From IMG/VR virus record IMGVR_UViG_3300028840_006907, positions 1 to 64,000 of that record: a stretch of 64,000 bases of DNA. The stretch is one strand, 5' to 3'. The position numbers and the translations under genes were made by a program. Shown here piece after piece: positions 1-64,000 of the stretch. Position 1 is the stretch's first letter. Every line of letters starts with the position of its first letter. Under the pieces are notes generated by a model that saw only the letters and a list, made by a program, of their open reading frames with translations, had not been told where the DNA came from and searched no databases. The DNA comes from a virus.

Positions 1-356
1 ATTATATCTGGTGGAGTTCCAAACCATAGTTTTCTGGGAGTCTTATATTTCAGTTTACCAATAGCAATACCTAGGATCAATAAAATTTCCATGATACGAT
101 GATAACTAGCCCATTGATCACCGTTTTTATTTTTACACATATTTAGGAATGTGTCACCACCGTTACTTTCCAGAAATGATTCAGGAAGCTGATTTATGAG
201 TTCACCGATATTAGCTTTGTTCTCTTCAAGTCTGCCAGGGTGAAGTCCAAAAGTTTGAAGAATGCCTTCTGCTCTGACATGTTTGGTTGTATCTTCTCCA
301 TTTTGAAAGAGACAGTTGTTTAATATTTCCTCTACGTTATTTTCAGTTAATTCCAT
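1..356 (-). CDS. hypothetical protein (partial, C-terminus beyond window edge)
   Basis: ATG at 354-356 on minus strand, frame open to position 1; co-oriented with downstream genes. Confidence 0.35.
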   Translation of the reverse strand, partial: MELTENNVEEILNNCLFQNGEDTTKHVRAEGILQTFGLHPGRLEENKANIGELINQLPESFLESNGGDTFLNMCKNKNGDQWASYHRIMEILLILGIAIGKLKYKTPRKLWFGTPPDI

Positions 357-359
357 GGA

Positions 360-605
360 TTATTCTCCTACAATTTCATCATCTACACTAAGTACCGGTG
401 ATACTACGATATACCATTTTTTACATTTTAATAATGATGTGACAGATTGACTTGATCCTATTAGTCTTCCATTATCTAATTCAACCCACCAGACCCAGGT
501 TCCGGCTTTACGTTGCCAATAACCTGGGTAACATCGGTAGAAAGAGACAGCTTTTAAATTAAACTCATCTTCAAGTCTCTTAATTAGTTTTTCACTTTTT
601 TTCAT
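360..605 (-). CDS. hypothetical protein
   Basis: 81-aa ORF; stop/start abut neighbours. Confidence 0.45.
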   Translation of the reverse strand: MKKSEKLIKRLEDEFNLKAVSFYRCYPGYWQRKAGTWVWWVELDNGRLIGSSQSVTSLLKCKKWYIVVSPVLSVDDEIVGE

Positions 606-787
606 TATTCATCGTCATCATAGCTACTATCATCATCGCTATCAGAACCGAAGATAGAATCATCATCATCAAAGGAACTTGATGATTTATAGCTACCAGA
701 TCTCTTTATTACTTTACCACATCTAGGGCATTTAGAGCCATATACAGCAGTTCCGCATTTTGAACATTTAGTCATATCACCCTCCAT
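605..787 (-). CDS. small zinc-ribbon protein with acidic Asp/Ser-rich tail
   Basis: CSKCG...CPRCG motif pair then DDDD/SDSDDD tail. Confidence 0.5.
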   Translation of the reverse strand: MEGDMTKCSKCGTAVYGSKCPRCGKVIKRSGSYKSSSSFDDDDSIFGSDSDDDSSYDDDE

Positions 788-807
788 ATTTTATTTAGAT
801 CTTTTAT

Positions 808-1467
808 TTAATTGTTAGTTCTATTAAGTTTTTTTACTTTAGAACTTTCTTCTATTTTAATATTATCAATTTCTTTAAATGCATTATTAGCAATACCTTC
901 ATAAACTTTTCGAAATTGAACAACTATCCGATTTATAAGATCTTTAATAAGGTTATTTAAAAGATACCAAATAATGCTGATGGGCCAATACATAACCCAT
1001 ACAGATATTTTCTTTTTACTTTCTTTAAATACTGGCCTTTCATAGCCATAACGAATCTGGCTTTTCCATTCCTCATGTAATTTTTTAGATATTGTTTTAG
1101 TATCTTTAGGAAGTTCCTTATCTTTTAAAAAATCCTCCCATTTTTCTTCTGTCTTTTTTGCTATCTTATTAAGCAAGAGTCCCCATTTTACCCAGGACCA
1201 TATAATTCCGAAAAGGATATATCCTGGTATTATCCATAAAAGATGGATAGGATTTTCTATTATCCATTTGAAAATGTTAATTTTTGCGAAAAATTGGATA
1301 GCTAAACTGTAAAGGACTAGCAGAACTATAGCGAATTCAAAAGAATCATGCTCTTCACAAATAATAGCTATAATAATAAAAATAAGAGTAAAAATATAGA
1401 ACCAAATTGAAATGGCAAATAGCGCTGAAAATAACGCTACAATCACTAAACCCTCCTCTTTTATCAT
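808..1467 (-). CDS. multi-pass membrane protein
   Basis: 219 aa, several long hydrophobic segments in N-terminal half. Confidence 0.5.
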   Translation of the reverse strand: MIKEEGLVIVALFSALFAISIWFYIFTLIFIIIAIICEEHDSFEFAIVLLVLYSLAIQFFAKINIFKWIIENPIHLLWIIPGYILFGIIWSWVKWGLLLNKIAKKTEEKWEDFLKDKELPKDTKTISKKLHEEWKSQIRYGYERPVFKESKKKISVWVMYWPISIIWYLLNNLIKDLINRIVVQFRKVYEGIANNAFKEIDNIKIEESSKVKKLNRTNN

Positions 1468-1500
1468 TGTTATTAGAGTCTGTTAATTTATGGCCATTCT

Positions 1501-2574
1501 TTATTCTTTGTCCTGTTGAATTAATGTATTGTTATATTCAGTATTAAAAATTAGTGTGTTATCAGCATTAGAATTACCTAGTAATATCTCTTTTATTTGA
1601 TCTATTTGTATTTCAATCTCTTGATTTGTTTTTACCGGGCAGTTATGGCTCTTATTATGGTAATTAAAATTGTCTATACCATTTGTTTCTGTATAGGTAA
1701 AATGATTATTGAGTCTTTCTTTTATATACCCGTTCATGAAATCAATATTATTGGTAAGATTATTTTCAATAATTTCTTTAAAATCATTATTATATTCAAT
1801 ACCTATACTATTTCTACCAGATGCCATAGCAGCTAGTGAGGTTGTACCGGTACCGAGAAATGGATCTAATATCACATCTCCTTTCAAGGAATACATATTA
1901 ATTAATCGGTATGGTAATTCAAAAGGAAAGGCAGCACTTCGCTCAATATTTTTATGATTAAGTTTTTGCTTTGTACCTTTAAAACTCCAAGTATCAGAGA
2001 ACCATTGATTCCTTTCTTCCCAGAAGAAAGCACTTTGTTTTCTTCTAAGTTTATCCTCAGGAGTGAGAAAGGTTCTTTTACCCATTTTTCTAAATATGAG
2101 TATGTATTCATTTTCCAGGGTTACATAAGCCCCTGCGGGAAGCATACCAGAACCCATGAATTTATTCGGGGCATTTGTTGGTTTTCTCCATAGGATTAAT
2201 GGAAGGGGAATAAGTCCTATATCCATACAGAAATCCATAACTCTGGCATGATTTGGGAATAATTGAAAAGTTTTATAAAATGTTCGAACAGCATCTCCGA
2301 TATTGAGGCAAGCAAAGCCACCGGGTTTTAGTACCCGATAACATTCTGACCATACTTTATCTAGCTCTTGATGCATAGCTTCAAAAAGTGCATTTGTTTT
2401 CATTTCTTTATCTGGTTTGATATCCAGAAAATCAAAGAACAGCATATCCCACATTTCTATCATAGGGTATGGAGGAGAAGTAATTATTAAATCAACACTA
2501 TTGCTCTTTAGTGGAAAGTTATCCCTAGAATCCCCAAAACGTATAATATGGTTAGTGATCATTGGTTCAGTCAT
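1501..2574 (-). CDS. DNA methyltransferase, beta-class amino-MTase (likely N4-cytosine or N6-adenine)
   Basis: Motif IV SPPY near N-terminus (LIITSPPYPMIEMWD) and motif I DPFLGTGTT near C-terminus; order IV then I. Confidence 0.8.
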   Translation of the reverse strand: MTEPMITNHIIRFGDSRDNFPLKSNSVDLIITSPPYPMIEMWDMLFFDFLDIKPDKEMKTNALFEAMHQELDKVWSECYRVLKPGGFACLNIGDAVRTFYKTFQLFPNHARVMDFCMDIGLIPLPLILWRKPTNAPNKFMGSGMLPAGAYVTLENEYILIFRKMGKRTFLTPEDKLRRKQSAFFWEERNQWFSDTWSFKGTKQKLNHKNIERSAAFPFELPYRLINMYSLKGDVILDPFLGTGTTSLAAMASGRNSIGIEYNNDFKEIIENNLTNNIDFMNGYIKERLNNHFTYTETNGIDNFNYHNKSHNCPVKTNQEIEIQIDQIKEILLGNSNADNTLIFNTEYNNTLIQQDKE

Positions 2575-3170
2575 AAATTGTAAATTCCTTCTAGTATTTC
2601 AGCTTTTGTTAATTTTATTCTTGAAGTAGACGGTATAACTGAATCCACTTCTTCTATTACTTCACTTAAATTTAAATTTAAAATATTTGTAATATGAATA
2701 TCAAAGTGTCTCGCTAGAGCTGTCGCGTAACTTGTCCCTCCTATATCTGGGCTATAACATAATACGATTCGGCTTAATTCATGTACGGGATCTGTATGTC
2801 CAATAATCTGATTTACATTACGTTCCATTAATAATTGCACACCACGTTCCATTTCTTGATAAGGTTTTCTGGCAACAAGATCGCACATAAATTCAGCTAT
2901 TTCTTTTTCTCGTTCAGGAATAATAGCATTGCCGATAACTTCCATCCCTGGATCATTCTTATAGGGTCTAATCCCATAAGTTTTCCAAGGTAGGTAGATA
3001 TCGGCAAAACCGTTTGCACCCTTTTCACAGGCTCTATCGGCTCCTACAGCGTGCCCACTACGTAATTTCAATTTGTAGGTATCTACAATAAATCTGCTAA
3101 CATTTTCAAGAATATTTAAATATTTTTCTGGAGTATTACGGCTACCGATTCCTGTAAAAAAACCATCCAT
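2571..3170 (-). CDS. DprA/SLOG-like Rossmann-fold protein
   Basis: FTGIGSRNTP and RSGHAVGADRACEKGA resemble DprA/Smf-SLOG nucleotide-binding motifs; 4-nt overlap with MTase gene. Confidence 0.45.
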   Translation of the reverse strand: MDGFFTGIGSRNTPEKYLNILENVSRFIVDTYKLKLRSGHAVGADRACEKGANGFADIYLPWKTYGIRPYKNDPGMEVIGNAIIPEREKEIAEFMCDLVARKPYQEMERGVQLLMERNVNQIIGHTDPVHELSRIVLCYSPDIGGTSYATALARHFDIHITNILNLNLSEVIEEVDSVIPSTSRIKLTKAEILEGIYNL

Positions 3171-3181
3171 TTTTACCTCAT

Positions 3182-3403
3182 CTAAATTTTTAAAAATAAT
3201 GAACCATCATATTTTAATTTTAAATTTTCTATCCCATTAATAATTTTAGTAAAAACTGCCTTTTTCTCTTTAGTAGTCAAGGTAATATTTAAACAGCTAG
3301 CATAATGATTGATTCCCCAATTTATTATATCTTTGTAGATATATTTCATTTGAGAACAATCTGTGATTACATAGAATACAATATCGGTCATATTATCAGT
3401 CAT
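3182..3403 (-). CDS. hypothetical protein
   Basis: 73-aa ORF, coupled to neighbours. Confidence 0.4.
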   Translation of the reverse strand: MTDNMTDIVFYVITDCSQMKYIYKDIINWGINHYASCLNITLTTKEKKAVFTKIINGIENLKLKYDGSLFLKI

Positions 3404-3681
3404 AATTTGTCTGTATTTAAATCAACAATCTCTCTATCGTAAAGTAGATCAGACCAACAATTATTTGGATTGGGTTCGGTATCTTTATTCCAATCAGCTT
3501 TCAACCCATATACAGAATAATCAACTGGGCAGAATTTTTCCGCTTCCTCCTTTGTCTGCCATACAGAACCACCACGATAGTTTTCTGTCCTTCCAAGTTT
3601 CATACATTTTTCTTGTTTTGATAAATATTGTTTATAACTTTCTGTATGCCCTATCGTAAAAATCATATGTCTCCTTTTCAT
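3400..3681 (-). CDS. hypothetical protein
   Basis: 93-aa ORF; no confident family assignment. Confidence 0.4.
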   Translation of the reverse strand: MKRRHMIFTIGHTESYKQYLSKQEKCMKLGRTENYRGGSVWQTKEEAEKFCPVDYSVYGLKADWNKDTEPNPNNCWSDLLYDREIVDLNTDKL

Positions 3682-3736
3682 GATTAATCCTTATATATTT
3701 ATACGACGCTAGCAATGCAAAAATACAGAAGTTTTT

Positions 3737-4030
3737 TTAGGCTAACATATAAGTTGTTCTAAACCAATCTTTTACCATTTCATTTTCTACACAGATATAA
3801 GCGTAAGCTTTTTCTTTTTCAAAAAACCAATATGCCACAAATACATCAGCGAAACCTGCTTCTTCTATCATTTTTTTCAAATAATATTTATTTATTTTAA
3901 TAAATTTTCCTTTATCAGAATCATCATAATCTAAAGTAAGAGTAAATTGAGGTTCAGCTTGAACTTTATTTGATACGAAATAGACCCCTTTTTCTAAAAA
4001 GTTTAAATTTCTAATTAATCTTTGTTCCAT
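3737..4030 (-). CDS. hypothetical protein
   Basis: 97-aa ORF. Confidence 0.45.
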   Translation of the reverse strand: MEQRLIRNLNFLEKGVYFVSNKVQAEPQFTLTLDYDDSDKGKFIKINKYYLKKMIEEAGFADVFVAYWFFEKEKAYAYICVENEMVKDWFRTTYMLA

Positions 4031-4032
4031 AA

Positions 4033-4224
4033 TTAATTGGGCAATCTCCTATCAGGATAAAAGGTTTCTTCGAGTTTGCCTTTTATTACTTTTTGTGTTA
4101 AGATAAGTATCTCTAAACGTTCTATATGTTCTTTATTCGTTGTCATATGTTTTTTTATTTCATGGGGATCTGCCGTGATCTCATCCCCGCATACAGGACA
4201 ACATAATTTTAATTTTTTATTCAT
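4033..4224 (-). CDS. small zinc-ribbon protein
   Basis: CCPVCG motif; start moved to internal ATG abutting upstream stop at 4217. Confidence 0.4.
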   Translation of the reverse strand: MNKKLKLCCPVCGDEITADPHEIKKHMTTNKEHIERLEILILTQKVIKGKLEETFYPDRRLPN

Positions 4225-5053
4225 AATCAATTTCTTCCGATAAGAGTAATTTGAAAAATGTTTCAGCCAATTCTTGTTCAAAGAATTTTGGCTCTCGAAT
4301 TTTTATAGTATCAAGCTTTAATAGATCTGCAAATGAATCAATTTTGATATCAATCTCTGGATCTATTAAAGGTTGACACCATTCCATCTCTTTCAACATA
4401 TCTGGTGTGAGAAATGTTTTTGCAATAAAAATATCCCCTAAATCTTCCAGGGCCAAGACTCCCATTCGAATATTTAAATAGCAATAACCATCTTTCATAG
4501 CATATTCTTTATTGCTATTTAAGATTAATCCGACTAGGATATCAGCACTAGTTGGGTCAGTTTTATAAATCCTTTTTAAATCCTCTGTGAGGGGGCTGTA
4601 TGCCCTTGGATCCACTCGTTCTTCTAGTCGCTCAATGCAGTGTGAGGTGACGAAGATATTCCCACAGGAGCCCCTATTCGGGCTCCCATACAATATCCCG
4701 CTATTTTTTATTTTATATACTCTATTGAAGTTAGTTTGGTAGGAAGCATTCCCTACACCTTTGAATTTTATATTGGTTAAGTTTATCCAGCGACCATATT
4801 TAGATCTTAATTTTTGTAGGATTTTTTCTTTTATGGCTTTTTGTTTTCGTTGAGGAATTCTTTTTTTCTGGTAATTTTTTCCACATATTTCATCGAATGT
4901 GCGGGACCAGATGATACTTATCATTGCATCTGGATGTTCTTCGAACGTTGATACGTTATCTTTACCGAAATGTTTTTTTAAAAGTTTTAGGTAATAATTT
5001 TCTTCTTCTTTGCCGTATTTGCTTACTATCCATTGAGAGGGATTCTTTTTCAC
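4217..5053 (-). CDS. hypothetical protein
   Basis: 278-aa ORF overlapping SpoVG-like gene stop by 4 nt. Confidence 0.5.
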   Translation of the reverse strand: MKKNPSQWIVSKYGKEEENYYLKLLKKHFGKDNVSTFEEHPDAMISIIWSRTFDEICGKNYQKKRIPQRKQKAIKEKILQKLRSKYGRWINLTNIKFKGVGNASYQTNFNRVYKIKNSGILYGSPNRGSCGNIFVTSHCIERLEERVDPRAYSPLTEDLKRIYKTDPTSADILVGLILNSNKEYAMKDGYCYLNIRMGVLALEDLGDIFIAKTFLTPDMLKEMEWCQPLIDPEIDIKIDSFADLLKLDTIKIREPKFFEQELAETFFKLLLSEEIDYE

Positions 5054-5307
5054 TTGTTTAGCTCCGCTTCGTATTCATCTAATACGGCATTTTCAATAAG
5101 TATTCTGGTTTCATTTTGTATTGGATGTACCATATCTACAATTTTACCAGTTTTTGTTTTTCTGCTTGGCATTGCTACAAAGTGCCCTTGCGCTCCTTCA
5201 ATAATTTTCAATCCTCGGACAATAAAGCAATCATCAAGAACAATATCAACAAAAGCTCTTACATTTCTGCTTCTATGCATTGTTACTTTTATTTCAGTAA
5301 TTTCCAA
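5050..5307 (-). CDS. spoVG: SpoVG-family nucleic-acid-binding protein
   Basis: MEITEIKV...FVAMPSRKT...HPIQNETR matches the conserved SpoVG core along its length. Confidence 0.85.
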   Translation of the reverse strand: MEITEIKVTMHRSRNVRAFVDIVLDDCFIVRGLKIIEGAQGHFVAMPSRKTKTGKIVDMVHPIQNETRILIENAVLDEYEAELNK

Positions 5308-5352
5308 TTTTTGCCTCCTTAAATACAGAGCAAATATTACTACGAAATGAGA

Positions 5353-6360
5353 TTAATCTACCCATTGAATTTTTCTACGGTACTGACCTGTTACTTCATC
5401 TATATCAGAGACATTTCCTGCTTCCTTTACTATTAAATTTAATTTACGTTTTAATTCTAGCTGAAGATCATCACTTTTTATTATTTCGGGAGAAGTATGT
5501 TTCTCCAAAAAATTATTTTTTAAATCAAGCAATTGTTTTTCAATGCTCACATCTCCAACAAAATTGAGTTCTGAAAAATCATCAATAAATTTTTTAAGTG
5601 AATTAATAGTAGGGCCTTTAACAATTTTCCCTGATTTCATATTGGTGGCGATTTTATCACAAAGAGTTACTACTTGTTCACGAAGATTTGTAACAACCTC
5701 ATTGATAAAAGAACCAATCTTTTCTTGGGCCTCTTTCTGATAAACATCGTAGGCAATATTCTCTTTTGCAATTTTATCTTCAGAAACTTTTCTCATTTTC
5801 GGTAGAGCAATTTCAAATATATTCCAGGTTAAAGAGAACCTATTTCTTAATGAAGTTGTGCTTGGATAGTATGATTTTATTCGGTCAAGAAAATTTGTGA
5901 CGAATTCTTCCTCTTCGTTTTCTTTACCTTCAATACTGAATTCATGAACACCTATTTTTGTTTGTCGGTTATAGGCAGCTTTGGCTGCTTCCTCATAAAT
6001 AGGTAGCATCTCTTTTCGTAATTTGTCGTAATCAACAATCAGGTTATCGATTAATTTATTATATGCCTCCTGATATTCCTGAAGAGTTTGCAGTATTTTT
6101 AAAAATTTCTTTTTGGGTACAAACCGTGCTGAACTTATAGGGAATTTAAAACTGTTCGTCTCAACTAGAAACCGAGCTTTACTTTCAATAGATCTGAATT
6201 TATGTATGGTTTCTTTTGGAACGAGCATCTTCTTACCAAGAAGATAAACATTAGATATAGTGTCTTTTTCTAATCCCAAGTCTTGAGCAGTCAGGATTTT
6301 TGCTCCAGTCCAGAACCGCACTTTAATTTCAACTAAAACACCATCTTTAAATATATCCAT
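5353..6360 (-). CDS. DUF3150-like protein (plasmid/phage-associated)
   Basis: N-terminal VLVEIKVRFWTGAKILTAQDLGL pattern recalled as typical of DUF3150; 335 aa. Confidence 0.4.
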   Translation of the reverse strand: MDIFKDGVLVEIKVRFWTGAKILTAQDLGLEKDTISNVYLLGKKMLVPKETIHKFRSIESKARFLVETNSFKFPISSARFVPKKKFLKILQTLQEYQEAYNKLIDNLIVDYDKLRKEMLPIYEEAAKAAYNRQTKIGVHEFSIEGKENEEEEFVTNFLDRIKSYYPSTTSLRNRFSLTWNIFEIALPKMRKVSEDKIAKENIAYDVYQKEAQEKIGSFINEVVTNLREQVVTLCDKIATNMKSGKIVKGPTINSLKKFIDDFSELNFVGDVSIEKQLLDLKNNFLEKHTSPEIIKSDDLQLELKRKLNLIVKEAGNVSDIDEVTGQYRRKIQWVD

Positions 6361-6386
6361 AATTATTTTCCTATCATTAATAAGTG

Positions 6387-6420
6387 CTGTCCCTTTAATG
6401 AAAAAGGGACAGTGTTTTTT
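6387..6420 (+). terminator. hairpin plus T-run oriented for plus-strand transcription
   Basis: ctgtcccttt...aagggacag stem followed by tgtttttt, overlapping stop of 6419-7981 gene. Confidence 0.35.
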
Positions 6421-7981
6421 ATAAGTTTAATTTCCTTTTACCTATTACCTGTTCAGCCTTCATCTCTATTGAAGCTTTTTTCACTCTACGTTTTTCAGAC
6501 CATTCACGGCCTTTCTTAATATCCTCGGCATAAAGCTGTGCTGTAAGTGATACTTCTTTAGCACTTGTAACAAGATCTTCAGTGGAGATTTCCTGATTTT
6601 TGCTGAATGAAAATTTCAGAGTATCATTAATCCAAACTTCAATTTCAGATCCACTAAAATCTTTAGTGGATTTAACTAATTGCTTTATGTCGAAGTTGCT
6701 GGGGTCACGATTTATTTTTCCCAAATGTATTGAGATAATTTTCTCTCGTTCACTATCATAAGGGAAATCAACCCAGAAGATTGCATCCATACGACCACCA
6801 CGAATTAGTTCAGGAGGTAGTTTCGTTGCATCGTTTGAAGTAGCTGCAATGAATACATCAGTTGTTCTTTCAGCCATCCAGGTTAAAAGTGTTGCTAGCA
6901 TTTTTTGAGAAGTCTCATGAACATGCCCACTTTTATTATTAGGAAAAGCTTTTTCGATTTCATCTATTCGTAAGACACAGGGAGCATTTGCATCAACGAT
7001 ACTGAGACATCTTCTTATTTTCTCTTCTGATTCTCCTACAAGACTGCCTAAGAGTGCACCTACATCAAGACTGAATAATGGTCGTTCCCAAACATTGGCG
7101 ATAACTTTTGCAACAAGAGATTTCCCGGTTCCAGGAGGGCCTACGAATAGGGCACCTTTGGGAGGAAGTATTCCATATTCTCTGGCTTTCTCAGTGAAAC
7201 AATTCTTTCTAACCAGGAGCCATTCTTTAAGGTTATCAAGTCCACCAATGTCATCAAGAGTTTCTGTTACACTAATAACATTTAAGAGCCCTGTGTTTTT
7301 AACAACTGTGGCTTTTTCTCTATTAATAACATTAATGTCAAGACATTTTCTTTCAACAATGGAAAGAGAATAAGCATTCTCAGCTTCATCAGATGTCATT
7401 CCTAAGGCTGCTTCAATAAGGGAAGTATCGTTTTTGGGGTACTCTATGGAATCTTCAACTGATCTAGCGTTTTCATAAGCTCGTTGACATACTTTTCTTA
7501 AAGTATTTGTATTTGGAAGTTTAAAATCAATTACAGTTATTTCTTTCTTTAATTCATCTGGTATTGATGAACAGCAAGAAACAACAGCCAAAACTCTACC
7601 GGTAGATCTGCAGATTGGAATTATATTTCGTATTTTTCGTTGAATAAAATCTTTTTTAATATAATGGTGGAAATCTAATAGAAAAAAGATAGAATTCTCT
7701 TCCACCTCTTCTGAACTTATCCAATTAAGAGCCAACATTGGATCATCTGTTTTAGTTTTTATATCTAATTTATTTTCTAAAAGGATATTATTATCATTTA
7801 TTTCTCGGAGTTTGATTCCATCAACTCTGTCCCAAGAATAAAATTTATAATTTCCTTTGTCAAGTTTGTTCATTTCATTTGCTAGGGTTCTTATCGCCCT
7901 ATGTTCTTCATGGGTCTGTATCCACAAAATTGTATAACCGGCACGTATATAATTTGAAAAGATGTGTTCTTTATTTTCCAT
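6419..7981 (-). CDS. AAA+ ATPase with N-terminal domain of unknown function
   Basis: Walker A GPPGTGKS, Walker B VLRIDEIEKA, sensor region TSNDATKLPPELIRGGRMD. Confidence 0.85.
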   Translation of the reverse strand: MENKEHIFSNYIRAGYTILWIQTHEEHRAIRTLANEMNKLDKGNYKFYSWDRVDGIKLREINDNNILLENKLDIKTKTDDPMLALNWISSEEVEENSIFFLLDFHHYIKKDFIQRKIRNIIPICRSTGRVLAVVSCCSSIPDELKKEITVIDFKLPNTNTLRKVCQRAYENARSVEDSIEYPKNDTSLIEAALGMTSDEAENAYSLSIVERKCLDINVINREKATVVKNTGLLNVISVTETLDDIGGLDNLKEWLLVRKNCFTEKAREYGILPPKGALFVGPPGTGKSLVAKVIANVWERPLFSLDVGALLGSLVGESEEKIRRCLSIVDANAPCVLRIDEIEKAFPNNKSGHVHETSQKMLATLLTWMAERTTDVFIAATSNDATKLPPELIRGGRMDAIFWVDFPYDSEREKIISIHLGKINRDPSNFDIKQLVKSTKDFSGSEIEVWINDTLKFSFSKNQEISTEDLVTSAKEVSLTAQLYAEDIKKGREWSEKRRVKKASIEMKAEQVIGKRKLNL

Positions 7982-7998
7982 TTTTCAATTCCTTGAAT

Positions 7999-8202
7999 TT
8001 AAAATTGATTGACTATCTGCTTTATTACTAAAATTCTATTAAGGATTTTATTGTAGGATAGATTTAATTCGTTTTGAATATCTTTAAATGAATAGTTATT
8101 CAGAAAATAAAAAGATGCTATAGTATAAGTTATCCTATCTACTTTTGACTTTAAATAATTCATAATGTCTTTGGAATAATTATTTGCATGTGGCATATTC
8201 AT
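7999..8202 (-). CDS. sigma-70 region-4-like HTH protein
   Basis: ITYTIASFYFLNNYSFKDIQNELNLSYNKILNRI is paralogous to C-terminus of 8180-8800 product. Confidence 0.35.
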   Translation of the reverse strand: MNMPHANNYSKDIMNYLKSKVDRITYTIASFYFLNNYSFKDIQNELNLSYNKILNRILVIKQIVNQF

Positions 8203-8800
8203 TATCCTTTGACTTTGAAAACTTATATACTATTTGTTTAATTTTTGTAATTTTTCTGAGGATTGTATTGTAGGATACTTTTGCAGTATCTTGAATTTCT
8301 TTCATTGAATAACAATCCAGAAGATAAAGACATGCAATGAAATAAGTTATATCATTGAGTTGATTTCTTAGATATTTCATGGTTTCATCAGAGATCAAAG
8401 TATCATCTATTGTTTCGTTAAAGTTAGGCCGGGTAGTATAATCAATATGATTTTTAAGGGTTTTATTATTATTCCTTTCTTCACCATCACTATTATTTTC
8501 ACGCATTGTGATATACATATCAATAGGGAAAAATTTAGGTCTTCGTGATATTGTTCTTATGTAATGAAGGGCATAGCCTTGAACTTTATGTACAAAATAT
8601 GTTTTTAAATAACATCCTTTTGAAAGATCATATTGTTCAAGTAACTCGGATTCAGCTAGTTTTAAAATGAGGTGTTGAAACATCTCACATGGTTCAACAA
8701 TTTTCACAAATTTCATAATGTGAAAATTTAAAATATAATCAATTTCTTCTCTGTTTAGGGTATAGAATTCCCAGAAGTCAGGGTGATATTTTAAATCCAT
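8180..8800 (-). CDS. putative sigma-factor-like transcription protein
   Basis: C-terminal ITYFIACLYLLDCYSMKEIQDTAKVSYNTILRKI resembles sigma-70 region 4.2 HTH. Confidence 0.4.
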   Translation of the reverse strand: MDLKYHPDFWEFYTLNREEIDYILNFHIMKFVKIVEPCEMFQHLILKLAESELLEQYDLSKGCYLKTYFVHKVQGYALHYIRTISRRPKFFPIDMYITMRENNSDGEERNNNKTLKNHIDYTTRPNFNETIDDTLISDETMKYLRNQLNDITYFIACLYLLDCYSMKEIQDTAKVSYNTILRKITKIKQIVYKFSKSKDNEYATCK

Positions 8801-8809
8801 AATAAAACC

Positions 8810-9064
8810 TCATTTTGTGAGACCATCAATTTCTTTCTGGACATTGGTCCAATATTCATGGTCGGTTCCGTTTCCTTTAATTGTGTTAATTTTTTCTCGA
8901 ATCCTTTTTGTTTCTTTCGAGATTTGTCTTTGTGTATTTATGTTTGAAACAGCTCTGTCAGATAGATCATGTGACAGAGCATCAAATGATTTTCCTATAG
9001 CATTCATGATCTTTCTAAGAAAGATCAGTATAGCGATAAGTCCGATAAATGCTAAAAGGGCCAT
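8810..9064 (-). CDS. small membrane protein
   Basis: N-terminal hydrophobic helix ALLAFIGLIAILIFL. Confidence 0.4.
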   Translation of the reverse strand: MALLAFIGLIAILIFLRKIMNAIGKSFDALSHDLSDRAVSNINTQRQISKETKRIREKINTIKGNGTDHEYWTNVQKEIDGLTK

Positions 9065-9220
9065 GTAAGCCTCCTTTATTTTTAACCACAGTATGGATTA
9101 ATGTTAAAACATTTTTCCTTTTTATTTTTATTGCATTTCTCTTTGCATAGAGTACATAAAACCGGAGCAATTTTCGGGTGAAACCATGGACTGAATACCC
9201 GCTCACCGTCGAATACTAAT

Positions 9221-9499
9221 TCAATAGGTGTTAAAATCTCTGTTTTCTTCTTCATTATCTACCTCTGTATCTTGATAATACTCTGATTTCATTTCTCTAT
9301 TTTCTGTTTTATTACCAAAGGCTTTTTCAATAAATTCAGTTTTTTCAATACATTCATTACCTACAAAGCCCTCAGTTTCTTTATGGACAGTTTTACCATC
9401 CCATTCAAATGTTAATTTTATTTCAGGCATTGTTTTCATTCCTTTTTTGATTTGCTTCTTCAAATAGTTTGATAATAGTGCTATCATGAATAAATTCAT
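9221..9499 (-). CDS. hypothetical protein (start uncertain)
   Basis: ORF overlaps upstream gene; internal Met likely true start. Confidence 0.3.
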   Translation of the reverse strand: MNLFMIALLSNYLKKQIKKGMKTMPEIKLTFEWDGKTVHKETEGFVGNECIEKTEFIEKAFGNKTENREMKSEYYQDTEVDNEEENRDFNTY

Positions 9500-9743
9500 G
9501 TTCTTTTATAAAACCATGCTCTTCAAAAGTACTTCTTATTCCATGCATGATTAAATTGTAACGATTCATTAAGTCAGGAATTTTATCATCGGATTTAAGA
9601 ATGTTTATCATTTTCTTTCTATGTTTAATATTTATAATGATTGAGGTAATCATAATAGCAATAATAAAAGCCACAATAGAAAAAACTATTGTCATTACTA
9701 TACTTACATCTTGTAGAAAAAATTTTTGAATATTATTATACAT
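9423..9743 (-). CDS. membrane protein
   Basis: Hydrophobic helix VMTIVFSIVAFIIAIMITSIII. Confidence 0.4.
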   Translation of the reverse strand: MYNNIQKFFLQDVSIVMTIVFSIVAFIIAIMITSIIINIKHRKKMINILKSDDKIPDLMNRYNLIMHGIRSTFEEHGFIKEHEFIHDSTIIKLFEEANQKRNENNA

Positions 9744-10134
9744 AAGCTCTTAATACTATACGATCCTCTTCATCAACAGTTTCTTCATAACTTAAACACA
9801 TTGAATCATATTCTGATTTGGCCCTTTCAACATTATAATAAGTGAAAAGTTTCTTCTGCCACTCTTCACCATATCCATTTGCTTCATCAATATGAGCTAT
9901 ATAATTTCCTTCAACAGTTTGTTCAAAACCGAAGTCATTATGGTAATTACCAATATGTTCTTTACGGATAATAATATGACCTAGTTTTTCTGTTGGATTT
10001 CCTTGCCAATCATTTAACTTATTTGCTATATCAAATATCTCAATCTGCTCCTCGGTAAAACCCATTCGAATCAAGGCTTTAACCAAAGAATCTTTATCGT
10101 TGATTATTGTCACTATGTCAACGTAATGACTCAT
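9736..10134 (-). CDS. hypothetical protein
   Basis: 132-aa ORF. Confidence 0.5.
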   Translation of the reverse strand: MSHYVDIVTIINDKDSLVKALIRMGFTEEQIEIFDIANKLNDWQGNPTEKLGHIIIRKEHIGNYHNDFGFEQTVEGNYIAHIDEANGYGEEWQKKLFTYYNVERAKSEYDSMCLSYEETVDEEDRIVLRAYV

Positions 10135-10281
10135 ACATTTTCCTCGCTCTGATATTGTAAGTTTAATAATTTGAGGTAGTAAGGTTTAAAATAAACAGGA
10201 ATAAAAAACCTGTCAACACTTTTTTAATTGAGATCAATTAAAAATTTTTTACCTAGAAAAATACCTCAATTTAATCGATTT

Positions 10282-10761
10282 TTATTGATGATGCTCGATG
10301 GAATTTCCTCGAAAAAAAGGATTCGAAAATGTTCCATCTTCATCACCGGTGAAATATACCCAACCACTGTCAACGAAATTAAATTTATTACTTAAATATT
10401 TATATTTTCGTTCAAAAGCTTCTCTATCGGTATAAATAATACAAGTTAAAGCGCTGACTGTGTGGGGGTGTTCTTCTATAAATTCAGAATCCAGATCTTT
10501 TTTTTCTGATTCATAGGATAAAAGATCTGCAATTAATATAAAAGCATTGTATTTAGCGGTTAATTGTTTGAATTGTTTTCTGAATTTCGTTATATCTTCA
10601 GCAGTAATTAAATCAATATCATAAAAGATAAGCTCATATTTATCTGTTACTCCAAAAAGCATAGGAGGTAGGTTCTCAGTTGCTACCAATTGCGCCTTAG
10701 AATCCTTAATACATTCTTGAGCTTTCTCTTTTAACATCTTTAAATCCATCATTATACGCAA
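10282..10761 (-). CDS. hypothetical protein
   Basis: 159-aa ORF overlapping upstream gene end. Confidence 0.5.
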   Translation of the reverse strand: MRIMMDLKMLKEKAQECIKDSKAQLVATENLPPMLFGVTDKYELIFYDIDLITAEDITKFRKQFKQLTAKYNAFILIADLLSYESEKKDLDSEFIEEHPHTVSALTCIIYTDREAFERKYKYLSNKFNFVDSGWVYFTGDEDGTFSNPFFRGNSIEHHQ

Positions 10762-11786
10762 ACCTTTTCATTTAATTTTTTAACAATCTTTTTGTTTGTT
10801 AATCTTTCAAGTTCGCCATCCAATATATCATCATAAGCAGTCTTATCTTTACCTGGAATGATGTCCCAGGCATATGTTCCGTAATTTTCCTGTACATGTT
10901 GCATCAGATTTTTGATTTCAACTACTTCATCATCATTGAGGTAACCCAAAACATATGCAACACCAACTTTTGTAGGTAACCCATATTTACAGATTAATTC
11001 AATGGGAGCAAAGGCATCATCGGAAAATTTATTTTCCAAGACACAGATACTGGCTTCTGCAGTATGTCCTGCTTCGATATATCCTTTTAATTGTTTAGCC
11101 TCTTTTCGTAATGTACTGGCATTTATATCCTTCTTAACCAGATAATCGACAATTTCTTCTGGCAATCCGTATTTCTGGATTTCCTTTCTTAATTCATTCT
11201 CAATCTCGATCTCAGTATTTTCTTCTTCATAATTAGATAAATCATTTGCTAGCCCTCTCATATTAGGAGAGAGTTCTGGATAATACTTATAGATAGTATT
11301 CAGGAAAAGCATCCGTTTAACAATACTGGCTTTTTTATGGAGTTGATATTGAATCTTCATATACTGAATAAAATTGGAACGTAAAGTGTTATCAGTATCC
11401 AGAGCTTCGGGAGCCCATCTTAAATCAGAGTCAATGATGTTACCACTCTGCCATTCCTGAAACCAGGCAAAATATATCTGATTATTTTCTTTGTCTCTTT
11501 TATATTTGAGATCTTTATCAATGAATCGAACTTTGAATTGATTCATAGGATCATTGGGATCATCAATTGTTCTGACTCTTCGTGCCATCCTTTTTTCATG
11601 TATGATACGTTCAAATCTCTCTTCAACTTCATCCTGGGATAACATTCTAAGAGGTCTGAATATAAATTCAAATATTTGATAAATAACATAGAGTATGAAA
11701 CTACCAACAATGAGGTAAATCATATCATACTGTAATTTATCTGTCTTATTCTGTTTAGGTGCTGTTGGAGGTAAATTACTTTTCAT
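10752..11786 (-). CDS. membrane-anchored protein
   Basis: 344 aa; hydrophobic helix IYLIVGSFILYVIYQIF near N-terminus; overlaps upstream gene. Confidence 0.5.
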   Translation of the reverse strand: MKSNLPPTAPKQNKTDKLQYDMIYLIVGSFILYVIYQIFEFIFRPLRMLSQDEVEERFERIIHEKRMARRVRTIDDPNDPMNQFKVRFIDKDLKYKRDKENNQIYFAWFQEWQSGNIIDSDLRWAPEALDTDNTLRSNFIQYMKIQYQLHKKASIVKRMLFLNTIYKYYPELSPNMRGLANDLSNYEEENTEIEIENELRKEIQKYGLPEEIVDYLVKKDINASTLRKEAKQLKGYIEAGHTAEASICVLENKFSDDAFAPIELICKYGLPTKVGVAYVLGYLNDDEVVEIKNLMQHVQENYGTYAWDIIPGKDKTAYDDILDGELERLTNKKIVKKLNEKVCV

Positions 11787-12096
11787 CGGTTCTGTATTCC
11801 TTTATATATTTTTGTTTTGAATTTCGGTATACTTCTTGAACTCTTTTCTTTAATTCTTTACTATCGATATATCCAGTGGATTTTAAATCTCTGATAACTC
11901 GTAATTTTGATCTATTATATTTTTCGATTTCATAAGTACTGACTGAGTTATGTGATTTATTGACCGCCCAGTCACAGGCGAATTTTCCACAACAGAGTAA
12001 TAGTAATAATAAACCTATTCTTATGCCCATTCCAATAATCATAAAGATCGGATTAACATTCTTTTTCATATTTTCGAAACGTTCATCGGCATACAT
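11776..12096 (-). CDS. small membrane protein
   Basis: Helix IFMIIGMGIRIGLLLLLLCCG. Confidence 0.45.
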   Translation of the reverse strand: MYADERFENMKKNVNPIFMIIGMGIRIGLLLLLLCCGKFACDWAVNKSHNSVSTYEIEKYNRSKLRVIRDLKSTGYIDSKELKKRVQEVYRNSKQKYIKEYRTDEK

Positions 12097-12099
12097 AAT

Positions 12100-12354
12100 T
12101 TATTCCTCTTGAAATTCTTTATAATCTTTAACAACTTCACTCCAAGGTTTGTGCTCAGTTCCTCGACAGAAAGCAACAAAGCCTTCCAGGAAGTAACGAC
12201 CACCTAAGAAAAGGACATATAAAGTTACAAGAAAGAAAGCCAACCGCATAATTTTTTGTGGCACTCTTTTATATCCTTTTTTCTTCTGCTTCTTAGGTCT
12301 TTTTAATTGGACCTTTTTATTAAATTGTATCTCATTAAGAAATTCGTTGCTCAT
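12100..12354 (-). CDS. small membrane protein
   Basis: Helix LAFFLVTLYVLFLGG; 2-nt gap to FtsK-like gene. Confidence 0.45.
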   Translation of the reverse strand: MSNEFLNEIQFNKKVQLKRPKKQKKKGYKRVPQKIMRLAFFLVTLYVLFLGGRYFLEGFVAFCRGTEHKPWSEVVKDYKEFQEE

Positions 12355-12355
12355 A

Positions 12356-13540
12356 TTATCCTCTTACATAATCAGTTACACAGTTAATTTCATCATCACT
12401 TATCCAGGCACCGTGATATCGTTCAGGTTCAGAAGCACCAGGATAAATCATTAACATATCTCCCTTACCGGCCAGAGCTTCAGCTCCATTGCAATCAAGA
12501 ATAACTCTGGAATCATTTTTGGATGATACTTGGAATGAGATCCTTGAAGGCATATTGGATTTAATAAGACCAGTGATAACTTTAACGATAGGCTTTTGAG
12601 TTGCAAGTACCAGATGGATACCTACTGCTCTGGCTAATTGAGCCAACCGTACGATCATTTTCTCAAGTTCTTTACCTGAAGTCATCATAAGATCAGCCAT
12701 CTCATCAACCACAGTTACTATATAAGGAAGTTTTGTATCGGAATTTTTATTAAAACTTTCGATATTTCTTACTCGATAATCAGCTAAGAGTTTATATCTA
12801 CGATCCATTTCTTCAATTAAATCTGAGAACACATGCACCGCTTCTGAGGGCTCGGTAACCACAGGGCATCTCAGGTGGGATAAATTATTATATGACGCCA
12901 TTTCCACTCTCTTGGGATCGACAAGGACAAGCTGGCATTCATCTGGTGTTCGAGTAAATAATATTGAAAGAAGAATACTATTTATACATACAGATTTACC
13001 TGATCCAGTTTGACCTGCGATTAAAAGATGAGGCATAGTAGTCAAATCGATTATTTTTGGATTACCAATAGTATCGGTTCCAAGTACGATGGGAATCTTG
13101 GTATTGGAATCAGTGGTAAAGATATCACGGAAACCGATAATGGATCTTGTTTCATTCATCATTTCTATTCCAACACAAGCTGTACCTGGAATGGGTGCTT
13201 GGATTCTGATATTGGATGACATTAAAGCCATTGCGATATCTTCAGTGATCTTTTTAATCTGAGCAATCCTTACACCTTTTGATAATTTCAGTTCATATCG
13301 GGTAACCACTGGGCCATGTTTAATATCCTGGACAGCAGTATCGAATCCAAGTTCAGCGATCCTGTTTTCAAGATCATGAGAGCTTAAACTGTTGGGTATT
13401 CTATTGGATGAATACTCGTTTAAGAGTCCTAAATGAGGTTTTCTATATCTTTTGTTTTTCTTCTTTTTACATGCATCTTCCTCGGAATTAAGGAGTTGCA
13501 TTACATTTAAGAGCTTTCTGAATTTTGTTGATTTGTTCAT
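12356..13540 (-). CDS. FtsK/SpoIIIE-family DNA translocase motor (alpha/beta domains only)
   Basis: GPVVTRYEL, APIPGT..VGIE, Walker A GQTGSGKS, Walker B VVDEMADLMM; no N-terminal TM or gamma domain. Confidence 0.8.
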   Translation of the reverse strand: MNKSTKFRKLLNVMQLLNSEEDACKKKKNKRYRKPHLGLLNEYSSNRIPNSLSSHDLENRIAELGFDTAVQDIKHGPVVTRYELKLSKGVRIAQIKKITEDIAMALMSSNIRIQAPIPGTACVGIEMMNETRSIIGFRDIFTTDSNTKIPIVLGTDTIGNPKIIDLTTMPHLLIAGQTGSGKSVCINSILLSILFTRTPDECQLVLVDPKRVEMASYNNLSHLRCPVVTEPSEAVHVFSDLIEEMDRRYKLLADYRVRNIESFNKNSDTKLPYIVTVVDEMADLMMTSGKELEKMIVRLAQLARAVGIHLVLATQKPIVKVITGLIKSNMPSRISFQVSSKNDSRVILDCNGAEALAGKGDMLMIYPGASEPERYHGAWISDDEINCVTDYVRG

Positions 13541-13556
13541 AATTCCTCCACAATAT

Positions 13557-13571
13557 ATTATACGAGATCTC
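13557..13571 (-). promoter_or_regulatory. GAGATCTC palindrome fused to TATAAT box upstream of FtsK-like gene
   Basis: Minus strand reads GAGATCTCGTATAAT, then GGAGG and ATG at 13540. Confidence 0.4.
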
Positions 13572-13698
13572 TTAAAGAGATTCCAGGTTTTTCTTGGGGC
13601 AGAAGTCTATTTTCTTTTATATCAAACCTTTACAAGAGAAAAAATTAAATTAATAATCTTTTGATATTATTGCCTTTGTTTACAAAGAAAGGGTTATA

Positions 13699-14712
13699 AT
13701 GAAATATTTAATTTCTCATCAGATAAAAGTGTTGGCGAATTGTTTAGAGAACTATAAAGAGGTATGGGATATAGTTCCTATAATGATGCGGATCTCTTTT
13801 GAGAATCCCAAATTAAGTATGAAAGAGATTCAGGTTAAAAGTAAGATGGAAAATTATGGGAATCTTTTTTCAAGAATAATGGCAGATTTAAAAACTGCTC
13901 AGGAAAAGAATATTGTTTTCAAAAGACCTCATAAAGTTTTTAAGCAAGCGGATGATTTGCTTGTGTTATTTAATAAGTTGACAGGTAAAAAAGAAACCAC
14001 AAGTGAGAGTTCTGAAAATGAGTTATTAGATATTGTTAATATCCTTTCTGAAAATGTCAAACCTTTATCAAAAAGACCAAAGTGGGAAATTGAAAATCTT
14101 AAGGTCATGGATGATATCGATGCCTTAATGAAGAAGTTTCCTTTTACCATTCAAACGGTATTGCAACGCTCCATAAAAAGGAAAGAAGAAATAGAGCAGG
14201 AATTGGGAAAAGGTGTCACAGCAAAAAGAGAAATAAAAGTGTATCTCGATATGGATAGTTGTATCACCGACTGTGACAAGGCTATCAGGAAGCTAGGACC
14301 GAAAGTTGCCAAAGGTTTAGCAGATGATGCTTCCGAGGAAGAGAAGCAATACATGTATGATAAGATTGAAGAGAAGGGGGCTGAGTTCTGGTCTGAAATG
14401 GAATGGATGCCCAAAGGTGAAGAGCTTTGGAAAGTGGTAAAGAAATATGATCCTGTTTTGCTGTCCTCACCAGGATTATTTAAATGGGCTCCTGGTGGAA
14501 AGAAAAATTGGGTAGATAAAAATATTCCAGGAACAACTTTGTATCTTGATATTGACAAATATCAATGGGCTGAACCCGACTCAGTTCTCATCGATGATCG
14601 GGTTTCAAATATAGAGAGTTGGAAAGAGGCCGGTGGTGAAGCCATCCTTTATGAAAATGATCCAGAACTCGTTAAATTAAAACTAAAAGAGATCATCAGT
14701 CAACCGGGGTAA
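13699..14712 (+). CDS. protein with C-terminal HAD-like 5'(3')-deoxyribonucleotidase-type domain
   Basis: YLDMDSCI (DxD-type) and C-terminal VLIDDRVSNIESWKEAGGEAILYEND; only long plus-strand gene in the left arm. Confidence 0.45.
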   Translation: MKYLISHQIKVLANCLENYKEVWDIVPIMMRISFENPKLSMKEIQVKSKMENYGNLFSRIMADLKTAQEKNIVFKRPHKVFKQADDLLVLFNKLTGKKETTSESSENELLDIVNILSENVKPLSKRPKWEIENLKVMDDIDALMKKFPFTIQTVLQRSIKRKEEIEQELGKGVTAKREIKVYLDMDSCITDCDKAIRKLGPKVAKGLADDASEEEKQYMYDKIEEKGAEFWSEMEWMPKGEELWKVVKKYDPVLLSSPGLFKWAPGGKKNWVDKNIPGTTLYLDIDKYQWAEPDSVLIDDRVSNIESWKEAGGEAILYENDPELVKLKLKEIISQPG

Positions 14713-14935
14713 CTTTTTTATCTGCAAAACCTTCTACTTTGTAATGAACTAGAACTCGTGCAAGTTGTGTCGCGCTAACGATTTCAAATGTTAGATTTGC
14801 ATCTTTAATTTTATTCCACACTCTTTGCATTGCAGCACATTCTTCTTCATTTGGTTCTTCAGGAATAAAAAAGTATCCTTTTTGTTTTTTTCTTTTCCAC
14901 CAGAAAAATAAATCTAATAACCACATAATAACCAT
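14696..14935 (-). CDS. hypothetical protein
   Basis: 79-aa ORF, convergent overlap with 13699-14712. Confidence 0.35.
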   Translation of the reverse strand: MVIMWLLDLFFWWKRKKQKGYFFIPEEPNEEECAAMQRVWNKIKDANLTFEIVSATQLARVLVHYKVEGFADKKVTPVD

Positions 14936-14952
14936 CCTATATCAAAAAAAGA

Positions 14953-15168
14953 TCATTTAATGGTTATTATATCATTCGTGCTTTTTTGGTTCAAGAAATA
15001 AAGATTAATTTCTAACATTAAAAGTTCTGTACCATCACAGTAACCTTTCCACCATTCTTCGTATTCTTTTGTTCCTATATCATATAAGCATTCTTTAAAT
15101 GGTTCGTTTAATTTTTTGGTGGATGTGATAAGTCCTTTACGATACGGAGTAAGTGTAGATAAATCCAT
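14953..15168 (-). CDS. hypothetical protein
   Basis: 71-aa ORF. Confidence 0.4.
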   Translation of the reverse strand: MDLSTLTPYRKGLITSTKKLNEPFKECLYDIGTKEYEEWWKGYCDGTELLMLEINLYFLNQKSTNDIITIK

Positions 15169-15269
15169 ATGAAATCTCCTTGGAATGATTTGTGTGTAAA
15201 ATAAAAAAGGGACACTCTGAGAAAGCGCCCCTTTTTAACTTGAAGGAATTTGTGAATATATCAGATCAT

Positions 15270-17330
15270 TTATTCCACAGTGCGAACAAGTAAATATTTA
15301 GCTCCATTATATGTTGGAAAGTATGAATAATAATTTCCTCTATTGAAGAAACTTTCGGTCATAGTAAATTTTACCATTGGATCAATTACTGATGGACCAG
15401 TATAATCAGTTTGTGATTCACCTGGAATCGCATTTTCATATTTATCATTCAATCTGATCTCTCCCAGGACCACTACACCATTATTAAATGCGTAATGGAA
15501 TTCAGCTTCAGTAGAAATTCGGAATCCATTCTTGGTCAGATCCATTTGAATATCCAAACTATCAGTATAAGTATAAGCTGTATCCAATCCAGCACCTTTT
15601 GATTTCTCGTTACAGTATTTTATTGCTTCAAAGTAATTACCTAAACTGTAGGTAGTAGTATCAAACCAGAAATCATAACTGAAACTGACATCGATAGGAG
15701 GTAAAGGAAACCAATGATATTGGTATACATTATTCTGTAATTTACCGAACATGGTAGATTGATTTTTCGATTTTATCTTATACTCACCATTAAATAGGAA
15801 AAGAACTTTAAGTGTAACAGTATCCAAAGCAGTATTACCATCATCATCGGTAACCCGAAGGACACATTCAATAACAGAATCTGAGTTCATTGGAATAACA
15901 TATTCATATTTACTGGTATCTGTAGCAGATTCATCTGTAACAAATGTTCCGGTATTCCCAATGTCCCATTCCCATTTTACAATGTGACCATAGCCATCTG
16001 TGGCAGTACCATGAAGAATAACTGTATCTCCTACAACAATCATAGAGTCACTGTTATTAACGAGGAAAGAAGGTCTGCACTGTCCTTCAACAAAGGTACT
16101 CGCTATAGGCTCATCTTTGACCACTGTAACAGTTATTTGATCTGAAGATGTGTTACCATCATTATCAGTAACTCGAACCACATAGACCATATCACCATTT
16201 CTTTGTCCGGTGACATCGGGAACAATCACTGAGGTGTCACCTGTGCTTGTTTCTTTAAATCCTTCACCATTAATATCCAGTTCCCATTTTGAGATTCCTC
16301 TGCTACCGATAGGGTCAGTGGCAATACAGGTAATATGGATTGTATCATAGATACTAACAGTAGTATCATTTCCTATAATCTGTACTTCTGGTTTTGCATT
16401 TTCTGCACTAAAGGGAGGAATTTCAATATCACCAGCTATACTATTGAAAAGAATATTTGGACTTTGACCGATAAGTTTATCTTGGTTATTAAATACATCC
16501 ACATACACATTATATTTATTTGTACCTACAGAATAAATGAAGTAAACGAAACCACTATAGGTATTACTGGAAGTATTATGCCAGAGTTCAGCGGTCTTGG
16601 TACCATTGATATCATCACCAGTAATATTGGCTTGGATAAGGCTGATTGTATCAGGGAAAAACATAGGTAAGTATAAGTTTCCATAGATATCTCTCTGTAT
16701 GACAAACAGATCCGGTAGGGTATCAATCCATTCACTGATATTGGTAGTAGAGAGTACTTGGTTATCTTTAATCAGATTTAGAGTATCATTAATATCATCT
16801 TGTGATAATCTAGCAAAGACACCACCACTGATTGTGGCATTGTCCCCGATCCGGGTTAAACTTGGTTTACCTCTATCATAGAGACTTGGTGATTTAAAGT
16901 TATGTACTTTATTGCCAATCTTTAATTGAACGATATACATTTGTGCTGATAAACCAGTGGCAGGATTAATTGAATAGTTACCAGGATCAAGTTTTCGGTT
17001 TAAAGCAGTGAAGACATTTTGACCACTCAGATTATATACCTTAATAGAAACCTGAGTTTTCTTAAGAACCGGGAACCAGAGTCGAGAGTTATCATATTTA
17101 ATTGTATTAAGGGATACTGAAGATTGGTTTTTAATATCATTGGAAAGTTTTGATAAGATATAGATACCATCAGCACCGGTAGTATCAGAAATACCTTGTC
17201 CTTTTAATGTCGCAATAACGCCAAACATCGGACTGTTATTGTTGTCCAGAACCTTACCTGTAATATATAAGTCCTGGGCATTAACTGTAATTAATAAAAA
17301 TAAAACGATAAGAATAAAAGATTTGTACAT
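15270..17330 (-). CDS. secreted multi-domain protein with CarboxypepD_reg-like and PKD-like repeats
   Basis: Signal peptide MYKSFILIVLFLLITVNA; GKVLDNNNSPMFGVIATLKGQGISDTTGADGIYIL; two VRVTD(N/D)DGNT PKD-like units. Confidence 0.7.
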   Translation of the reverse strand: MYKSFILIVLFLLITVNAQDLYITGKVLDNNNSPMFGVIATLKGQGISDTTGADGIYILSKLSNDIKNQSSVSLNTIKYDNSRLWFPVLKKTQVSIKVYNLSGQNVFTALNRKLDPGNYSINPATGLSAQMYIVQLKIGNKVHNFKSPSLYDRGKPSLTRIGDNATISGGVFARLSQDDINDTLNLIKDNQVLSTTNISEWIDTLPDLFVIQRDIYGNLYLPMFFPDTISLIQANITGDDINGTKTAELWHNTSSNTYSGFVYFIYSVGTNKYNVYVDVFNNQDKLIGQSPNILFNSIAGDIEIPPFSAENAKPEVQIIGNDTTVSIYDTIHITCIATDPIGSRGISKWELDINGEGFKETSTGDTSVIVPDVTGQRNGDMVYVVRVTDNDGNTSSDQITVTVVKDEPIASTFVEGQCRPSFLVNNSDSMIVVGDTVILHGTATDGYGHIVKWEWDIGNTGTFVTDESATDTSKYEYVIPMNSDSVIECVLRVTDDDGNTALDTVTLKVLFLFNGEYKIKSKNQSTMFGKLQNNVYQYHWFPLPPIDVSFSYDFWFDTTTYSLGNYFEAIKYCNEKSKGAGLDTAYTYTDSLDIQMDLTKNGFRISTEAEFHYAFNNGVVVLGEIRLNDKYENAIPGESQTDYTGPSVIDPMVKFTMTESFFNRGNYYSYFPTYNGAKYLLVRTVE

Positions 17331-17497
17331 AAAAGTAACTCCTTTAATTTTAATGTGTATGATCCATATTACTTAACCTCAATATTTCGAGGACATTACA
17401 AAATCTTAATAAATTATACCCAGAAAATTTCAAATAAACAAGATTAAAGTTTTAGCATTTACTTGTGAGAAAGTTATTGGTAGGTACTCCTAAATGT

Positions 17498-17528
17498 CAA
17501 GGGCACCAGGAAGTAGCCAGTGCCCTTG
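17498..17528. promoter_or_regulatory. perfect 9-bp inverted repeat with 13-nt spacer
   Basis: caagggcac...gtgcccttg in the 310-bp gap upstream of the PKD gene start. Confidence 0.3.
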
Positions 17529-17639
17529 AAGTCATCATTAATCATCAGTGGAGTAAAGTATTGTTTATATTTCATTATATTTTTATGGGAAGGAATTTAC
17601 AAGAAAAATTTTGAATATAAAGTAACATGGAATGGATAA

Positions 17640-18146
17640 TTATTTTTTATTGTTTTTGATTTTTAATAGATTCATTTTTGTTTTAAGTGTTTTTTCATTA
17701 ATCGATAATGCAGTCGCAACTTTTCCAGCAGTTTTAAATTGATGAAATAAAGCTTCAATGATAACTTTTTCTTGTTCATCTGTGACATTTACATGTATCC
17801 CTAATTTCTTGATTCGAGCACGGACTGAAGACACACTGGTCTTTAATGCTTTTGCAGTATTTTGAATGTTATATTTATTCTTTTTCAGAATATTCTCAAA
17901 CCATTCTTTTCTTTTCTCAGGATCTTTTGGTTCTCCTTCCAGGTAACCATAATCGTTATCAATTCCTAAACGTTTCATTTGTTCATAAATAGTTTGGGGG
18001 GATTTACCCAGTGCTTCTGCAACTTTCTTACCGTTACCATATTGATTTAAAAGGGCTAAAAGAATAACTTTTTTCTTTTTATCTTCTTTTTGAATACGTT
18101 CTTTAAAACGTTTTTTCTTTACTTTTGAATCTAATTTGGTTGTCAT
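17640..18146 (-). CDS. DNA-binding protein with three tandem Fis-type-like HTH motifs
   Basis: KVAEALGKSPQTIYEQMKRLGI, NTAKALKTSVSSVRARIKKLGI, KVATALSINEKTLKTKMNLLKI. Confidence 0.55.
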   Translation of the reverse strand: MTTKLDSKVKKKRFKERIQKEDKKKKVILLALLNQYGNGKKVAEALGKSPQTIYEQMKRLGIDNDYGYLEGEPKDPEKRKEWFENILKKNKYNIQNTAKALKTSVSSVRARIKKLGIHVNVTDEQEKVIIEALFHQFKTAGKVATALSINEKTLKTKMNLLKIKNNKK

Positions 18147-18195
18147 TATAATTCCTTTGAAAATTGTGAATAAATATTTAATTTACAAATTTAAA

Positions 18196-18519
18196 TTATT
18201 GAATTAATTTTGTAGCCATCTCATAATAGATTTTGTCCATTTTAGGACATTGTCTTTCCATTTTCTTTAACCAGTCAATAACTGAATCGCTCTCTTCAAT
18301 TGGTGGTACAGTTTCAATAATTTTAAAAAACTTTTTGAAAATTCCAGTACCACATGTCTCATAGTAACCACTATTACCATAATCAGGATAAACTTGGTAA
18401 TATGGTCTACCATTTTTATCTTTCTCTTTATATTCACAGAAATAATGTTCTCCTAAAGAATAACCTTCCAATCCATTCCTGGCCATAGGAGCTTCGATAC
18501 ATAGACATAATTGAAACAT
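18196..18519 (-). CDS. hypothetical protein
   Basis: 107-aa ORF downstream of NAD-binding gene. Confidence 0.45.
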   Translation of the reverse strand: MFQLCLCIEAPMARNGLEGYSLGEHYFCEYKEKDKNGRPYYQVYPDYGNSGYYETCGTGIFKKFFKIIETVPPIEESDSVIDWLKKMERQCPKMDKIYYEMATKLIQ

Positions 18520-18539
18520 CTATTACCATCCTTTCATTT

Positions 18540-19607
18540 TTATGGTTTAAATTCTTTATCTATGGCATATTTAATCAATCCAGAGAAATGTTCCAAAACA
18601 TCTGGATATTGAATTGAATTAAATATTTCATGGGATAAATTAGAATTATATTTTTGATTATCTACAGTAATATAAGGAGCGAAAGTTTTACCTACAGTTC
18701 TGTAATATAATTTTTCAAATTTATTTAAATTATTTGGAAATTTATCAACAAATTCAAATTCCTTTACATTTAGCATATTTAAAATAACGGAAAAGTATTC
18801 TTTATGTAATGGAGGATTTGGGTTTATTATATTAAGTTCTGTAAAATCTTCATTGATAGATTTACATATGATTTTAGCAACATAATCTACAGGAACAATA
18901 TTAAGAGTTTCATTTAAATTAATGTGGATTCTAATTGGCATATCCATTTTATATCTATAAAAAAAGTATGCCCAACCATAGAATACATCAAATTTTAAAG
19001 TAATATATAAAGGGAAATCAATTAAACGACCACAGATAACTGAAGGTCGTAATATCTGATAATGAATATTATATTTTTTACAATAACTTGATATATATGT
19101 TTCCATAGTTGATTTAGTTTCTTCATAGGGATTTCTATAAATATTTTTAATTCTATTTACAAATGCTGTACTTATATAAATAAATTTATAAAGTTTTTTA
19201 CTATCGATATTATTTATCAAATTTATAGTTCCCAAATTATTATTTAATAAAAGTTCTTGTTCTGTAGCTTTATCTGTCATTAAATTTGTTGAAGCGGCAC
19301 AATGTATTACTGTCAATTTCTTAGTATCAATATTAGAAATTATATGAAATAATTCTTTACAATTTAAATGACATGGGATAATTTGAAACCTTTCTTTAAG
19401 TATATTTATTGAATATTTCTTTATGAATTCTGGAATATTTTCTGGAGCAAAAATATTTATGCCTCTTTCTATAGGAGTCATATTATTAAAAGGTCTAATT
19501 AATAAAAAAAGTTTAGATGATGAATTATATCTAATAATTTTTTCAAGCAATTCAAAAAAGATATGACTACCTAATAGACCTGTAACGCCTGTAATTAAAT
19601 AATCCAT
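18540..19607 (-). CDS. NAD(P)-binding epimerase/thioester-reductase-like protein
   Basis: N-terminal ITGVTGLLGSH Rossmann motif, YISTAFV, YEETK (YxxxK). Confidence 0.55.
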   Translation of the reverse strand: MDYLITGVTGLLGSHIFFELLEKIIRYNSSSKLFLLIRPFNNMTPIERGINIFAPENIPEFIKKYSINILKERFQIIPCHLNCKELFHIISNIDTKKLTVIHCAASTNLMTDKATEQELLLNNNLGTINLINNIDSKKLYKFIYISTAFVNRIKNIYRNPYEETKSTMETYISSYCKKYNIHYQILRPSVICGRLIDFPLYITLKFDVFYGWAYFFYRYKMDMPIRIHINLNETLNIVPVDYVAKIICKSINEDFTELNIINPNPPLHKEYFSVILNMLNVKEFEFVDKFPNNLNKFEKLYYRTVGKTFAPYITVDNQKYNSNLSHEIFNSIQYPDVLEHFSGLIKYAIDKEFKP

Positions 19608-19651
19608 ATTGAATCCTTTTTAATGGTTATGTGCGATATTGATTTTTTTAT

Positions 19652-19999
19652 TTACGATTTTTCCATTTCTTTTTTCCAAGTATATGTGATATATGAATAA
19701 TCAATATCTTTAAGTAATTTGATTTTCTCTACAGCATTTTCAATATCTGGAATTGATCCTGTTATAAAAAATCTTTTTATTGAAATATTTTCCTCATCAC
19801 AATATCCTGGATTAGAAAAGATAAGGGATAATTTCTCGGTTTTAATTTCTGGTTCTTCTGAAGAATCTTTATTTATTGTATTAAAAATTTCTTCCTCAGA
19901 TAATGAGTTATTTTCGGATAATTCTGATTTTATAAATTGAATAAAACTCTCTGTATTTACATCAAATAATTTGAACATACATTCAGGTAAATTAGGCAA
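19652..19999 (-). CDS. hypothetical protein
   Basis: 115-aa ORF. Confidence 0.45.
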   Translation of the reverse strand: MPNLPECMFKLFDVNTESFIQFIKSELSENNSLSEEEIFNTINKDSSEEPEIKTEKLSLIFSNPGYCDEENISIKRFFITGSIPDIENAVEKIKLLKDIDYSYITYTWKKEMEKS

Positions 20000-20018
20000 A
20001 ATTTTTATCCTTTATTGA

Positions 20019-20222
20019 TTAATCTTCTACAGTGACAGTGGCTTCAGCTCCGCAGGTACAGCATGTCCAAGTGTTATCTGGATTAGGGAATGCAACGGTC
20101 TCAACTGATTCATCGACAACTTCAAGAAAATTACCTGTTTCATCTACTTTCCAGTCCTGGGAGACATGGGCAACAGTTTCAAATGTTTTATGATCCGGGT
20201 TATTGGGACATATAGCTTTCAT
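20019..20222 (-). CDS. hypothetical protein
   Basis: Start moved to internal ATG abutting upstream stop. Confidence 0.4.
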   Translation of the reverse strand: MKAICPNNPDHKTFETVAHVSQDWKVDETGNFLEVVDESVETVAFPNPDNTWTCCTCGAEATVTVED

Positions 20223-20223
20223 A

Positions 20224-20526
20224 TTAAAAATCCTCTCCGAAAATGTATTTGTGATCCCAAGTACTAAGAACGATACCTTTATAATGTGTTTCTTTTTTCT
20301 TGTAATCAACAAAATATTTTTCAATTAAATGTTTATCTGTAAAGTAAAATACTTGTTTAAAATTTTCAGATGCAATGGCAATCAATTGACCAATCTTATT
20401 GAAAACAAGAAGATCATTCTCGTTAAGTGGAAAGAGAATGATCTCATCGTAATCATTTAAACATTGCATATTCCGTACACCTGCTTTGCGTTCAGGAAAT
20501 ATTATTTCAGTTATTTTCTTTGTCAT
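20224..20526 (-). CDS. hypothetical protein
   Basis: 100-aa ORF. Confidence 0.45.
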   Translation of the reverse strand: MTKKITEIIFPERKAGVRNMQCLNDYDEIILFPLNENDLLVFNKIGQLIAIASENFKQVFYFTDKHLIEKYFVDYKKKETHYKGIVLSTWDHKYIFGEDF

Positions 20527-20529
20527 AAA

Positions 20530-20772
20530 TTACTCCCTTTTAAAAATATCAGCGACAAGCGTTCCACCGTGTTTAAGTATTTGAATTGCACTAACAATAA
20601 TAATTGTTAAGATGAGAGGTGCTCCGACCATTACAATCAGTGGACCTAGAATCTTAAAAGTTTTTAACATATACTCCGCATCTTCTGCGGGAGTCGTTGA
20701 CCAGGTTCTTGAAGCATATATCTGTGCTACAAAAGCGAGACATAAGATAAGTAAAAAGACTTTTTGTTTCAT
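20530..20772 (-). CDS. small secreted/membrane protein
   Basis: Signal-like N-terminus MKQKVFLLILCLAFVAQIYA plus second hydrophobic helix. Confidence 0.45.
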   Translation of the reverse strand: MKQKVFLLILCLAFVAQIYASRTWSTTPAEDAEYMLKTFKILGPLIVMVGAPLILTIIIVSAIQILKHGGTLVADIFKRE

Positions 20773-20851
20773 GATTTTTTCTCCTATCTACTTGGAAATA
20801 TTGTACTTGACTTTAATTATACCATAAATTTATATTATTTTTCTCAATTTA

Positions 20852-20897
20852 AATGGGGTGGCTCCCATCATCTCATTTCTCCCCGGCTTTTCCGGGG
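20852..20897. other. GC-rich structured element: ATGGGGTGG box plus CCCCGG-N5-CCGGGG hairpin (copy 1)
   Basis: atggggtgg...ccccggcttttccgggg in intergenic gap; second copy at 45640-45669. Confidence 0.4.
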
Positions 20898-20973
20898 TTG
20901 TCCCACCACAATTATATATTTATTTCTTCAATTTTCCTTGGCAACACCGGGGTTCCCATCATAATCATACACA

Positions 20974-21882
20974 TCAATACTTCGACTGATTACATCCATG
21001 ATTAAATTTGTATTCATTTAATTCATCATTGGACATATGTCCATGTTTCTTGATCGTTTCTTCTAAAATCTGAGGTAATAACTTTTCACCCCAAACTCCC
21101 ATGTTCGGGACAATCTCTCCTCTTGAATTTTTGGATTTGGTAGGGTCTCCTTCAAGAGCATTGGCTCTGATTTTATTTCGTTCCAGTAGCTCCCATTCCT
21201 CATAGTCCTCACGATAAAATCTGTACAACCATAAAAGTTCGATCTCACTCATGAAAGGACATAATAAACAGTTCGATGGATAAGGCACATGCAAGCCCGT
21301 AGAGGCCATGTAATCCTGGCAATCCTTTCTATCCATTCCCATCTCTATGAGTGGATAGATAACCTCTATGGCTTTCTCCTGCCATTTTGGGCGCTCACCC
21401 TTGTTAACACGTTTTTCTTCTCCTTTGGCAATACCGATAAGCATATTGATTTTATCATATGTTTCAGCAAATTGTTTCAATCCTTTCTTTCTTCCTGATT
21501 TAAATCCATATTCTTTTTGAATCCAGTATTCGAGATATTTATATATAGGTCTCAATTTAAGTCTTTCGGTACAAGTTTTGGGAAAACATTTGCTTCCAAT
21601 TCTATTTTTTGTTTTATAGAAAAATCTTAATGTTTGCCAGTCGGGAGAGTGGAATCCCATGTCGTTTGTAAGATGAACAAATTCTACTACATTTTGAGAA
21701 CAGAATTCCTTTATAAATTGTATATGTTTATAGGTATGGGGATGCTCATCACCAGTATCGGCCATGATCACCAAAAGCCGTCCTGGTGCATATTTTTTTC
21801 TGAAATTGTTATCGAGGGCGTACTTGTAAAGTAAAGTGGTGCTGTCTTGTCCGCCCCCGTAACTTAAGACCGTAAGTTCCAT
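20974..21882 (-). CDS. PAPS-reductase/ATP-sulfurylase-like (adenine-nucleotide alpha-hydrolase) protein
   Basis: N-terminal LSYGGGQDSTTLL PP-loop variant of SGGxDS. Confidence 0.65.
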   Translation of the reverse strand: MELTVLSYGGGQDSTTLLYKYALDNNFRKKYAPGRLLVIMADTGDEHPHTYKHIQFIKEFCSQNVVEFVHLTNDMGFHSPDWQTLRFFYKTKNRIGSKCFPKTCTERLKLRPIYKYLEYWIQKEYGFKSGRKKGLKQFAETYDKINMLIGIAKGEEKRVNKGERPKWQEKAIEVIYPLIEMGMDRKDCQDYMASTGLHVPYPSNCLLCPFMSEIELLWLYRFYREDYEEWELLERNKIRANALEGDPTKSKNSRGEIVPNMGVWGEKLLPQILEETIKKHGHMSNDELNEYKFNHGCNQSKY

Positions 21883-22707
21883 CTATTTATTTTTCTCCTG
21901 GTTTGAAGTATCTTTTTTATAAAGGATAAGATCCTTTATTTCATGAGGATTATAATAGAATTGTGTACTCGGATTTTCTTGAGCCATTGAAGTAATTGTT
22001 TTCAGTAATTCTTTTATTAATTGATTTTCTATAGTTTTATATTTTTGAGATGGTAATGGCTCTCCTTTCTTTATAAATAAATTTCTTCCTTTGCATAGTA
22101 AAAGTACTCTACCTCTATTAATCAAATAAGAAGCTTTTTGTTTTGTTATCCCAACGGATTTAGCCCATTCATCAATAGACTGATAACCTGATGGTGGTTT
22201 AATATCTTTCAGTTTTGGTTGAAGAAGAGAAAGGTTTGAAAAGAATTGTTTATCTTTATGTCTATTTATTCGATTACCTTTACAATGTCTACAAGGTTTT
22301 TTACATAAACCTATAAAATGTATTCGTAGATTTCCACAATTTTTACAAAATCCAAGTCTAGGTTTATTTAAAAATAATGTTTTTAGACGCTCGGGATTAT
22401 GATAAATCTGTCTATATTCTTTTCTCTCATTAATTGTTTTGTCTTTGTCATAAGGTCTTGTAGGGATACCTGTATAATATAAATCTATAGCCTCTTTATT
22501 ATATTCTAAAAAAGATACCCAGGCTTTTTCAACTAATAATTCTGGGTCTTTTTTAGCAAGACTTACATGTATATCTTCAAAAAATATGTTATAATTTGAG
22601 AGTGTTTTAAATCCTTCATAAAGCTGTTCCATATCCCATACATGAAAGATATACCTATTAGCATGAAAGCAATTGAAGGCATCTAAAATTTCATCATAAT
22701 CCATCAT
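21883..22707 (-). CDS. zinc-finger protein with HTH-like segment
   Basis: CKNCGN...CKKPCRHCKG cluster; abuts PAPS-reductase-like gene. Confidence 0.5.
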   Translation of the reverse strand: MMDYDEILDAFNCFHANRYIFHVWDMEQLYEGFKTLSNYNIFFEDIHVSLAKKDPELLVEKAWVSFLEYNKEAIDLYYTGIPTRPYDKDKTINERKEYRQIYHNPERLKTLFLNKPRLGFCKNCGNLRIHFIGLCKKPCRHCKGNRINRHKDKQFFSNLSLLQPKLKDIKPPSGYQSIDEWAKSVGITKQKASYLINRGRVLLLCKGRNLFIKKGEPLPSQKYKTIENQLIKELLKTITSMAQENPSTQFYYNPHEIKDLILYKKDTSNQEKNK

Positions 22708-23279
22708 TTCTCCAATTGTACCAAAATTCTCACCAAGTCACTTTTAGTGAAAGTGACATTACCTACTATAAGTTTTCCCCTTTTTATTTGATAAGGGAGA
22801 GAAATATCTGCTGATTCTTTTTGTGAAGTTTCAATAGCTTTGGTAGTTTTAAGGGATTCAATATAAGCTCTTTGTTCTGATCGATTACGAATATGGTCAG
22901 AAGCAAAAACTTGTTTTACTTGATCTGGTTGAAGATTATGTATACTTACTTTCAACACATCATTATTTGGTAATAAAACATCTAGAGGTTCTTCTACATA
23001 TTTAGATTGTTCTGCAAAAGAACATTTTCCAAGTTTCTTTGCCCCTGTTGTAAGATTAGTGAGGAGTTTTACATGAAGAGAACCTCTTCCTACAGATTCA
23101 AACCTGCGCCATGCAGTAGAGGAAATATCAGGATAGGCTTCTTGAAAATCGTATATTGCATCTGGATTGTCATCTATTGTTTTAACATATAGCTTACATG
23201 CTTTTAAAAGATATCCAATACCTTTTGTAAATAACTCTCCAAATTTATTAATTGCTGTTTCTTGAATATTATTTTTCAT
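22704..23279 (-). CDS. hypothetical protein
   Basis: 191-aa ORF, 4-nt overlap with downstream gene. Confidence 0.5.
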   Translation of the reverse strand: MKNNIQETAINKFGELFTKGIGYLLKACKLYVKTIDDNPDAIYDFQEAYPDISSTAWRRFESVGRGSLHVKLLTNLTTGAKKLGKCSFAEQSKYVEEPLDVLLPNNDVLKVSIHNLQPDQVKQVFASDHIRNRSEQRAYIESLKTTKAIETSQKESADISLPYQIKRGKLIVGNVTFTKSDLVRILVQLEK

Positions 23280-23499
23280 TTATTGTACCTTCTAAAGAAA
23301 TATGTGAATTGAATCCTTTAGAGAAATATTGTGCTGGGTTAAATTTAAAAATTGCTATTCCTCCTATTGCCACAAGAAAAATAAAGAGAATGATTCTCCC
23401 GATCTTTCTTGGCAATTCTTTTCTTCGACGTTTAGCCATAAAATCTTTTTCATTTATTTTCATTATTATCCTCATTATTATCCTCATTATTATCCTCAT
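23269..23499 (-). CDS. small membrane protein with N-terminal (MRII)n repeat
   Basis: 12-nt tandem repeat encodes MRIIMRIIMRIIM; then basic stretch and TM helix; start set to first ATG. Confidence 0.35.
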   Translation of the reverse strand: MRIIMRIIMRIIMKINEKDFMAKRRRKELPRKIGRIILFIFLVAIGGIAIFKFNPAQYFSKGFNSHISLEGTINEK

Positions 23500-23508
23500 T
23501 ATTATTAA
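23461..23508. repeat. 12-bp tandem repeat, about 4 copies
   Basis: cattattatcct x3 plus one degenerate copy. Confidence 0.9.
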
Positions 23509-23708
23509 TCGCACTTTACATGGTAATTTAAGAATGATGCTTCATCCCATTTTTTTCCATTGTCTAATACAACTATATCACCTTCCCGTTCAATGACGGG
23601 AGGTTCAATAGCAACGACAACAACAATATCATTGTCTAATGTGCTTCGATATTTTATTCCAATTTCAATCATATCCTTCCTCCTGGTTAAATGGCATACT
23701 CCATCCAT
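23505..23708 (-). CDS. hypothetical protein
   Basis: 67-aa ORF. Confidence 0.35.
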   Translation of the reverse strand: MDGVCHLTRRKDMIEIGIKYRSTLDNDIVVVVAIEPPVIEREGDIVVLDNGKKWDEASFLNYHVKCD

Positions 23709-23887
23709 TTTAATTGTGCCCTTTCCATAAAGGAAAATTTATTATCGATCATCCAGGTTTCTAATTCATTTTTATTCTTGAAGTATCCGGCTTTTACTTT
23801 CCTGGTTAATAAGAGCATCAATTTAAATTTATTCATAGCTTCTGTTTCCATTATATCTTGGTTCTTTAATCTCAGGTATTGAGGCAT
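23687..23887 (-). CDS. hypothetical protein
   Basis: Start set to ATG at 23885-23887, preceded by AGGAGGA. Confidence 0.4.
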   Translation of the reverse strand: MPQYLRLKNQDIMETEAMNKFKLMLLLTRKVKAGYFKNKNELETWMIDNKFSFMERAQLKWMEYAI

Positions 23888-23903
23888 TATATCCTCCTTA
23901 ATT

Positions 23904-23918
23904 ATTATAAGAGATCTC
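23904..23918 (-). promoter_or_regulatory. GAGATCTC palindrome fused to TATAAT box
   Basis: Minus strand reads GAGATCTCTTATAAT, then AGGAGGA and ATG. Confidence 0.4.
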
Positions 23919-24247
23919 AGATAAAGATTCAATATGAATCTTTTAGAATACATTTAATTATATGATTTTTACATACATACGAAAGGCGTAATGGCAAATG
24001 CTATAAGAAAAATAGCAAGAAGAATGAGGCAGATATCGGGTGATTTCATAACATTTTACTCCTTTAAAAGATAGAACTTTGAATTTTTTGGGGTTTCATT
24101 ATCAAAGAAAGCTATTGCTATAATATCTCCTTTGACAAAGAATTGAGTTGCATTCCTAATATTATTAATATTGAATGTCTTATCTTTCATAAATTCTTGA
24201 AATTCAATCTCGGTCACAAGGGAAAGCTCATTCATATCTAATACCTT

Positions 24248-24628
24248 TTATTGGTGAAATTCATCAAATAATTCTTTGGCTTCTCCTCCTATTACAACTT
24301 CATTCTCAAGATTAGCGATCCTGGCAGTCCCTTCGAAGTCACCAGTAGATTTAGTATTGAATTTCTGGATCTCTTCGTCATCGGCACTATCGACATCTTT
24401 ATCGATGATCAATACTTCAGAATCATCTTCAGTAAAAATTTGTTCAACCAAACCACCATCAAGAATGATGACAATTTGTCTCTTTCTTTTTAATTCAGAT
24501 AGGATATTTTCAATTGCTCGAAGATGATACATGTGATGATCATTGAGCATGCATTCATCACAATCAGCCATTTCATCTAAAATATTTTGAATTTGTTTTA
24601 ATAAAGGATTCATTTTATTCCTCATCAA
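24248..24628 (-). CDS. hypothetical protein
   Basis: 126-aa ORF. Confidence 0.5.
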   Translation of the reverse strand: MMRNKMNPLLKQIQNILDEMADCDECMLNDHHMYHLRAIENILSELKRKRQIVIILDGGLVEQIFTEDDSEVLIIDKDVDSADDEEIQKFNTKSTGDFEGTARIANLENEVVIGGEAKELFDEFHQ

Positions 24629-24827
24629 TTGTTAAGGTTTTAGGATCTTCTTTATCATTCCATACATGGACTAAAACTTTTCCTTGAATATGCTCAATAA
24701 AGATCTGTCCATTACCGTCAGCATCGGTAGGGTTTCCTTTACATCCGGGGATGTTAATCTCAAGACCACCATTGCCCTTATCATTATTCAGATTATTTTT
24801 ATGTATTGTCAGTTTCATTTCACTCAT
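24615..24827 (-). CDS. hypothetical protein
   Basis: 70-aa ORF. Confidence 0.4.
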   Translation of the reverse strand: MSEMKLTIHKNNLNNDKGNGGLEINIPGCKGNPTDADGNGQIFIEHIQGKVLVHVWNDKEDPKTLTIDEE

Positions 24828-24999
24828 AACTATTCCTTATCCGTTAAGGTTTTCTTTTCTTTCTCCGAACGTTTCTTCTCAATCATTTCTTTTATCTTTG
24901 ATTTGGGAACCTGTGATAACAATCTCCTTGCTTCTGAAAAAGAGACACATACTCCTTCATCAACTAAAGTTTTTGCATCCATTTATTGCTCCTTGGTAT

Positions 25000-25269
25000 T
25001 TATATTCCCACTTTATTAAGAACAGCTTTTTCCTCTTCAGTGATCTCTATCCAATTGATCTTTTTGATACCAACTTCACCAGCACAATAGAGATAACTGG
25101 AAGCTTTTTCCATATCATCCTCATCCACGTCATCATAAAAAGTGATGAAATTATCATGAACAATATCTTCATCAGCATCATTTTGATTTCCAGTAAGGAT
25201 AGTGGTTCCATTAAATTCATACTCACCACATCGGACAGTATAACGCACTGCTAAATTTTTATTACTCAT
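25000..25269 (-). CDS. hypothetical protein
   Basis: 89-aa ORF. Confidence 0.45.
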   Translation of the reverse strand: MSNKNLAVRYTVRCGEYEFNGTTILTGNQNDADEDIVHDNFITFYDDVDEDDMEKASSYLYCAGEVGIKKINWIEITEEEKAVLNKVGI

Positions 25270-25283
25270 AGTTATATTTCCTT

Positions 25284-25595
25284 TTAATTAAGTTTTACCC
25301 AACCATCATTATCGCAATAATAAGTACCGCTTTCATTAGCAACGATGTCACCTACACTCATTGAAGTATGGTGTAAATCTTTATTCTCTTTAACAAGTGC
25401 ACCTATTTCATTATTATCCTGATATTTTATAAAGATTTTTTCCAGGTCATTCTCAGGTTCTTCGGTTAAGAGAACATGTGTCTCAGAGAAGTCCAAGGTT
25501 TCAAGTTTTAACATCAATTCAGGTAAATTTTTCTCTATGAACCTCCAGCCCATACCTAGATCTCTTAAATTTTTTGCATAATATATCTTTGCCAT
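25284..25595 (-). CDS. hypothetical protein
   Basis: 103-aa ORF. Confidence 0.5.
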   Translation of the reverse strand: MAKIYYAKNLRDLGMGWRFIEKNLPELMLKLETLDFSETHVLLTEEPENDLEKIFIKYQDNNEIGALVKENKDLHHTSMSVGDIVANESGTYYCDNDGWVKLN

Positions 25596-25604
25596 AACTA
25601 TATC

Positions 25605-25943
25605 TTATTTTTTTTTCTTTTCTTTTTTAAAAACTTTTTTTATAGCATCTTCCCATTGTTCCCAAGTTTCACATTTAAAATCTTCAAGATAGAGAATTAC
25701 TCTTTCACCACAATGAGGGCAGAAAAGTAAATCCAATGCTTCTCTTGGAGAACTATCTACATGAATTTTAATAGGCCAATCTCCTCCATGATCTTCTATA
25801 TTTGTTCCAACATAATGGAGAAAATATTTGGCAAAAATATGGAAAGCCATATCGGGACAACAGCATTCAAAAGATTTTATATAAAAAGCATCTACATAAT
25901 TTAATAATTTTTCTTTTGGATATTTATTATATCTGAAAATCAT
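25605..25943 (-). CDS. hypothetical Cys-containing protein
   Basis: 112 aa with CCCP and CPHCG motifs, K-rich tail. Confidence 0.5.
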   Translation of the reverse strand: MIFRYNKYPKEKLLNYVDAFYIKSFECCCPDMAFHIFAKYFLHYVGTNIEDHGGDWPIKIHVDSSPREALDLLFCPHCGERVILYLEDFKCETWEQWEDAIKKVFKKEKKKK

Positions 25944-25955
25944 CAGAACCTCCTC

Positions 25956-26261
25956 CTACCAATCAAATTTTTCAAGTTCATTATAGATTTGACCATCACG
26001 ATCCAATTTTAAATATTGGCATCCCTGATCCTTGGCCAATTGGATTAGATTCCAAACAGCATCGGAATAGAATTCATTTTTAATGGGATTATTAGAGACA
26101 CAGATATAATATCCGTAATTGAATTTATCGACAATTAATTTAGCTTTATCTGGAAAGATAGCATCATATTCCAAATGCTTATTATCTTTCAAAGTTATAT
26201 GTGCTGTAGAAATTACAAGTATTTTTTGAATTTCGAATTTTGTCAGTGTATTTATAGACAT
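25956..26261 (-). CDS. hypothetical protein
   Basis: 101-aa ORF. Confidence 0.5.
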   Translation of the reverse strand: MSINTLTKFEIQKILVISTAHITLKDNKHLEYDAIFPDKAKLIVDKFNYGYYICVSNNPIKNEFYSDAVWNLIQLAKDQGCQYLKLDRDGQIYNELEKFDW

Positions 26262-26262
26262 T

Positions 26263-26520
26263 TTATACCTCCGTTAATTGTTCAGCTTCAAACCAAAACT
26301 GTTTGGGCATGCTAGTATCCAGTTCCCGATTACTATGAGCAGAAAGATCAACACAGTATTCAGTAGTTTCACCAACTTTAACTGGATTCCAATTTGATTC
26401 ATAAGTTCTTTTTGTAATAATTTTTTTTCGTGTCTTAACGACAAAACCACTGAGACCATGTAGATATTCACAAATCGTTCCCAGTGGTTTTATCTTCACA
26501 CATGATTTTTTCTGTATCAT
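26263..26520 (-). CDS. hypothetical protein
   Basis: 85-aa ORF, 2-nt gap to next gene. Confidence 0.45.
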   Translation of the reverse strand: MIQKKSCVKIKPLGTICEYLHGLSGFVVKTRKKIITKRTYESNWNPVKVGETTEYCVDLSAHSNRELDTSMPKQFWFEAEQLTEV

Positions 26521-26576
26521 ATAATATACTCAATTTTCTCCTATAAGTTTAATATAAATACTTTGAATCATTGAAC

Positions 26577-26768
26577 TTAGTCTTCTATGATACCCGCTAA
26601 TTTGTATAGATCTTTCCATATTTCACGACAACTATTACAGGTTATTTCAACGATAATCTCAGCGCCATCAGCTTGTGGCTCTCCAGCATCCAATTCATCG
26701 GAGTTACAATGCGGACATCGTACTCCTTGGTTCTCGACATATTGTTTTTCTTGTTTAGAATTAATCAT
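26577..26768 (-). CDS. small zinc-ribbon protein
   Basis: CPHCNS...CNSC motif pair. Confidence 0.5.
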   Translation of the reverse strand: MINSKQEKQYVENQGVRCPHCNSDELDAGEPQADGAEIIVEITCNSCREIWKDLYKLAGIIED

Positions 26769-26771
26769 AAA

Positions 26772-27197
26772 TTATTTCTCCTGTGATTTTTCTTTTACCC
26801 ATGTCTCATAGCCAAATAGAGTACCGCCTTTGACTACTTCATTTACCCAAGCCTCCTCAGTATATTTTGCCTTTAATGCTATCATTTCATAATCAGGAGG
26901 CTTAATCTTTTCAAGATTGATAATGAAATCTTCTTGACCTAAATAATTATATCCTTTGGGGATATCAACATAAGCACCTTTCTTATCATACTCAACAGGT
27001 AAATATTTAGTCTCATGATATTCTTCACTGATATAATAAGGCACCATTAAATCAGTATCATGGATTTGAAAAGTATTACCTGTAATATAAGTAGCAGTTT
27101 CCCGAAGAGTCTCTTCACTGGTCTGTACTTCATCTCCGGCTTGCAGGTAGAGTCGGGTAATTCTTTTACCTTTATGTTTGATGACTTTTTTAATCAT
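26772..27197 (-). CDS. hypothetical protein
   Basis: 141-aa ORF. Confidence 0.5.
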   Translation of the reverse strand: MIKKVIKHKGKRITRLYLQAGDEVQTSEETLRETATYITGNTFQIHDTDLMVPYYISEEYHETKYLPVEYDKKGAYVDIPKGYNYLGQEDFIINLEKIKPPDYEMIALKAKYTEEAWVNEVVKGGTLFGYETWVKEKSQEK

Positions 27198-27481
27198 TAT
27201 TCAGTTTCCTCTAAGGTTTTAACAGCATTATGATAAATTGAGGCTAGTTCAGGGTAATTCAAAAGATTCTCATCAATTTCATCCCCATTACCAGTTCCGA
27301 AATCTTTTTTGATTGTTTCTATAAGCGATACCAAGACAGAATTTATCTTATCAAATTTAGTTGAAAGAAGTTTTAATAGTTGGGTTTGTGTTTCATCTTC
27401 ATTAGATAAATCTGATAAAGCATCGATCAATCCACTTATGTTATTCGTATAACCATTTTCATTTAATATATTTTTAATCAT
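27197..27481 (-). CDS. hypothetical protein
   Basis: 94-aa ORF, 1-nt overlap coupling. Confidence 0.45.
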   Translation of the reverse strand: MIKNILNENGYTNNISGLIDALSDLSNEDETQTQLLKLLSTKFDKINSVLVSLIETIKKDFGTGNGDEIDENLLNYPELASIYHNAVKTLEETE

Positions 27482-27491
27482 TTCAGTCTCC

Positions 27492-27752
27492 TTAAGAACT
27501 AAAAATTACTTCACCAATCTGTTCACCATTTTCTTTAACTTCTTTATCAAGTTCTTTTTCAATCCCAACAAGAAATTTATATAAACTTATATCATCTTTA
27601 TTTTCTTCTTCATTGAGCCATTCGGTAAGGGTATCGATATTAACAACAGCTTGACCATCACCCTCAGCAATACAATTAAGGGATGAAGTTATTTCATCCA
27701 GTATTCCGGAAGGACATGTAACATAAGCGATTTTCGAATAAGTAATTTTCAT
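27492..27752 (-). CDS. hypothetical protein
   Basis: 86-aa ORF. Confidence 0.45.
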   Translation of the reverse strand: MKITYSKIAYVTCPSGILDEITSSLNCIAEGDGQAVVNIDTLTEWLNEEENKDDISLYKFLVGIEKELDKEVKENGEQIGEVIFSS

Positions 27753-27763
27753 AATTGTTCTCC

Positions 27764-28150
27764 TTATTCCAGTTCAAAATTATTATTTAAATATTCAGTG
27801 ATTTTCCAAGATTCACTTTTCTTTTTCCAATCAACCATTTCATTATCAGTAAGTACATTTCCATTATCCAATTGGAATTTAAGATTTAAAATGTCATCAG
27901 CAACAGACTTTCTTCTATCTAACCAGATAGTTTGACATTCTTCACACCAAATAAGAATAGGTTCGGTTATCCAGGTATCATCACCTGATAAATCGAATTC
28001 AATATACTCACCTCTAATTTCAAGGCTATTACTATCACATATCTGTATACCTCTAGCCATAAGATTATCATGATTCTTACAAGTTATACATCCATATTTA
28101 ACGATATGATTTATAATTTTCCATTCATTTCCTGTAATTTCCATAATCAT
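27764..28150 (-). CDS. Cys-rich zinc-binding-like protein
   Basis: CITCKNH...CEECQ motifs. Confidence 0.5.
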   Translation of the reverse strand: MIMEITGNEWKIINHIVKYGCITCKNHDNLMARGIQICDSNSLEIRGEYIEFDLSGDDTWITEPILIWCEECQTIWLDRRKSVADDILNLKFQLDNGNVLTDNEMVDWKKKSESWKITEYLNNNFELE

Positions 28151-28248
28151 ATTCTCCTTATACGTTACAGCATATATTTGATTTGTATACCCTTCAGGGT
28201 ATAAATAAACCGATAATGGATATGTTTATACCTGATCGGGACTAATTT

Positions 28249-28854
28249 TTATATCTCTCTGATTTTAGATGTATCAAATTCACCTTTGATAAAATATTCA
28301 GGCGGTAAAATGTATGCAGTCAAATTTCCATCACTATCCAGATCAGCTTGCCCAGGATAGCATGGTGAACAAAAACCAACATTATCTATTATGTATTTTG
28401 ATTGCAATATCTGAAGAGTACAACCGTTCCCCATATTAACGATAACCGATAAGTCCTGATCAGGATCAGGAATATATTTATCATCAGCATCCTTAATGAA
28501 TCCATAAAGGTAAGTAGTATCAGAACATTCCCAACAATCACCTAGTTCTTCAATCTCATCTTGAGTCTTACCTTCAATAGCTTCTTCCCATGCTATATCA
28601 ATAGCATTATTGATCAATTGCTCATCCAACATATCCGGTTTAATACTTGCTGTATCTAAAACACCAGTTCTAATATTCAAAATTTCAATAAACTCTCTAT
28701 CATCAGATTGTACTTTTATTACAGCATATTCATTGAGAGAATCTTTACCAATTTTCATAGCATCTTTTCTTCTAGTTAATCCTTCATCAACAACCACATA
28801 ATCACGATTATCAAAATCCTCTTGTGTCTTATATCCATATACATCATAAGTCAT
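28249..28854 (-). CDS. hypothetical protein
   Basis: 201-aa ORF. Confidence 0.5.
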   Translation of the reverse strand: MTYDVYGYKTQEDFDNRDYVVVDEGLTRRKDAMKIGKDSLNEYAVIKVQSDDREFIEILNIRTGVLDTASIKPDMLDEQLINNAIDIAWEEAIEGKTQDEIEELGDCWECSDTTYLYGFIKDADDKYIPDPDQDLSVIVNMGNGCTLQILQSKYIIDNVGFCSPCYPGQADLDSDGNLTAYILPPEYFIKGEFDTSKIREI

Positions 28855-28857
28855 ATA

Positions 28858-29013
28858 TTACTCCTCTACTTTAAGCATTTTCCCATTACACATGGGACAT
28901 GGATCATCAGCATAGGTTTTATCACCCTCTACAACAATACCATTGATACCATTTTCACCTTCATTATCTTCAATGAAGTACCCACACTCAGTACATTTCC
29001 ATGATTCATTCAT
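28858..29013 (-). CDS. small zinc-ribbon protein (below ORF-track cutoff)
   Basis: 51 aa, CTECG...CPMCNG; ATG overlaps TAA of upstream gene. Confidence 0.45.
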   Translation of the reverse strand: MNESWKCTECGYFIEDNEGENGINGIVVEGDKTYADDPCPMCNGKMLKVEE

Positions 29014-29396
29014 TAGTTACTAAGCTCCTCAGCAATAGCAGAACTAATAACTTCCCAATTGATCCCAATGGTAGCATCAAAATGTTGCTTCAGGTATCTG
29101 AGAATATTGATTGCTTGCTCATCAGTAATTTCATGACCATCATCTTCCGCTTGACTTTTAATGTCAGCAATAGACCAACCTTCCAGGATGACTTCTTCAG
29201 CACCACCCAAATCAACCTTGGTCTCTTGTGCTTCCTGAATTAAACTGTCCATAGAAGCCTTTATATTTGATTGTGCATCCTTCCAATTATCAGCTTGTTC
29301 GATAGCTTCATTCACTAGGGCTTCAATGGTAGCACTCCCACGTCTTAAATCTTCGACTCTTTCTTTTAATTCTTCAGGTATATTTTCAAATTCCAT
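29013..29396 (-). CDS. hypothetical acidic protein
   Basis: 127-aa ORF. Confidence 0.5.
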   Translation of the reverse strand: MEFENIPEELKERVEDLRRGSATIEALVNEAIEQADNWKDAQSNIKASMDSLIQEAQETKVDLGGAEEVILEGWSIADIKSQAEDDGHEITDEQAINILRYLKQHFDATIGINWEVISSAIAEELSN

Positions 29397-29522
29397 ATCT
29401 TACTCCTTAATTAAATGACCGTAATAATTATTTCAATGACCTATAATGAAACTCAGAATTATTGTAGTAAATCCCACTATAAGAATTGAATGACTGTATA
29501 ATTTGTGCCATTCTTTTTCCTC

Positions 29523-30077
29523 TCAATTTTTAATATTATTAAATAGCCAATGTTTAACAGTAGCTTTGTTAGTATTTTTATATCCTTGTAGAACAATAGG
29601 ATCAATATCCCCACTCTCGGCTTCCGGGAAACTATTAGCAATCGATGCCCAAAAAACATCCTCCGCTTTTATAAGGGCATCATCCAATTTTTCCATGTAT
29701 TTAAAAACATTAGCGGTAAATTTGATATAAGTATCAATTGCTTCATCATAGGTGATCGGATAATTATCAAGAGTATAAATCAATGAATTGTTTTCCCATA
29801 TCTCTATGGAAAACCAACCCCATTTATTCATATCACCATTAGAATTAATTTCTTTTATTTTATCATCAGTTAATTCATCAATAACTTTATGAAAATTTTC
29901 GTTATTATAATTTTTCATTTTATAAGTAAATTCATATTCCCCTGCAACAGTAAGAATATAGGTAAGTCCTTTAAGTTCAATAGTAGCAAGATCACTATCA
30001 TAAAAGATGACATCGGTTTTATTATCAGCAATTTTTTCAAGATGATGTTCCATTGAACCAATAATATTAAAGTCCAT
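29523..30077 (-). CDS. hypothetical protein
   Basis: 184-aa ORF. Confidence 0.5.
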   Translation of the reverse strand: MDFNIIGSMEHHLEKIADNKTDVIFYDSDLATIELKGLTYILTVAGEYEFTYKMKNYNNENFHKVIDELTDDKIKEINSNGDMNKWGWFSIEIWENNSLIYTLDNYPITYDEAIDTYIKFTANVFKYMEKLDDALIKAEDVFWASIANSFPEAESGDIDPIVLQGYKNTNKATVKHWLFNNIKN

Positions 30078-30082
30078 AATTA

Positions 30083-30274
30083 TTACATCCCTTCTTCAAT
30101 TTCCTGAATTGATACATCACGTCCAGCCATAGCTTCCAATTTACTCCACTTACGCATGATATCATTATAGCGTTTTTTAGTTTCTGAAGAACTAATCTCA
30201 CCATCACAACTCAAGTTCTCCGGTGATAAATCAATCACTAAATCTTCGAACATTTTACGTATGCTTTTAATCAT
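30083..30274 (-). CDS. hypothetical protein
   Basis: 63-aa ORF. Confidence 0.4.
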   Translation of the reverse strand: MIKSIRKMFEDLVIDLSPENLSCDGEISSSETKKRYNDIMRKWSKLEAMAGRDVSIQEIEEGM

Positions 30275-30275
30275 G

Positions 30276-30524
30276 TTATTTTCCTTGTGTGTATTTTTTA
30301 AGTACTTTTTTTACTTCTCGTGCAGTCTCCCCACGCCATGTCTTCATATTATTCAATGCATATAATATCTGAAGTTTAAATGAATCAACAGCCATACCAT
30401 TTAAACCACCAAGTTCTATCGATTCAGAAATATTTTTTAGATATGATTGGGCATAAGGATTTTTACACTGTTCTTTAGCAATTCTTATAGCTTCATCAAC
30501 TGTCATATTTATTTTTCTATCCAT
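30276..30524 (-). CDS. hypothetical protein
   Basis: 82-aa ORF. Confidence 0.45.
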   Translation of the reverse strand: MDRKINMTVDEAIRIAKEQCKNPYAQSYLKNISESIELGGLNGMAVDSFKLQILYALNNMKTWRGETAREVKKVLKKYTQGK

Positions 30525-31458
30525 TAAATTCTACAAAAGTAGTATTGAGCATTGAATCATCCGGTAACGGGAAAGGCATAATTAAAGAAGTCGAATCATT
30601 ATTTGAAATAGTTACTGCGTGTTTCTTTGATTTGGGAAAATTTATATATCCCTGTGCAAGCTTTAAGACCTTCTTTAAATTATTAGCATCAAGCATAATA
30701 ACCTTATCAGGAAACAATTCAACACCAATATTGATTTTAAAAGAAAGCCCTGCACCACTCACAACTTTAATATCAGTACCATCAAATACCACAAACATAT
30801 TCAAGATATAGTGAGGCTTTAATAATTTAAGAGCTTTAAGAATATCCTTCTTAATCTTATCGGTGATTTCGATATGGGTATTCCCTTTAGGAACACAGTG
30901 AAACCAGGAAGGATAGACTTCTCTAGTAATAAGCTCACAGATAATTGTAACACCATCACCTTTTGCAATAGAATACTTATCATTAAAGAATATCTGAGTT
31001 AGTTTAAAATGGTGTAACAGTTTCCAGAACTCAGGTCTTATTAAAATCGATTCCGGTATATCTTTTAATTCATGAGTGTATAAGATCCGGCCATCAGTCG
31101 CAACAATACATTCATGTTCTTTATCGAAATAAATCCCTGATAAAGAATTATCTTTATCGTTACTTACGAAATTCACAATCTCGTATGGGATATCTGTGAC
31201 ATCAACCATAGGCATCTCAGCATTTAAATCAACACCGAGATTCATTTCTGGAATATCAGAGTAACCCATATTTAATAGTTCACCCTTACTGAATGTGTAA
31301 TGTCCTTCTTCCATTTCTGAATCTATGGTAACCCATATCCAACCATGTTCTTTATGATTCGTGAAATGAGCTTTCCCATTAGAGAAGAATATCCTATTGG
31401 TTTTTGATAACATTTTTATCTTTTTCAAAGTTTTGATACTCATAATTATTAACTCCAA
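30517..31458 (-). CDS. hypothetical protein
   Basis: 313-aa ORF overlapping both neighbours. Confidence 0.55.
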   Translation of the reverse strand: MELIIMSIKTLKKIKMLSKTNRIFFSNGKAHFTNHKEHGWIWVTIDSEMEEGHYTFSKGELLNMGYSDIPEMNLGVDLNAEMPMVDVTDIPYEIVNFVSNDKDNSLSGIYFDKEHECIVATDGRILYTHELKDIPESILIRPEFWKLLHHFKLTQIFFNDKYSIAKGDGVTIICELITREVYPSWFHCVPKGNTHIEITDKIKKDILKALKLLKPHYILNMFVVFDGTDIKVVSGAGLSFKINIGVELFPDKVIMLDANNLKKVLKLAQGYINFPKSKKHAVTISNNDSTSLIMPFPLPDDSMLNTTFVEFNG

Positions 31459-31838
31459 TCTTCCATGTGATGGATAATAGGTTCATCTTCACAAATTTCC
31501 CAAGCATCATTTAAATATTCTGTGACGTTCTTGGCACAGGTCTTATAATCCCAATCCAGGATTTCACCACCAAGGAATTTAGCAAAAGCAAAACGTTGAT
31601 ACTTTTGTGTCTTTGGATTCCAACGAGCAATTTCACAATAGATTCCTTCACTACCAGAGTTTTCTACCCGAGCGATACATTCATCTTTGATTTTGATTAA
31701 CTCTGATACTTTTATATGATTACACTCTTCTCCATATTGAGAAAAAGATAATTGTTCGATTAATTGTTTTGTTTCAGTATTCATACTTTTGTTGCTCCGC
31801 ATTTCTTTATTTGTATTCTCTATAAATTCTCTACTCAT
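31449..31838 (-). CDS. hypothetical protein
   Basis: Start set to second ATG, preceded by GGAGG. Confidence 0.45.
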   Translation of the reverse strand: MSREFIENTNKEMRSNKSMNTETKQLIEQLSFSQYGEECNHIKVSELIKIKDECIARVENSGSEGIYCEIARWNPKTQKYQRFAFAKFLGGEILDWDYKTCAKNVTEYLNDAWEICEDEPIIHHMEDWS

Positions 31839-31868
31839 AAAAACCTCCATTATTAATCATTATAAGAG

Positions 31869-31883
31869 ATCTCAGAAAAGGAT
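31869..31883 (-). promoter_or_regulatory. GAGATCTC palindrome fused to TATAAT box
   Basis: Minus strand reads GAGATCTCTTATAAT, then GGAGG and ATG. Confidence 0.4.
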
Positions 31884-31963
31884 TCAAGGAAATTCTTCTA
31901 AGATCTTTTAAATATAAATTATATGTATCTGGAAATATTATAGTTATAGGTAGGAAGAAATAT

Positions 31964-32206
31964 TTATTTCCATATTTCGTAGGTAATGATACTATCCTTT
32001 TCATGGAAAGAAGGACAGGAAACTAAACAAGTACCTTCATCATTTGCGTAATAGTATCCGGTAAGAGAGGTGTCTTGTTTCTTAATATTAAAACCCTTCT
32101 TTTTCGCCATAGCATCAAATTGAACTATGGGTATATTAGAAGCAATCACCTTAGCTTTATTTGTAACCAATGTATCATGATCAACTAAGACAACAGAGAT
32201 ATTCAT
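31964..32206 (-). CDS. hypothetical protein
   Basis: 80-aa ORF. Confidence 0.45.
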   Translation of the reverse strand: MNISVVLVDHDTLVTNKAKVIASNIPIVQFDAMAKKKGFNIKKQDTSLTGYYYANDEGTCLVSCPSFHEKDSIITYEIWK

Positions 32207-32240
32207 AATTAATAACCTTTCGATAAAAAACCTTTATAAT

Positions 32241-32570
32241 CTATCGAATTAAATATAAAGATAGATTTCGTTCATCTATTTGTTTAAAACCTTGAGAGAT
32301 ATACCATTTTTGAAGTTGTTCAAAGGATAAATCACTATCTAAAGGAGATGCATTTAATACTATTCCTGTATCGGGAAGGAGTGATTCAATAAATTGATTC
32401 AATAATTTTCTCCCATTTTTTTGATACTTAATAGTAACTTGTATATTTTCAATCATTATCCAGGTATGGGTTTTATTCCAGAAGGGGCTGTCTTCTTCAT
32501 CAAATTCATATCGGATGTCTTTAGTAACAAAATGATAAATTATATATCCTTCAAGTGTTTCAAATTGCAT
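32241..32570 (-). CDS. hypothetical protein, weakly GNAT-acetyltransferase-like
   Basis: QKNGRKLL and C-terminal WYISQGF loosely resemble GNAT motifs; start moved to internal ATG. Confidence 0.3.
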   Translation of the reverse strand: MQFETLEGYIIYHFVTKDIRYEFDEEDSPFWNKTHTWIMIENIQVTIKYQKNGRKLLNQFIESLLPDTGIVLNASPLDSDLSFEQLQKWYISQGFKQIDERNLSLYLIR

Positions 32571-32595
32571 AATTGATATACCCTCTCTTTTTTGA

Positions 32596-32898
32596 TCAGA
32601 CTTTTCTTCTGTCAATACAAGCTTCACATTGGCAATTCTTAGCAGCAATCTTATCCAGTTCACTACCAACAACATAAGAATCGATATTATAAATAAACCC
32701 GTGACTTCTCACAGTTCTATCTTTCTTATTCCAAAATCCCTGTGCTTTCATTCCACTTACACTACCACTTGAATCGATATTAGCATGAGCACTATGCCCT
32801 AAACCCGTAGTCCCATCTTTTATCCAGGCAATCCCGGTCTTTGGGCAACGATGTAACTCTACATAATCTCTGATATTTTTAATAAATGTATTATCCAT
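32596..32898 (-). CDS. hypothetical protein
   Basis: Start set to internal Met (MDNTFIKN). Confidence 0.4.
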   Translation of the reverse strand: MDNTFIKNIRDYVELHRCPKTGIAWIKDGTTGLGHSAHANIDSSGSVSGMKAQGFWNKKDRTVRSHGFIYNIDSYVVGSELDKIAAKNCQCEACIDRRKV

Positions 32899-33003
32899 GA
32901 TCTTAATCTCCTTTATAATTAAATACAAAGCCATAGAGAGCACATCTATGGTTCAGAGGTATCTTACTATCCCTGAACCATAGACAGGCTTAAACGGCCT
33001 TTA

Positions 33004-33318
33004 TTAACACCCCATCTGTTCCATAATACTTTTAACTTTACGCACAAACCATATAGGCAATCTTAATATTCCCCCTATACTATTGCCCTTGATATCTTCA
33101 TCTTCCTGTTTAATAGTTTTTAAATATGCTTCTGGTCGTATAAGTGTTCTACTATCCAAAGTAATTGAAGGATTGTTATTTGTATAAATAGAACTACCCG
33201 TAGTCGCTATAATAAACATGTCATCTTTAATCGGAATACCTAATTCCTCTGTAGGAATTATTGTAGTGATAATAGTCTTATCACCAACACATCGTAAGAA
33301 TACTGGATGCTGTATCAT
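33004..33318 (-). CDS. hypothetical protein
   Basis: 104-aa ORF. Confidence 0.45.
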   Translation of the reverse strand: MIQHPVFLRCVGDKTIITTIIPTEELGIPIKDDMFIIATTGSSIYTNNNPSITLDSRTLIRPEAYLKTIKQEDEDIKGNSIGGILRLPIWFVRKVKSIMEQMGC

Positions 33319-33324
33319 AATTAT

Positions 33325-33561
33325 TTACTCCCATGATAAAATTGACATACCTAAACAAGTCTCAAGCTCCTCTTGAGAACTAGGTACATGATCAGGTCGA
33401 AACTTAATCCAAGTAGAAGTTTTAACTCCCCGTACATAGGGAGGATTACATTCGATGGTCACCGCAGGAACAAAAGAAACTATGCAGTTAATCAAACCAT
33501 TACTTTCAAATTCATTGTATCGGGTAAACTTAAATGTATCCATAAATATAACTTCTTCCAT
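33325..33561 (-). CDS. hypothetical protein
   Basis: 78-aa ORF. Confidence 0.45.
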   Translation of the reverse strand: MEEVIFMDTFKFTRYNEFESNGLINCIVSFVPAVTIECNPPYVRGVKTSTWIKFRPDHVPSSQEELETCLGMSILSWE

Positions 33562-33689
33562 AAGTATTTCTGGTTTAATGGGTTACCATTGTCTACCGAC
33601 AAAATCCTCTTCATCTTCATCAGGATTGATCACATTATCCCATATGATCTTTTTAATTTTTACAAATAGCTGTATGATAAATTTCATAA

Positions 33690-33872
33690 TCAGTCCTCTG
33701 GCTGAAATGTTAAGATTAAATTCTCAATCTTTATTCCAAAGCTCCGTACCTTGTCCAATAAGGTCGGGAAATTATCCACTATAATAATTCTCGGTTTATC
33801 CTTAATAATCCCAAAAGCACTTATTGCCTTATCTGAATAATGAAGATTAATCTGTAATTCAATTTTATTCAT
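33690..33872 (-). CDS. small conserved protein, paralog of 35047-35238
   Basis: Shared DKPRIIIV(D/R)(N/D)FP...VR..GIK(I/L)E(N/D)L core. Confidence 0.55.
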   Translation of the reverse strand: MNKIELQINLHYSDKAISAFGIIKDKPRIIIVDNFPTLLDKVRSFGIKIENLILTFQPED

Positions 33873-33873
33873 A

Positions 33874-34542
33874 TCAACATGCCCTCTCTGAATAAATATT
33901 ATAATTCTCAGGTAAGTTTATCGGAACCTCCTGAAACAACTCATCAATAGCCTTCTCCGCTGTAATAGTATCATAAAAGTAGATGTCCTCTACTTCCTGC
34001 TCTAAATCCTCAGCATCCATATCACTCTCCGATAAATCCTCCCTACGAGATACCCTAACTTTAAATAACTTCACTTCATATTTCGATACCAACAAATCCG
34101 GGAAATCATCAGGGTCACCCAATACAATAACAAAAACATTCTTTAAATCATATGCCTCATAATCTATCCAGATACACTCCTGATGAAGGTATCCCCGAAA
34201 CCGAATACCTTTTACAATTGCACCACACTCTATGTAAGGTGCCATCTTAACATCACTAACCTTCTCAAGACTCTCATCCATACGGGCACAACTATTTATA
34301 ATATTACCCTTGTAACCATCATTGTATCTTAATACAACCTCCATAGTACGATCAGGACTAATATCAGCATCAAAGTCAAAATGAAAATCCACCAACAAAC
34401 TTAAACGCTCATACTCAGTTCCCGATCTAAATTTAACCAACCTAATTTTATCAATCTCGGAACCAACAGGCAATGAATTTAATAAATCCTTATCACCTAT
34501 CTTATAGCCACGACTACCATCTGCACTTATATTAACTCTCAT
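33874..34542 (-). CDS. hypothetical protein
   Basis: 222-aa ORF. Confidence 0.5.
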   Translation of the reverse strand: MRVNISADGSRGYKIGDKDLLNSLPVGSEIDKIRLVKFRSGTEYERLSLLVDFHFDFDADISPDRTMEVVLRYNDGYKGNIINSCARMDESLEKVSDVKMAPYIECGAIVKGIRFRGYLHQECIWIDYEAYDLKNVFVIVLGDPDDFPDLLVSKYEVKLFKVRVSRREDLSESDMDAEDLEQEVEDIYFYDTITAEKAIDELFQEVPINLPENYNIYSERAC

Positions 34543-34544
34543 AA

Positions 34545-34901
34545 TTACATTTCCTCCTCTATATATCTCCTTGCTTCATCTTCACTCTTAAAATAAAAAG
34601 TCGTTATATCCTTCAATTTTTTAATACGCCACTTCTTATCCTTATGATGAAATATCCTACCCTCTGAATCAACGATATAATAATAAGTCGAAGCAGCTCT
34701 ACCAAATCCATCAGGTAAATATTGATTACTAACTATCCAATAATCACCTACTCTCGGATACTTATCCAAATAGCCCAACCTCTCATAACAACTTTCACAT
34801 AATAACTCTTCAGAAGTAGCATCCTCCGGGACATCCGGGATACTAATCCCACAAACAATACATTTTATCTGATTTTCATATGCCATAATTATTTCTTCCA
34901 A
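34545..34901 (-). CDS. hypothetical Cys-containing protein
   Basis: CIVCG...CESC motifs; 118 aa. Confidence 0.5.
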   Translation of the reverse strand: MEEIIMAYENQIKCIVCGISIPDVPEDATSEELLCESCYERLGYLDKYPRVGDYWIVSNQYLPDGFGRAASTYYYIVDSEGRIFHHKDKKWRIKKLKDITTFYFKSEDEARRYIEEEM

Positions 34902-35046
34902 TCTTTTTCATAAAATTCACAGACTACATAATCAGCTTTTTTTTCTTTAAAATAAGAACAATAAATACAACCTTTTCCAACTTCAACTTCTTTGTCTTTA
35001 TAGAAAGGACATATTTTTACATTTTTATAATATATCTTCAACATGA

Positions 35047-35238
35047 TTATTTACTCCTTGTTAAATCCTCAAGCTTTATCCCCAATCCACGTACCTGTTT
35101 AAATAACTCCGGGAAATCTCTCACTATTATAATCCTCGGCTTATCCTCAATCAGCCCATAAGCACTTAGCTTATCTGAACTATATCCTAAATTAACCTGT
35201 AACGATACTTTATCCATATTCTTACCTCCATATAACAT
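35047..35238 (-). CDS. small conserved protein, paralog of 33690-33872
   Basis: About half the residues identical to 33690-33872 product. Confidence 0.55.
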   Translation of the reverse strand: MLYGGKNMDKVSLQVNLGYSSDKLSAYGLIEDKPRIIIVRDFPELFKQVRGLGIKLEDLTRSK

Positions 35239-35740
35239 TATATATACCCAATTACCTTTTTTATCCAGTAATATAACATTTTAATACTATCAAATACCAA
35301 CGTCCTATATGGTGCGTCCGTATTAATCTCTATTAAATCAGTCGTCCTATATCTTTAAACTATGGTCTATATAGTAATAAACACGATCTATAAATCAAAT
35401 AACAATTTTAAGGTAATCCTCTTACTCATCAATATCCATATCTTTATAATAAAAAACCCACACATAGCACCTATAAAAATGTGGAACCCTTTAAGGCATT
35501 TCTTAAGTAACTATGTATGGGCACTGAAAGGGATTTATACAAATCCCATTATTATCTTAATATATTAACTTACTATATGTCTATACCTATAAACATATCC
35601 CCCTATATATTACTAATTAGTAATATGAATGTAATTATCCCTATCCCCTATATCTAATAACCTATAAACTATCCATTAAGTATATCTGTATCCTATCCAT
35701 ATAATAACTCTGTAAGAGAAAATTAATATGTATCAGTATG

Positions 35741-35890
35741 CCCATTACCTTGAATAGAATAATGAGTAAGTCAGTACCAGGAACTATACCATCATGAACT
35801 ATGAACTCGGAACTATGTCAGGGAAAACTTGAGTACTTACCCATTACCTTGAATAGAATAATGGGTAAGTCAATACCAGGAACTATGTCG
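35741..35890. repeat. about 48-bp direct repeat x2 (period 99 bp), each with internal inverted repeat
   Basis: cccattaccttgaatagaataatg(a/g)gtaagtca(g/a)taccaggaactat at 35741 and 35840. Confidence 0.85.
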
Positions 35891-36057
35891 GGAATTTCCA
35901 ACGAGTATTTTGAAAAAATTTATTCTCCCTGCAAAACCCGGAACCGATTTCCTAGTTCCTACAATCATATATTAATAATCTTTTGTTATCTGTATAAGTA
36001 AATTTACACAGGGTAATTGACTGATCAAAGTAAGTTAATGTCTTCCCAAACCGAGTC

Positions 36058-36141
36058 TTTGACTTGGGGAAATTGGTTGTTGACTGTAGAGAAGAATAAT
36101 TTCACTTGCTCATTTGGGTATTTGACTTGGGGAAACTGGTT
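36058..36141. repeat. 21-bp direct repeat x2 (period 63 bp)
   Basis: tttgacttggggaaa(t/c)tggtt at 36058 and 36121. Confidence 0.85.
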
Positions 36142-36511
36142 CCCGACTATCAAAAGTGGGGTTAAAAACGAGGGGGGTTACCCCTAAATTTGATATTTCC
36201 AGACTGGGAACTCAGACAGGGGCGATTCCAGACTGTTTCTGGCCAGACTGGGGGAAAGACCTAAGACGGTCTTAGTCCACTCATCCAAGACCATTGCCAT
36301 TTATCTGATCCGTAGCTCCAGACCTGGAATGACTTGGATAGAATTTTATATGTTACTGCCAGACAGAAAATGATCTTTGAGTCTCCACGTCCCAGGATTT
36401 CCTGGACACCGTGTAATCCACGGAACTCTAGGCTATCGGCTGATTTAATTTCGTTCTGAACTTCTATGGGAAGTTCATTCATGTTTATTTGATCTATACT
36501 TGTGATATGCA

Positions 36512-36703
36512 TTAGTCTCTCAATGCCTCACAGGTAAGGGTAGCGGGAACTACTTCAAACTGAGTTCCAGGTTCAGTACCTTGTGTGAGTTCTACTGTAC
36601 GTATGCTGGCTATATTAAAGTCAGTATAGAACTCTGTGTTATCATCCCATGCGAATTTTTTATCTTTATTTATTATGATCCATCCTTGTAATTTCATAAT
36701 CAC
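36512..36703 (-). CDS. hypothetical protein
   Basis: 63-aa ORF. Confidence 0.35.
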   Translation of the reverse strand: MIMKLQGWIIINKDKKFAWDDNTEFYTDFNIASIRTVELTQGTEPGTQFEVVPATLTCEALRD

Positions 36704-36929
36704 CTCTCATTGTACGTTTAAATAGGTTTTCAGGCCATATCCAGACTGAAGAGGTATTCAGCTACCTCTCAGTTCCAGACAGGCTTAAAACAGGTTTATT
36801 CTTCTTCATCTTCGTGGTGTATGATTTCACCAGAAGTATATCCTTCTTTAATAAGTTCTGCTATGTGTTCTCTATCAAGATCGTTGAGTTCATCAACTCC
36901 AGAGAAGGTTAAATTCCACCATCCAGTCA

Positions 36930-37190
36930 TTAGTTTAACTCCTTGATACGTTTGTTAACGGTTATTACTGCTTGTTTATATGAACAGTTTGATTTATTCA
37001 TTTCCTGAGCATACCAGATAAGTCTGATAAAAGATACACAGGCGACTGCTCTGGCATGTTCACGTTCTTTCTTGGTTAATTCACCGGGATTGAAATGAAC
37101 TCCGGCAATAGTCGGGGTTGATAAGCTTCCAGGTGCACCAAATTGCTCAATCCCATACAATTGGTTATTGATTCTTTTGATTTCTGGCAT
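36930..37190 (-). CDS. hypothetical protein
   Basis: 86-aa ORF. Confidence 0.45.
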   Translation of the reverse strand: MPEIKRINNQLYGIEQFGAPGSLSTPTIAGVHFNPGELTKKEREHARAVACVSFIRLIWYAQEMNKSNCSYKQAVITVNKRIKELN

Positions 37191-37314
37191 AATTCTCTCC
37201 TTGATTGGGGGACACTGATTTAAGTTTTACCAGACAAGTCGATTCTGACTATTTTAGACTGAAATCCAGGCTGAATTTCCAGACTGATTTGGGGAACGGG
37301 ATTTCCAGACTGAA

Positions 37315-37512
37315 CTAGTCCGAATCTTCTAGGTTTGCAGATACTTCTCCATCGATTTCTTCAACATCGAAAGGATATTCAACAGAGATTTCGTCCTCAA
37401 GAGTTTCAATAGTACAGTTATCGGGTAAAGGATCTTGTACTTTAATTCTTCTATGAATAGTAATATTATAATAACGAGCCATTGCTACCTCCAGGTTTAG
37501 GTTTGTTTCCAA
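37315..37512 (-). CDS. hypothetical acidic protein
   Basis: 65-aa ORF. Confidence 0.4.
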   Translation of the reverse strand: METNLNLEVAMARYYNITIHRRIKVQDPLPDNCTIETLEDEISVEYPFDVEEIDGEVSANLEDSD

Positions 37513-37691
37513 CCAAAGTTATATTTGCTACTCCAATTTTTATAAAGCAGTTTAATATTTAAGTGAGTATTTCGTTTGATAAATGTTTTTGCCTGTTTCA
37601 ATGCAGAGTTAAATGGTCGGTCTACAAAGAAAACTTTGGTTAATTTATTCTTGGAATCAGTATACTCAATTTTGTATTTCTGTTTATTCAT
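37497..37691 (-). CDS. hypothetical basic protein
   Basis: 64-aa ORF. Confidence 0.4.
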   Translation of the reverse strand: MNKQKYKIEYTDSKNKLTKVFFVDRPFNSALKQAKTFIKRNTHLNIKLLYKNWSSKYNFGWKQT

Positions 37692-38011
37692 TTTCTGATA
37701 TTATGTTGTTCTTTTTGATGAGTCACCCAGCTATCATAACCCAGACGGGTCTCCTCATTAGAGACAGCGAGTCTCCATTCTTTCATAGGAAAGTCGGGAT
37801 CTTCAGTTTCGAGTTTAGGATTTTGTTTGATGTAATCTGCTATGGATAATTCTTTTTCCAGTACACCTTCACACCCATCATTGGTAAGATTGACTTCGAC
37901 TATTTTATAACCATCTTCGTTTAATTGTTTATGTTTTATCATGATCTCTTTTAAGGATGAAGATGTGAAAGTAACTCTTTTAATGATTAAATCTTGGTTT
38001 TGGATCTTCAT
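37688..38011 (-). CDS. hypothetical protein
   Basis: 107-aa ORF. Confidence 0.45.
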   Translation of the reverse strand: MKIQNQDLIIKRVTFTSSSLKEIMIKHKQLNEDGYKIVEVNLTNDGCEGVLEKELSIADYIKQNPKLETEDPDFPMKEWRLAVSNEETRLGYDSWVTHQKEQHNIRK

Positions 38012-38017
38012 AAATTT

Positions 38018-38239
38018 TTACTCCTGGTTATTCTGTACGAGGAATGGGTGAAAACATCCATCTATGTATTGAAGTTTATACTCATCAGTTCCTTCTCTGA
38101 ATACAGTAGGTAAAGTTTCACCTTTATTATTCACATAAGCATTCCCTGTATAGTAATGATGCTTCTTATCAAATGTGAGACCGTATTTCTTACCTATGGC
38201 GGTCAGAGTCCTACGGGCTTTAACAATTTTATTATTCAT
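38018..38239 (-). CDS. hypothetical protein
   Basis: 73-aa ORF. Confidence 0.45.
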   Translation of the reverse strand: MNNKIVKARRTLTAIGKKYGLTFDKKHHYYTGNAYVNNKGETLPTVFREGTDEYKLQYIDGCFHPFLVQNNQE

Positions 38240-38525
38240 TTTCCTTTTTCTCCTTTAAGCTCTTTAATAATAATTCAGCTCTTACACTTTCTTTTAGGAT
38301 CTCTCCATAGTGTTCATGGCCTTCCGGGAATATGAAGTATTGGATAGCTTCTTTCTTGATTGGGCAATCGGCTTCGCCATCTTTTGTGGCTGAATAGAAG
38401 TGGGGATATTGACTATATCCGTTATCCCATTGCAGGGCATAGTATCGGTTAGTCTTTTTTGATTTATATATGTTCTTAAGGAATCCGGTATGACTATATA
38501 CAAATCTTAATTCTTGATAATCCAT
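38232..38525 (-). CDS. hypothetical protein
   Basis: 97-aa ORF preceded by conserved 23-nt leader. Confidence 0.5.
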   Translation of the reverse strand: MDYQELRFVYSHTGFLKNIYKSKKTNRYYALQWDNGYSQYPHFYSATKDGEADCPIKKEAIQYFIFPEGHEHYGEILKESVRAELLLKSLKEKKENE

Positions 38526-38534
38526 ATTGGTTAA

Positions 38535-38557
38535 TCCTTTTTAAGAGATGTCAGATT
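38535..38557 (-). promoter_or_regulatory. conserved 23-nt leader/translation-initiation element (copy 1)
   Basis: Minus strand AATCTGACATCTCTTAAAAAGGA, 10 nt before ATG. Confidence 0.5.
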
Positions 38558-38579
38558 ATAACTTTTAGTTTCTTTTGAT

Positions 38580-38837
38580 TTATATGTTCTTAAGGATATC
38601 AATTAAGTCAGTTAATTCACATTCACAATAAATTGAATAATGTAGACCTTCTGCATCCAAAAAAGTTAATTTGGAATTAATTATTACTAGTTCCTCATAA
38701 TCAAATACATTTACTTTGATAGCGTTACTATCGATATGTTTTGATTTGGTCTTACTTTTATTGATCTCAGTTTTTAATGCTTCTTTAATTTCTTTTTCTA
38801 AATTATTGTATCGATTAAGTAAGTTTTGATATTTCAT
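38580..38837 (-). CDS. hypothetical protein
   Basis: 85-aa ORF preceded by conserved leader. Confidence 0.5.
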   Translation of the reverse strand: MKYQNLLNRYNNLEKEIKEALKTEINKSKTKSKHIDSNAIKVNVFDYEELVIINSKLTFLDAEGLHYSIYCECELTDLIDILKNI

Positions 38838-38843
38838 AATATT

Positions 38844-38866
38844 TCCTTTTTAAGAGATGTCAGATT
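38844..38866 (-). promoter_or_regulatory. conserved 23-nt leader/translation-initiation element (copy 2)
   Basis: Identical 23-mer, 7 nt before ATG. Confidence 0.5.
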
Positions 38867-38871
38867 GTCAT

Positions 38872-39243
38872 TTAATACTGGTTAGTTGTGATAGAGAAAG
38901 AATTATAACAACTACCAAAGACATTTTCGAATCCAGAATGACTAACTAGGTCACTGATTTTAACAGGGAGAGGTAACTTGTTAAATTCATTCTCTGTTAA
39001 TCCCAGGAAACTAAGTAGGTCATTTTTAGAGACCCAATCATATTCTTCCCAAAAATCTATATCAGCATTTACAGTGGCCCAATCAAATACACAATCGTTT
39101 GCTTTTTCTGCAACATTAACTTTATAGTAGAATCGATATTCATTTTCTTTCTTTATAAACTTCCATGCCAGACCGTATTCATAGAGAGATGTACCAAGAT
39201 CTGTATCTGTTCCTTCATATCCTTTGAGTTCTGATAAGTACAT
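38872..39243 (-). CDS. hypothetical protein
   Basis: 123-aa ORF preceded by conserved leader. Confidence 0.5.
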   Translation of the reverse strand: MYLSELKGYEGTDTDLGTSLYEYGLAWKFIKKENEYRFYYKVNVAEKANDCVFDWATVNADIDFWEEYDWVSKNDLLSFLGLTENEFNKLPLPVKISDLVSHSGFENVFGSCYNSFSITTNQY

Positions 39244-39246
39244 AGT

Positions 39247-39498
39247 TTAATCCTTTTTAAGAGATGTCAGATTACAACTTTTAGTTTGTTTAAATTTAAT
39301 GATGAATTGATCAGGGTTATCGAGTCTTACTAGGACAGTACTGGATTCATATTCATATATGATAGCTCCAGACTGTCGTAGGTCGTTCAGTATTTCTGTC
39401 TCTGGGATATTAGTATCTTTAAAGTGATAGATACTATCATTCATACCGGTAGCTCTGGGGAATTTATTATTAGGGTTTTTTGTATATTTTACTGACAT
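39247..39498 (-). CDS. hypothetical protein
   Basis: 83-aa ORF. Confidence 0.45.
   Translation of the reverse strand: MSVKYTKNPNNKFPRATGMNDSIYHFKDTNIPETEILNDLRQSGAIIYEYESSTVLVRLDNPDQFIIKFKQTKSCNLTSLKKD
39251..39273 (-). promoter_or_regulatory. conserved 23-nt leader/translation-initiation element (copy 3)
   Basis: Identical 23-mer, 8 nt before ATG; overlaps last codons of upstream gene. Confidence 0.5.
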
Positions 39499-39718
39499 TT
39501 TTTGTTAATCCTTTCTATTGGTTGTTATTTCATGTATACATAGAATTATGGCGGTAATAAAGCATATTCCCATAATTGGACCGATTGTCCATGACCATGA
39601 GAATGTTCCTATAGAACCTGCCATAATAGCCAGGATCATAATTATGCCTAGTGCGGTAGATATTTTTTCTTTCATGATGGGTATATCCTTTTTTATGAGT
39701 TACAAGATCTACTACAGT

Positions 39719-40375
39719 TTATTCCTCTTCTTTTTGTTTGAGTGAACAGAATTCACTTGCAGAAATAAGTTCTGTTACTGCATTGTATATTTCTAGGTCG
39801 TCATCACTTGGAACAAGTTCCTTTTCATACTCCAGAATAAATTCTAGGATACTTCCCATTTTATGTTCAATGTTTTCTATGTCTGGTAATCTTTTGATAT
39901 CTTCTAACCAGACATCTACATCATTACTATAGGATGAGATGAAACCGTCACAGCTAGTATAGATAGCTTTTAAGAAAGTAGAATAAGATTTAAGGACTTC
40001 TTTATTCTCAAAGAATTTTTTGATAGCTTCAAGATCAATTTCTACTTCAATATTTATCGAGTCGTTTTCATAGTTATACTGTTTAGGGGATGATACATTT
40101 TGTAGATTTATTTTAACAACATATGGTTTTAATTTCTTTTCTACAAATTCAACAAAGATTTTAGCGAGGGCTTTTTCATATCCTTCGTTATCGATTTCAA
40201 GATCATCATATTCGATTTCTTCATCCAGACTGTATCCTTTTTCTTTTCTTTCTTCATGATGCCAATCGTCATTTTCATTATAACCTTCTAATACTTTATC
40301 TGTATCCAGATCATACAGGGTATTATAGAACCCTGGAAAGAGAGGACACCAAGTTTCGATTTTAGTTGTTCTCAT
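39719..40375 (-). CDS. hypothetical acidic protein
   Basis: 218-aa ORF, D/E-rich. Confidence 0.5.
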   Translation of the reverse strand: MRTTKIETWCPLFPGFYNTLYDLDTDKVLEGYNENDDWHHEERKEKGYSLDEEIEYDDLEIDNEGYEKALAKIFVEFVEKKLKPYVVKINLQNVSSPKQYNYENDSINIEVEIDLEAIKKFFENKEVLKSYSTFLKAIYTSCDGFISSYSNDVDVWLEDIKRLPDIENIEHKMGSILEFILEYEKELVPSDDDLEIYNAVTELISASEFCSLKQKEEE

Positions 40376-40677
40376 GATAATCCTCCAGACACTATAATTT
40401 CTCTTCTCTTTTCGAGATGGTGATATCTATGTCTTTTTATAATGGTTAGATCATAACCAATGCTTTCTAGTTCTTCTTTAAGATCTTTATATTCTTCGGG
40501 AGTAGCTAATCTACTTTCCTGAATGATCCCGTAAGGGTTACAGGCTCCGTGTTGGCCTATATGTTCATAAGACGAACAGGTCATAGGATTAGTATTTCCG
40601 GGTTCTTCGGGGAAGATAGCTATTACTTCGTTTGATATTTTCCAGAAACGGAAGATCACTTTAGTTTTGTTATTCAT
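40372..40677 (-). CDS. hypothetical protein
   Basis: 101-aa ORF, 4-nt overlap. Confidence 0.45.
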   Translation of the reverse strand: MNNKTKVIFRFWKISNEVIAIFPEEPGNTNPMTCSSYEHIGQHGACNPYGIIQESRLATPEEYKDLKEELESIGYDLTIIKRHRYHHLEKRREIIVSGGLS

Positions 40678-40679
40678 AG

Positions 40680-40967
40680 TTAAGTCTCCTGTAGAGCGAT
40701 TTGAAATCTATTGGTATACTTCTGTATCTCTTTAGCGTATCTCTCATCACTCATAGTTTGGTTGTCGATTATTCTAATTTCTAGTACTTCTGAATCTTTA
40801 GTAAAAGTATTTATCATGGTAGTCTTGGTAATAGGGTAATATCCTTTCCAGTGTTTCACTATAAAGACTAAAGCCTCTTCTTTTATTACCCACTGTCTAC
40901 CGTACAATAAATCATGCTTTTTCATATCTTGGAGTATGTTTTCGAGTTTTATCCATGTTAATTTCAT
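40680..40967 (-). CDS. hypothetical protein
   Basis: 95-aa ORF. Confidence 0.45.
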   Translation of the reverse strand: MKLTWIKLENILQDMKKHDLLYGRQWVIKEEALVFIVKHWKGYYPITKTTMINTFTKDSEVLEIRIIDNQTMSDERYAKEIQKYTNRFQIALQET

Positions 40968-40968
40968 A

Positions 40969-41331
40969 TTATTTCACACACTTGTAACAGTGATTCATAA
41001 TAGTTGTGATGTTTGTATTAAAGAGTTTAACAAAGAAGTCTTTCTTATCATTATTAATAAGATATTCATAGACCGTATTAACTACATTGGCACTAAAGAG
41101 ATCCAGTAATACACCATCTACTAAAAGGCATTGTTTCTTTTTCAGTACCCATTTAATAGCGAGGATCTTTTTGATTTTACTACCATTAGTTTTACAGGTA
41201 TAATCTTTTACTGTATCGAGTATTTCTAATTTATCCTCACATGTACCATCATACCACCAATCCTTTATGATTTCAATTTCGTATTCTTTTAATTCGTTTT
41301 CGTTCATTGGATTTACTAATGTTGATGCCAT
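40969..41331 (-). CDS. hypothetical protein
   Basis: 120-aa ORF. Confidence 0.45.
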   Translation of the reverse strand: MASTLVNPMNENELKEYEIEIIKDWWYDGTCEDKLEILDTVKDYTCKTNGSKIKKILAIKWVLKKKQCLLVDGVLLDLFSANVVNTVYEYLINNDKKDFFVKLFNTNITTIMNHCYKCVK

Positions 41332-41465
41332 TATATGTTCTCCTTGTTATAATTACCTGGAACAGGTAGAGTTAAAAATATATATTACGTATTAGAAGTG
41401 CTTGAGTCGCGCTTTAAGGCATGGAGTAAGCCCGACCTTTACGGACAGTCGGGCTTCTCTATGCA

Positions 41466-42086
41466 TTACCAGTCCCAGCACCGGGCACATTCCAAACATC
41501 CCGATACTTCATGCCAGACTGCAAGACAGTCCAGAGGATGTTTAGGAACGTTTTTAACTACTGAACCATGACAGTGGTAGGGAAATACTATAATGATTCG
41601 GGGATCATCTGGAACAGTATCTACGTCTCTCCTAGGGCCAAAACACATCTTACCTGGAAATTTACTCCAGACTTTCTTTGGAGTTGTAGCATCGATACTT
41701 AATAATAATCTGAGATTAGGTAATTGATCATTAATGACCTTTGCTATTTCAGGTTTCCTTGTCATGCCATAGAACATAGTTTTAGGGCATTCATTAGCGA
41801 GGTTAATAATATTATTCACGTGATCAGGTAATAGATCACCACATCCATTTAAACGTACTGCATGACAGTTTTTACATTCGACTATGACTTTGAGTAGATC
41901 ATTACCGGTGAAGTAATCAGAAACATAGTTCTGTTTTTTCACGGTATTGGGTAAAGCCATATGTCCGGATCGGGCATAGCAAAGTTTCTGACATAACTTA
42001 CTAGGTCTACAATGCCCTTTCATGGGAAAGTTTATTGAGACACCAGTTTTCTTGTTTTCAGAAATGATAGTTAATGGAGTATACAT
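41466..42086 (-). CDS. Cys-cluster protein, possibly phage Gp37/Gp68-like
   Basis: N-terminal GHCRPSKLCQKLCYA cluster; weak resemblance only. Confidence 0.3.
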   Translation of the reverse strand: MYTPLTIISENKKTGVSINFPMKGHCRPSKLCQKLCYARSGHMALPNTVKKQNYVSDYFTGNDLLKVIVECKNCHAVRLNGCGDLLPDHVNNIINLANECPKTMFYGMTRKPEIAKVINDQLPNLRLLLSIDATTPKKVWSKFPGKMCFGPRRDVDTVPDDPRIIIVFPYHCHGSVVKNVPKHPLDCLAVWHEVSGCLECARCWDW

Positions 42087-42627
42087 ACTTATACCTCCTG
42101 TTAATATGTAACATTGTTCTTAATTTTATTCATATATTAAAGACTCTCTCGTATACTATCTTGAGAGAGGATTTTTCGAATTGATATTTATTTACTGAGC
42201 GAGTAATTGTTGTTGAATTTAATGAAATTTTAAGTACCCCAATGTGCGTGTAAGTAAATTTGAATTTTTCTGTGATAACAGACTGAAAACACTTAGGGAT
42301 GAAAACTGTAAGTACCGTCCCCCAAATAGGGCTAGGGAGGTTATTTTGTATCTGAGAAATCAGATTTGGAAAGTAAAAATAATAATATTTTTCTACTCTT
42401 TTTTGATCTTTTATAATAAATTATAAACGAGTCTCCAGGACATTCAGACCGTCTTGTGAGAAAATGATGAGTTAAATAGTTTGCGCCCCCTGGAAGCTGA
42501 AAACCGAGGGGGCGCATTAACACAAATAAAGGAACGCCCTCAAAAGAGGGTGTCACCCTTTATCTACTTAATATATCCTGAATCAACCAAAAAGTCAACT
42601 TTAATATTTCCAACACTTTATAATAAA

Positions 42628-43926
42628 TTACACGTTATAGTTCTCATTAACTGTTTCAGTTTTCTCAAATTCCTTTTTTAATAATGAGATACCATACATG
42701 CCTACGTCTGGTTGAAAGATTAATAGACGTTCATATTTAGTTCTGCCTTTTGAGAATTTCACTTTATCTCTGACAGAATCGGGGATTTCAGAAATACCAA
42801 AGAGGAGCTTATTAAGAAATTCATATTCTGCATAGAATTGATTCTTTTCATTTTCTTTATAAGATCTTTCTTTCATAAGATTAAGGATAGATCTTTCATT
42901 ACCATCAAATTTCTTTAAGAAGTTAGCATTAACAGTAAACTTCTTAGGTGATTTATATTCTTTCCATTCAACACCTTTCATCCAGTGCGGGAAAGGTTTA
43001 TCAGGATTGGCATATCTAAAGTTGGCGTATTCTTCACCACGAATATAGAACTGTAATTGAGATTTGATCTTATATGTTAGCCATTTCTTTCTTTTAACGA
43101 CTTCTACTAGAGTATCTTGGTTAAGGGGCATCATAGCATATTCCCCGACCAAGGGAGGAATATCTACTTCATAGGTGACTGATTTAATTTTAATTTTTTT
43201 CTCGTTACCAAGTTTAGTAGTTTCAGGCCATTCCTTTTTCTCTTCGGGAGGTAAGACAATACCTTTATCGTTCATAAGTTTAATAAGTCCACCAAGATAT
43301 TGTATTTCATCTTCCAGACGGGCTAGGGCTATTTTAATTACAAAGTAATTAGAGGAGAAGATATTAAATCTTCTTTGAGGAGCTATAAAATTATTAAAGG
43401 TTATCTTTCCATTGGAAGCTAGTTTAATAAAGAACTCGTTCTCTTTTGCAGTGGGCATGAACTCTATACGTTCCCAACCTTCATACCATTCACCGTCTAC
43501 ACCTACAACATTAAAGACTCGGAAGTCTCCGGTATCATCGAACTTCATGATATTAACATCAACTATTCTCATACCAAAAGACCAAAGATCTTTAGCACAA
43601 GAAAGGCCAACGACTTTACCGTGTCTATTTTCTTTTGAGACAAGGTGCTGTCCATCTTTTAAGACTGTGCCTCTCATGGCATGGTACTTAGATATATTGA
43701 TCACGGCATTACGTGACATAAAGTTATACATTGCAGACTGAAGATCGAGAGTAGTTCCGGTATAATTACCTTCAGCATCACAGACTGTTGTAGGATTTTT
43801 ACTGAATATATCGGGAATAAGACTTTTAACTAAGGTCTCATAATCTACATCCTGAGACCTGTTAATAAGAGTTTTTACGAATGGTTCTTTTAATATGTTT
43901 TTTAGTTTTTCAGGTACTTTCTTCAT
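42628..43926 (-). CDS. hypothetical protein (432 aa)
   Basis: Long ORF with TATAAT-type motif about 35 nt upstream. Confidence 0.55.
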   Translation of the reverse strand: MKKVPEKLKNILKEPFVKTLINRSQDVDYETLVKSLIPDIFSKNPTTVCDAEGNYTGTTLDLQSAMYNFMSRNAVINISKYHAMRGTVLKDGQHLVSKENRHGKVVGLSCAKDLWSFGMRIVDVNIMKFDDTGDFRVFNVVGVDGEWYEGWERIEFMPTAKENEFFIKLASNGKITFNNFIAPQRRFNIFSSNYFVIKIALARLEDEIQYLGGLIKLMNDKGIVLPPEEKKEWPETTKLGNEKKIKIKSVTYEVDIPPLVGEYAMMPLNQDTLVEVVKRKKWLTYKIKSQLQFYIRGEEYANFRYANPDKPFPHWMKGVEWKEYKSPKKFTVNANFLKKFDGNERSILNLMKERSYKENEKNQFYAEYEFLNKLLFGISEIPDSVRDKVKFSKGRTKYERLLIFQPDVGMYGISLLKKEFEKTETVNENYNV

Positions 43927-43966
43927 AATGAATATCCTTTTAAAGATTACGGTTCGGTATCATATA

Positions 43967-43978
43967 TTATACGAGATT
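43967..43978 (-). promoter_or_regulatory. CGTATAAT-type box upstream of 42628-43926
   Basis: Minus strand reads ATCTCGTATAAT; half-palindrome variant of the GAGATCTC motif. Confidence 0.35.
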
Positions 43979-44023
43979 TAGGAAAGAAAGTGATAAGAAA
44001 AAAATTTAATTATTTATTTAAGT

Positions 44024-44542
44024 CTAACCTTTCGAGGTATTTAAAGATTTAATATAATCCTTTCGTTTTGTATGATATTCTGTATAAACAAAAGGAATCT
44101 CAATAAATTGTTTCCCATACCAAGACTGGCCTTTAACATTACTTAATTGAACCTTAATATTCTGAGGAAACTCATAGTTATCCATCAACCACTTCCAGAC
44201 TTCTTCAGAGAAAAGGATATGTAGGTCAGAACAATAATTATTCATGTTCTCCTCTGGAATATTAAACATTTCTTGTAATAATTTTTTCCAGGTCATATCT
44301 AATTGATCCAAGATATCTTTCTTATCCTTTTTAGTAAGGATATAATCACACCCGTCCCCAAGGGGGACAAAGCCAGACTTAAGAGCGTGTATGGCTTTGC
44401 CTCCGGCATCGGTGGTTCCGTATAATTCAGAGGAGCATTGAAAATTAATTGATCCATCTTTATAAACTGTTATGGGAGTCTTTCTTTTAATAGTCATAAT
44501 AATCTCCAGGTTAATTGGTGAATAACCAGACTGTCGGTTCAT
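44024..44542 (-). CDS. hypothetical protein
   Basis: 172-aa ORF. Confidence 0.5.
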   Translation of the reverse strand: MNRQSGYSPINLEIIMTIKRKTPITVYKDGSINFQCSSELYGTTDAGGKAIHALKSGFVPLGDGCDYILTKKDKKDILDQLDMTWKKLLQEMFNIPEENMNNYCSDLHILFSEEVWKWLMDNYEFPQNIKVQLSNVKGQSWYGKQFIEIPFVYTEYHTKRKDYIKSLNTSKG

Positions 44543-44720
44543 AAGGTTTATTGTGGAGGTCTAACTTACCACGTAGATTCTTATGAAGGACTTTTACTGT
44601 TCGATAAGTTTTCTTATTAAGTTTAGCTTCTTTCAAAGCCTCTTCATAAGATTTACCAATTACTTTTCTTAATATCTTACCATTTACTTCTATTGATTCG
44701 GGTAGATTACATTGAATCAT
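44511..44720 (-). CDS. hypothetical protein
   Basis: 69-aa ORF. Confidence 0.4.
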   Translation of the reverse strand: MIQCNLPESIEVNGKILRKVIGKSYEEALKEAKLNKKTYRTVKVLHKNLRGKLDLHNKPYEPTVWLFTN

Positions 44721-44983
44721 AATCCCTCCTGTTCTTTATCTATCCATTCAGTTTCTATCTCAGTAAGAGCATTAATTAATTCTCTCATATGAGATATAGG
44801 AACTTCGATGAAACATTTTCCAGGTTGACCTTTACTTGTTATAGGTCTAATTTCTATGAAAGGTCTTTCACCTTCGAATGGACTTTCAAATTGCCCCAGA
44901 CTGAGACCGGAACATTTAAAAGAACCGTTACGTCCTAAGAACTTAGAATGATATCCGTCAAATTTAAAAGTTTTCTTTATCAT
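44717..44983 (-). CDS. hypothetical protein
   Basis: 88-aa ORF. Confidence 0.45.
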   Translation of the reverse strand: MIKKTFKFDGYHSKFLGRNGSFKCSGLSLGQFESPFEGERPFIEIRPITSKGQPGKCFIEVPISHMRELINALTEIETEWIDKEQEGL

Positions 44984-44997
44984 GATTTAATCTCCTG

Positions 44998-45567
44998 TTA
45001 GAGTTTTAATTCTTGTTGAATACCTTCAGTTTTTTCAATATGGTCTATATCGTGATCAATAATGCTTCGAGTATCGGGTAGTAACCCACTCTTTTCATGA
45101 TCATATCCAAAGAAGCCCCAGCAAGAGTGGATCTCTTCACCATCTTTATTTTTAACAATGTATCCGTAGACAGCATCTGTTAATAGACAGTCATAGGTCT
45201 CAACTTCAGACCGAAGAATATCTTTAATCTTTTCGATACGTTCTTCATTAAGTTCTGTCCAATTAAATTCAGACAGGGCTTTGCTTTTCTCTACGTAGAT
45301 CCAACCGACTTGACCACTGTCCCAAGGACAGTCAAAGCCAGTCGTATTCATGGTTAAACCACTGTGATCATATAGATACAGGGGTAGATAGATAACGTCC
45401 TCAAAGGGTATCGAATCGACGTCATATGGTGCGCCTTTATCATTGAAGTCGTAGCGTCTATGTTTAGATACCATTGATCCAAAATTATCCCATTCTGTTC
45501 TAGGGTTCAAGGGATCTTCATCAACATGAATTTCAATTGTGTAGTTTTTATATTTTATAGTTTCCAT
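44998..45567 (-). CDS. hypothetical protein
   Basis: 189-aa ORF. Confidence 0.5.
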   Translation of the reverse strand: METIKYKNYTIEIHVDEDPLNPRTEWDNFGSMVSKHRRYDFNDKGAPYDVDSIPFEDVIYLPLYLYDHSGLTMNTTGFDCPWDSGQVGWIYVEKSKALSEFNWTELNEERIEKIKDILRSEVETYDCLLTDAVYGYIVKNKDGEEIHSCWGFFGYDHEKSGLLPDTRSIIDHDIDHIEKTEGIQQELKL

Positions 45568-45639
45568 AATACCTCAATACCTCTCTTTTATTAAATATAA
45601 TTAACTGGAATGATTTGACTTAGATATATTTTATATATA

Positions 45640-45669
45640 ATGGGGTGGTCATCCCCGGATTTACCGGGG
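45640..45669. other. GC-rich structured element: ATGGGGTGG box plus CCCCGG-N5-CCGGGG hairpin (copy 2)
   Basis: atggggtggtcatccccggatttaccgggg; same bipartite element as 20852-20897. Confidence 0.4.
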
Positions 45670-45722
45670 CTGTCTCTGGGAGAATCGATACAAATGGCGG
45701 TGATTTAGACCACTCCATTTTA

Positions 45723-45980
45723 TTAGACATAGATATATTCTATAGCGGAATGTACAAGATAATAGCATCTTTGACCGTCATAAGTACTTTTATAGTACGC
45801 TACATGCCAGTCTTTTTTAATACTAGGGATGCACGTTCCTGTATATCCAAACTGTTCATTGACTTCTTGGAGGGAGACGTGTTTAAAGAAAGTATTGGCT
45901 GTTATCTTTCTTCCGTTATCAGTCATATCGTTAATAAGTTCTGCTGTGCTTGCAACACAGCATGTTAAATATTCATACAT
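45723..45980 (-). CDS. hypothetical protein
   Basis: 85-aa ORF. Confidence 0.45.
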   Translation of the reverse strand: MYEYLTCCVASTAELINDMTDNGRKITANTFFKHVSLQEVNEQFGYTGTCIPSIKKDWHVAYYKSTYDGQRCYYLVHSAIEYIYV

Positions 45981-46198
45981 GATTTACCTCCAGACTGGGT
46001 ATAACAATTATCTTCACAAGTTCCACCACGTCCAAGTCTATCACAAGCAATGCCATAATCTACTGGGCATATTTCAAGGTTAGATTTAATCTTTCGGTAA
46101 TCGTGGTGTTCACAACTGCGACAAATTGAACCATTTTGAGTGGTATCATTTCCAAGTTTATTACATATACTACCATTAACCGGACATTCTCTAGGCAT
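45965..46198 (-). CDS. cysteine-rich small protein
   Basis: 11 Cys in 77 aa. Confidence 0.45.
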   Translation of the reverse strand: MPRECPVNGSICNKLGNDTTQNGSICRSCEHHDYRKIKSNLEICPVDYGIACDRLGRGGTCEDNCYTQSGGKSCMNI

Positions 46199-46745
46199 TG
46201 TTACTTCTCCTTATCGTTATGATATTAGTTTTCTTCTTTTTCTTGACTCCAGACTTCTTTTGTCTCTGAAATTCATAGTAACTTTCCATATCACGAAGTT
46301 CAATCTCACCTTTCTTCACATACTTATGAAGCAGTGAAATAAATCCGGTAACCTGGAAGATTGCAGTCTTACTAGATAACTTATCTTTAATTTCCAGACA
46401 GGCATCTTCGTGTATCTCTCCATTAAGAGCGATAAACTCCTGTCTCATTAAATCTTTCTCCCAATCTTCCAGACTGCGTTTCTTTTCAATCTTGTGCCCG
46501 TTCTTAGATCCTTTAGGGATACGGGGGTCGAGTTCTTTATCTGTTTTCTCAGATACAGATTTAGTTGGAAGTTCCAAAGTGGTTTGTACTGGTGTTTTAA
46601 GTTCTTTCTGTTCAGGTTTAGAAGTATTCATCTTCTCTTGAACCATTGCAGGAATGATAACTTTTTTAACGAAGGTTAAAACGATAGTTCTATTTTCATC
46701 ATTGATTAAATCAAGTGTAGAATTTAAAAGATCATTAGTATTCAT
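46191..46745 (-). CDS. hypothetical protein
   Basis: 184-aa ORF, K-rich C-terminus. Confidence 0.5.
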   Translation of the reverse strand: MNTNDLLNSTLDLINDENRTIVLTFVKKVIIPAMVQEKMNTSKPEQKELKTPVQTTLELPTKSVSEKTDKELDPRIPKGSKNGHKIEKKRSLEDWEKDLMRQEFIALNGEIHEDACLEIKDKLSSKTAIFQVTGFISLLHKYVKKGEIELRDMESYYEFQRQKKSGVKKKKKTNIITIRRSNNA

Positions 46746-46877
46746 TGGATACCTCCATATTTATTATTTATGATATGTTATTTATTATCGATACTTTTTC
46801 GGGACTCTCAACTCTTATGGTATCGATAAGTCCCCCCAGTAGAGAGTTCCTATCTCTCTACCGGCCAGAGTTATATA

Positions 46878-48008
46878 TTAACCAACAAGATCTAAGATCT
46901 TATCAAGGGTTTCATTCTTTTCTTTCATTTGAACTGTAGGATTAGGATTATGTGAAGTCTCTTCAGGAGATTCAATTAATTCCAATACAGTTTCGAGAGC
47001 ATTGGATTTTAATTGAGCACCACTACCTACCCACGCACTATCGGCACGGGCTTGTTCTTGAGTAGTATATCCAGACGTAGATGTTACTCTACTAGGTCTT
47101 TTATGATCCACGTAATTAGTAACAGCATTCACCAAAGCCATACCCGTTCCAGCTTGTTCCGGGATAGCATTATCATCATTATCATTAAATAGTTTAGCTA
47201 TCTCAAGGGCTTTATCAGATTTCTTATCTGATTGTTCCCATTTCTCACCAAAGATACGAGTCATAGTCTGTGCAAAAAGTTCTTTGGTAACTTTATGAGT
47301 AATAATCTTTTCAAACTTTTCTTTAAGAGAATTTATATCCTGTTTTAATCCGGTTTGAATCTCAGTGGTTATTTTATTAAGTTTCTCTTTAGCACCTTTG
47401 GTATGTCTTACTTTAATCATTGCATCCTTAGTGCCTTTAGATAAGGCAAAATTCAAAGTGTTCTGACATACTACCCGTACATCGGTGAGCATAATTGTAT
47501 TACTCATAGTTCCATCATGAGCACTCATAAACATGATAAATGTTTCGTGTTTATCATTTCCGATGGAAGCGTTAAAGGGGACACGGGCCAAAGCCCAGAC
47601 ACGTTCTCCACGTCCTAAAACTCCGGCAGCTTCATAATGTGCACCATCAATCTGTTCTAAGACATTATCAATCCATCCACCGATTTCAATATTTTGCGTA
47701 GGTTCATAGGTATTACCTACGATACCAAGGGCGCTTTCCTTACCAGTTAAATCGGAACGAAAGATACCAAATTGATTCGGGAAAACATATCCTTTAGGTA
47801 CAGTGCTTCCAGGTTTCCATAAAGGATTCTTAAAGAATAACGGCCTTTTTTCGACCGTCCAATCTAATTGAGCCAGTTCATAAGCTTCTTTCCAGGTCAT
47901 TGCATGATTGACCATTTGTCCTAGTTCATGCCACGGTAAACCATGTTCATCTATGGCATATGCAGCCGATACTAAACCGTTTTTTGCTGTAAATAAATTA
48001 TGAGCCAT
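46878..48008 (-). CDS. DUF932-like phage/plasmid protein
   Basis: N-terminal AYAIDEHGLPWHELG...MTWKEAYELAQLDWTVEKRPL pattern recalled as typical of DUF932. Confidence 0.5.
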   Translation of the reverse strand: MAHNLFTAKNGLVSAAYAIDEHGLPWHELGQMVNHAMTWKEAYELAQLDWTVEKRPLFFKNPLWKPGSTVPKGYVFPNQFGIFRSDLTGKESALGIVGNTYEPTQNIEIGGWIDNVLEQIDGAHYEAAGVLGRGERVWALARVPFNASIGNDKHETFIMFMSAHDGTMSNTIMLTDVRVVCQNTLNFALSKGTKDAMIKVRHTKGAKEKLNKITTEIQTGLKQDINSLKEKFEKIITHKVTKELFAQTMTRIFGEKWEQSDKKSDKALEIAKLFNDNDDNAIPEQAGTGMALVNAVTNYVDHKRPSRVTSTSGYTTQEQARADSAWVGSGAQLKSNALETVLELIESPEETSHNPNPTVQMKEKNETLDKILDLVG

Positions 48009-48274
48009 TGAAAGACTCCTTTCATGATAAGGGTTCCACTAACTTATTAAAGTCAGCTATTATAGTTATTTGGGTTTTTTATTTACTATGAGGGATTGAC
48101 CAGACTATAAAGAGCATTGCCTTTATTATCAGTCTGGCCTGTTTTCTTCCAGAGACCGAAAGAACTATTTATATATTCAGGTTCAGTCTCTACACCATGT
48201 AATCTGATATATTCAGACCATGAATATTCAGACCATGAAGTAGTGCAGACAGGGGGAGAAGGGAAAGCAATCAT

Positions 48275-48763
48275 TTATACAATGCTCCAGATTTCTTTAG
48301 TCTCACCGTCTTTAACTTCGTAAAAGGTCACGTTACCGTGATCATTCACTAAGAACAATTCACCGGTATAGTTATCAGGGACTTCAGACAAGTCTGAAAC
48401 TTTAATACCGTCGAAATCAATATCATCTAAGTCACACGGCCAGTAACCGTAATCGGAACCATCACCGGGATGGGCACCGAAGTAACAATATGGCGGAGCA
48501 AAAGAATCAAGTGCATTCCAAAGATCTTCATTGAGATATTCTGAAACGTTCTCACTGTCCCAGTCTAAATCTTTGTCCTCTGGAATATTAAGATCTTCTT
48601 TTTCTTCGTTATATTTAATGATCTTTTCACCTTCAGCAATAACTGAAGTATACTCGTTATTTTCATCCAGTTCTTTCAGAAGATCTAAGAAACACGGGAT
48701 AAGATCTTCTGGTTTCATTGTTGCATGACTAACTGTACCTAATGTTATTTTCATGTTATTCAC
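48275..48763 (-). CDS. hypothetical acidic protein
   Basis: 162-aa ORF. Confidence 0.5.
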   Translation of the reverse strand: MNNMKITLGTVSHATMKPEDLIPCFLDLLKELDENNEYTSVIAEGEKIIKYNEEKEDLNIPEDKDLDWDSENVSEYLNEDLWNALDSFAPPYCYFGAHPGDGSDYGYWPCDLDDIDFDGIKVSDLSEVPDNYTGELFLVNDHGNVTFYEVKDGETKEIWSIV

Positions 48764-48770
48764 TCCTTCG

Positions 48771-49079
48771 TTATATTATATCTTCGATTGATTCATTATC
48801 AATGTGCCATTGTTCGCATTCATCAATTTCTTTTTCAATGGCTTCAGTAATTTCCTCATCCAGGTCGAGAACATTATTTAAATAATCTCTCCAGTTCTGG
48901 ATAGTATCATTATGAGTCACTCCCCACATACCGTTTTCGTTGTGTTCTTCCATAGTATCTACATCGGTATCGTATTGATTAGGATTAATGCAATGATCTT
49001 GTATACTGTGTACAGTTTCACTTGCATAAATCTGATATTCTTCAGAGTTAATTAAATCTTTCAATGTCTTTATAGTCAT
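48771..49079 (-). CDS. hypothetical acidic protein
   Basis: 102-aa ORF. Confidence 0.45.
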   Translation of the reverse strand: MTIKTLKDLINSEEYQIYASETVHSIQDHCINPNQYDTDVDTMEEHNENGMWGVTHNDTIQNWRDYLNNVLDLDEEITEAIEKEIDECEQWHIDNESIEDII

Positions 49080-49100
49080 AGTTAATTCCCCCGATAAGGT

Positions 49101-49613
49101 TTATATTTTATTTAATAGATCTTCAAAGCTTTCAGCAGTGTTCAAAGTAATGAGGAAATCCTTAATATCACTTTCTTTAATGATCTTCTCATGACTATTA
49201 TTGTTTCGAGTTATCTCTTCAGCTAAAAGAGAAACTTTGTTGCCATTTAAATAAATCTCAAATGTTTCGAAATAACCATCTTTATCAATTCTGTCTCTGA
49301 TATTGGCTATATCTTCGAGATATAAATTTATCTTACTTTCGACATTAATAATTACATGACGTTCCTTAGTATCAAAATTGACCTTACAGTTTATATCAAG
49401 ATGTTTAAACATGTTTTCGATTGCATCCAATGTACTTTCTTTTGGTGCTATCTGGTAAGTTATTTCTGTGTTCTCAGAAACGATTGCTTTAATCTTATCT
49501 TTGATAGAGTTATCTATCTCCTGTGAGCACGTGAGGATAATTTTATTATTGCCGTTTTTTGTGAGTTCAATGTTATTATCCTCACATACTCTTAATAGTT
49601 CATTGTTACTCAT
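49101..49613 (-). CDS. hypothetical protein
   Basis: 170-aa ORF. Confidence 0.5.
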   Translation of the reverse strand: MSNNELLRVCEDNNIELTKNGNNKIILTCSQEIDNSIKDKIKAIVSENTEITYQIAPKESTLDAIENMFKHLDINCKVNFDTKERHVIINVESKINLYLEDIANIRDRIDKDGYFETFEIYLNGNKVSLLAEEITRNNNSHEKIIKESDIKDFLITLNTAESFEDLLNKI

Positions 49614-49618
49614 AATAT

Positions 49619-50077
49619 CTATATCCTTTTGTGATGTTTAATCATTCTTGCAGAATTATCCCGACCTGTACTAACATGAATCAGGAAGTTATATTTAACT
49701 TTATCCTTCCTGATTATTTCAATGTACAAATGATCAGAAACAAAACCGTTTTCTTTAAGATCTTCAGTATCACCGGCACCTTGGTACCATACTAACTGTA
49801 TAGTATCATTCTCCCGTAATAAACTGATAACAGTCTTTAACGGGCAAAATTCGAAGTCATACATACTGTGATGACTGAAACAGTATGTCTTATTTTTGTA
49901 GCTATAATTTATATATCTTTGTTTCGATTCTACGTTAAATACATGATCACTATCGAACGGGTTATCGTCAGATTTCTTTTTATAGCACTCCACTGTACTA
50001 ATAGAGTTTTCAGTTCTAAAACATATTGTATCGGCTTGTTTCATTGCCTGTATATCGATCTTCTTAATGGTTTTCAT
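49619..50077 (-). CDS. hypothetical protein
   Basis: 152-aa ORF. Confidence 0.5.
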   Translation of the reverse strand: MKTIKKIDIQAMKQADTICFRTENSISTVECYKKKSDDNPFDSDHVFNVESKQRYINYSYKNKTYCFSHHSMYDFEFCPLKTVISLLRENDTIQLVWYQGAGDTEDLKENGFVSDHLYIEIIRKDKVKYNFLIHVSTGRDNSARMIKHHKRI

Positions 50078-50090
50078 AGTCTGTATCTCC

Positions 50091-50300
50091 TTATTTATTA
50101 TGTGCTGTTCTAATCATTGGATCATATGTCCCATTGTTCCAAGCTTGAATTTTATTAATAGCAGTCTCGAAAGACTGCAATTCTTCTGGTGATCTTTCTC
50201 TAATTTCTCTTTTTGCTTCAATCTTCATAGTAAGACTGAAAGCACCAAATAATATTATTACACCTATACATATACTTAAAAATAACATAATATATTCCAA
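50091..50300 (-). CDS. small membrane protein
   Basis: Helix FLSICIGVIILFGAFSL. Confidence 0.4.
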   Translation of the reverse strand: MEYIMLFLSICIGVIILFGAFSLTMKIEAKREIRERSPEELQSFETAINKIQAWNNGTYDPMIRTAHNK

Positions 50301-50344
50301 TCATTAAAGTTATGGGGGAAGTTATTCCCCCGTTAATTATTTAA

Positions 50345-50650
50345 TTATTTAATAGGCATTCCCAAAGTTTTTGCTACATTGTTCCAAGTTTCTTTCTCTT
50401 TCCATCCAGTCTCAAGAGCATTGAGAGCGGTTACAGCATGATTATATTGCTCTGTTGTGCCCTTATTAACTATTCGACTGAGAAAAGGCTTTGCCTGATT
50501 AAAGAACATAAAATGATGACCGTCCTTAACGATTCGTTTATGTGCGAGTTCTCTGAGAGCGGTATAATTATCTTTCCGGTATTTCTTAGCTCTCATTACG
50601 ATTTTTTTGCCATTGGTTGAATTTTGCAGTGCGTCTTGAATAGAGTTCAT
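50345..50650 (-). CDS. hypothetical basic protein
   Basis: 101-aa ORF. Confidence 0.45.
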   Translation of the reverse strand: MNSIQDALQNSTNGKKIVMRAKKYRKDNYTALRELAHKRIVKDGHHFMFFNQAKPFLSRIVNKGTTEQYNHAVTALNALETGWKEKETWNNVAKTLGMPIK

Positions 50651-50908
50651 GGTTCCTCCATGTTAAGGTTTATGTTAGTTATTTAATTATTATCTTTGTT
50701 ACGTATTAGTCTACGTAGAGTATTAATAGTCCGGTGACTTGTTCTTTGGTCATTCCGCTTAAGGCTTTGATAAATTCTATCGTTGTCCTTTCACCTTGTG
50801 TTTTGAGAAGAGTATTTATACATGCTTTCATTTCGGGTATCATCTCTATTGTGTTCATTGGTGTTATAGTTACAGTCTCCATGTTTTTTCTCCTGTCTGG
50901 TTTAAGTT

Positions 50909-51517
50909 TTAGTTATAGCGAGTTATTCCGTCACTGGATTCAAAATCCATTGCGAGTATGGTATATAATTCCGTTTCCTGTGTATTAATTGTGTCTGGAT
51001 TGACTTGTCTGGAATATCCATCACTGCTTTCAAAATCCATTGCGAGTGAAGCAAATTCATTTGATATGGTTACAAGCGAGTTAACTGGTTGAATTTCAAC
51101 GATTTCAGTCTGGGTTTGGACTTCTTTAATACATTCATCCATTAAACTATTTAGAGTATCTAAGTCGGTAGTTTTTACGAAGGTTTCCCAGTCCTCTTTG
51201 GACATATTAAAATATTCTCGTACGACTTCGAGTTTATCTATATCTGTTATAGTTTTTACTTTGTTCCCGTTTTGCCAAATACTTTTAGCTTTATTAGTAT
51301 ATATAATCTCGCCTGTAAAGTTATGGTTGAAATTTAACCAGCGAGTCTCGTTATTTACTGACGGGTCAATGACTTCAGCGAGTTTATTACCAAAACGGTT
51401 TATACGATAACGGCCAGTACATTGAACGTTTATCCATTCACGAATTGTTTTTCTTGCGGTTTGGTTTGTGCCATTAATAACAGCACCAATTAATTTATCG
51501 TTCATTAGTATAGACAT
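50909..51517 (-). CDS. hypothetical protein with duplicated C-terminal LAMDFESSDG motif
   Basis: First gene of the leftward array next to the control hub; about 35-nt DNA direct repeat inside its 3' end. Confidence 0.5.
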   Translation of the reverse strand: MSILMNDKLIGAVINGTNQTARKTIREWINVQCTGRYRINRFGNKLAEVIDPSVNNETRWLNFNHNFTGEIIYTNKAKSIWQNGNKVKTITDIDKLEVVREYFNMSKEDWETFVKTTDLDTLNSLMDECIKEVQTQTEIVEIQPVNSLVTISNEFASLAMDFESSDGYSRQVNPDTINTQETELYTILAMDFESSDGITRYN

Positions 51518-51572
51518 AATATTTCCCCTTGTCTAATGTATATATTAACAGTCAATTATTTTTTTCTGTTGT

Positions 51573-51940
51573 CATGAATAATGAAAAAAGTTTAGTAACT
51601 TTCCGAAGTTTTAAGAAACTTTTTCTTTGACGTTTGTTTTTTGTGGCTTTCATGAGTAATGAAAAAAGTTTAGTAACTTTCCGAAGTTTTAAAAATTTTT
51701 TCTTTCATGTAAACTTTTCCTTGTCTACATGAGTAATGAAAAAAGTTTAGTAACTTTCCGAAGTTTTAAAAATTTTTTCTTTCATGTAAACTTTTCCTTG
51801 TCTACATGAGTAATGAAATTAGTTTGGTAACTTTCCGAAGTTTTAAAAATTTTTTCTTTCATGTAAACTTTTCCTTGTCTACATGAGTAATGAAATTAGT
51901 TTGGTAACTTTCCGGAAAAAATTGTAAAAACGCTATTTTC
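51573..51940. repeat. 77-bp tandem direct repeats, about 4.4 copies
   Basis: Units begin at 51573 (degenerate), 51651, 51728, 51805, 51882 (partial). Confidence 0.95.
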
Positions 51941-52312
51941 CTTTATATAGGGGAGAGCCAGAAATCGCCCGTTTGATGTGCGTGATATATACGCCCGAAA
52001 ATGTTCCCGGTTCTAACCCCCCAGTGAAATACCCTTTCCACAAAAGTGAAATACCCCAATACAACTATACCATACCCGACCATACCCCACCCCCGGGACC
52101 TGTCTTCGGGATCATCATCATGCGCTTGCTTTTCGTGCGCTCAATGCCATACCCACCCCCTTTTTGTAAAGATTTTTGGAAGTTGGAAATGGATGGAGTT
52201 AGATTGGATTTTTTGGATGGTAGAAAATTTTGGCTGGTGGGAGAGACCCCACAGTAAAGTACCCGGTTGGTTCAGGGAAGTACCAATATGGTTCAGTGGA
52301 GTGTCTTTTTTG

Positions 52313-52370
52313 TGGCGCATATCCTGTTATAGTGGCGCATATTCTATTATAATGGCGCATATTTCAGTTC
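52313..52370. repeat. three direct GTGGCGCATAT boxes at about 20-bp spacing
   Basis: gtggcgcatatcctgttata / gtggcgcatattctattata / atggcgcatatttcagttca. Confidence 0.9.
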
Positions 52371-52397
52371 AAAGCTCTCAGAACCCAGTTCAAAGAA

Positions 52398-52628
52398 CAG
52401 GGAACAGGGAACTGAGCACAGGGAACTGAGCACAGGGAACCGAGCACAGGGAACCGAGCACAGGGAACTGAGCACAGGGAACTGAGCACAGGGAACTGAG
52501 CACAGGGAACCGAGCACAGGGAACCGAGCACAGGGAACTGAGCACAGGGAACCGAGCACAGGGAACTGAGAACAGGGAACCGAGCACAGGGAACTGAGAA
52601 CAGGGAACTGAGAACAGGGAACCGAGCA
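52398..52628. repeat. 14-bp tandem repeat array, 16 copies, GC-rich
   Basis: CAGGGAAC(T/C)GAGCA with T/C and C/A variants; partial copy then units from 52405. Confidence 0.95.
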
Positions 52629-52872
52629 CCTGTATCTGTGATCTCGGAAAAGTTTCGGGAAAAAAATCGGGAACGGCTCAGGGCTGAGAAATAGGTATGA
52701 ATTTTTTTGGGGTATAATTTTTGGAGTTAAACAGTTGGGGAAATTGGAGTTATCTTATGTGAGGTGATGGGATAGTTTATGGAGGGTGAAAATTTTTTGG
52801 TATAGTTTGATGGAGAAACAGGTATAATACTTATAGGACGGAAAAATTTAAGTCTAATGGTTCGAGGATCTT

Positions 52873-53064
52873 GTGAAGAAGAACACAAAGCGTAAATTAA
52901 ATAAATTGATAGCATTTTGCAAGGATGAGGGGATGGACATAAGTGCGGATGGTGGTTTAATTTATGTCACGGTAGGAAATGGTCGGATGAATGAGGAGGT
53001 TTGGTGTGAGAAGGCTATCAGTGGTTTTTCGGAGGTTGGTGATTTTGGTTTTAACGAGGATTAA
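52873..53064 (+). CDS. hypothetical protein, first gene of rightward array
   Basis: 63-aa ORF; GGTATAAT box about 40 nt upstream. Confidence 0.45.
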   Translation: MKKNTKRKLNKLIAFCKDEGMDISADGGLIYVTVGNGRMNEEVWCEKAISGFSEVGDFGFNED

Positions 53065-53095
53065 AACCTATTAACATTAAACAATTGAGGTAGTT

Positions 53096-53815
53096 ATGAA
53101 CAATAAGATGTATTTAAACAGTTTTATAGATGCATTGAAGGTTTTATCAGTAGGGACTCTTGATAATTATAAGGAGGAGTTTACTGTGGGATTACCTTTG
53201 GACCCGGAGATATTTAAGGAGGTCATACGGAATGGAGTTATGGCTATTCGTGATGGGTCTCATTTTTTTCTTCGTGACATTAAGAAGGTTCGGATTAGGG
53301 ATATGCCGAATGAGTTGCATGAGATTCCAGATCTTTTCACGATATCTTATAAGGCTGATGTTTTTAATGATGAGTTAGTGAAGGAGGATGTTGAGGCTCA
53401 TACTTTGGTGGTTCGTAGATTATCAGATTTGGCATATTCTGTTGTATTGTGGGCATCTCAGGATTTGGAGGTATGGCAACCTATACCTATTTATAATGTT
53501 GTAAATTTTGATGCTGACTTTAATGTTGAAGATGGGGCGTTGCCTTATAGTTATTGGGCGCATGAGTGTTTTTTAAATGGTCAGGGTGATATGATGATTC
53601 GCCAATTACCGTTTGAGAAATTGAATGAAGATCAGGTTGAATATTTAAATCAAACTTATTTATTCCCGATTTTATTTGAGTTATTTCTTGGATTTTGGAA
53701 CAAGTATCCCAGGCTTAGCTTTAAGGATCAGGTTTTACGAAATCGGACGTTGGTACATGATGAGGAGGGTGATGTTTTTTCATTGGATTGGATAAAATAC
53801 AAGGAGATAGTATGA
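53096..53815 (+). CDS. hypothetical protein
   Basis: 239-aa ORF. Confidence 0.55.
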   Translation: MNNKMYLNSFIDALKVLSVGTLDNYKEEFTVGLPLDPEIFKEVIRNGVMAIRDGSHFFLRDIKKVRIRDMPNELHEIPDLFTISYKADVFNDELVKEDVEAHTLVVRRLSDLAYSVVLWASQDLEVWQPIPIYNVVNFDADFNVEDGALPYSYWAHECFLNGQGDMMIRQLPFEKLNEDQVEYLNQTYLFPILFELFLGFWNKYPRLSFKDQVLRNRTLVHDEEGDVFSLDWIKYKEIV

Positions 53816-54702
53816 AAAATTTACGTGAGATGAAAGATATCCCGGAGGTCATGTATCGGAAGTCGCGTGAAGCGATTTGGTATGACATGAGTCAAGGGGG
53901 GGAATTATTTAATCGGTGTTATGTTTGTGGTCATCATAAGGATGATATGGAGACGTGTACTCATTTTATAAGGGGTATTGAGAATGAGATAGATATTAAG
54001 GAAGTGGCGTCTTGGTTTAATCAACCACCTGAGGTCATAGAGGACCGCGTGATTAATAACACGTTTATTTTACCGTATAATGCAACAAAGGGAGTTGAAT
54101 ATTTACCGGTGAAATATCATGGTGAAAATATAGCGGTATTTCCGATTTGTGGTGGGTGTCAGGCACTTATGCGTATACCTTTTGCAACTGAAGCAGATGT
54201 AATCAAAATGAAGGAGATGAACATGGATAGAGCGATAATAATGACAGGTAAGGCGGTAGAAACTGGTGATATAAACGAGAAGAAGTGTTGTTATTTATGT
54301 GGAAGGCCGGAGGGATCTGACAGTCTTTCGGTTCCTTATAATAAGAGGACTGAGGAGACGTTATTAGCGAAAATTACCTTACGGATGGTGACCTTTAATA
54401 CATCTGAAGAGATGAATATAAAATTTAAGTATTTGGTATGCCCGGAGTGTGAGATTTTATTGGGGGTATCTCCTCGGATCTTTATGAGTCATGATGGTGG
54501 TCATTTAAATGAAGATCATGATCCGTTTGATCTTACTGAATTAAACAATGGGATTCAGGCGATTTTAAATGGCAATATTTCTCCGACATTACAGGCAAAG
54601 GTTTTGGAATACATAAAGGCAGCGGGTCCTGAGTTTTTCATTAATGAGATTTTAACTATTACCAGTAAGAAGAGGAAGAGGAAGAAGAAAAATGGCAAAT
54701 AA
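53788..54702 (+). CDS. Cys-rich protein with several CxxC pairs
   Basis: CYVCGHH, CGGCQ, CCYLCG, CPECE; true start possibly an internal Met near 53812. Confidence 0.5.
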   Translation: MDKIQGDSMKNLREMKDIPEVMYRKSREAIWYDMSQGGELFNRCYVCGHHKDDMETCTHFIRGIENEIDIKEVASWFNQPPEVIEDRVINNTFILPYNATKGVEYLPVKYHGENIAVFPICGGCQALMRIPFATEADVIKMKEMNMDRAIIMTGKAVETGDINEKKCCYLCGRPEGSDSLSVPYNKRTEETLLAKITLRMVTFNTSEEMNIKFKYLVCPECEILLGVSPRIFMSHDGGHLNEDHDPFDLTELNNGIQAILNGNISPTLQAKVLEYIKAAGPEFFINEILTITSKKRKRKKKNGK

Positions 54703-54919
54703 ATTACAATCGGAAGAGAACACGGTATCTTTTACAGATTGTATCAGGGTTGAAGTTCGTGGAGAGTTAGCGGGATCATTTATGGAGTATTGTTTAAAGA
54801 ATAAGATTTATTCGATGAGAGCTGGGATGTCTGGTCCTGGCATTCATATTGGATTTTATTTGTTGGAGCACCGGGCCAAGATAGAGTCATTTTTTGATGG
54901 AGTCATAGATGAAGAATGA
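54692..54919 (+). CDS. hypothetical protein
   Basis: 75-aa ORF. Confidence 0.45.
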   Translation: MANKLQSEENTVSFTDCIRVEVRGELAGSFMEYCLKNKIYSMRAGMSGPGIHIGFYLLEHRAKIESFFDGVIDEE

Positions 54920-55160
54920 GCGGACTCGTATACTTCTATTATATAAGCCTGAGCAGAAGCTTCTTAAGACGGTTTTGCGGACGATACATGAGATTCGGGA
55001 GGTTTACGGGTATTATTATGTGGGCTGGTTTGTTTATGATCGTTTTGATCATTTTTGTTTTCGTTCAAAGAATGCGACTACGTGGATTGAGCTTTATGGC
55101 TGGAGTCCTTTGATCGTGGCTTGGAAGCGATACAACTTTAACAAGCGGAGGTACTTATGA
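54909..55160 (+). CDS. hypothetical protein
   Basis: 83-aa ORF. Confidence 0.45.
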   Translation: MKNERTRILLLYKPEQKLLKTVLRTIHEIREVYGYYYVGWFVYDRFDHFCFRSKNATTWIELYGWSPLIVAWKRYNFNKRRYL

Positions 55161-55354
55161 ACGCATCAACATCTATTAAATTGGATAAATTTTTAGAATA
55201 TTGTCGTGAGAATGGGATTCGGTTGAGTGCAGTTGGTCAGATTTTTCTCAATGTTGATGGTGATATCATTTTTACTCCCTATGGCAAGATCACCGAAGAG
55301 ACAGTGGTGGATGATTTTCAGAATGAGAAGTTTATTGGTAATTATACAATATAG
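55157..55354 (+). CDS. hypothetical protein
   Basis: 65-aa ORF, 4-nt overlap. Confidence 0.45.
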   Translation: MNASTSIKLDKFLEYCRENGIRLSAVGQIFLNVDGDIIFTPYGKITEETVVDDFQNEKFIGNYTI

Positions 55355-55363
55355 GAGATTTTT

Positions 55364-55780
55364 ATGGTACCCAATACATTCACAGACGAAGAAGTTGATA
55401 TAGCCCGAAAATATGTTTTATCTCAGATTAGGAGATATAGTCGGTTTAAGAACGGGAAGAAGTTAGGGAACCCGTTTGTCTTTTATAAGGACGTTTTGGC
55501 TCAGATAGGGTATTATATAGAATCTGAGCATGACGGGGATCGTGCTGGTATACTTGCTGCGCGTATTTCAGAGGCAGAATTTTCTGAGCATGGAGTGCTT
55601 ATAGGTGCGGTTATAGTGAGTCAGGAGTATCGTCGTCCTGGTCCTGGTTTTTATGTATTTGCCGAGGAGAATGGGTTATTTAATTGTCATGGTAATGCCG
55701 ATCCGGACGGGGCTCGGGAGTTGAATTTTTGGGATCAGCATGTTACTGAAATTGTAAGACATTATGGGAGGCAGAGATAA
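55364..55780 (+). CDS. hypothetical protein
   Basis: 138-aa ORF. Confidence 0.5.
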   Translation: MVPNTFTDEEVDIARKYVLSQIRRYSRFKNGKKLGNPFVFYKDVLAQIGYYIESEHDGDRAGILAARISEAEFSEHGVLIGAVIVSQEYRRPGPGFYVFAEENGLFNCHGNADPDGARELNFWDQHVTEIVRHYGRQR

Positions 55781-55933
55781 TGATACATTCTTATCAGGTT
55801 GGGGAGATATGTAATGATCCTTTATATGTGGACTATGCAATGAGAGGTGATATTGTTGAAGTCAGTCTTGATGAGGTAGAACTTGTACAAGCCTCTGATT
55901 CAGATGCTTTTTTATCAGAAGAGGATTTAATAA

Positions 55934-56359
55934 ATGAAAAGAGTTAAATGTCGTTCAGATAAAGTGACTGTTTTTCCTGTTACTGGAGGTCATTATCAAC
56001 AAAGGATTGAGGAAGTAACAATTGGAAATGTTTATGAAGTGATTAGGGTTGTTCGTGATGATTATTATGAAATCCTTCCTGATGAGGGATTCCAAACCAA
56101 AGTGCTTCCTGATTACATGTTTGAGTCAACCAATGAACCGGTTACCATTAACCCGGATCGGGAGAAGAATGAAAAGAAGAGACAGGAACGATTAGAGAAG
56201 GAGCGAAAGGAACGGGAAGCTCAGAGAATTCGCGAGGAGATTCAAGATAGAGCATTAGCATATTATAATCCGGTTGCATGGTATAAAAAACAGAAAGCGA
56301 AAAAGCGCTTATCAGATGCTCTTTCTCAGATTTTTACCTCTGGTTTACCTTATGGATAA
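55934..56359 (+). CDS. hypothetical protein with charged coiled-coil-like segment
   Basis: EKNEKKRQERLEKERKEREAQRIREE. Confidence 0.5.
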   Translation: MKRVKCRSDKVTVFPVTGGHYQQRIEEVTIGNVYEVIRVVRDDYYEILPDEGFQTKVLPDYMFESTNEPVTINPDREKNEKKRQERLEKERKEREAQRIREEIQDRALAYYNPVAWYKKQKAKKRLSDALSQIFTSGLPYG

Positions 56360-56370
56360 AGGAGATAAGC

Positions 56371-56694
56371 ATGGTTGAAAAATCATGGGAAGAAATAGAA
56401 GGAAGAGACTGGACTGCTATACAGATAAAAGATGCTCAAAAAAAGCATAATGATGGCATAATAGAAAACATAGTTATGAAATTTGATAAGCCAGAGACAG
56501 CGAATGGTTTCAATAGATGGTTACAATTTTGCGGGGAATTTAAAATAACTGTAGAAGACATTACTCCTGCAGATGTCCGTCTTGTATGGTATGGCCCGAA
56601 TTTGAATAACATCACATTTATGACTGAGAAGAATTCTCAAAAGTACATTAATGAAAAGACGAGATTGATTTTAATAAAGGATATTGAAAGATGA
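56371..56694 (+). CDS. hypothetical protein
   Basis: 107-aa ORF. Confidence 0.5.
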   Translation: MVEKSWEEIEGRDWTAIQIKDAQKKHNDGIIENIVMKFDKPETANGFNRWLQFCGEFKITVEDITPADVRLVWYGPNLNNITFMTEKNSQKYINEKTRLILIKDIER

Positions 56695-56939
56695 TCACAC
56701 GCATTGGATTGGATGCTGCGATCAGCATGATCGATAAGGATATCCCCGAGGCCCTGGAGCCTTACTGGGCTACTGTGAAGCAATTTATAGATGAGTTGCC
56801 AGAAGATACCTTAATCCAGTTGCTTCAATCTATTGCTAATCAGATAAATACTAGGGGTAATTGTCTGATAATTCAGCAGGAAGAAGATTTACGAGTAGTA
56901 AAAGATATTGATTTAGTATTATTTAAAGATTTAAAATAG
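56691..56939 (+). CDS. small protein, tandem paralog A
   Basis: Shares I.E.LE.YW.TV...DDLPE.TL..L..SIA core with next gene. Confidence 0.5.
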   Translation: MITRIGLDAAISMIDKDIPEALEPYWATVKQFIDELPEDTLIQLLQSIANQINTRGNCLIIQQEEDLRVVKDIDLVLFKDLK

Positions 56940-56949
56940 GAGCGGTAGT

Positions 56950-57195
56950 ATGAAAGTTAAACGTTCTGATTTAACAAAAGCTATACGTGAACTTGATGAA
57001 AAAATACCTAGTGAATTAGAATCTTATTGGAAAACAGTCAGATTAGCCCTAGATGATTTACCAGAAGAAACTTTATGTAATTTGTTTGGATCTATTGCCA
57101 GAGAACTGGGTTTAAAAAATCAATGTCTTCTGATTCGTAAAGGGGATGATATTGGTATAGTTACAAAATTTAAAGCGATAAGGATACCTGATTAA
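56950..57195 (+). CDS. small protein, tandem paralog B
   Basis: Same length and motif spacing as 56691-56939 product. Confidence 0.5.
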   Translation: MKVKRSDLTKAIRELDEKIPSELESYWKTVRLALDDLPEETLCNLFGSIARELGLKNQCLLIRKGDDIGIVTKFKAIRIPD

Positions 57196-57197
57196 TT

Positions 57198-57545
57198 ATG
57201 AGACAGATAAAATTGGCTTCAAATGATAATGATATTACAGCTAAATTAAAAATGACTATAAATTCTAAAATACACCAATTACATGTATTATTGAGTAAAA
57301 ATATAGAACTTGGTAATCTCTTGGAATTAAAAGATGAAGCCTCCGATAATGATTATATCGAATTCGGTGATATAATGTTGAGACAAAGGTTACTCTTGGC
57401 AGAAATAGATTCTTTAATGATTTCTTTAAAACAGATGATTATGATGATTTCAAAAAATAAAAGAGTACAAATAGAGTGGGATGAAATTTCAGAGGAAGAT
57501 TTAAAAGCTGTACGAGATAGTTATTTCCATAAAATAATGGAGTAA
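57198..57545 (+). CDS. hypothetical protein
   Basis: 115-aa ORF. Confidence 0.45.
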   Translation: MRQIKLASNDNDITAKLKMTINSKIHQLHVLLSKNIELGNLLELKDEASDNDYIEFGDIMLRQRLLLAEIDSLMISLKQMIMMISKNKRVQIEWDEISEEDLKAVRDSYFHKIME

Positions 57546-57547
57546 TA

Positions 57548-57829
57548 ATGAATCAAGAGTTTTCAGAGACACCAGTTTCCATTGAGATAGAATTTGATTT
57601 GGATAGATTCAAAATTGATCCGGAAAAAAGTGTGAGGTATACTTTTCATTTTAAAGGCAGTGATGAGTTAAATTCGATAGAAGAAGCTGATATAAAAAGT
57701 TTACATAGTCTATACGCATGTTCTAGTGCTGTTACTATTATGCTTAAAAAATGTATAGATTCTTATTATCATTATATGAATAAAGCTGGAGAAGAAATTA
57801 ACACAATAGTAGAAGAGGGAAAAAAGTGA
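57548..57829 (+). CDS. hypothetical protein
   Basis: 93-aa ORF. Confidence 0.45.
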   Translation: MNQEFSETPVSIEIEFDLDRFKIDPEKSVRYTFHFKGSDELNSIEEADIKSLHSLYACSSAVTIMLKKCIDSYYHYMNKAGEEINTIVEEGKK

Positions 57830-58215
57830 AACAATTAATCCTAAATGAAGGAGATGGTGTAACAACGGTAATTCTAAAAGCAATGATAAATTCATCAATG
57901 GCTGAACTGGATTATTATGAAAACACTGCTTCGAAGATGAATATAGAGAATTGGGATGTTACCGTAGATGTTGAGAGAATCCAAGTTAAAATTGATTCTT
58001 TGGTTAGAATGTTACAAGTACATTTAAAGAAGATCTATTTGACATGGGAAGAAATTGATACTAAAGATCTGGTTATAAAAGATTGGAAAGTATGGAGTTC
58101 AAAGAATAATAAAAATACTTGTTTTGGATCAAAACCAGGTTCCCAGGCTCAGGCAGAGAATGGTTGTGAAAATTGTTGGGATCAGAATGAATGCTTTTCT
58201 AATATAGAAAAATAA
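57826..58215 (+). CDS. hypothetical protein
   Basis: 129-aa ORF, 4-nt overlap. Confidence 0.5.
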   Translation: MKQLILNEGDGVTTVILKAMINSSMAELDYYENTASKMNIENWDVTVDVERIQVKIDSLVRMLQVHLKKIYLTWEEIDTKDLVIKDWKVWSSKNNKNTCFGSKPGSQAQAENGCENCWDQNECFSNIEK

Positions 58216-58389
58216 TATGATTTCAAGATGGAATGTGTTTTTTAACGTGATACTCATCCAGATAATTATGTTATTTGTTACTGAGGCAAAGGAAGGTTTA
58301 CATTTAGTTCGATATTTATCATTTGCCGTTATAGATGTGTTACTTCTCATCTACGCATTAATAGGTTATAGGAAATCAAAAGAAAAATA

Positions 58390-58833
58390 GTGAGGGAAAG
58401 AATGTCATTTTTAGAACCTGAAGATGTTGTTGATCAATTAAAGATTTATAAAAGAGATAGTAGTGATATAGTTCTTTTAAAAGCCATGATAAATAAAGAA
58501 GTGGCTAAATTATTTGTTTTAAATCAAACAAGTGAAGTTATTTTGGAAGATATTCTGAAAATGGATTCAGGATCTGTTCCTGTTTTTTCAATTGAAAAAG
58601 TCACTGAGATGGGACTTGATTATTGTATCTCGGTTGCAAAGATAATTTCTTTAATAAATTCTTTGATACAATCTGGTCATGATGTTCTGGAGTGGGAAGA
58701 AGTGAGTCTATATAAGATAGGTAAAATAGACGGTTTAAAAATATTGGAAAAATTAAGCAATAATATGGACAAATTAAATGAAGCAATGAAAAGTTTTAAG
58801 ATGGATGAGGATTCTTCCGAGGATATAAATTGA
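58390..58833 (+). CDS. hypothetical protein
   Basis: 147-aa ORF. Confidence 0.5.
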   Translation: MRERMSFLEPEDVVDQLKIYKRDSSDIVLLKAMINKEVAKLFVLNQTSEVILEDILKMDSGSVPVFSIEKVTEMGLDYCISVAKIISLINSLIQSGHDVLEWEEVSLYKIGKIDGLKILEKLSNNMDKLNEAMKSFKMDEDSSEDIN

Positions 58834-59198
58834 TGGATTTTTTATTCGAAAAATCAAGGAAAGTCCCTAAGCATAGATGCACGAAATGTTTTAAAGAGAT
58901 GGATCATCTGACAGGAGATGGTATACCTACTGTTGGAAGTCTTATTGCCTGTATAAATTGTGGCCATATTATGATGATTGGAGAATCTTTTAAAATGCTT
59001 GAGGTAGATATACCTCAATTAGCAAGAGAATCAGATATCAAAGATTATTGTAAAATATGTCTTGCTAGTAAAGTTCTTGCTAATGTATTTCACAAAAGAA
59101 ATGGATATTATGCTTCTACCATTTTTGAGGATATTGAAAAACATTGTCCAGGAGGTTGCCATTGGATTGAAGGTACTGGCCAAGGTTTGTATAATTGA
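58830..59198 (+). CDS. zinc-ribbon-like protein
   Basis: CTKCF...CINCGH and CKIC...CPGGCH. Confidence 0.5.
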   Translation: MMDFLFEKSRKVPKHRCTKCFKEMDHLTGDGIPTVGSLIACINCGHIMMIGESFKMLEVDIPQLARESDIKDYCKICLASKVLANVFHKRNGYYASTIFEDIEKHCPGGCHWIEGTGQGLYN

Positions 59199-59250
59199 TT
59201 TTTAGAAATAACTATTGAAGAAATAAAAGATATTTTAGAAAAATTATAAT

Positions 59251-59757
59251 ATGGATCAAATAATAACAGAAATAGCAGAAGTAGCCAAGCAGAATTTAAT
59301 TAAACATGGAAGTTTGGCTCCGGTAGTATTACCTCATAAAAATGGTGTGATTGTACCACAATTAGTAATGAATCTGAGATTTGAAAATGATGAACAGAAA
59401 TACAAAGCATTTGTAATGATTGGAATAACTGCTCAGAAATTTTTTAAAAATGGCTTTATTGACAGAATAGTTCTTGTAATAGAAGGTGCTATGAAAGCTT
59501 ATGATGAGCATACAAGCGAATTGGTAAAAAGAAATCCTGAGCTTTATGCCCCTTTAACATATCCAGAGAGTCAGCGCCAAGAAATCATAATTATTAATGA
59601 CTTTGATTTGATAAAAAAGACGGATTGTTTTTATAGTATAGAATTCAAGAAAAACGGGACTAGCTTTACATTTAAACAATTAGAAAAATATGGATCGATG
59701 CCAGGAGGCATGCGGGATAAATTTTACCTTGGATTAAATTATGAAAAAAATCTATAA
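59251..59757 (+). CDS. hypothetical protein
   Basis: 168-aa ORF. Confidence 0.5.
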   Translation: MDQIITEIAEVAKQNLIKHGSLAPVVLPHKNGVIVPQLVMNLRFENDEQKYKAFVMIGITAQKFFKNGFIDRIVLVIEGAMKAYDEHTSELVKRNPELYAPLTYPESQRQEIIIINDFDLIKKTDCFYSIEFKKNGTSFTFKQLEKYGSMPGGMRDKFYLGLNYEKNL

Positions 59758-60082
59758 ATATTTTATATCTTTTTTTGTTGTGTTATCAACAATATCTATC
59801 GTAATATTGTATATCATTGTTTTTAATTGCTTGAAACATGAAAGATATTATCCTTATAGTTATTTCCATTCCCTAAAACATTATCGTTATAAACCTTTTG
59901 ATTATAATAAATATTATGCCATAACATTTACAGGTTCTCTGGAAAATCAAGATAGTTGCTATGTTTTAAAGAATAACAATCTTATAAAAGCTCGTTTTTA
60001 TAATTCGCCACAATTAGATCTATTAAATATAAAAGACAGTTCAAAAGTAGAAGTAATTATACAAGGAGTAATGGAAGAATGA
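59741..60082 (+). CDS. membrane protein
   Basis: Helix FISFFVVLSTISIVILYIIVF. Confidence 0.45.
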   Translation: MKKIYKYFISFFVVLSTISIVILYIIVFNCLKHERYYPYSYFHSLKHYRYKPFDYNKYYAITFTGSLENQDSCYVLKNNNLIKARFYNSPQLDLLNIKDSSKVEVIIQGVMEE

Positions 60083-60351
60083 AAGACAAAGAATATAATT
60101 TAAATCTTAAAGCTGGGTTCAAAATAGGTAATAATAAAATATGTGGCAAAAGAACTAAATATAGATCTGAAGAAACAGCTCGTAAGGCACTTTTCATGAG
60201 ATTAGAGAGGAAAAAAAGTCAAAATTTTTTAGGATATTACCCATGTGTATTCTGTGGAGGATGGCATATCGGTTTGAAAATGTTTATGAAATCATTAATA
60301 AAATATGAGAAGATAGAACTTCCAAAAGAAAAAGTAGATATGTTGAGATAA
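60079..60351 (+). CDS. hypothetical basic protein
   Basis: 90-aa ORF, 4-nt overlap. Confidence 0.45.
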   Translation: MKDKEYNLNLKAGFKIGNNKICGKRTKYRSEETARKALFMRLERKKSQNFLGYYPCVFCGGWHIGLKMFMKSLIKYEKIELPKEKVDMLR

Positions 60352-60747
60352 AGTTTTTTAGAGGTATTTAATATGGCATTAGAAGTATTATCTATACCGG
60401 AAGAACAATTACTTGAAGTAGTTATGGTCATTCGTGCAGGCTTGCAAGTCGTTGATGTTTCACGTGAAACATCAGATTACTTAATAAATTGGTGTAAAGA
60501 AGAAGAGGAGTATCTAAATGGGTGATTTGAAAGGAAAAGTAGAATGCCCCGTTTGCGGAGAAGAAGTGGATTTAGATGATTCGGAAAAAGCAGTAGCCCA
60601 TATGTCAAAAAGATGAAGCTCATAAAAATCATTTGGATAGGGCTCGAATTAATCATCTGATGGAGATGTTTACTGGATCTGGAATTATAAGGAAGGTCTG
60701 AATAGTTATAAAAATTATTAATTTAGTTAAAAAGAAGGAGTAAAAAA

Positions 60748-61041
60748 GTGCAGACAGATAATTTATTCTGTGATTTAAGAGAAGATGATGAATACTTTCC
60801 TATTGGATGTAATACAAGTCCGATAGCTCTAATATGGATAGAGAAAGGGGAAATTCAAACAAAGTATATGCAAGGTTGGTGTAAAAGTCGTTCCCGAATG
60901 GTAGCTGAAAATATAAGAGAATTACGAGATAAAAAGATCCCTTTTAAAATTATAGGTACATGGAGTGGTGAGTATAGCTCGAATATGTTTAATCTTAATC
61001 CTGAGAGAATTGAAAAGCTTTTGGAACTTCATGGTAATTAA
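60748..61041 (+). CDS. hypothetical protein
   Basis: 97-aa ORF. Confidence 0.45.
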   Translation: MQTDNLFCDLREDDEYFPIGCNTSPIALIWIEKGEIQTKYMQGWCKSRSRMVAENIRELRDKKIPFKIIGTWSGEYSSNMFNLNPERIEKLLELHGN

Positions 61042-61045
61042 TACA

Positions 61046-61498
61046 ATGCTTGTTGAAGAAAAAATCATAGAGGTTTTGGATTTAGATGAATGTCATGTTC
61101 TTTTGGAGAATTTCAAGAGTGAGATTTTTTGCCATTATAATGTGCCAGAAGATTTCAGTACCAGAATTTTAGTAAATGTCCTTAAGAAGATCGGGTTTGA
61201 AAATCAAGTTAACCGTCTCGATGCTACTCTTGATATGTGTCATTTAGAATATTCTGAGGATGGGGATTTCTATAAGAAAATTGTAAAGCATGCAGTTTAT
61301 TTATTTCAATTGTTTATAATTTGGGATAGGCAAGAAGAATTATGTGAAATAGAAATACCTACCCAAAGCCTGATCGATGATCTGCCCGAATTACCGCTGG
61401 TGAAATTTAAAGAAGATGGAAATGCAGAATGTCAGATTGAGTTAATGGTTCAAGTTAGGGAATTTATGAGATCGATGGTAATTAAGGATTGGGTATAA
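61046..61498 (+). CDS. hypothetical protein
   Basis: Start moved to ATG just after upstream stop (MLVEEKIIEV). Confidence 0.45.
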   Translation: MLVEEKIIEVLDLDECHVLLENFKSEIFCHYNVPEDFSTRILVNVLKKIGFENQVNRLDATLDMCHLEYSEDGDFYKKIVKHAVYLFQLFIIWDRQEELCEIEIPTQSLIDDLPELPLVKFKEDGNAECQIELMVQVREFMRSMVIKDWV

Positions 61499-61510
61499 GG
61501 TTCCGTTTTT

Positions 61511-61732
61511 ATGGGTAGTTGTAGGTATAAATATGTTTTAGATCCAGATATTACCCAAATGAATATTTGGGATGATATAAAAAGGCGCATTGAGAGAGAA
61601 AAATTGGTACAGGCTTTAAAAAATGGTGATGATAAAACTATACAAAGATTGATGCCTGATAAAGACCTACAGGAAATGCTGAAACAATTTCATGATGCTT
61701 GGATAAGCAGATTCCCGGAAGATGACATCTGA
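61511..61732 (+). CDS. hypothetical protein
   Basis: 73-aa ORF. Confidence 0.45.
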   Translation: MGSCRYKYVLDPDITQMNIWDDIKRRIEREKLVQALKNGDDKTIQRLMPDKDLQEMLKQFHDAWISRFPEDDI

Positions 61733-62109
61733 TGGCGAGTAGATACGAAATATTATTAAGACAAGAGGATCCCTTTTATGGGAAATGCCCTAAGGGTGGG
61801 AACCATGAATGGGGAACTGATGGACAGCATTCAAATCAATATTGTAAGAAATGTTTTTTAAATAGACCAGAACCACCGAAACTTGAGGATAAATACATAA
61901 CTGAAAATAATAAGACTATAAGTTTATTTAGTGAAAAAAAGTGCTTTGATGGCCAGGATCATGTGTGGGGTATTGATGGTGCTCATTCAAATGTTTATTG
62001 TAAAAAATGCTTTATGAGTAAACCTGAAGATACCCCTGCAGATCCGTATGAAGATGAAGTTGATTTAAAGAAGAAAAAGGAGTTTGATATAACAGATTTG
62101 AATGGCTAA
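61732..62109 (+). CDS. protein with two tandem zinc-ribbon-like repeats
   Basis: CPKGGNHEWGTDGQHSNQYCKKCF and CFDGQDHVWGIDGAHSNVYCKKCF. Confidence 0.5.
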   Translation: MASRYEILLRQEDPFYGKCPKGGNHEWGTDGQHSNQYCKKCFLNRPEPPKLEDKYITENNKTISLFSEKKCFDGQDHVWGIDGAHSNVYCKKCFMSKPEDTPADPYEDEVDLKKKKEFDITDLNG

Positions 62110-62812
62110 TGGAGGGAAAGTGACTAAAGATAAAAATGTTTCAAAATATAAAATAACCGATCCAGAATTTTGGATTAATGAAAAAGGGGATCATCCGACT
62201 CCTAGAACGATGATAACTGTTAATCATGTACAAAGAGGTATTTGGAAACCTGCTGATAGTATTATCAGTGTAGAAAGTGTTTTAAAATATCTGAAAAGTT
62301 TAGCAGAAGTGAAAGATGAAATCCCTATGGAGGATGACGGATCTGATAGAATTTCTGTAGCATTGACATGTTCAAGAATGTTAAATTTTGAGAATAATTC
62401 CAAAGAAGAAGTTGAACCTTTTCTTAGATTAGATCTCCCAATAGTTTCAGTTAAAGCACCCTTGGCTCTTTTTGGAAACATTGAATATGAAGAACATAAA
62501 CTTTCTAAAATGATTATAGAAATGGCTCAGAAAGTTCATATCGATGTTGAAAAAAAATATGTGGAGATTGGGGGTTTAAAAGGGCTTTATGGTAACATGA
62601 ATTTGGTAGAATATACTCAAAATAATGAAAATGAATTATCAGAAGTTTTTTTTGGAAGATGGCTTGAATGTCAATCTATAATTTTTGAATTCAGTATTCT
62701 TAATTTTAATGATGATAATTTATTTACTATTCGAGGTCTTTGGTTAGTAGACCATTGGGATTTTATAGACGTTTTTACTTCTCCAATATTTAATATCATG
62801 ATAAAAGAGTAA
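62102..62812 (+). CDS. hypothetical protein
   Basis: 236-aa ORF. Confidence 0.5.
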   Translation: MANGGKVTKDKNVSKYKITDPEFWINEKGDHPTPRTMITVNHVQRGIWKPADSIISVESVLKYLKSLAEVKDEIPMEDDGSDRISVALTCSRMLNFENNSKEEVEPFLRLDLPIVSVKAPLALFGNIEYEEHKLSKMIIEMAQKVHIDVEKKYVEIGGLKGLYGNMNLVEYTQNNENELSEVFFGRWLECQSIIFEFSILNFNDDNLFTIRGLWLVDHWDFIDVFTSPIFNIMIKE

Positions 62813-62816
62813 TAGA

Positions 62817-63362
62817 ATGGTGAAAAAAGAAGAAGTAGTTAAGTTACTTGAAGAACGGGGCTATGGAAGATTTAATGAAGAGTCCTGGATATTGGGATTT
62901 GCAGAACTTCGATCAATATGTGAGATCCAAGCGCATCTAACTGAAACCAAATATGCTGGTACCGATGAATCCGATTCTTGGAGAATACAAATAATGTATG
63001 AATTTGAGAAGGGGATCTTCGTTATGAGCCAGCGCAATATAGTTGAAAACGGAGTCCTTTTACGTGATGAATTTATAGAATGGGATACCAATTTAAGGCT
63101 TTTTATCGAGAGGTTCAGAATACTATCTCCCAATCAATTAATATTTGTGGGACCTGAGAAGGAACCTATGATCCTAAATCCAGGAGAACATGTTAATGAT
63201 ATTCATCCAATAACCGGTTTATGCACTAAGTTAACTCCTCTTTATGGTAGTTGGTTGAAATTGTTAAGGAGTGATTTGGATGAACTGGAAGAATTAGTCA
63301 AATTGTTAAAAAAAGCTAAGATAGAATTAAAACCATTAGTAGAAGATCTTACCAATGAATAA
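62817..63362 (+). CDS. hypothetical protein
   Basis: 181-aa ORF. Confidence 0.5.
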   Translation: MVKKEEVVKLLEERGYGRFNEESWILGFAELRSICEIQAHLTETKYAGTDESDSWRIQIMYEFEKGIFVMSQRNIVENGVLLRDEFIEWDTNLRLFIERFRILSPNQLIFVGPEKEPMILNPGEHVNDIHPITGLCTKLTPLYGSWLKLLRSDLDELEELVKLLKKAKIELKPLVEDLTNE

Positions 63363-63372
63363 GGAGTATGTA

Positions 63373-63552
63373 TGGATGAAATGATTAGTTGCCCACGCTG
63401 TGATGGGGATCCTGGAGCAATTTTGGATGGTGGTCATCCATGTTTTATGTGTAATGGTACTGGAAAAGTCAGAGGTAAGGATTTTACTTTTCATCCTGAT
63501 TACAGAGAACCTGAAAGAGACAAAGAAGAATGATATTCAGATTTATACGTAA
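63373..63552 (+). CDS. small zinc-finger protein (below ORF-track cutoff)
   Basis: CPRCDG...CFMCNGTGKV (CxxCxGxG-like); AAGGAG upstream of ATG. Confidence 0.35.
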
Positions 63553-63838
63553 ATCGTTTTGGACGTTTATTATGATTATAGCCTTTCCAATTGATTACGT
63601 TGGATGGAATTTAATATATGGTGGCACATTTGGCTATAGACCATTAAAACAATGTGTCAAAGATGGATTAAAACAATTAGAAGAATATAAAAGAAAGATA
63701 GATAAATTTTGAAAGAATTTTGGTTAAAAGTACTAGCTGCTTTCATAGGTAATGCTATTGGTGCCCCTTTAGCAATTTTATTTATTTGGCTAATTATAAA
63801 ATTCACAAATTTATAATCATAGAGAAGGAACCCTTATA

Positions 63839-64000
63839 ATGGAACAAGAGATGTTACATGGAATTAATATCATGGAATTCGGGAATACTATTCAGATAGC
63901 TGGTATTATCATGAATAGCGATAGTATGTCTTATTTGATCCCGTTGCCCGATGATGATATCTTGGAAGCAAAGAATTTCCCACTTGATACTGATCAGTGG
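63839..64000 (+). CDS. hypothetical protein (partial, runs off window end)
   Basis: ATG at 63839 preceded by AGAAGGAA; open to window end. Confidence 0.35.
   Translation, partial: MEQEMLHGINIMEFGNTIQIAGIIMNSDSMSYLIPLPDDDILEAKNFPLDTDQW

Follow-up and report, generated by a model that had tools for sequence, protein, structure and literature searches.

The locus and the element that carries it

At the locus lie two short, co-oriented genes, here termed A and B, which are separated by a spacer of 10 nt and represent the 10th and 11th genes of an array reading rightward (Table 1). The window, i.e., the whole stretch of 64,000 nucleotides that was analysed, covers positions 1 to 64,000 of the IMG/VR virus record IMGVR_UViG_3300028840_006907. 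A sequence-only reading of this DNA had described two adjacent open reading frames of 82 and 81 amino acids, and both are present exactly where it placed them. The start codon ATG of A overlaps the stop codon TGA of an upstream gene coding for 107 amino acids (ATGA), with the motif AAGGA 9 nt upstream, and the ATG of B is preceded at a distance of 7 nt by AGGAG (positions 56938-56942). Both A and B have also been called as genes in independent assemblies.

Table 1. Features of the A/B locus and its surroundings (positions refer to the window).
Feature	Position	Strand	Remarks
77-bp tandem array, x 4.4	51573-51914		gap between leftward and rightward arrays
20-bp tandem array, x 2.5	52313-52363		gap between leftward and rightward arrays
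14-bp tandem array (ACAGGGAACTGAGC), x 16	52404-52629		gap between leftward and rightward arrays
107-aa gene upstream of A	56371-56694	+	ORF; translation apparently coupled with that of A
Gene A, 82 aa, pI 4.3	56691-56939	+	ORF; A-lineage member of the orphan family; family HMM E = 2e-41
Mosaic junction in gene A	56761-56922 (support interval)	.	best GC change-point 56824-56825; L007 homology begins at ~56831
Residual DNA repeat, copy in gene A	56788-56836	+	codes for the best-conserved core (D.LPE.TL..L..SIA) and extends up to the mosaic junction
Gene B, 81 aa, pI 7.7	56950-57195	+	ORF; B-lineage member of the orphan family
Residual DNA repeat, copy in gene B	57050-57098	+	second copy
Second paralog family, 115, 129 and 147 aa	57198-57545, 57826-58215, 58390-58833	+	directly downstream of A/B; more diverged

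On a 469,021-bp metagenome contig of ENA (ERZ27256798, k141_1708087), the window extends across the junction of the two ends, such that the part left of about 51,862 corresponds to the contig start and the part to the right to the contig end. Since the window spans both ends of this contig, the element maps as a circle of about 469 kb. Its GC content is about 32%. The stretch 52817-64000 is 100% identical to a 388,651-bp contig from the IMG metagenome 3300017963 (Ga0180437_10000019), the source of which we take to be hypersaline sediment of the Salton Sea. The principal investigator of the underlying project is D. Valentine (PMC7449369).

Pfam and PHROG scans covered about 50 of the larger ORFs. 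Recognisable genes in the window and its 20-kb flanks include an AAA ATPase (full-length match to phrog_8638, E = 2e-120), FtsK/SpoIIIE, DUF932, DUF3150, an N6/N4 DNA methylase, a PAPS-reductase-like protein, a member of the NAD-dependent epimerase/dehydratase family, a GP88-family protein, SpoVG, an HNH protein, a glycosyltransferase and a radical-SAM protein containing an intein; helix-turn-helix (HTH) matches were also among the results. Hallmarks of virions (capsid), packaging (terminase) or conjugation were not seen in the accessible ~84 kb, and IMG/VR was searched for close relatives of the AAA ATPase with no result. The extrachromosomal element can be described no more closely than as a huge phage or a megaplasmid.

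Genes left of about 51.5 kb point leftward, those right of about 53.1 kb point rightward, and the GC skew changes sign there. The gap between the two arrays is rich in repeats and may be a replication origin or control region; no Rfam family covers it, and the Rfam and tRNA scans of the window were empty altogether. The ENA assembly breaks inside the 77-bp array, and its 14-bp array is 70 bp (five units) longer than that of the window. A scan for sigma-70 promoters between 51 and 64 kb returned 50 sites versus 55.6 +/- 7.8 in shuffles and thus no excess. Terminator-like sites in the same region are in mild excess of ~2 sd (10 versus 5.6 +/- 2.1), and none of them flanks A and B or lies between the two genes.

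Paralogous genes are also found in the leftward array, where the products of 8180-8800 (-) and 7999-8202 (-) share 48% identity over 58 aa (E = 4e-13), and those of 35047-35238 (-) and 33690-33872 (-) share 58% over 52 aa (E = 4e-20). The 206-aa protein of the former pair weakly matches a sigma-factor PHROG (phrog_351, E = 1e-4). Between 34000 and 36000 the GC skew amounts to -0.435, and few ORFs of at least 70 aa are found between 34901 and 36261. Within the rightward array, a 304-aa protein (53788-54702, +) harbours several CxxC pairs and gives a sub-threshold match to the Rad50 zinc hook (E = 8e-4); proteins of 295-300 aa precede B in the related loci L002 and L004, and BLASTP detects no similarity between these and the 304-aa protein at E <= 1e-4. 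Beyond the right end of the window, the flanking locus L009 contains an HNH endonuclease (11023-11625) and, 3.5-10.5 kb past that end (13525-20546), a 1514-aa ORF without a match in phages or PDB. After this ORF come genes for a glycosyltransferase of family 2 and for a radical-SAM protein with intein/LAGLIDADG matches.

The A/B family and the age of the duplication

The products of A and B are paralogs. In BLASTP with the scoring matrix adjusted for composition, residues 2-70 of A and 3-71 of B align without a gap, yielding 28/69 identities (41%), 64% positives and E = 2e-19; with all 307 ORFs of the window (at least 45 aa) as the database, the E-value is 6.5e-17 and the pair is the strongest in the rightward array. 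The Smith-Waterman score of 152 compares with 25.4 +/- 4.6 (maximum 59) in 5000 shuffles of B (z = 27.6), and neither protein scores higher than 44 with another ORF of the window. The motif string put forward by the sequence-only reading, here rendered as IP..LE.YW.TV...LPE.TL..L..SIA...N.CL.I....D, recurs in both proteins in the same order and with the same spacing, and the significance of the pairwise alignment survives correction for composition. At the DNA level, a residual repeat of 49 nt with 76% identity is left, and synonymous sites are saturated (pS = 0.76). Homology of A and B to the neighbouring proteins of 107, 93 or 115/129/147 aa was considered as well and is ruled out by hhalign probabilities of at most 0.3%.

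Gene B and its orthologue in the related locus L007 (62% identical) show a dN/dS of 0.18 (dN 0.28, dS 1.56), and the C-terminal third of A compared with L007 gives 0.21. Given these ratios, the Shine-Dalgarno motifs and the start-stop overlap, as well as the independent gene calls, A and B are real protein-coding genes under purifying selection. AT-rich DNA produces many spurious ORFs, overlapping ones among them at this locus, and the A-B similarity might accordingly be ascribed to chance or composition, or the ORFs be denied the status of genes. Yet the distance from the shuffled scores, the composition-adjusted E-value, the conservation of orthologues at a dN/dS of ~0.2 and the gene-start signals and calls refute this notion, to which we accord next to no credence.

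The family is very small. When 1.84 billion representative proteins were searched exhaustively with an HMMER profile, only five true members emerged, the other matches being low-complexity repeat proteins, and after two word-indexed profile searches of 5.8 billion clusters the family totals 8 proteins (P0001-P0005, P0009, P0010 and P0013). These stem from five distinct sequence lineages, namely the genome of the window, L002/L003, L004/L005, L006 and L007. The relatives are represented in ERZ23498685, ERZ25073593, ERZ23498525, SRR22936137, IMG 3300041079 and ERZ23498374. None of the members carries a name, an annotation or a Pfam domain, and a cluster look-up provided neither names nor accessions. 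A and B themselves match no family in Pfam-A, PHROGs v4, NCBIfam 20 or PADLOC-DB 2, and their neighbours are likewise without a match. With all 8 members as queries, Pfam gave sub-threshold hits only (the best recurrent one being PF18328 PfaD_N in three closely related members, best E = 0.0049), every PHROG match had E >= 0.054, and no HTH family was matched even at E <= 10. No match resulted from a megablast of 54.5-60.5 kb against GenBank phages or from tblastn of B against phages and plasmids. Scans of IMG/VR, GTDB genomes and JGI metagenome contigs with back-translated family patterns found nothing, and these patterns also missed the window's own genome. Judged by these searches, the A/B family belongs to no described family and represents a new orphan family. 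Isoelectric points within the family range from 4.3 to 8.8, and net charges from -7 (A) to +2. Because of this spread, a uniformly acidic family of DNA mimics is ruled out, and a basic DNA-binder is unsupported as well.

An alignment and a distance tree separate the family into two types. The A-type C-terminal motif DLRVVK[DN]I is found in A of the window, L007 37-261 and L002 6613-6873, and the B-lineage motif D[IV]G[IV]V.[KN]F in B of the window, L007 272-517, L002 3891-4133, L004 and L006. B of the window is 62% identical to B of L007 versus only 36-41% to A of the window. The A-type copy of L002 is 40% identical to A and 41% to B of the window and is placed ambiguously in the distance tree; since it is thus equidistant from the two, the A lineage is defined mainly by the shared C-terminal motifs.

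To count copies, every ORF of the window and the related loci was scanned with the family HMM; copy numbers were judged on the window, L007 and L002/L003, each of which contains two copies, one per type. In L007 the genes stand in tandem, an A' gene (37-261) followed by B (272-517). In L002/L003 the order is reversed, with B at 3891-4133 and A at 6613-6873, 2.5 kb apart and with six genes in between. Only B is found in L004/L005 and L006, the contigs of which comprise 2 kb or less. The 107-aa gene has a homologue in L002 (6870-7241 versus 56371-56694 in the window; 62% identical, E = 3e-46), which also adjoins the A-lineage gene of L002/L003, but on the opposite side. Orthologues of these elements are only 40-60% identical. 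As both lineages occur in the window, in L007 and in L002/L003, the A-B duplication is older than the split between the elements. Both lineages have been retained, and the tandem is one of at least two arrangements. Co-retention in three related elements could reflect shared ancestry rather than functional coupling.

The surroundings of the family are more fluid. L004 and L002 share 83-90% nucleotide identity and yet differ in the small genes that flank B, which indicates gene-by-gene turnover around the family: L004 has an insertion upstream of B, namely an 87-aa homologue of the window gene at 57548-57829, and lacks an 86-aa gene that lies downstream of B in L002. The proteins of 115, 129 and 147 aa encoded directly downstream of A and B share an N-terminal motif, LK.MIN...A.L, and a C-terminal motif, (L/I).W(E/D)E(V/I). 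In hhalign comparisons, a three-sequence profile of the 147-aa protein matches the 129-aa protein with a probability of 95% (E = 4e-8) and the 115-aa protein with one of 87% (E = 4e-6). Pairwise BLASTP is only marginal, and homologues are encoded in L002 (1206-1613) and L006 (1102-1533).

The sequence-only reading had interpreted the pair as a local duplication followed by divergence, as seen for rapidly evolving host-interaction genes. In its strong form, this interpretation holds that a recent tandem duplication gave rise to copies which diverged fast under diversifying selection in an arms race. The tandem position with its short spacer, the orphan-level distribution of the family, the gain and loss of neighbouring small genes between close relatives and the second paralog family next door would all be in keeping with such a history, as would the dN/dS of 0.72 for the B genes of L002 and L004, the only close pair with such a ratio, that differs by 6 synonymous and 17 non-synonymous changes. 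Against it stand the lineages already separate in L002/L003 and L007, the identity of A and B of merely 41% with saturated synonymous sites, the dN/dS of ~0.2 in two longer orthologue comparisons, and the copies of L002, which are not in tandem. A fresh duplicate of the "genomic accordion" kind is contradicted by the closer relationship of B to its L007 counterpart than to A and by a copy number of two, which does not vary among the contigs long enough to judge. The "recent" part of the proposal is largely refuted, and a fast arms-race origin strikes us as unlikely. What stands is the paralogy itself and the setting, an array whose gene content turns over quickly between relatives, whereas the A and B orthologues are themselves constrained. 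A role of the pair in host interaction finds no direct support, since family, defence-library and structural searches were all without a match. A and B are an ordinary accessory-gene pair and not a fresh, fast-evolving duplicate.

A mosaic junction inside gene A

The base composition of the rightward array changes abruptly within gene A. A maximum-likelihood model with a single break, fitted to 53.0-60.5 kb, separates a GC content of 0.382 on the left, back to 53000, from 0.292-0.294 on the right (LR = 65), and the gain in lnL of 32.2 compares with a maximum of 16.0 among 300 block shuffles. A two-break model sets the boundaries at 56825 and about 60392, with segments of 0.38, 0.29 and 0.33, and the array accordingly consists of three GC blocks (53.0-56.8, 56.8-60.4 and 60.4-64 kb). 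The first half of A has a GC content of 0.48 and a GC3 of 0.57, and the second half of 0.27 and 0.21, respectively; the GC3 of B is 0.13.

The homology with L007 breaks at the same place. Over 56691-56830, the nucleotide identity between the window and L007 is 34%, i.e., unalignable, and over 56831-56936 it rises to 78%. For gene B, the identity is 64% when columns are counted with a gap of 17 columns immediately after the stop codon, and ~68% in the 81 ungapped codons. In the L007 gene 37-261, only the final ~33 residues of A thus remain, preceded by an N-terminus of unrelated sequence. A homologue of this N-terminus was sought in every frame and none was found, which rules out that it is a frameshifted family sequence. 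The low-GC block (about 56.83-60.4 kb) corresponds approximately to a segment that is absent from the otherwise collinear locus L002, in which the gene order is A, the 107-aa homologue and then the homologues of the window genes at 60079, 60373, 61732 and 62817; the missing segment would lie between the A/107-aa genes and the 60079 homologue.

Gene A is a recombinant, the 5' half of which belongs to the GC-richer block, and the 3' half, together with B, to the block of lower GC. A module that starts at the hairpin-coding part of A (see below) and continues with B appears to have been joined to different upstream sequences. The joint falls directly after the stretch of DNA that is most conserved in the family.

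Modular exchange, which produces mosaic genomes with junctions at gene or domain boundaries, is described for phages by the models of Botstein and Hendrix. Gene A resembles this pattern in that a compositional boundary and a homology breakpoint coincide between its predicted helical and hairpin parts, and in that L007 has the same 3' module fused to an unrelated 5' sequence. It differs from the phage models in its extent, as here there is one junction only, seen in two genomes.

Predicted structure and possible functions

AlphaFold2 models built from a six-sequence alignment reach a pLDDT of 63-67 and a pTM of 0.41-0.45. In the model of B (pLDDT 66.5, pTM 0.41), helices span residues 5-18, 21-36 and 39-56 and are followed by a beta-hairpin (60-64/67-71; hairpin pLDDT 41-55), and in that of A, helices are predicted at 4-15, 20-35 and 38-55 with a pLDDT of about 80, the C-terminus falling below 50. 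As the models are moderately confident and derive from six sequences, the tertiary fold and the hairpin are uncertain. Foldseek searches with these models returned at best E = 4.6 (B) and 4.7 (A) against PDB, and E = 0.88 with a TM of 0.38 against BFVD; a sequence-profile search of PDB yielded nothing significant (best E = 0.15). Most of the invariant columns are positions of the hydrophobic core, to which D16, T29 and C59 (numbering of B) are added, the cysteine being located at the start of the predicted hairpin, a pattern that fits a conserved scaffold with variable surfaces. Inspection revealed no signal peptide or transmembrane segment in A or B, and no enzymatic or DNA-binding family was matched in the family-library and PDB profile searches.

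A and B would then be cytoplasmic proteins of ~80 residues with three predicted helices and a short C-terminal beta-hairpin. The hairpin is conserved even where the N-terminal domain is replaced, as in L007, and yet is poorly predicted in the monomer, which is what would be expected of an oligomerisation element. In a working model that builds on this behaviour, the conserved hairpin would serve as the pairing surface, and the helical N-terminal domain would be the diverging part that binds a target. With low confidence, we regard A and B as small, non-enzymatic binding or adaptor proteins that might work as a pair and might contribute to accessory functions of the element, be it takeover, anti-defence or regulation.

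Other functions have to be weighed against this model. A and B could be small DNA-binding regulators of the array or of the nearby repeat region, which dimerise via the C-terminal hairpin in the manner of Cro or winged-helix proteins. Lambda Cro and winged-helix domains share the arrangement of three helices followed by a hairpin, and both the size (~80 aa) and the predicted order of elements in A and B are compatible with it; moreover, repeat arrays lie 4-5 kb upstream, and there is a weak PDB profile match to the 99-aa "transcriptional regulator" 2k4b (E = 0.19). In contrast to such regulators, however, A and B lack a sequence or structural match: none of the 8 members hits an HTH family at the permissive threshold given above, and Foldseek, run with the moderately confident models, brings up neither an HTH nor a winged-helix fold with a score of any weight. 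The predicted helices of 12-18 residues are longer than HTH helices, the third is hydrophobic and acidic rather than basic, and with the spread of pI values and the strongly negative charge of A, a basic DNA-contact surface is absent. We therefore hold a regulatory role of this type to be improbable. An addiction or immunity module of two genes, akin to toxin-antitoxin or effector-immunity pairs, is brought to mind by the tight spacing of two adjacent, co-oriented ~80-aa genes, one product being acidic and the other near-neutral. But A and B are homologous, unlike the partners of known modules, they match no toxin-antitoxin, defence or immunity family, and in L002 they stand 2.5 kb apart. With partners that are homologous and separable, the toxin-antitoxin interpretation fails, and we give it hardly any weight.

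Arrays of small accessory or host-takeover genes are known from large phages, e.g., the host-takeover module of SPO1, the hyperplastic regions of T4 and the pre-early genes of T5. The array in the window resembles these in that many short ORFs, closely packed or overlapping and lacking database matches, follow one another on the same strand; it begins beside a divergent, repeat-rich region, holds small paralog families and shows gene-by-gene turnover between relatives. Its genes may be expressed early. Unlike these phage arrays, the present one resides on an element that is a huge phage or a megaplasmid, with no structural or packaging genes in the part accessible, and A and B have no sequence relationship to any protein of the known modules.

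A second group for comparison are anti-defence clusters, such as phage islands with anti-CRISPR or anti-restriction-modification genes, or the leading region of conjugative plasmids. As in these, genes for small, often acidic orphan proteins share one orientation in the window, and their neighbours are quickly gained and lost. Genes coding for DUF932 and DUF3150 are common on plasmids and integrative conjugative elements, and the window carries both, in this respect too resembling anti-defence islands and plasmid leading regions. Here, however, they lie 9-50 kb from A and B on the other strand; the two proteins show no homology to a known anti-defence or defence protein, no aca-type HTH gene was detected adjoining the pair, and the charge of the family is not consistently acidic.

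Taken as a whole, the account that we favour is that of real genes from a tiny orphan family whose two lineages separated long ago, with a mosaic gene A and with products that are putative paired binders, and we consider this account probable by a small measure. A bolder version would have A and B as subunits of an undescribed heteromeric small-protein effector (e.g., for anti-defence or host takeover) of a giant element from saline sediment, with the hairpin as a portable pairing module, as exemplified by L007, and the family gene itself as a recombination joint between genome modules; this version is speculative and, in our estimate, doubtful.

The A/B pair is ordinary in kind. The main yield of the analysis is a corrected record: the pair is genuine, but it belongs to an old, conserved family of two lineages and is no fresh arms-race duplicate. 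With its 8 known members, this family enlarges the dark matter of giant mobile elements by a further set of small proteins without annotation, and gene A provides a clean, small example of a mosaic junction in the middle of a gene. Should A and B prove obligate partners that act on a defined target, a compact new module would become available for study.
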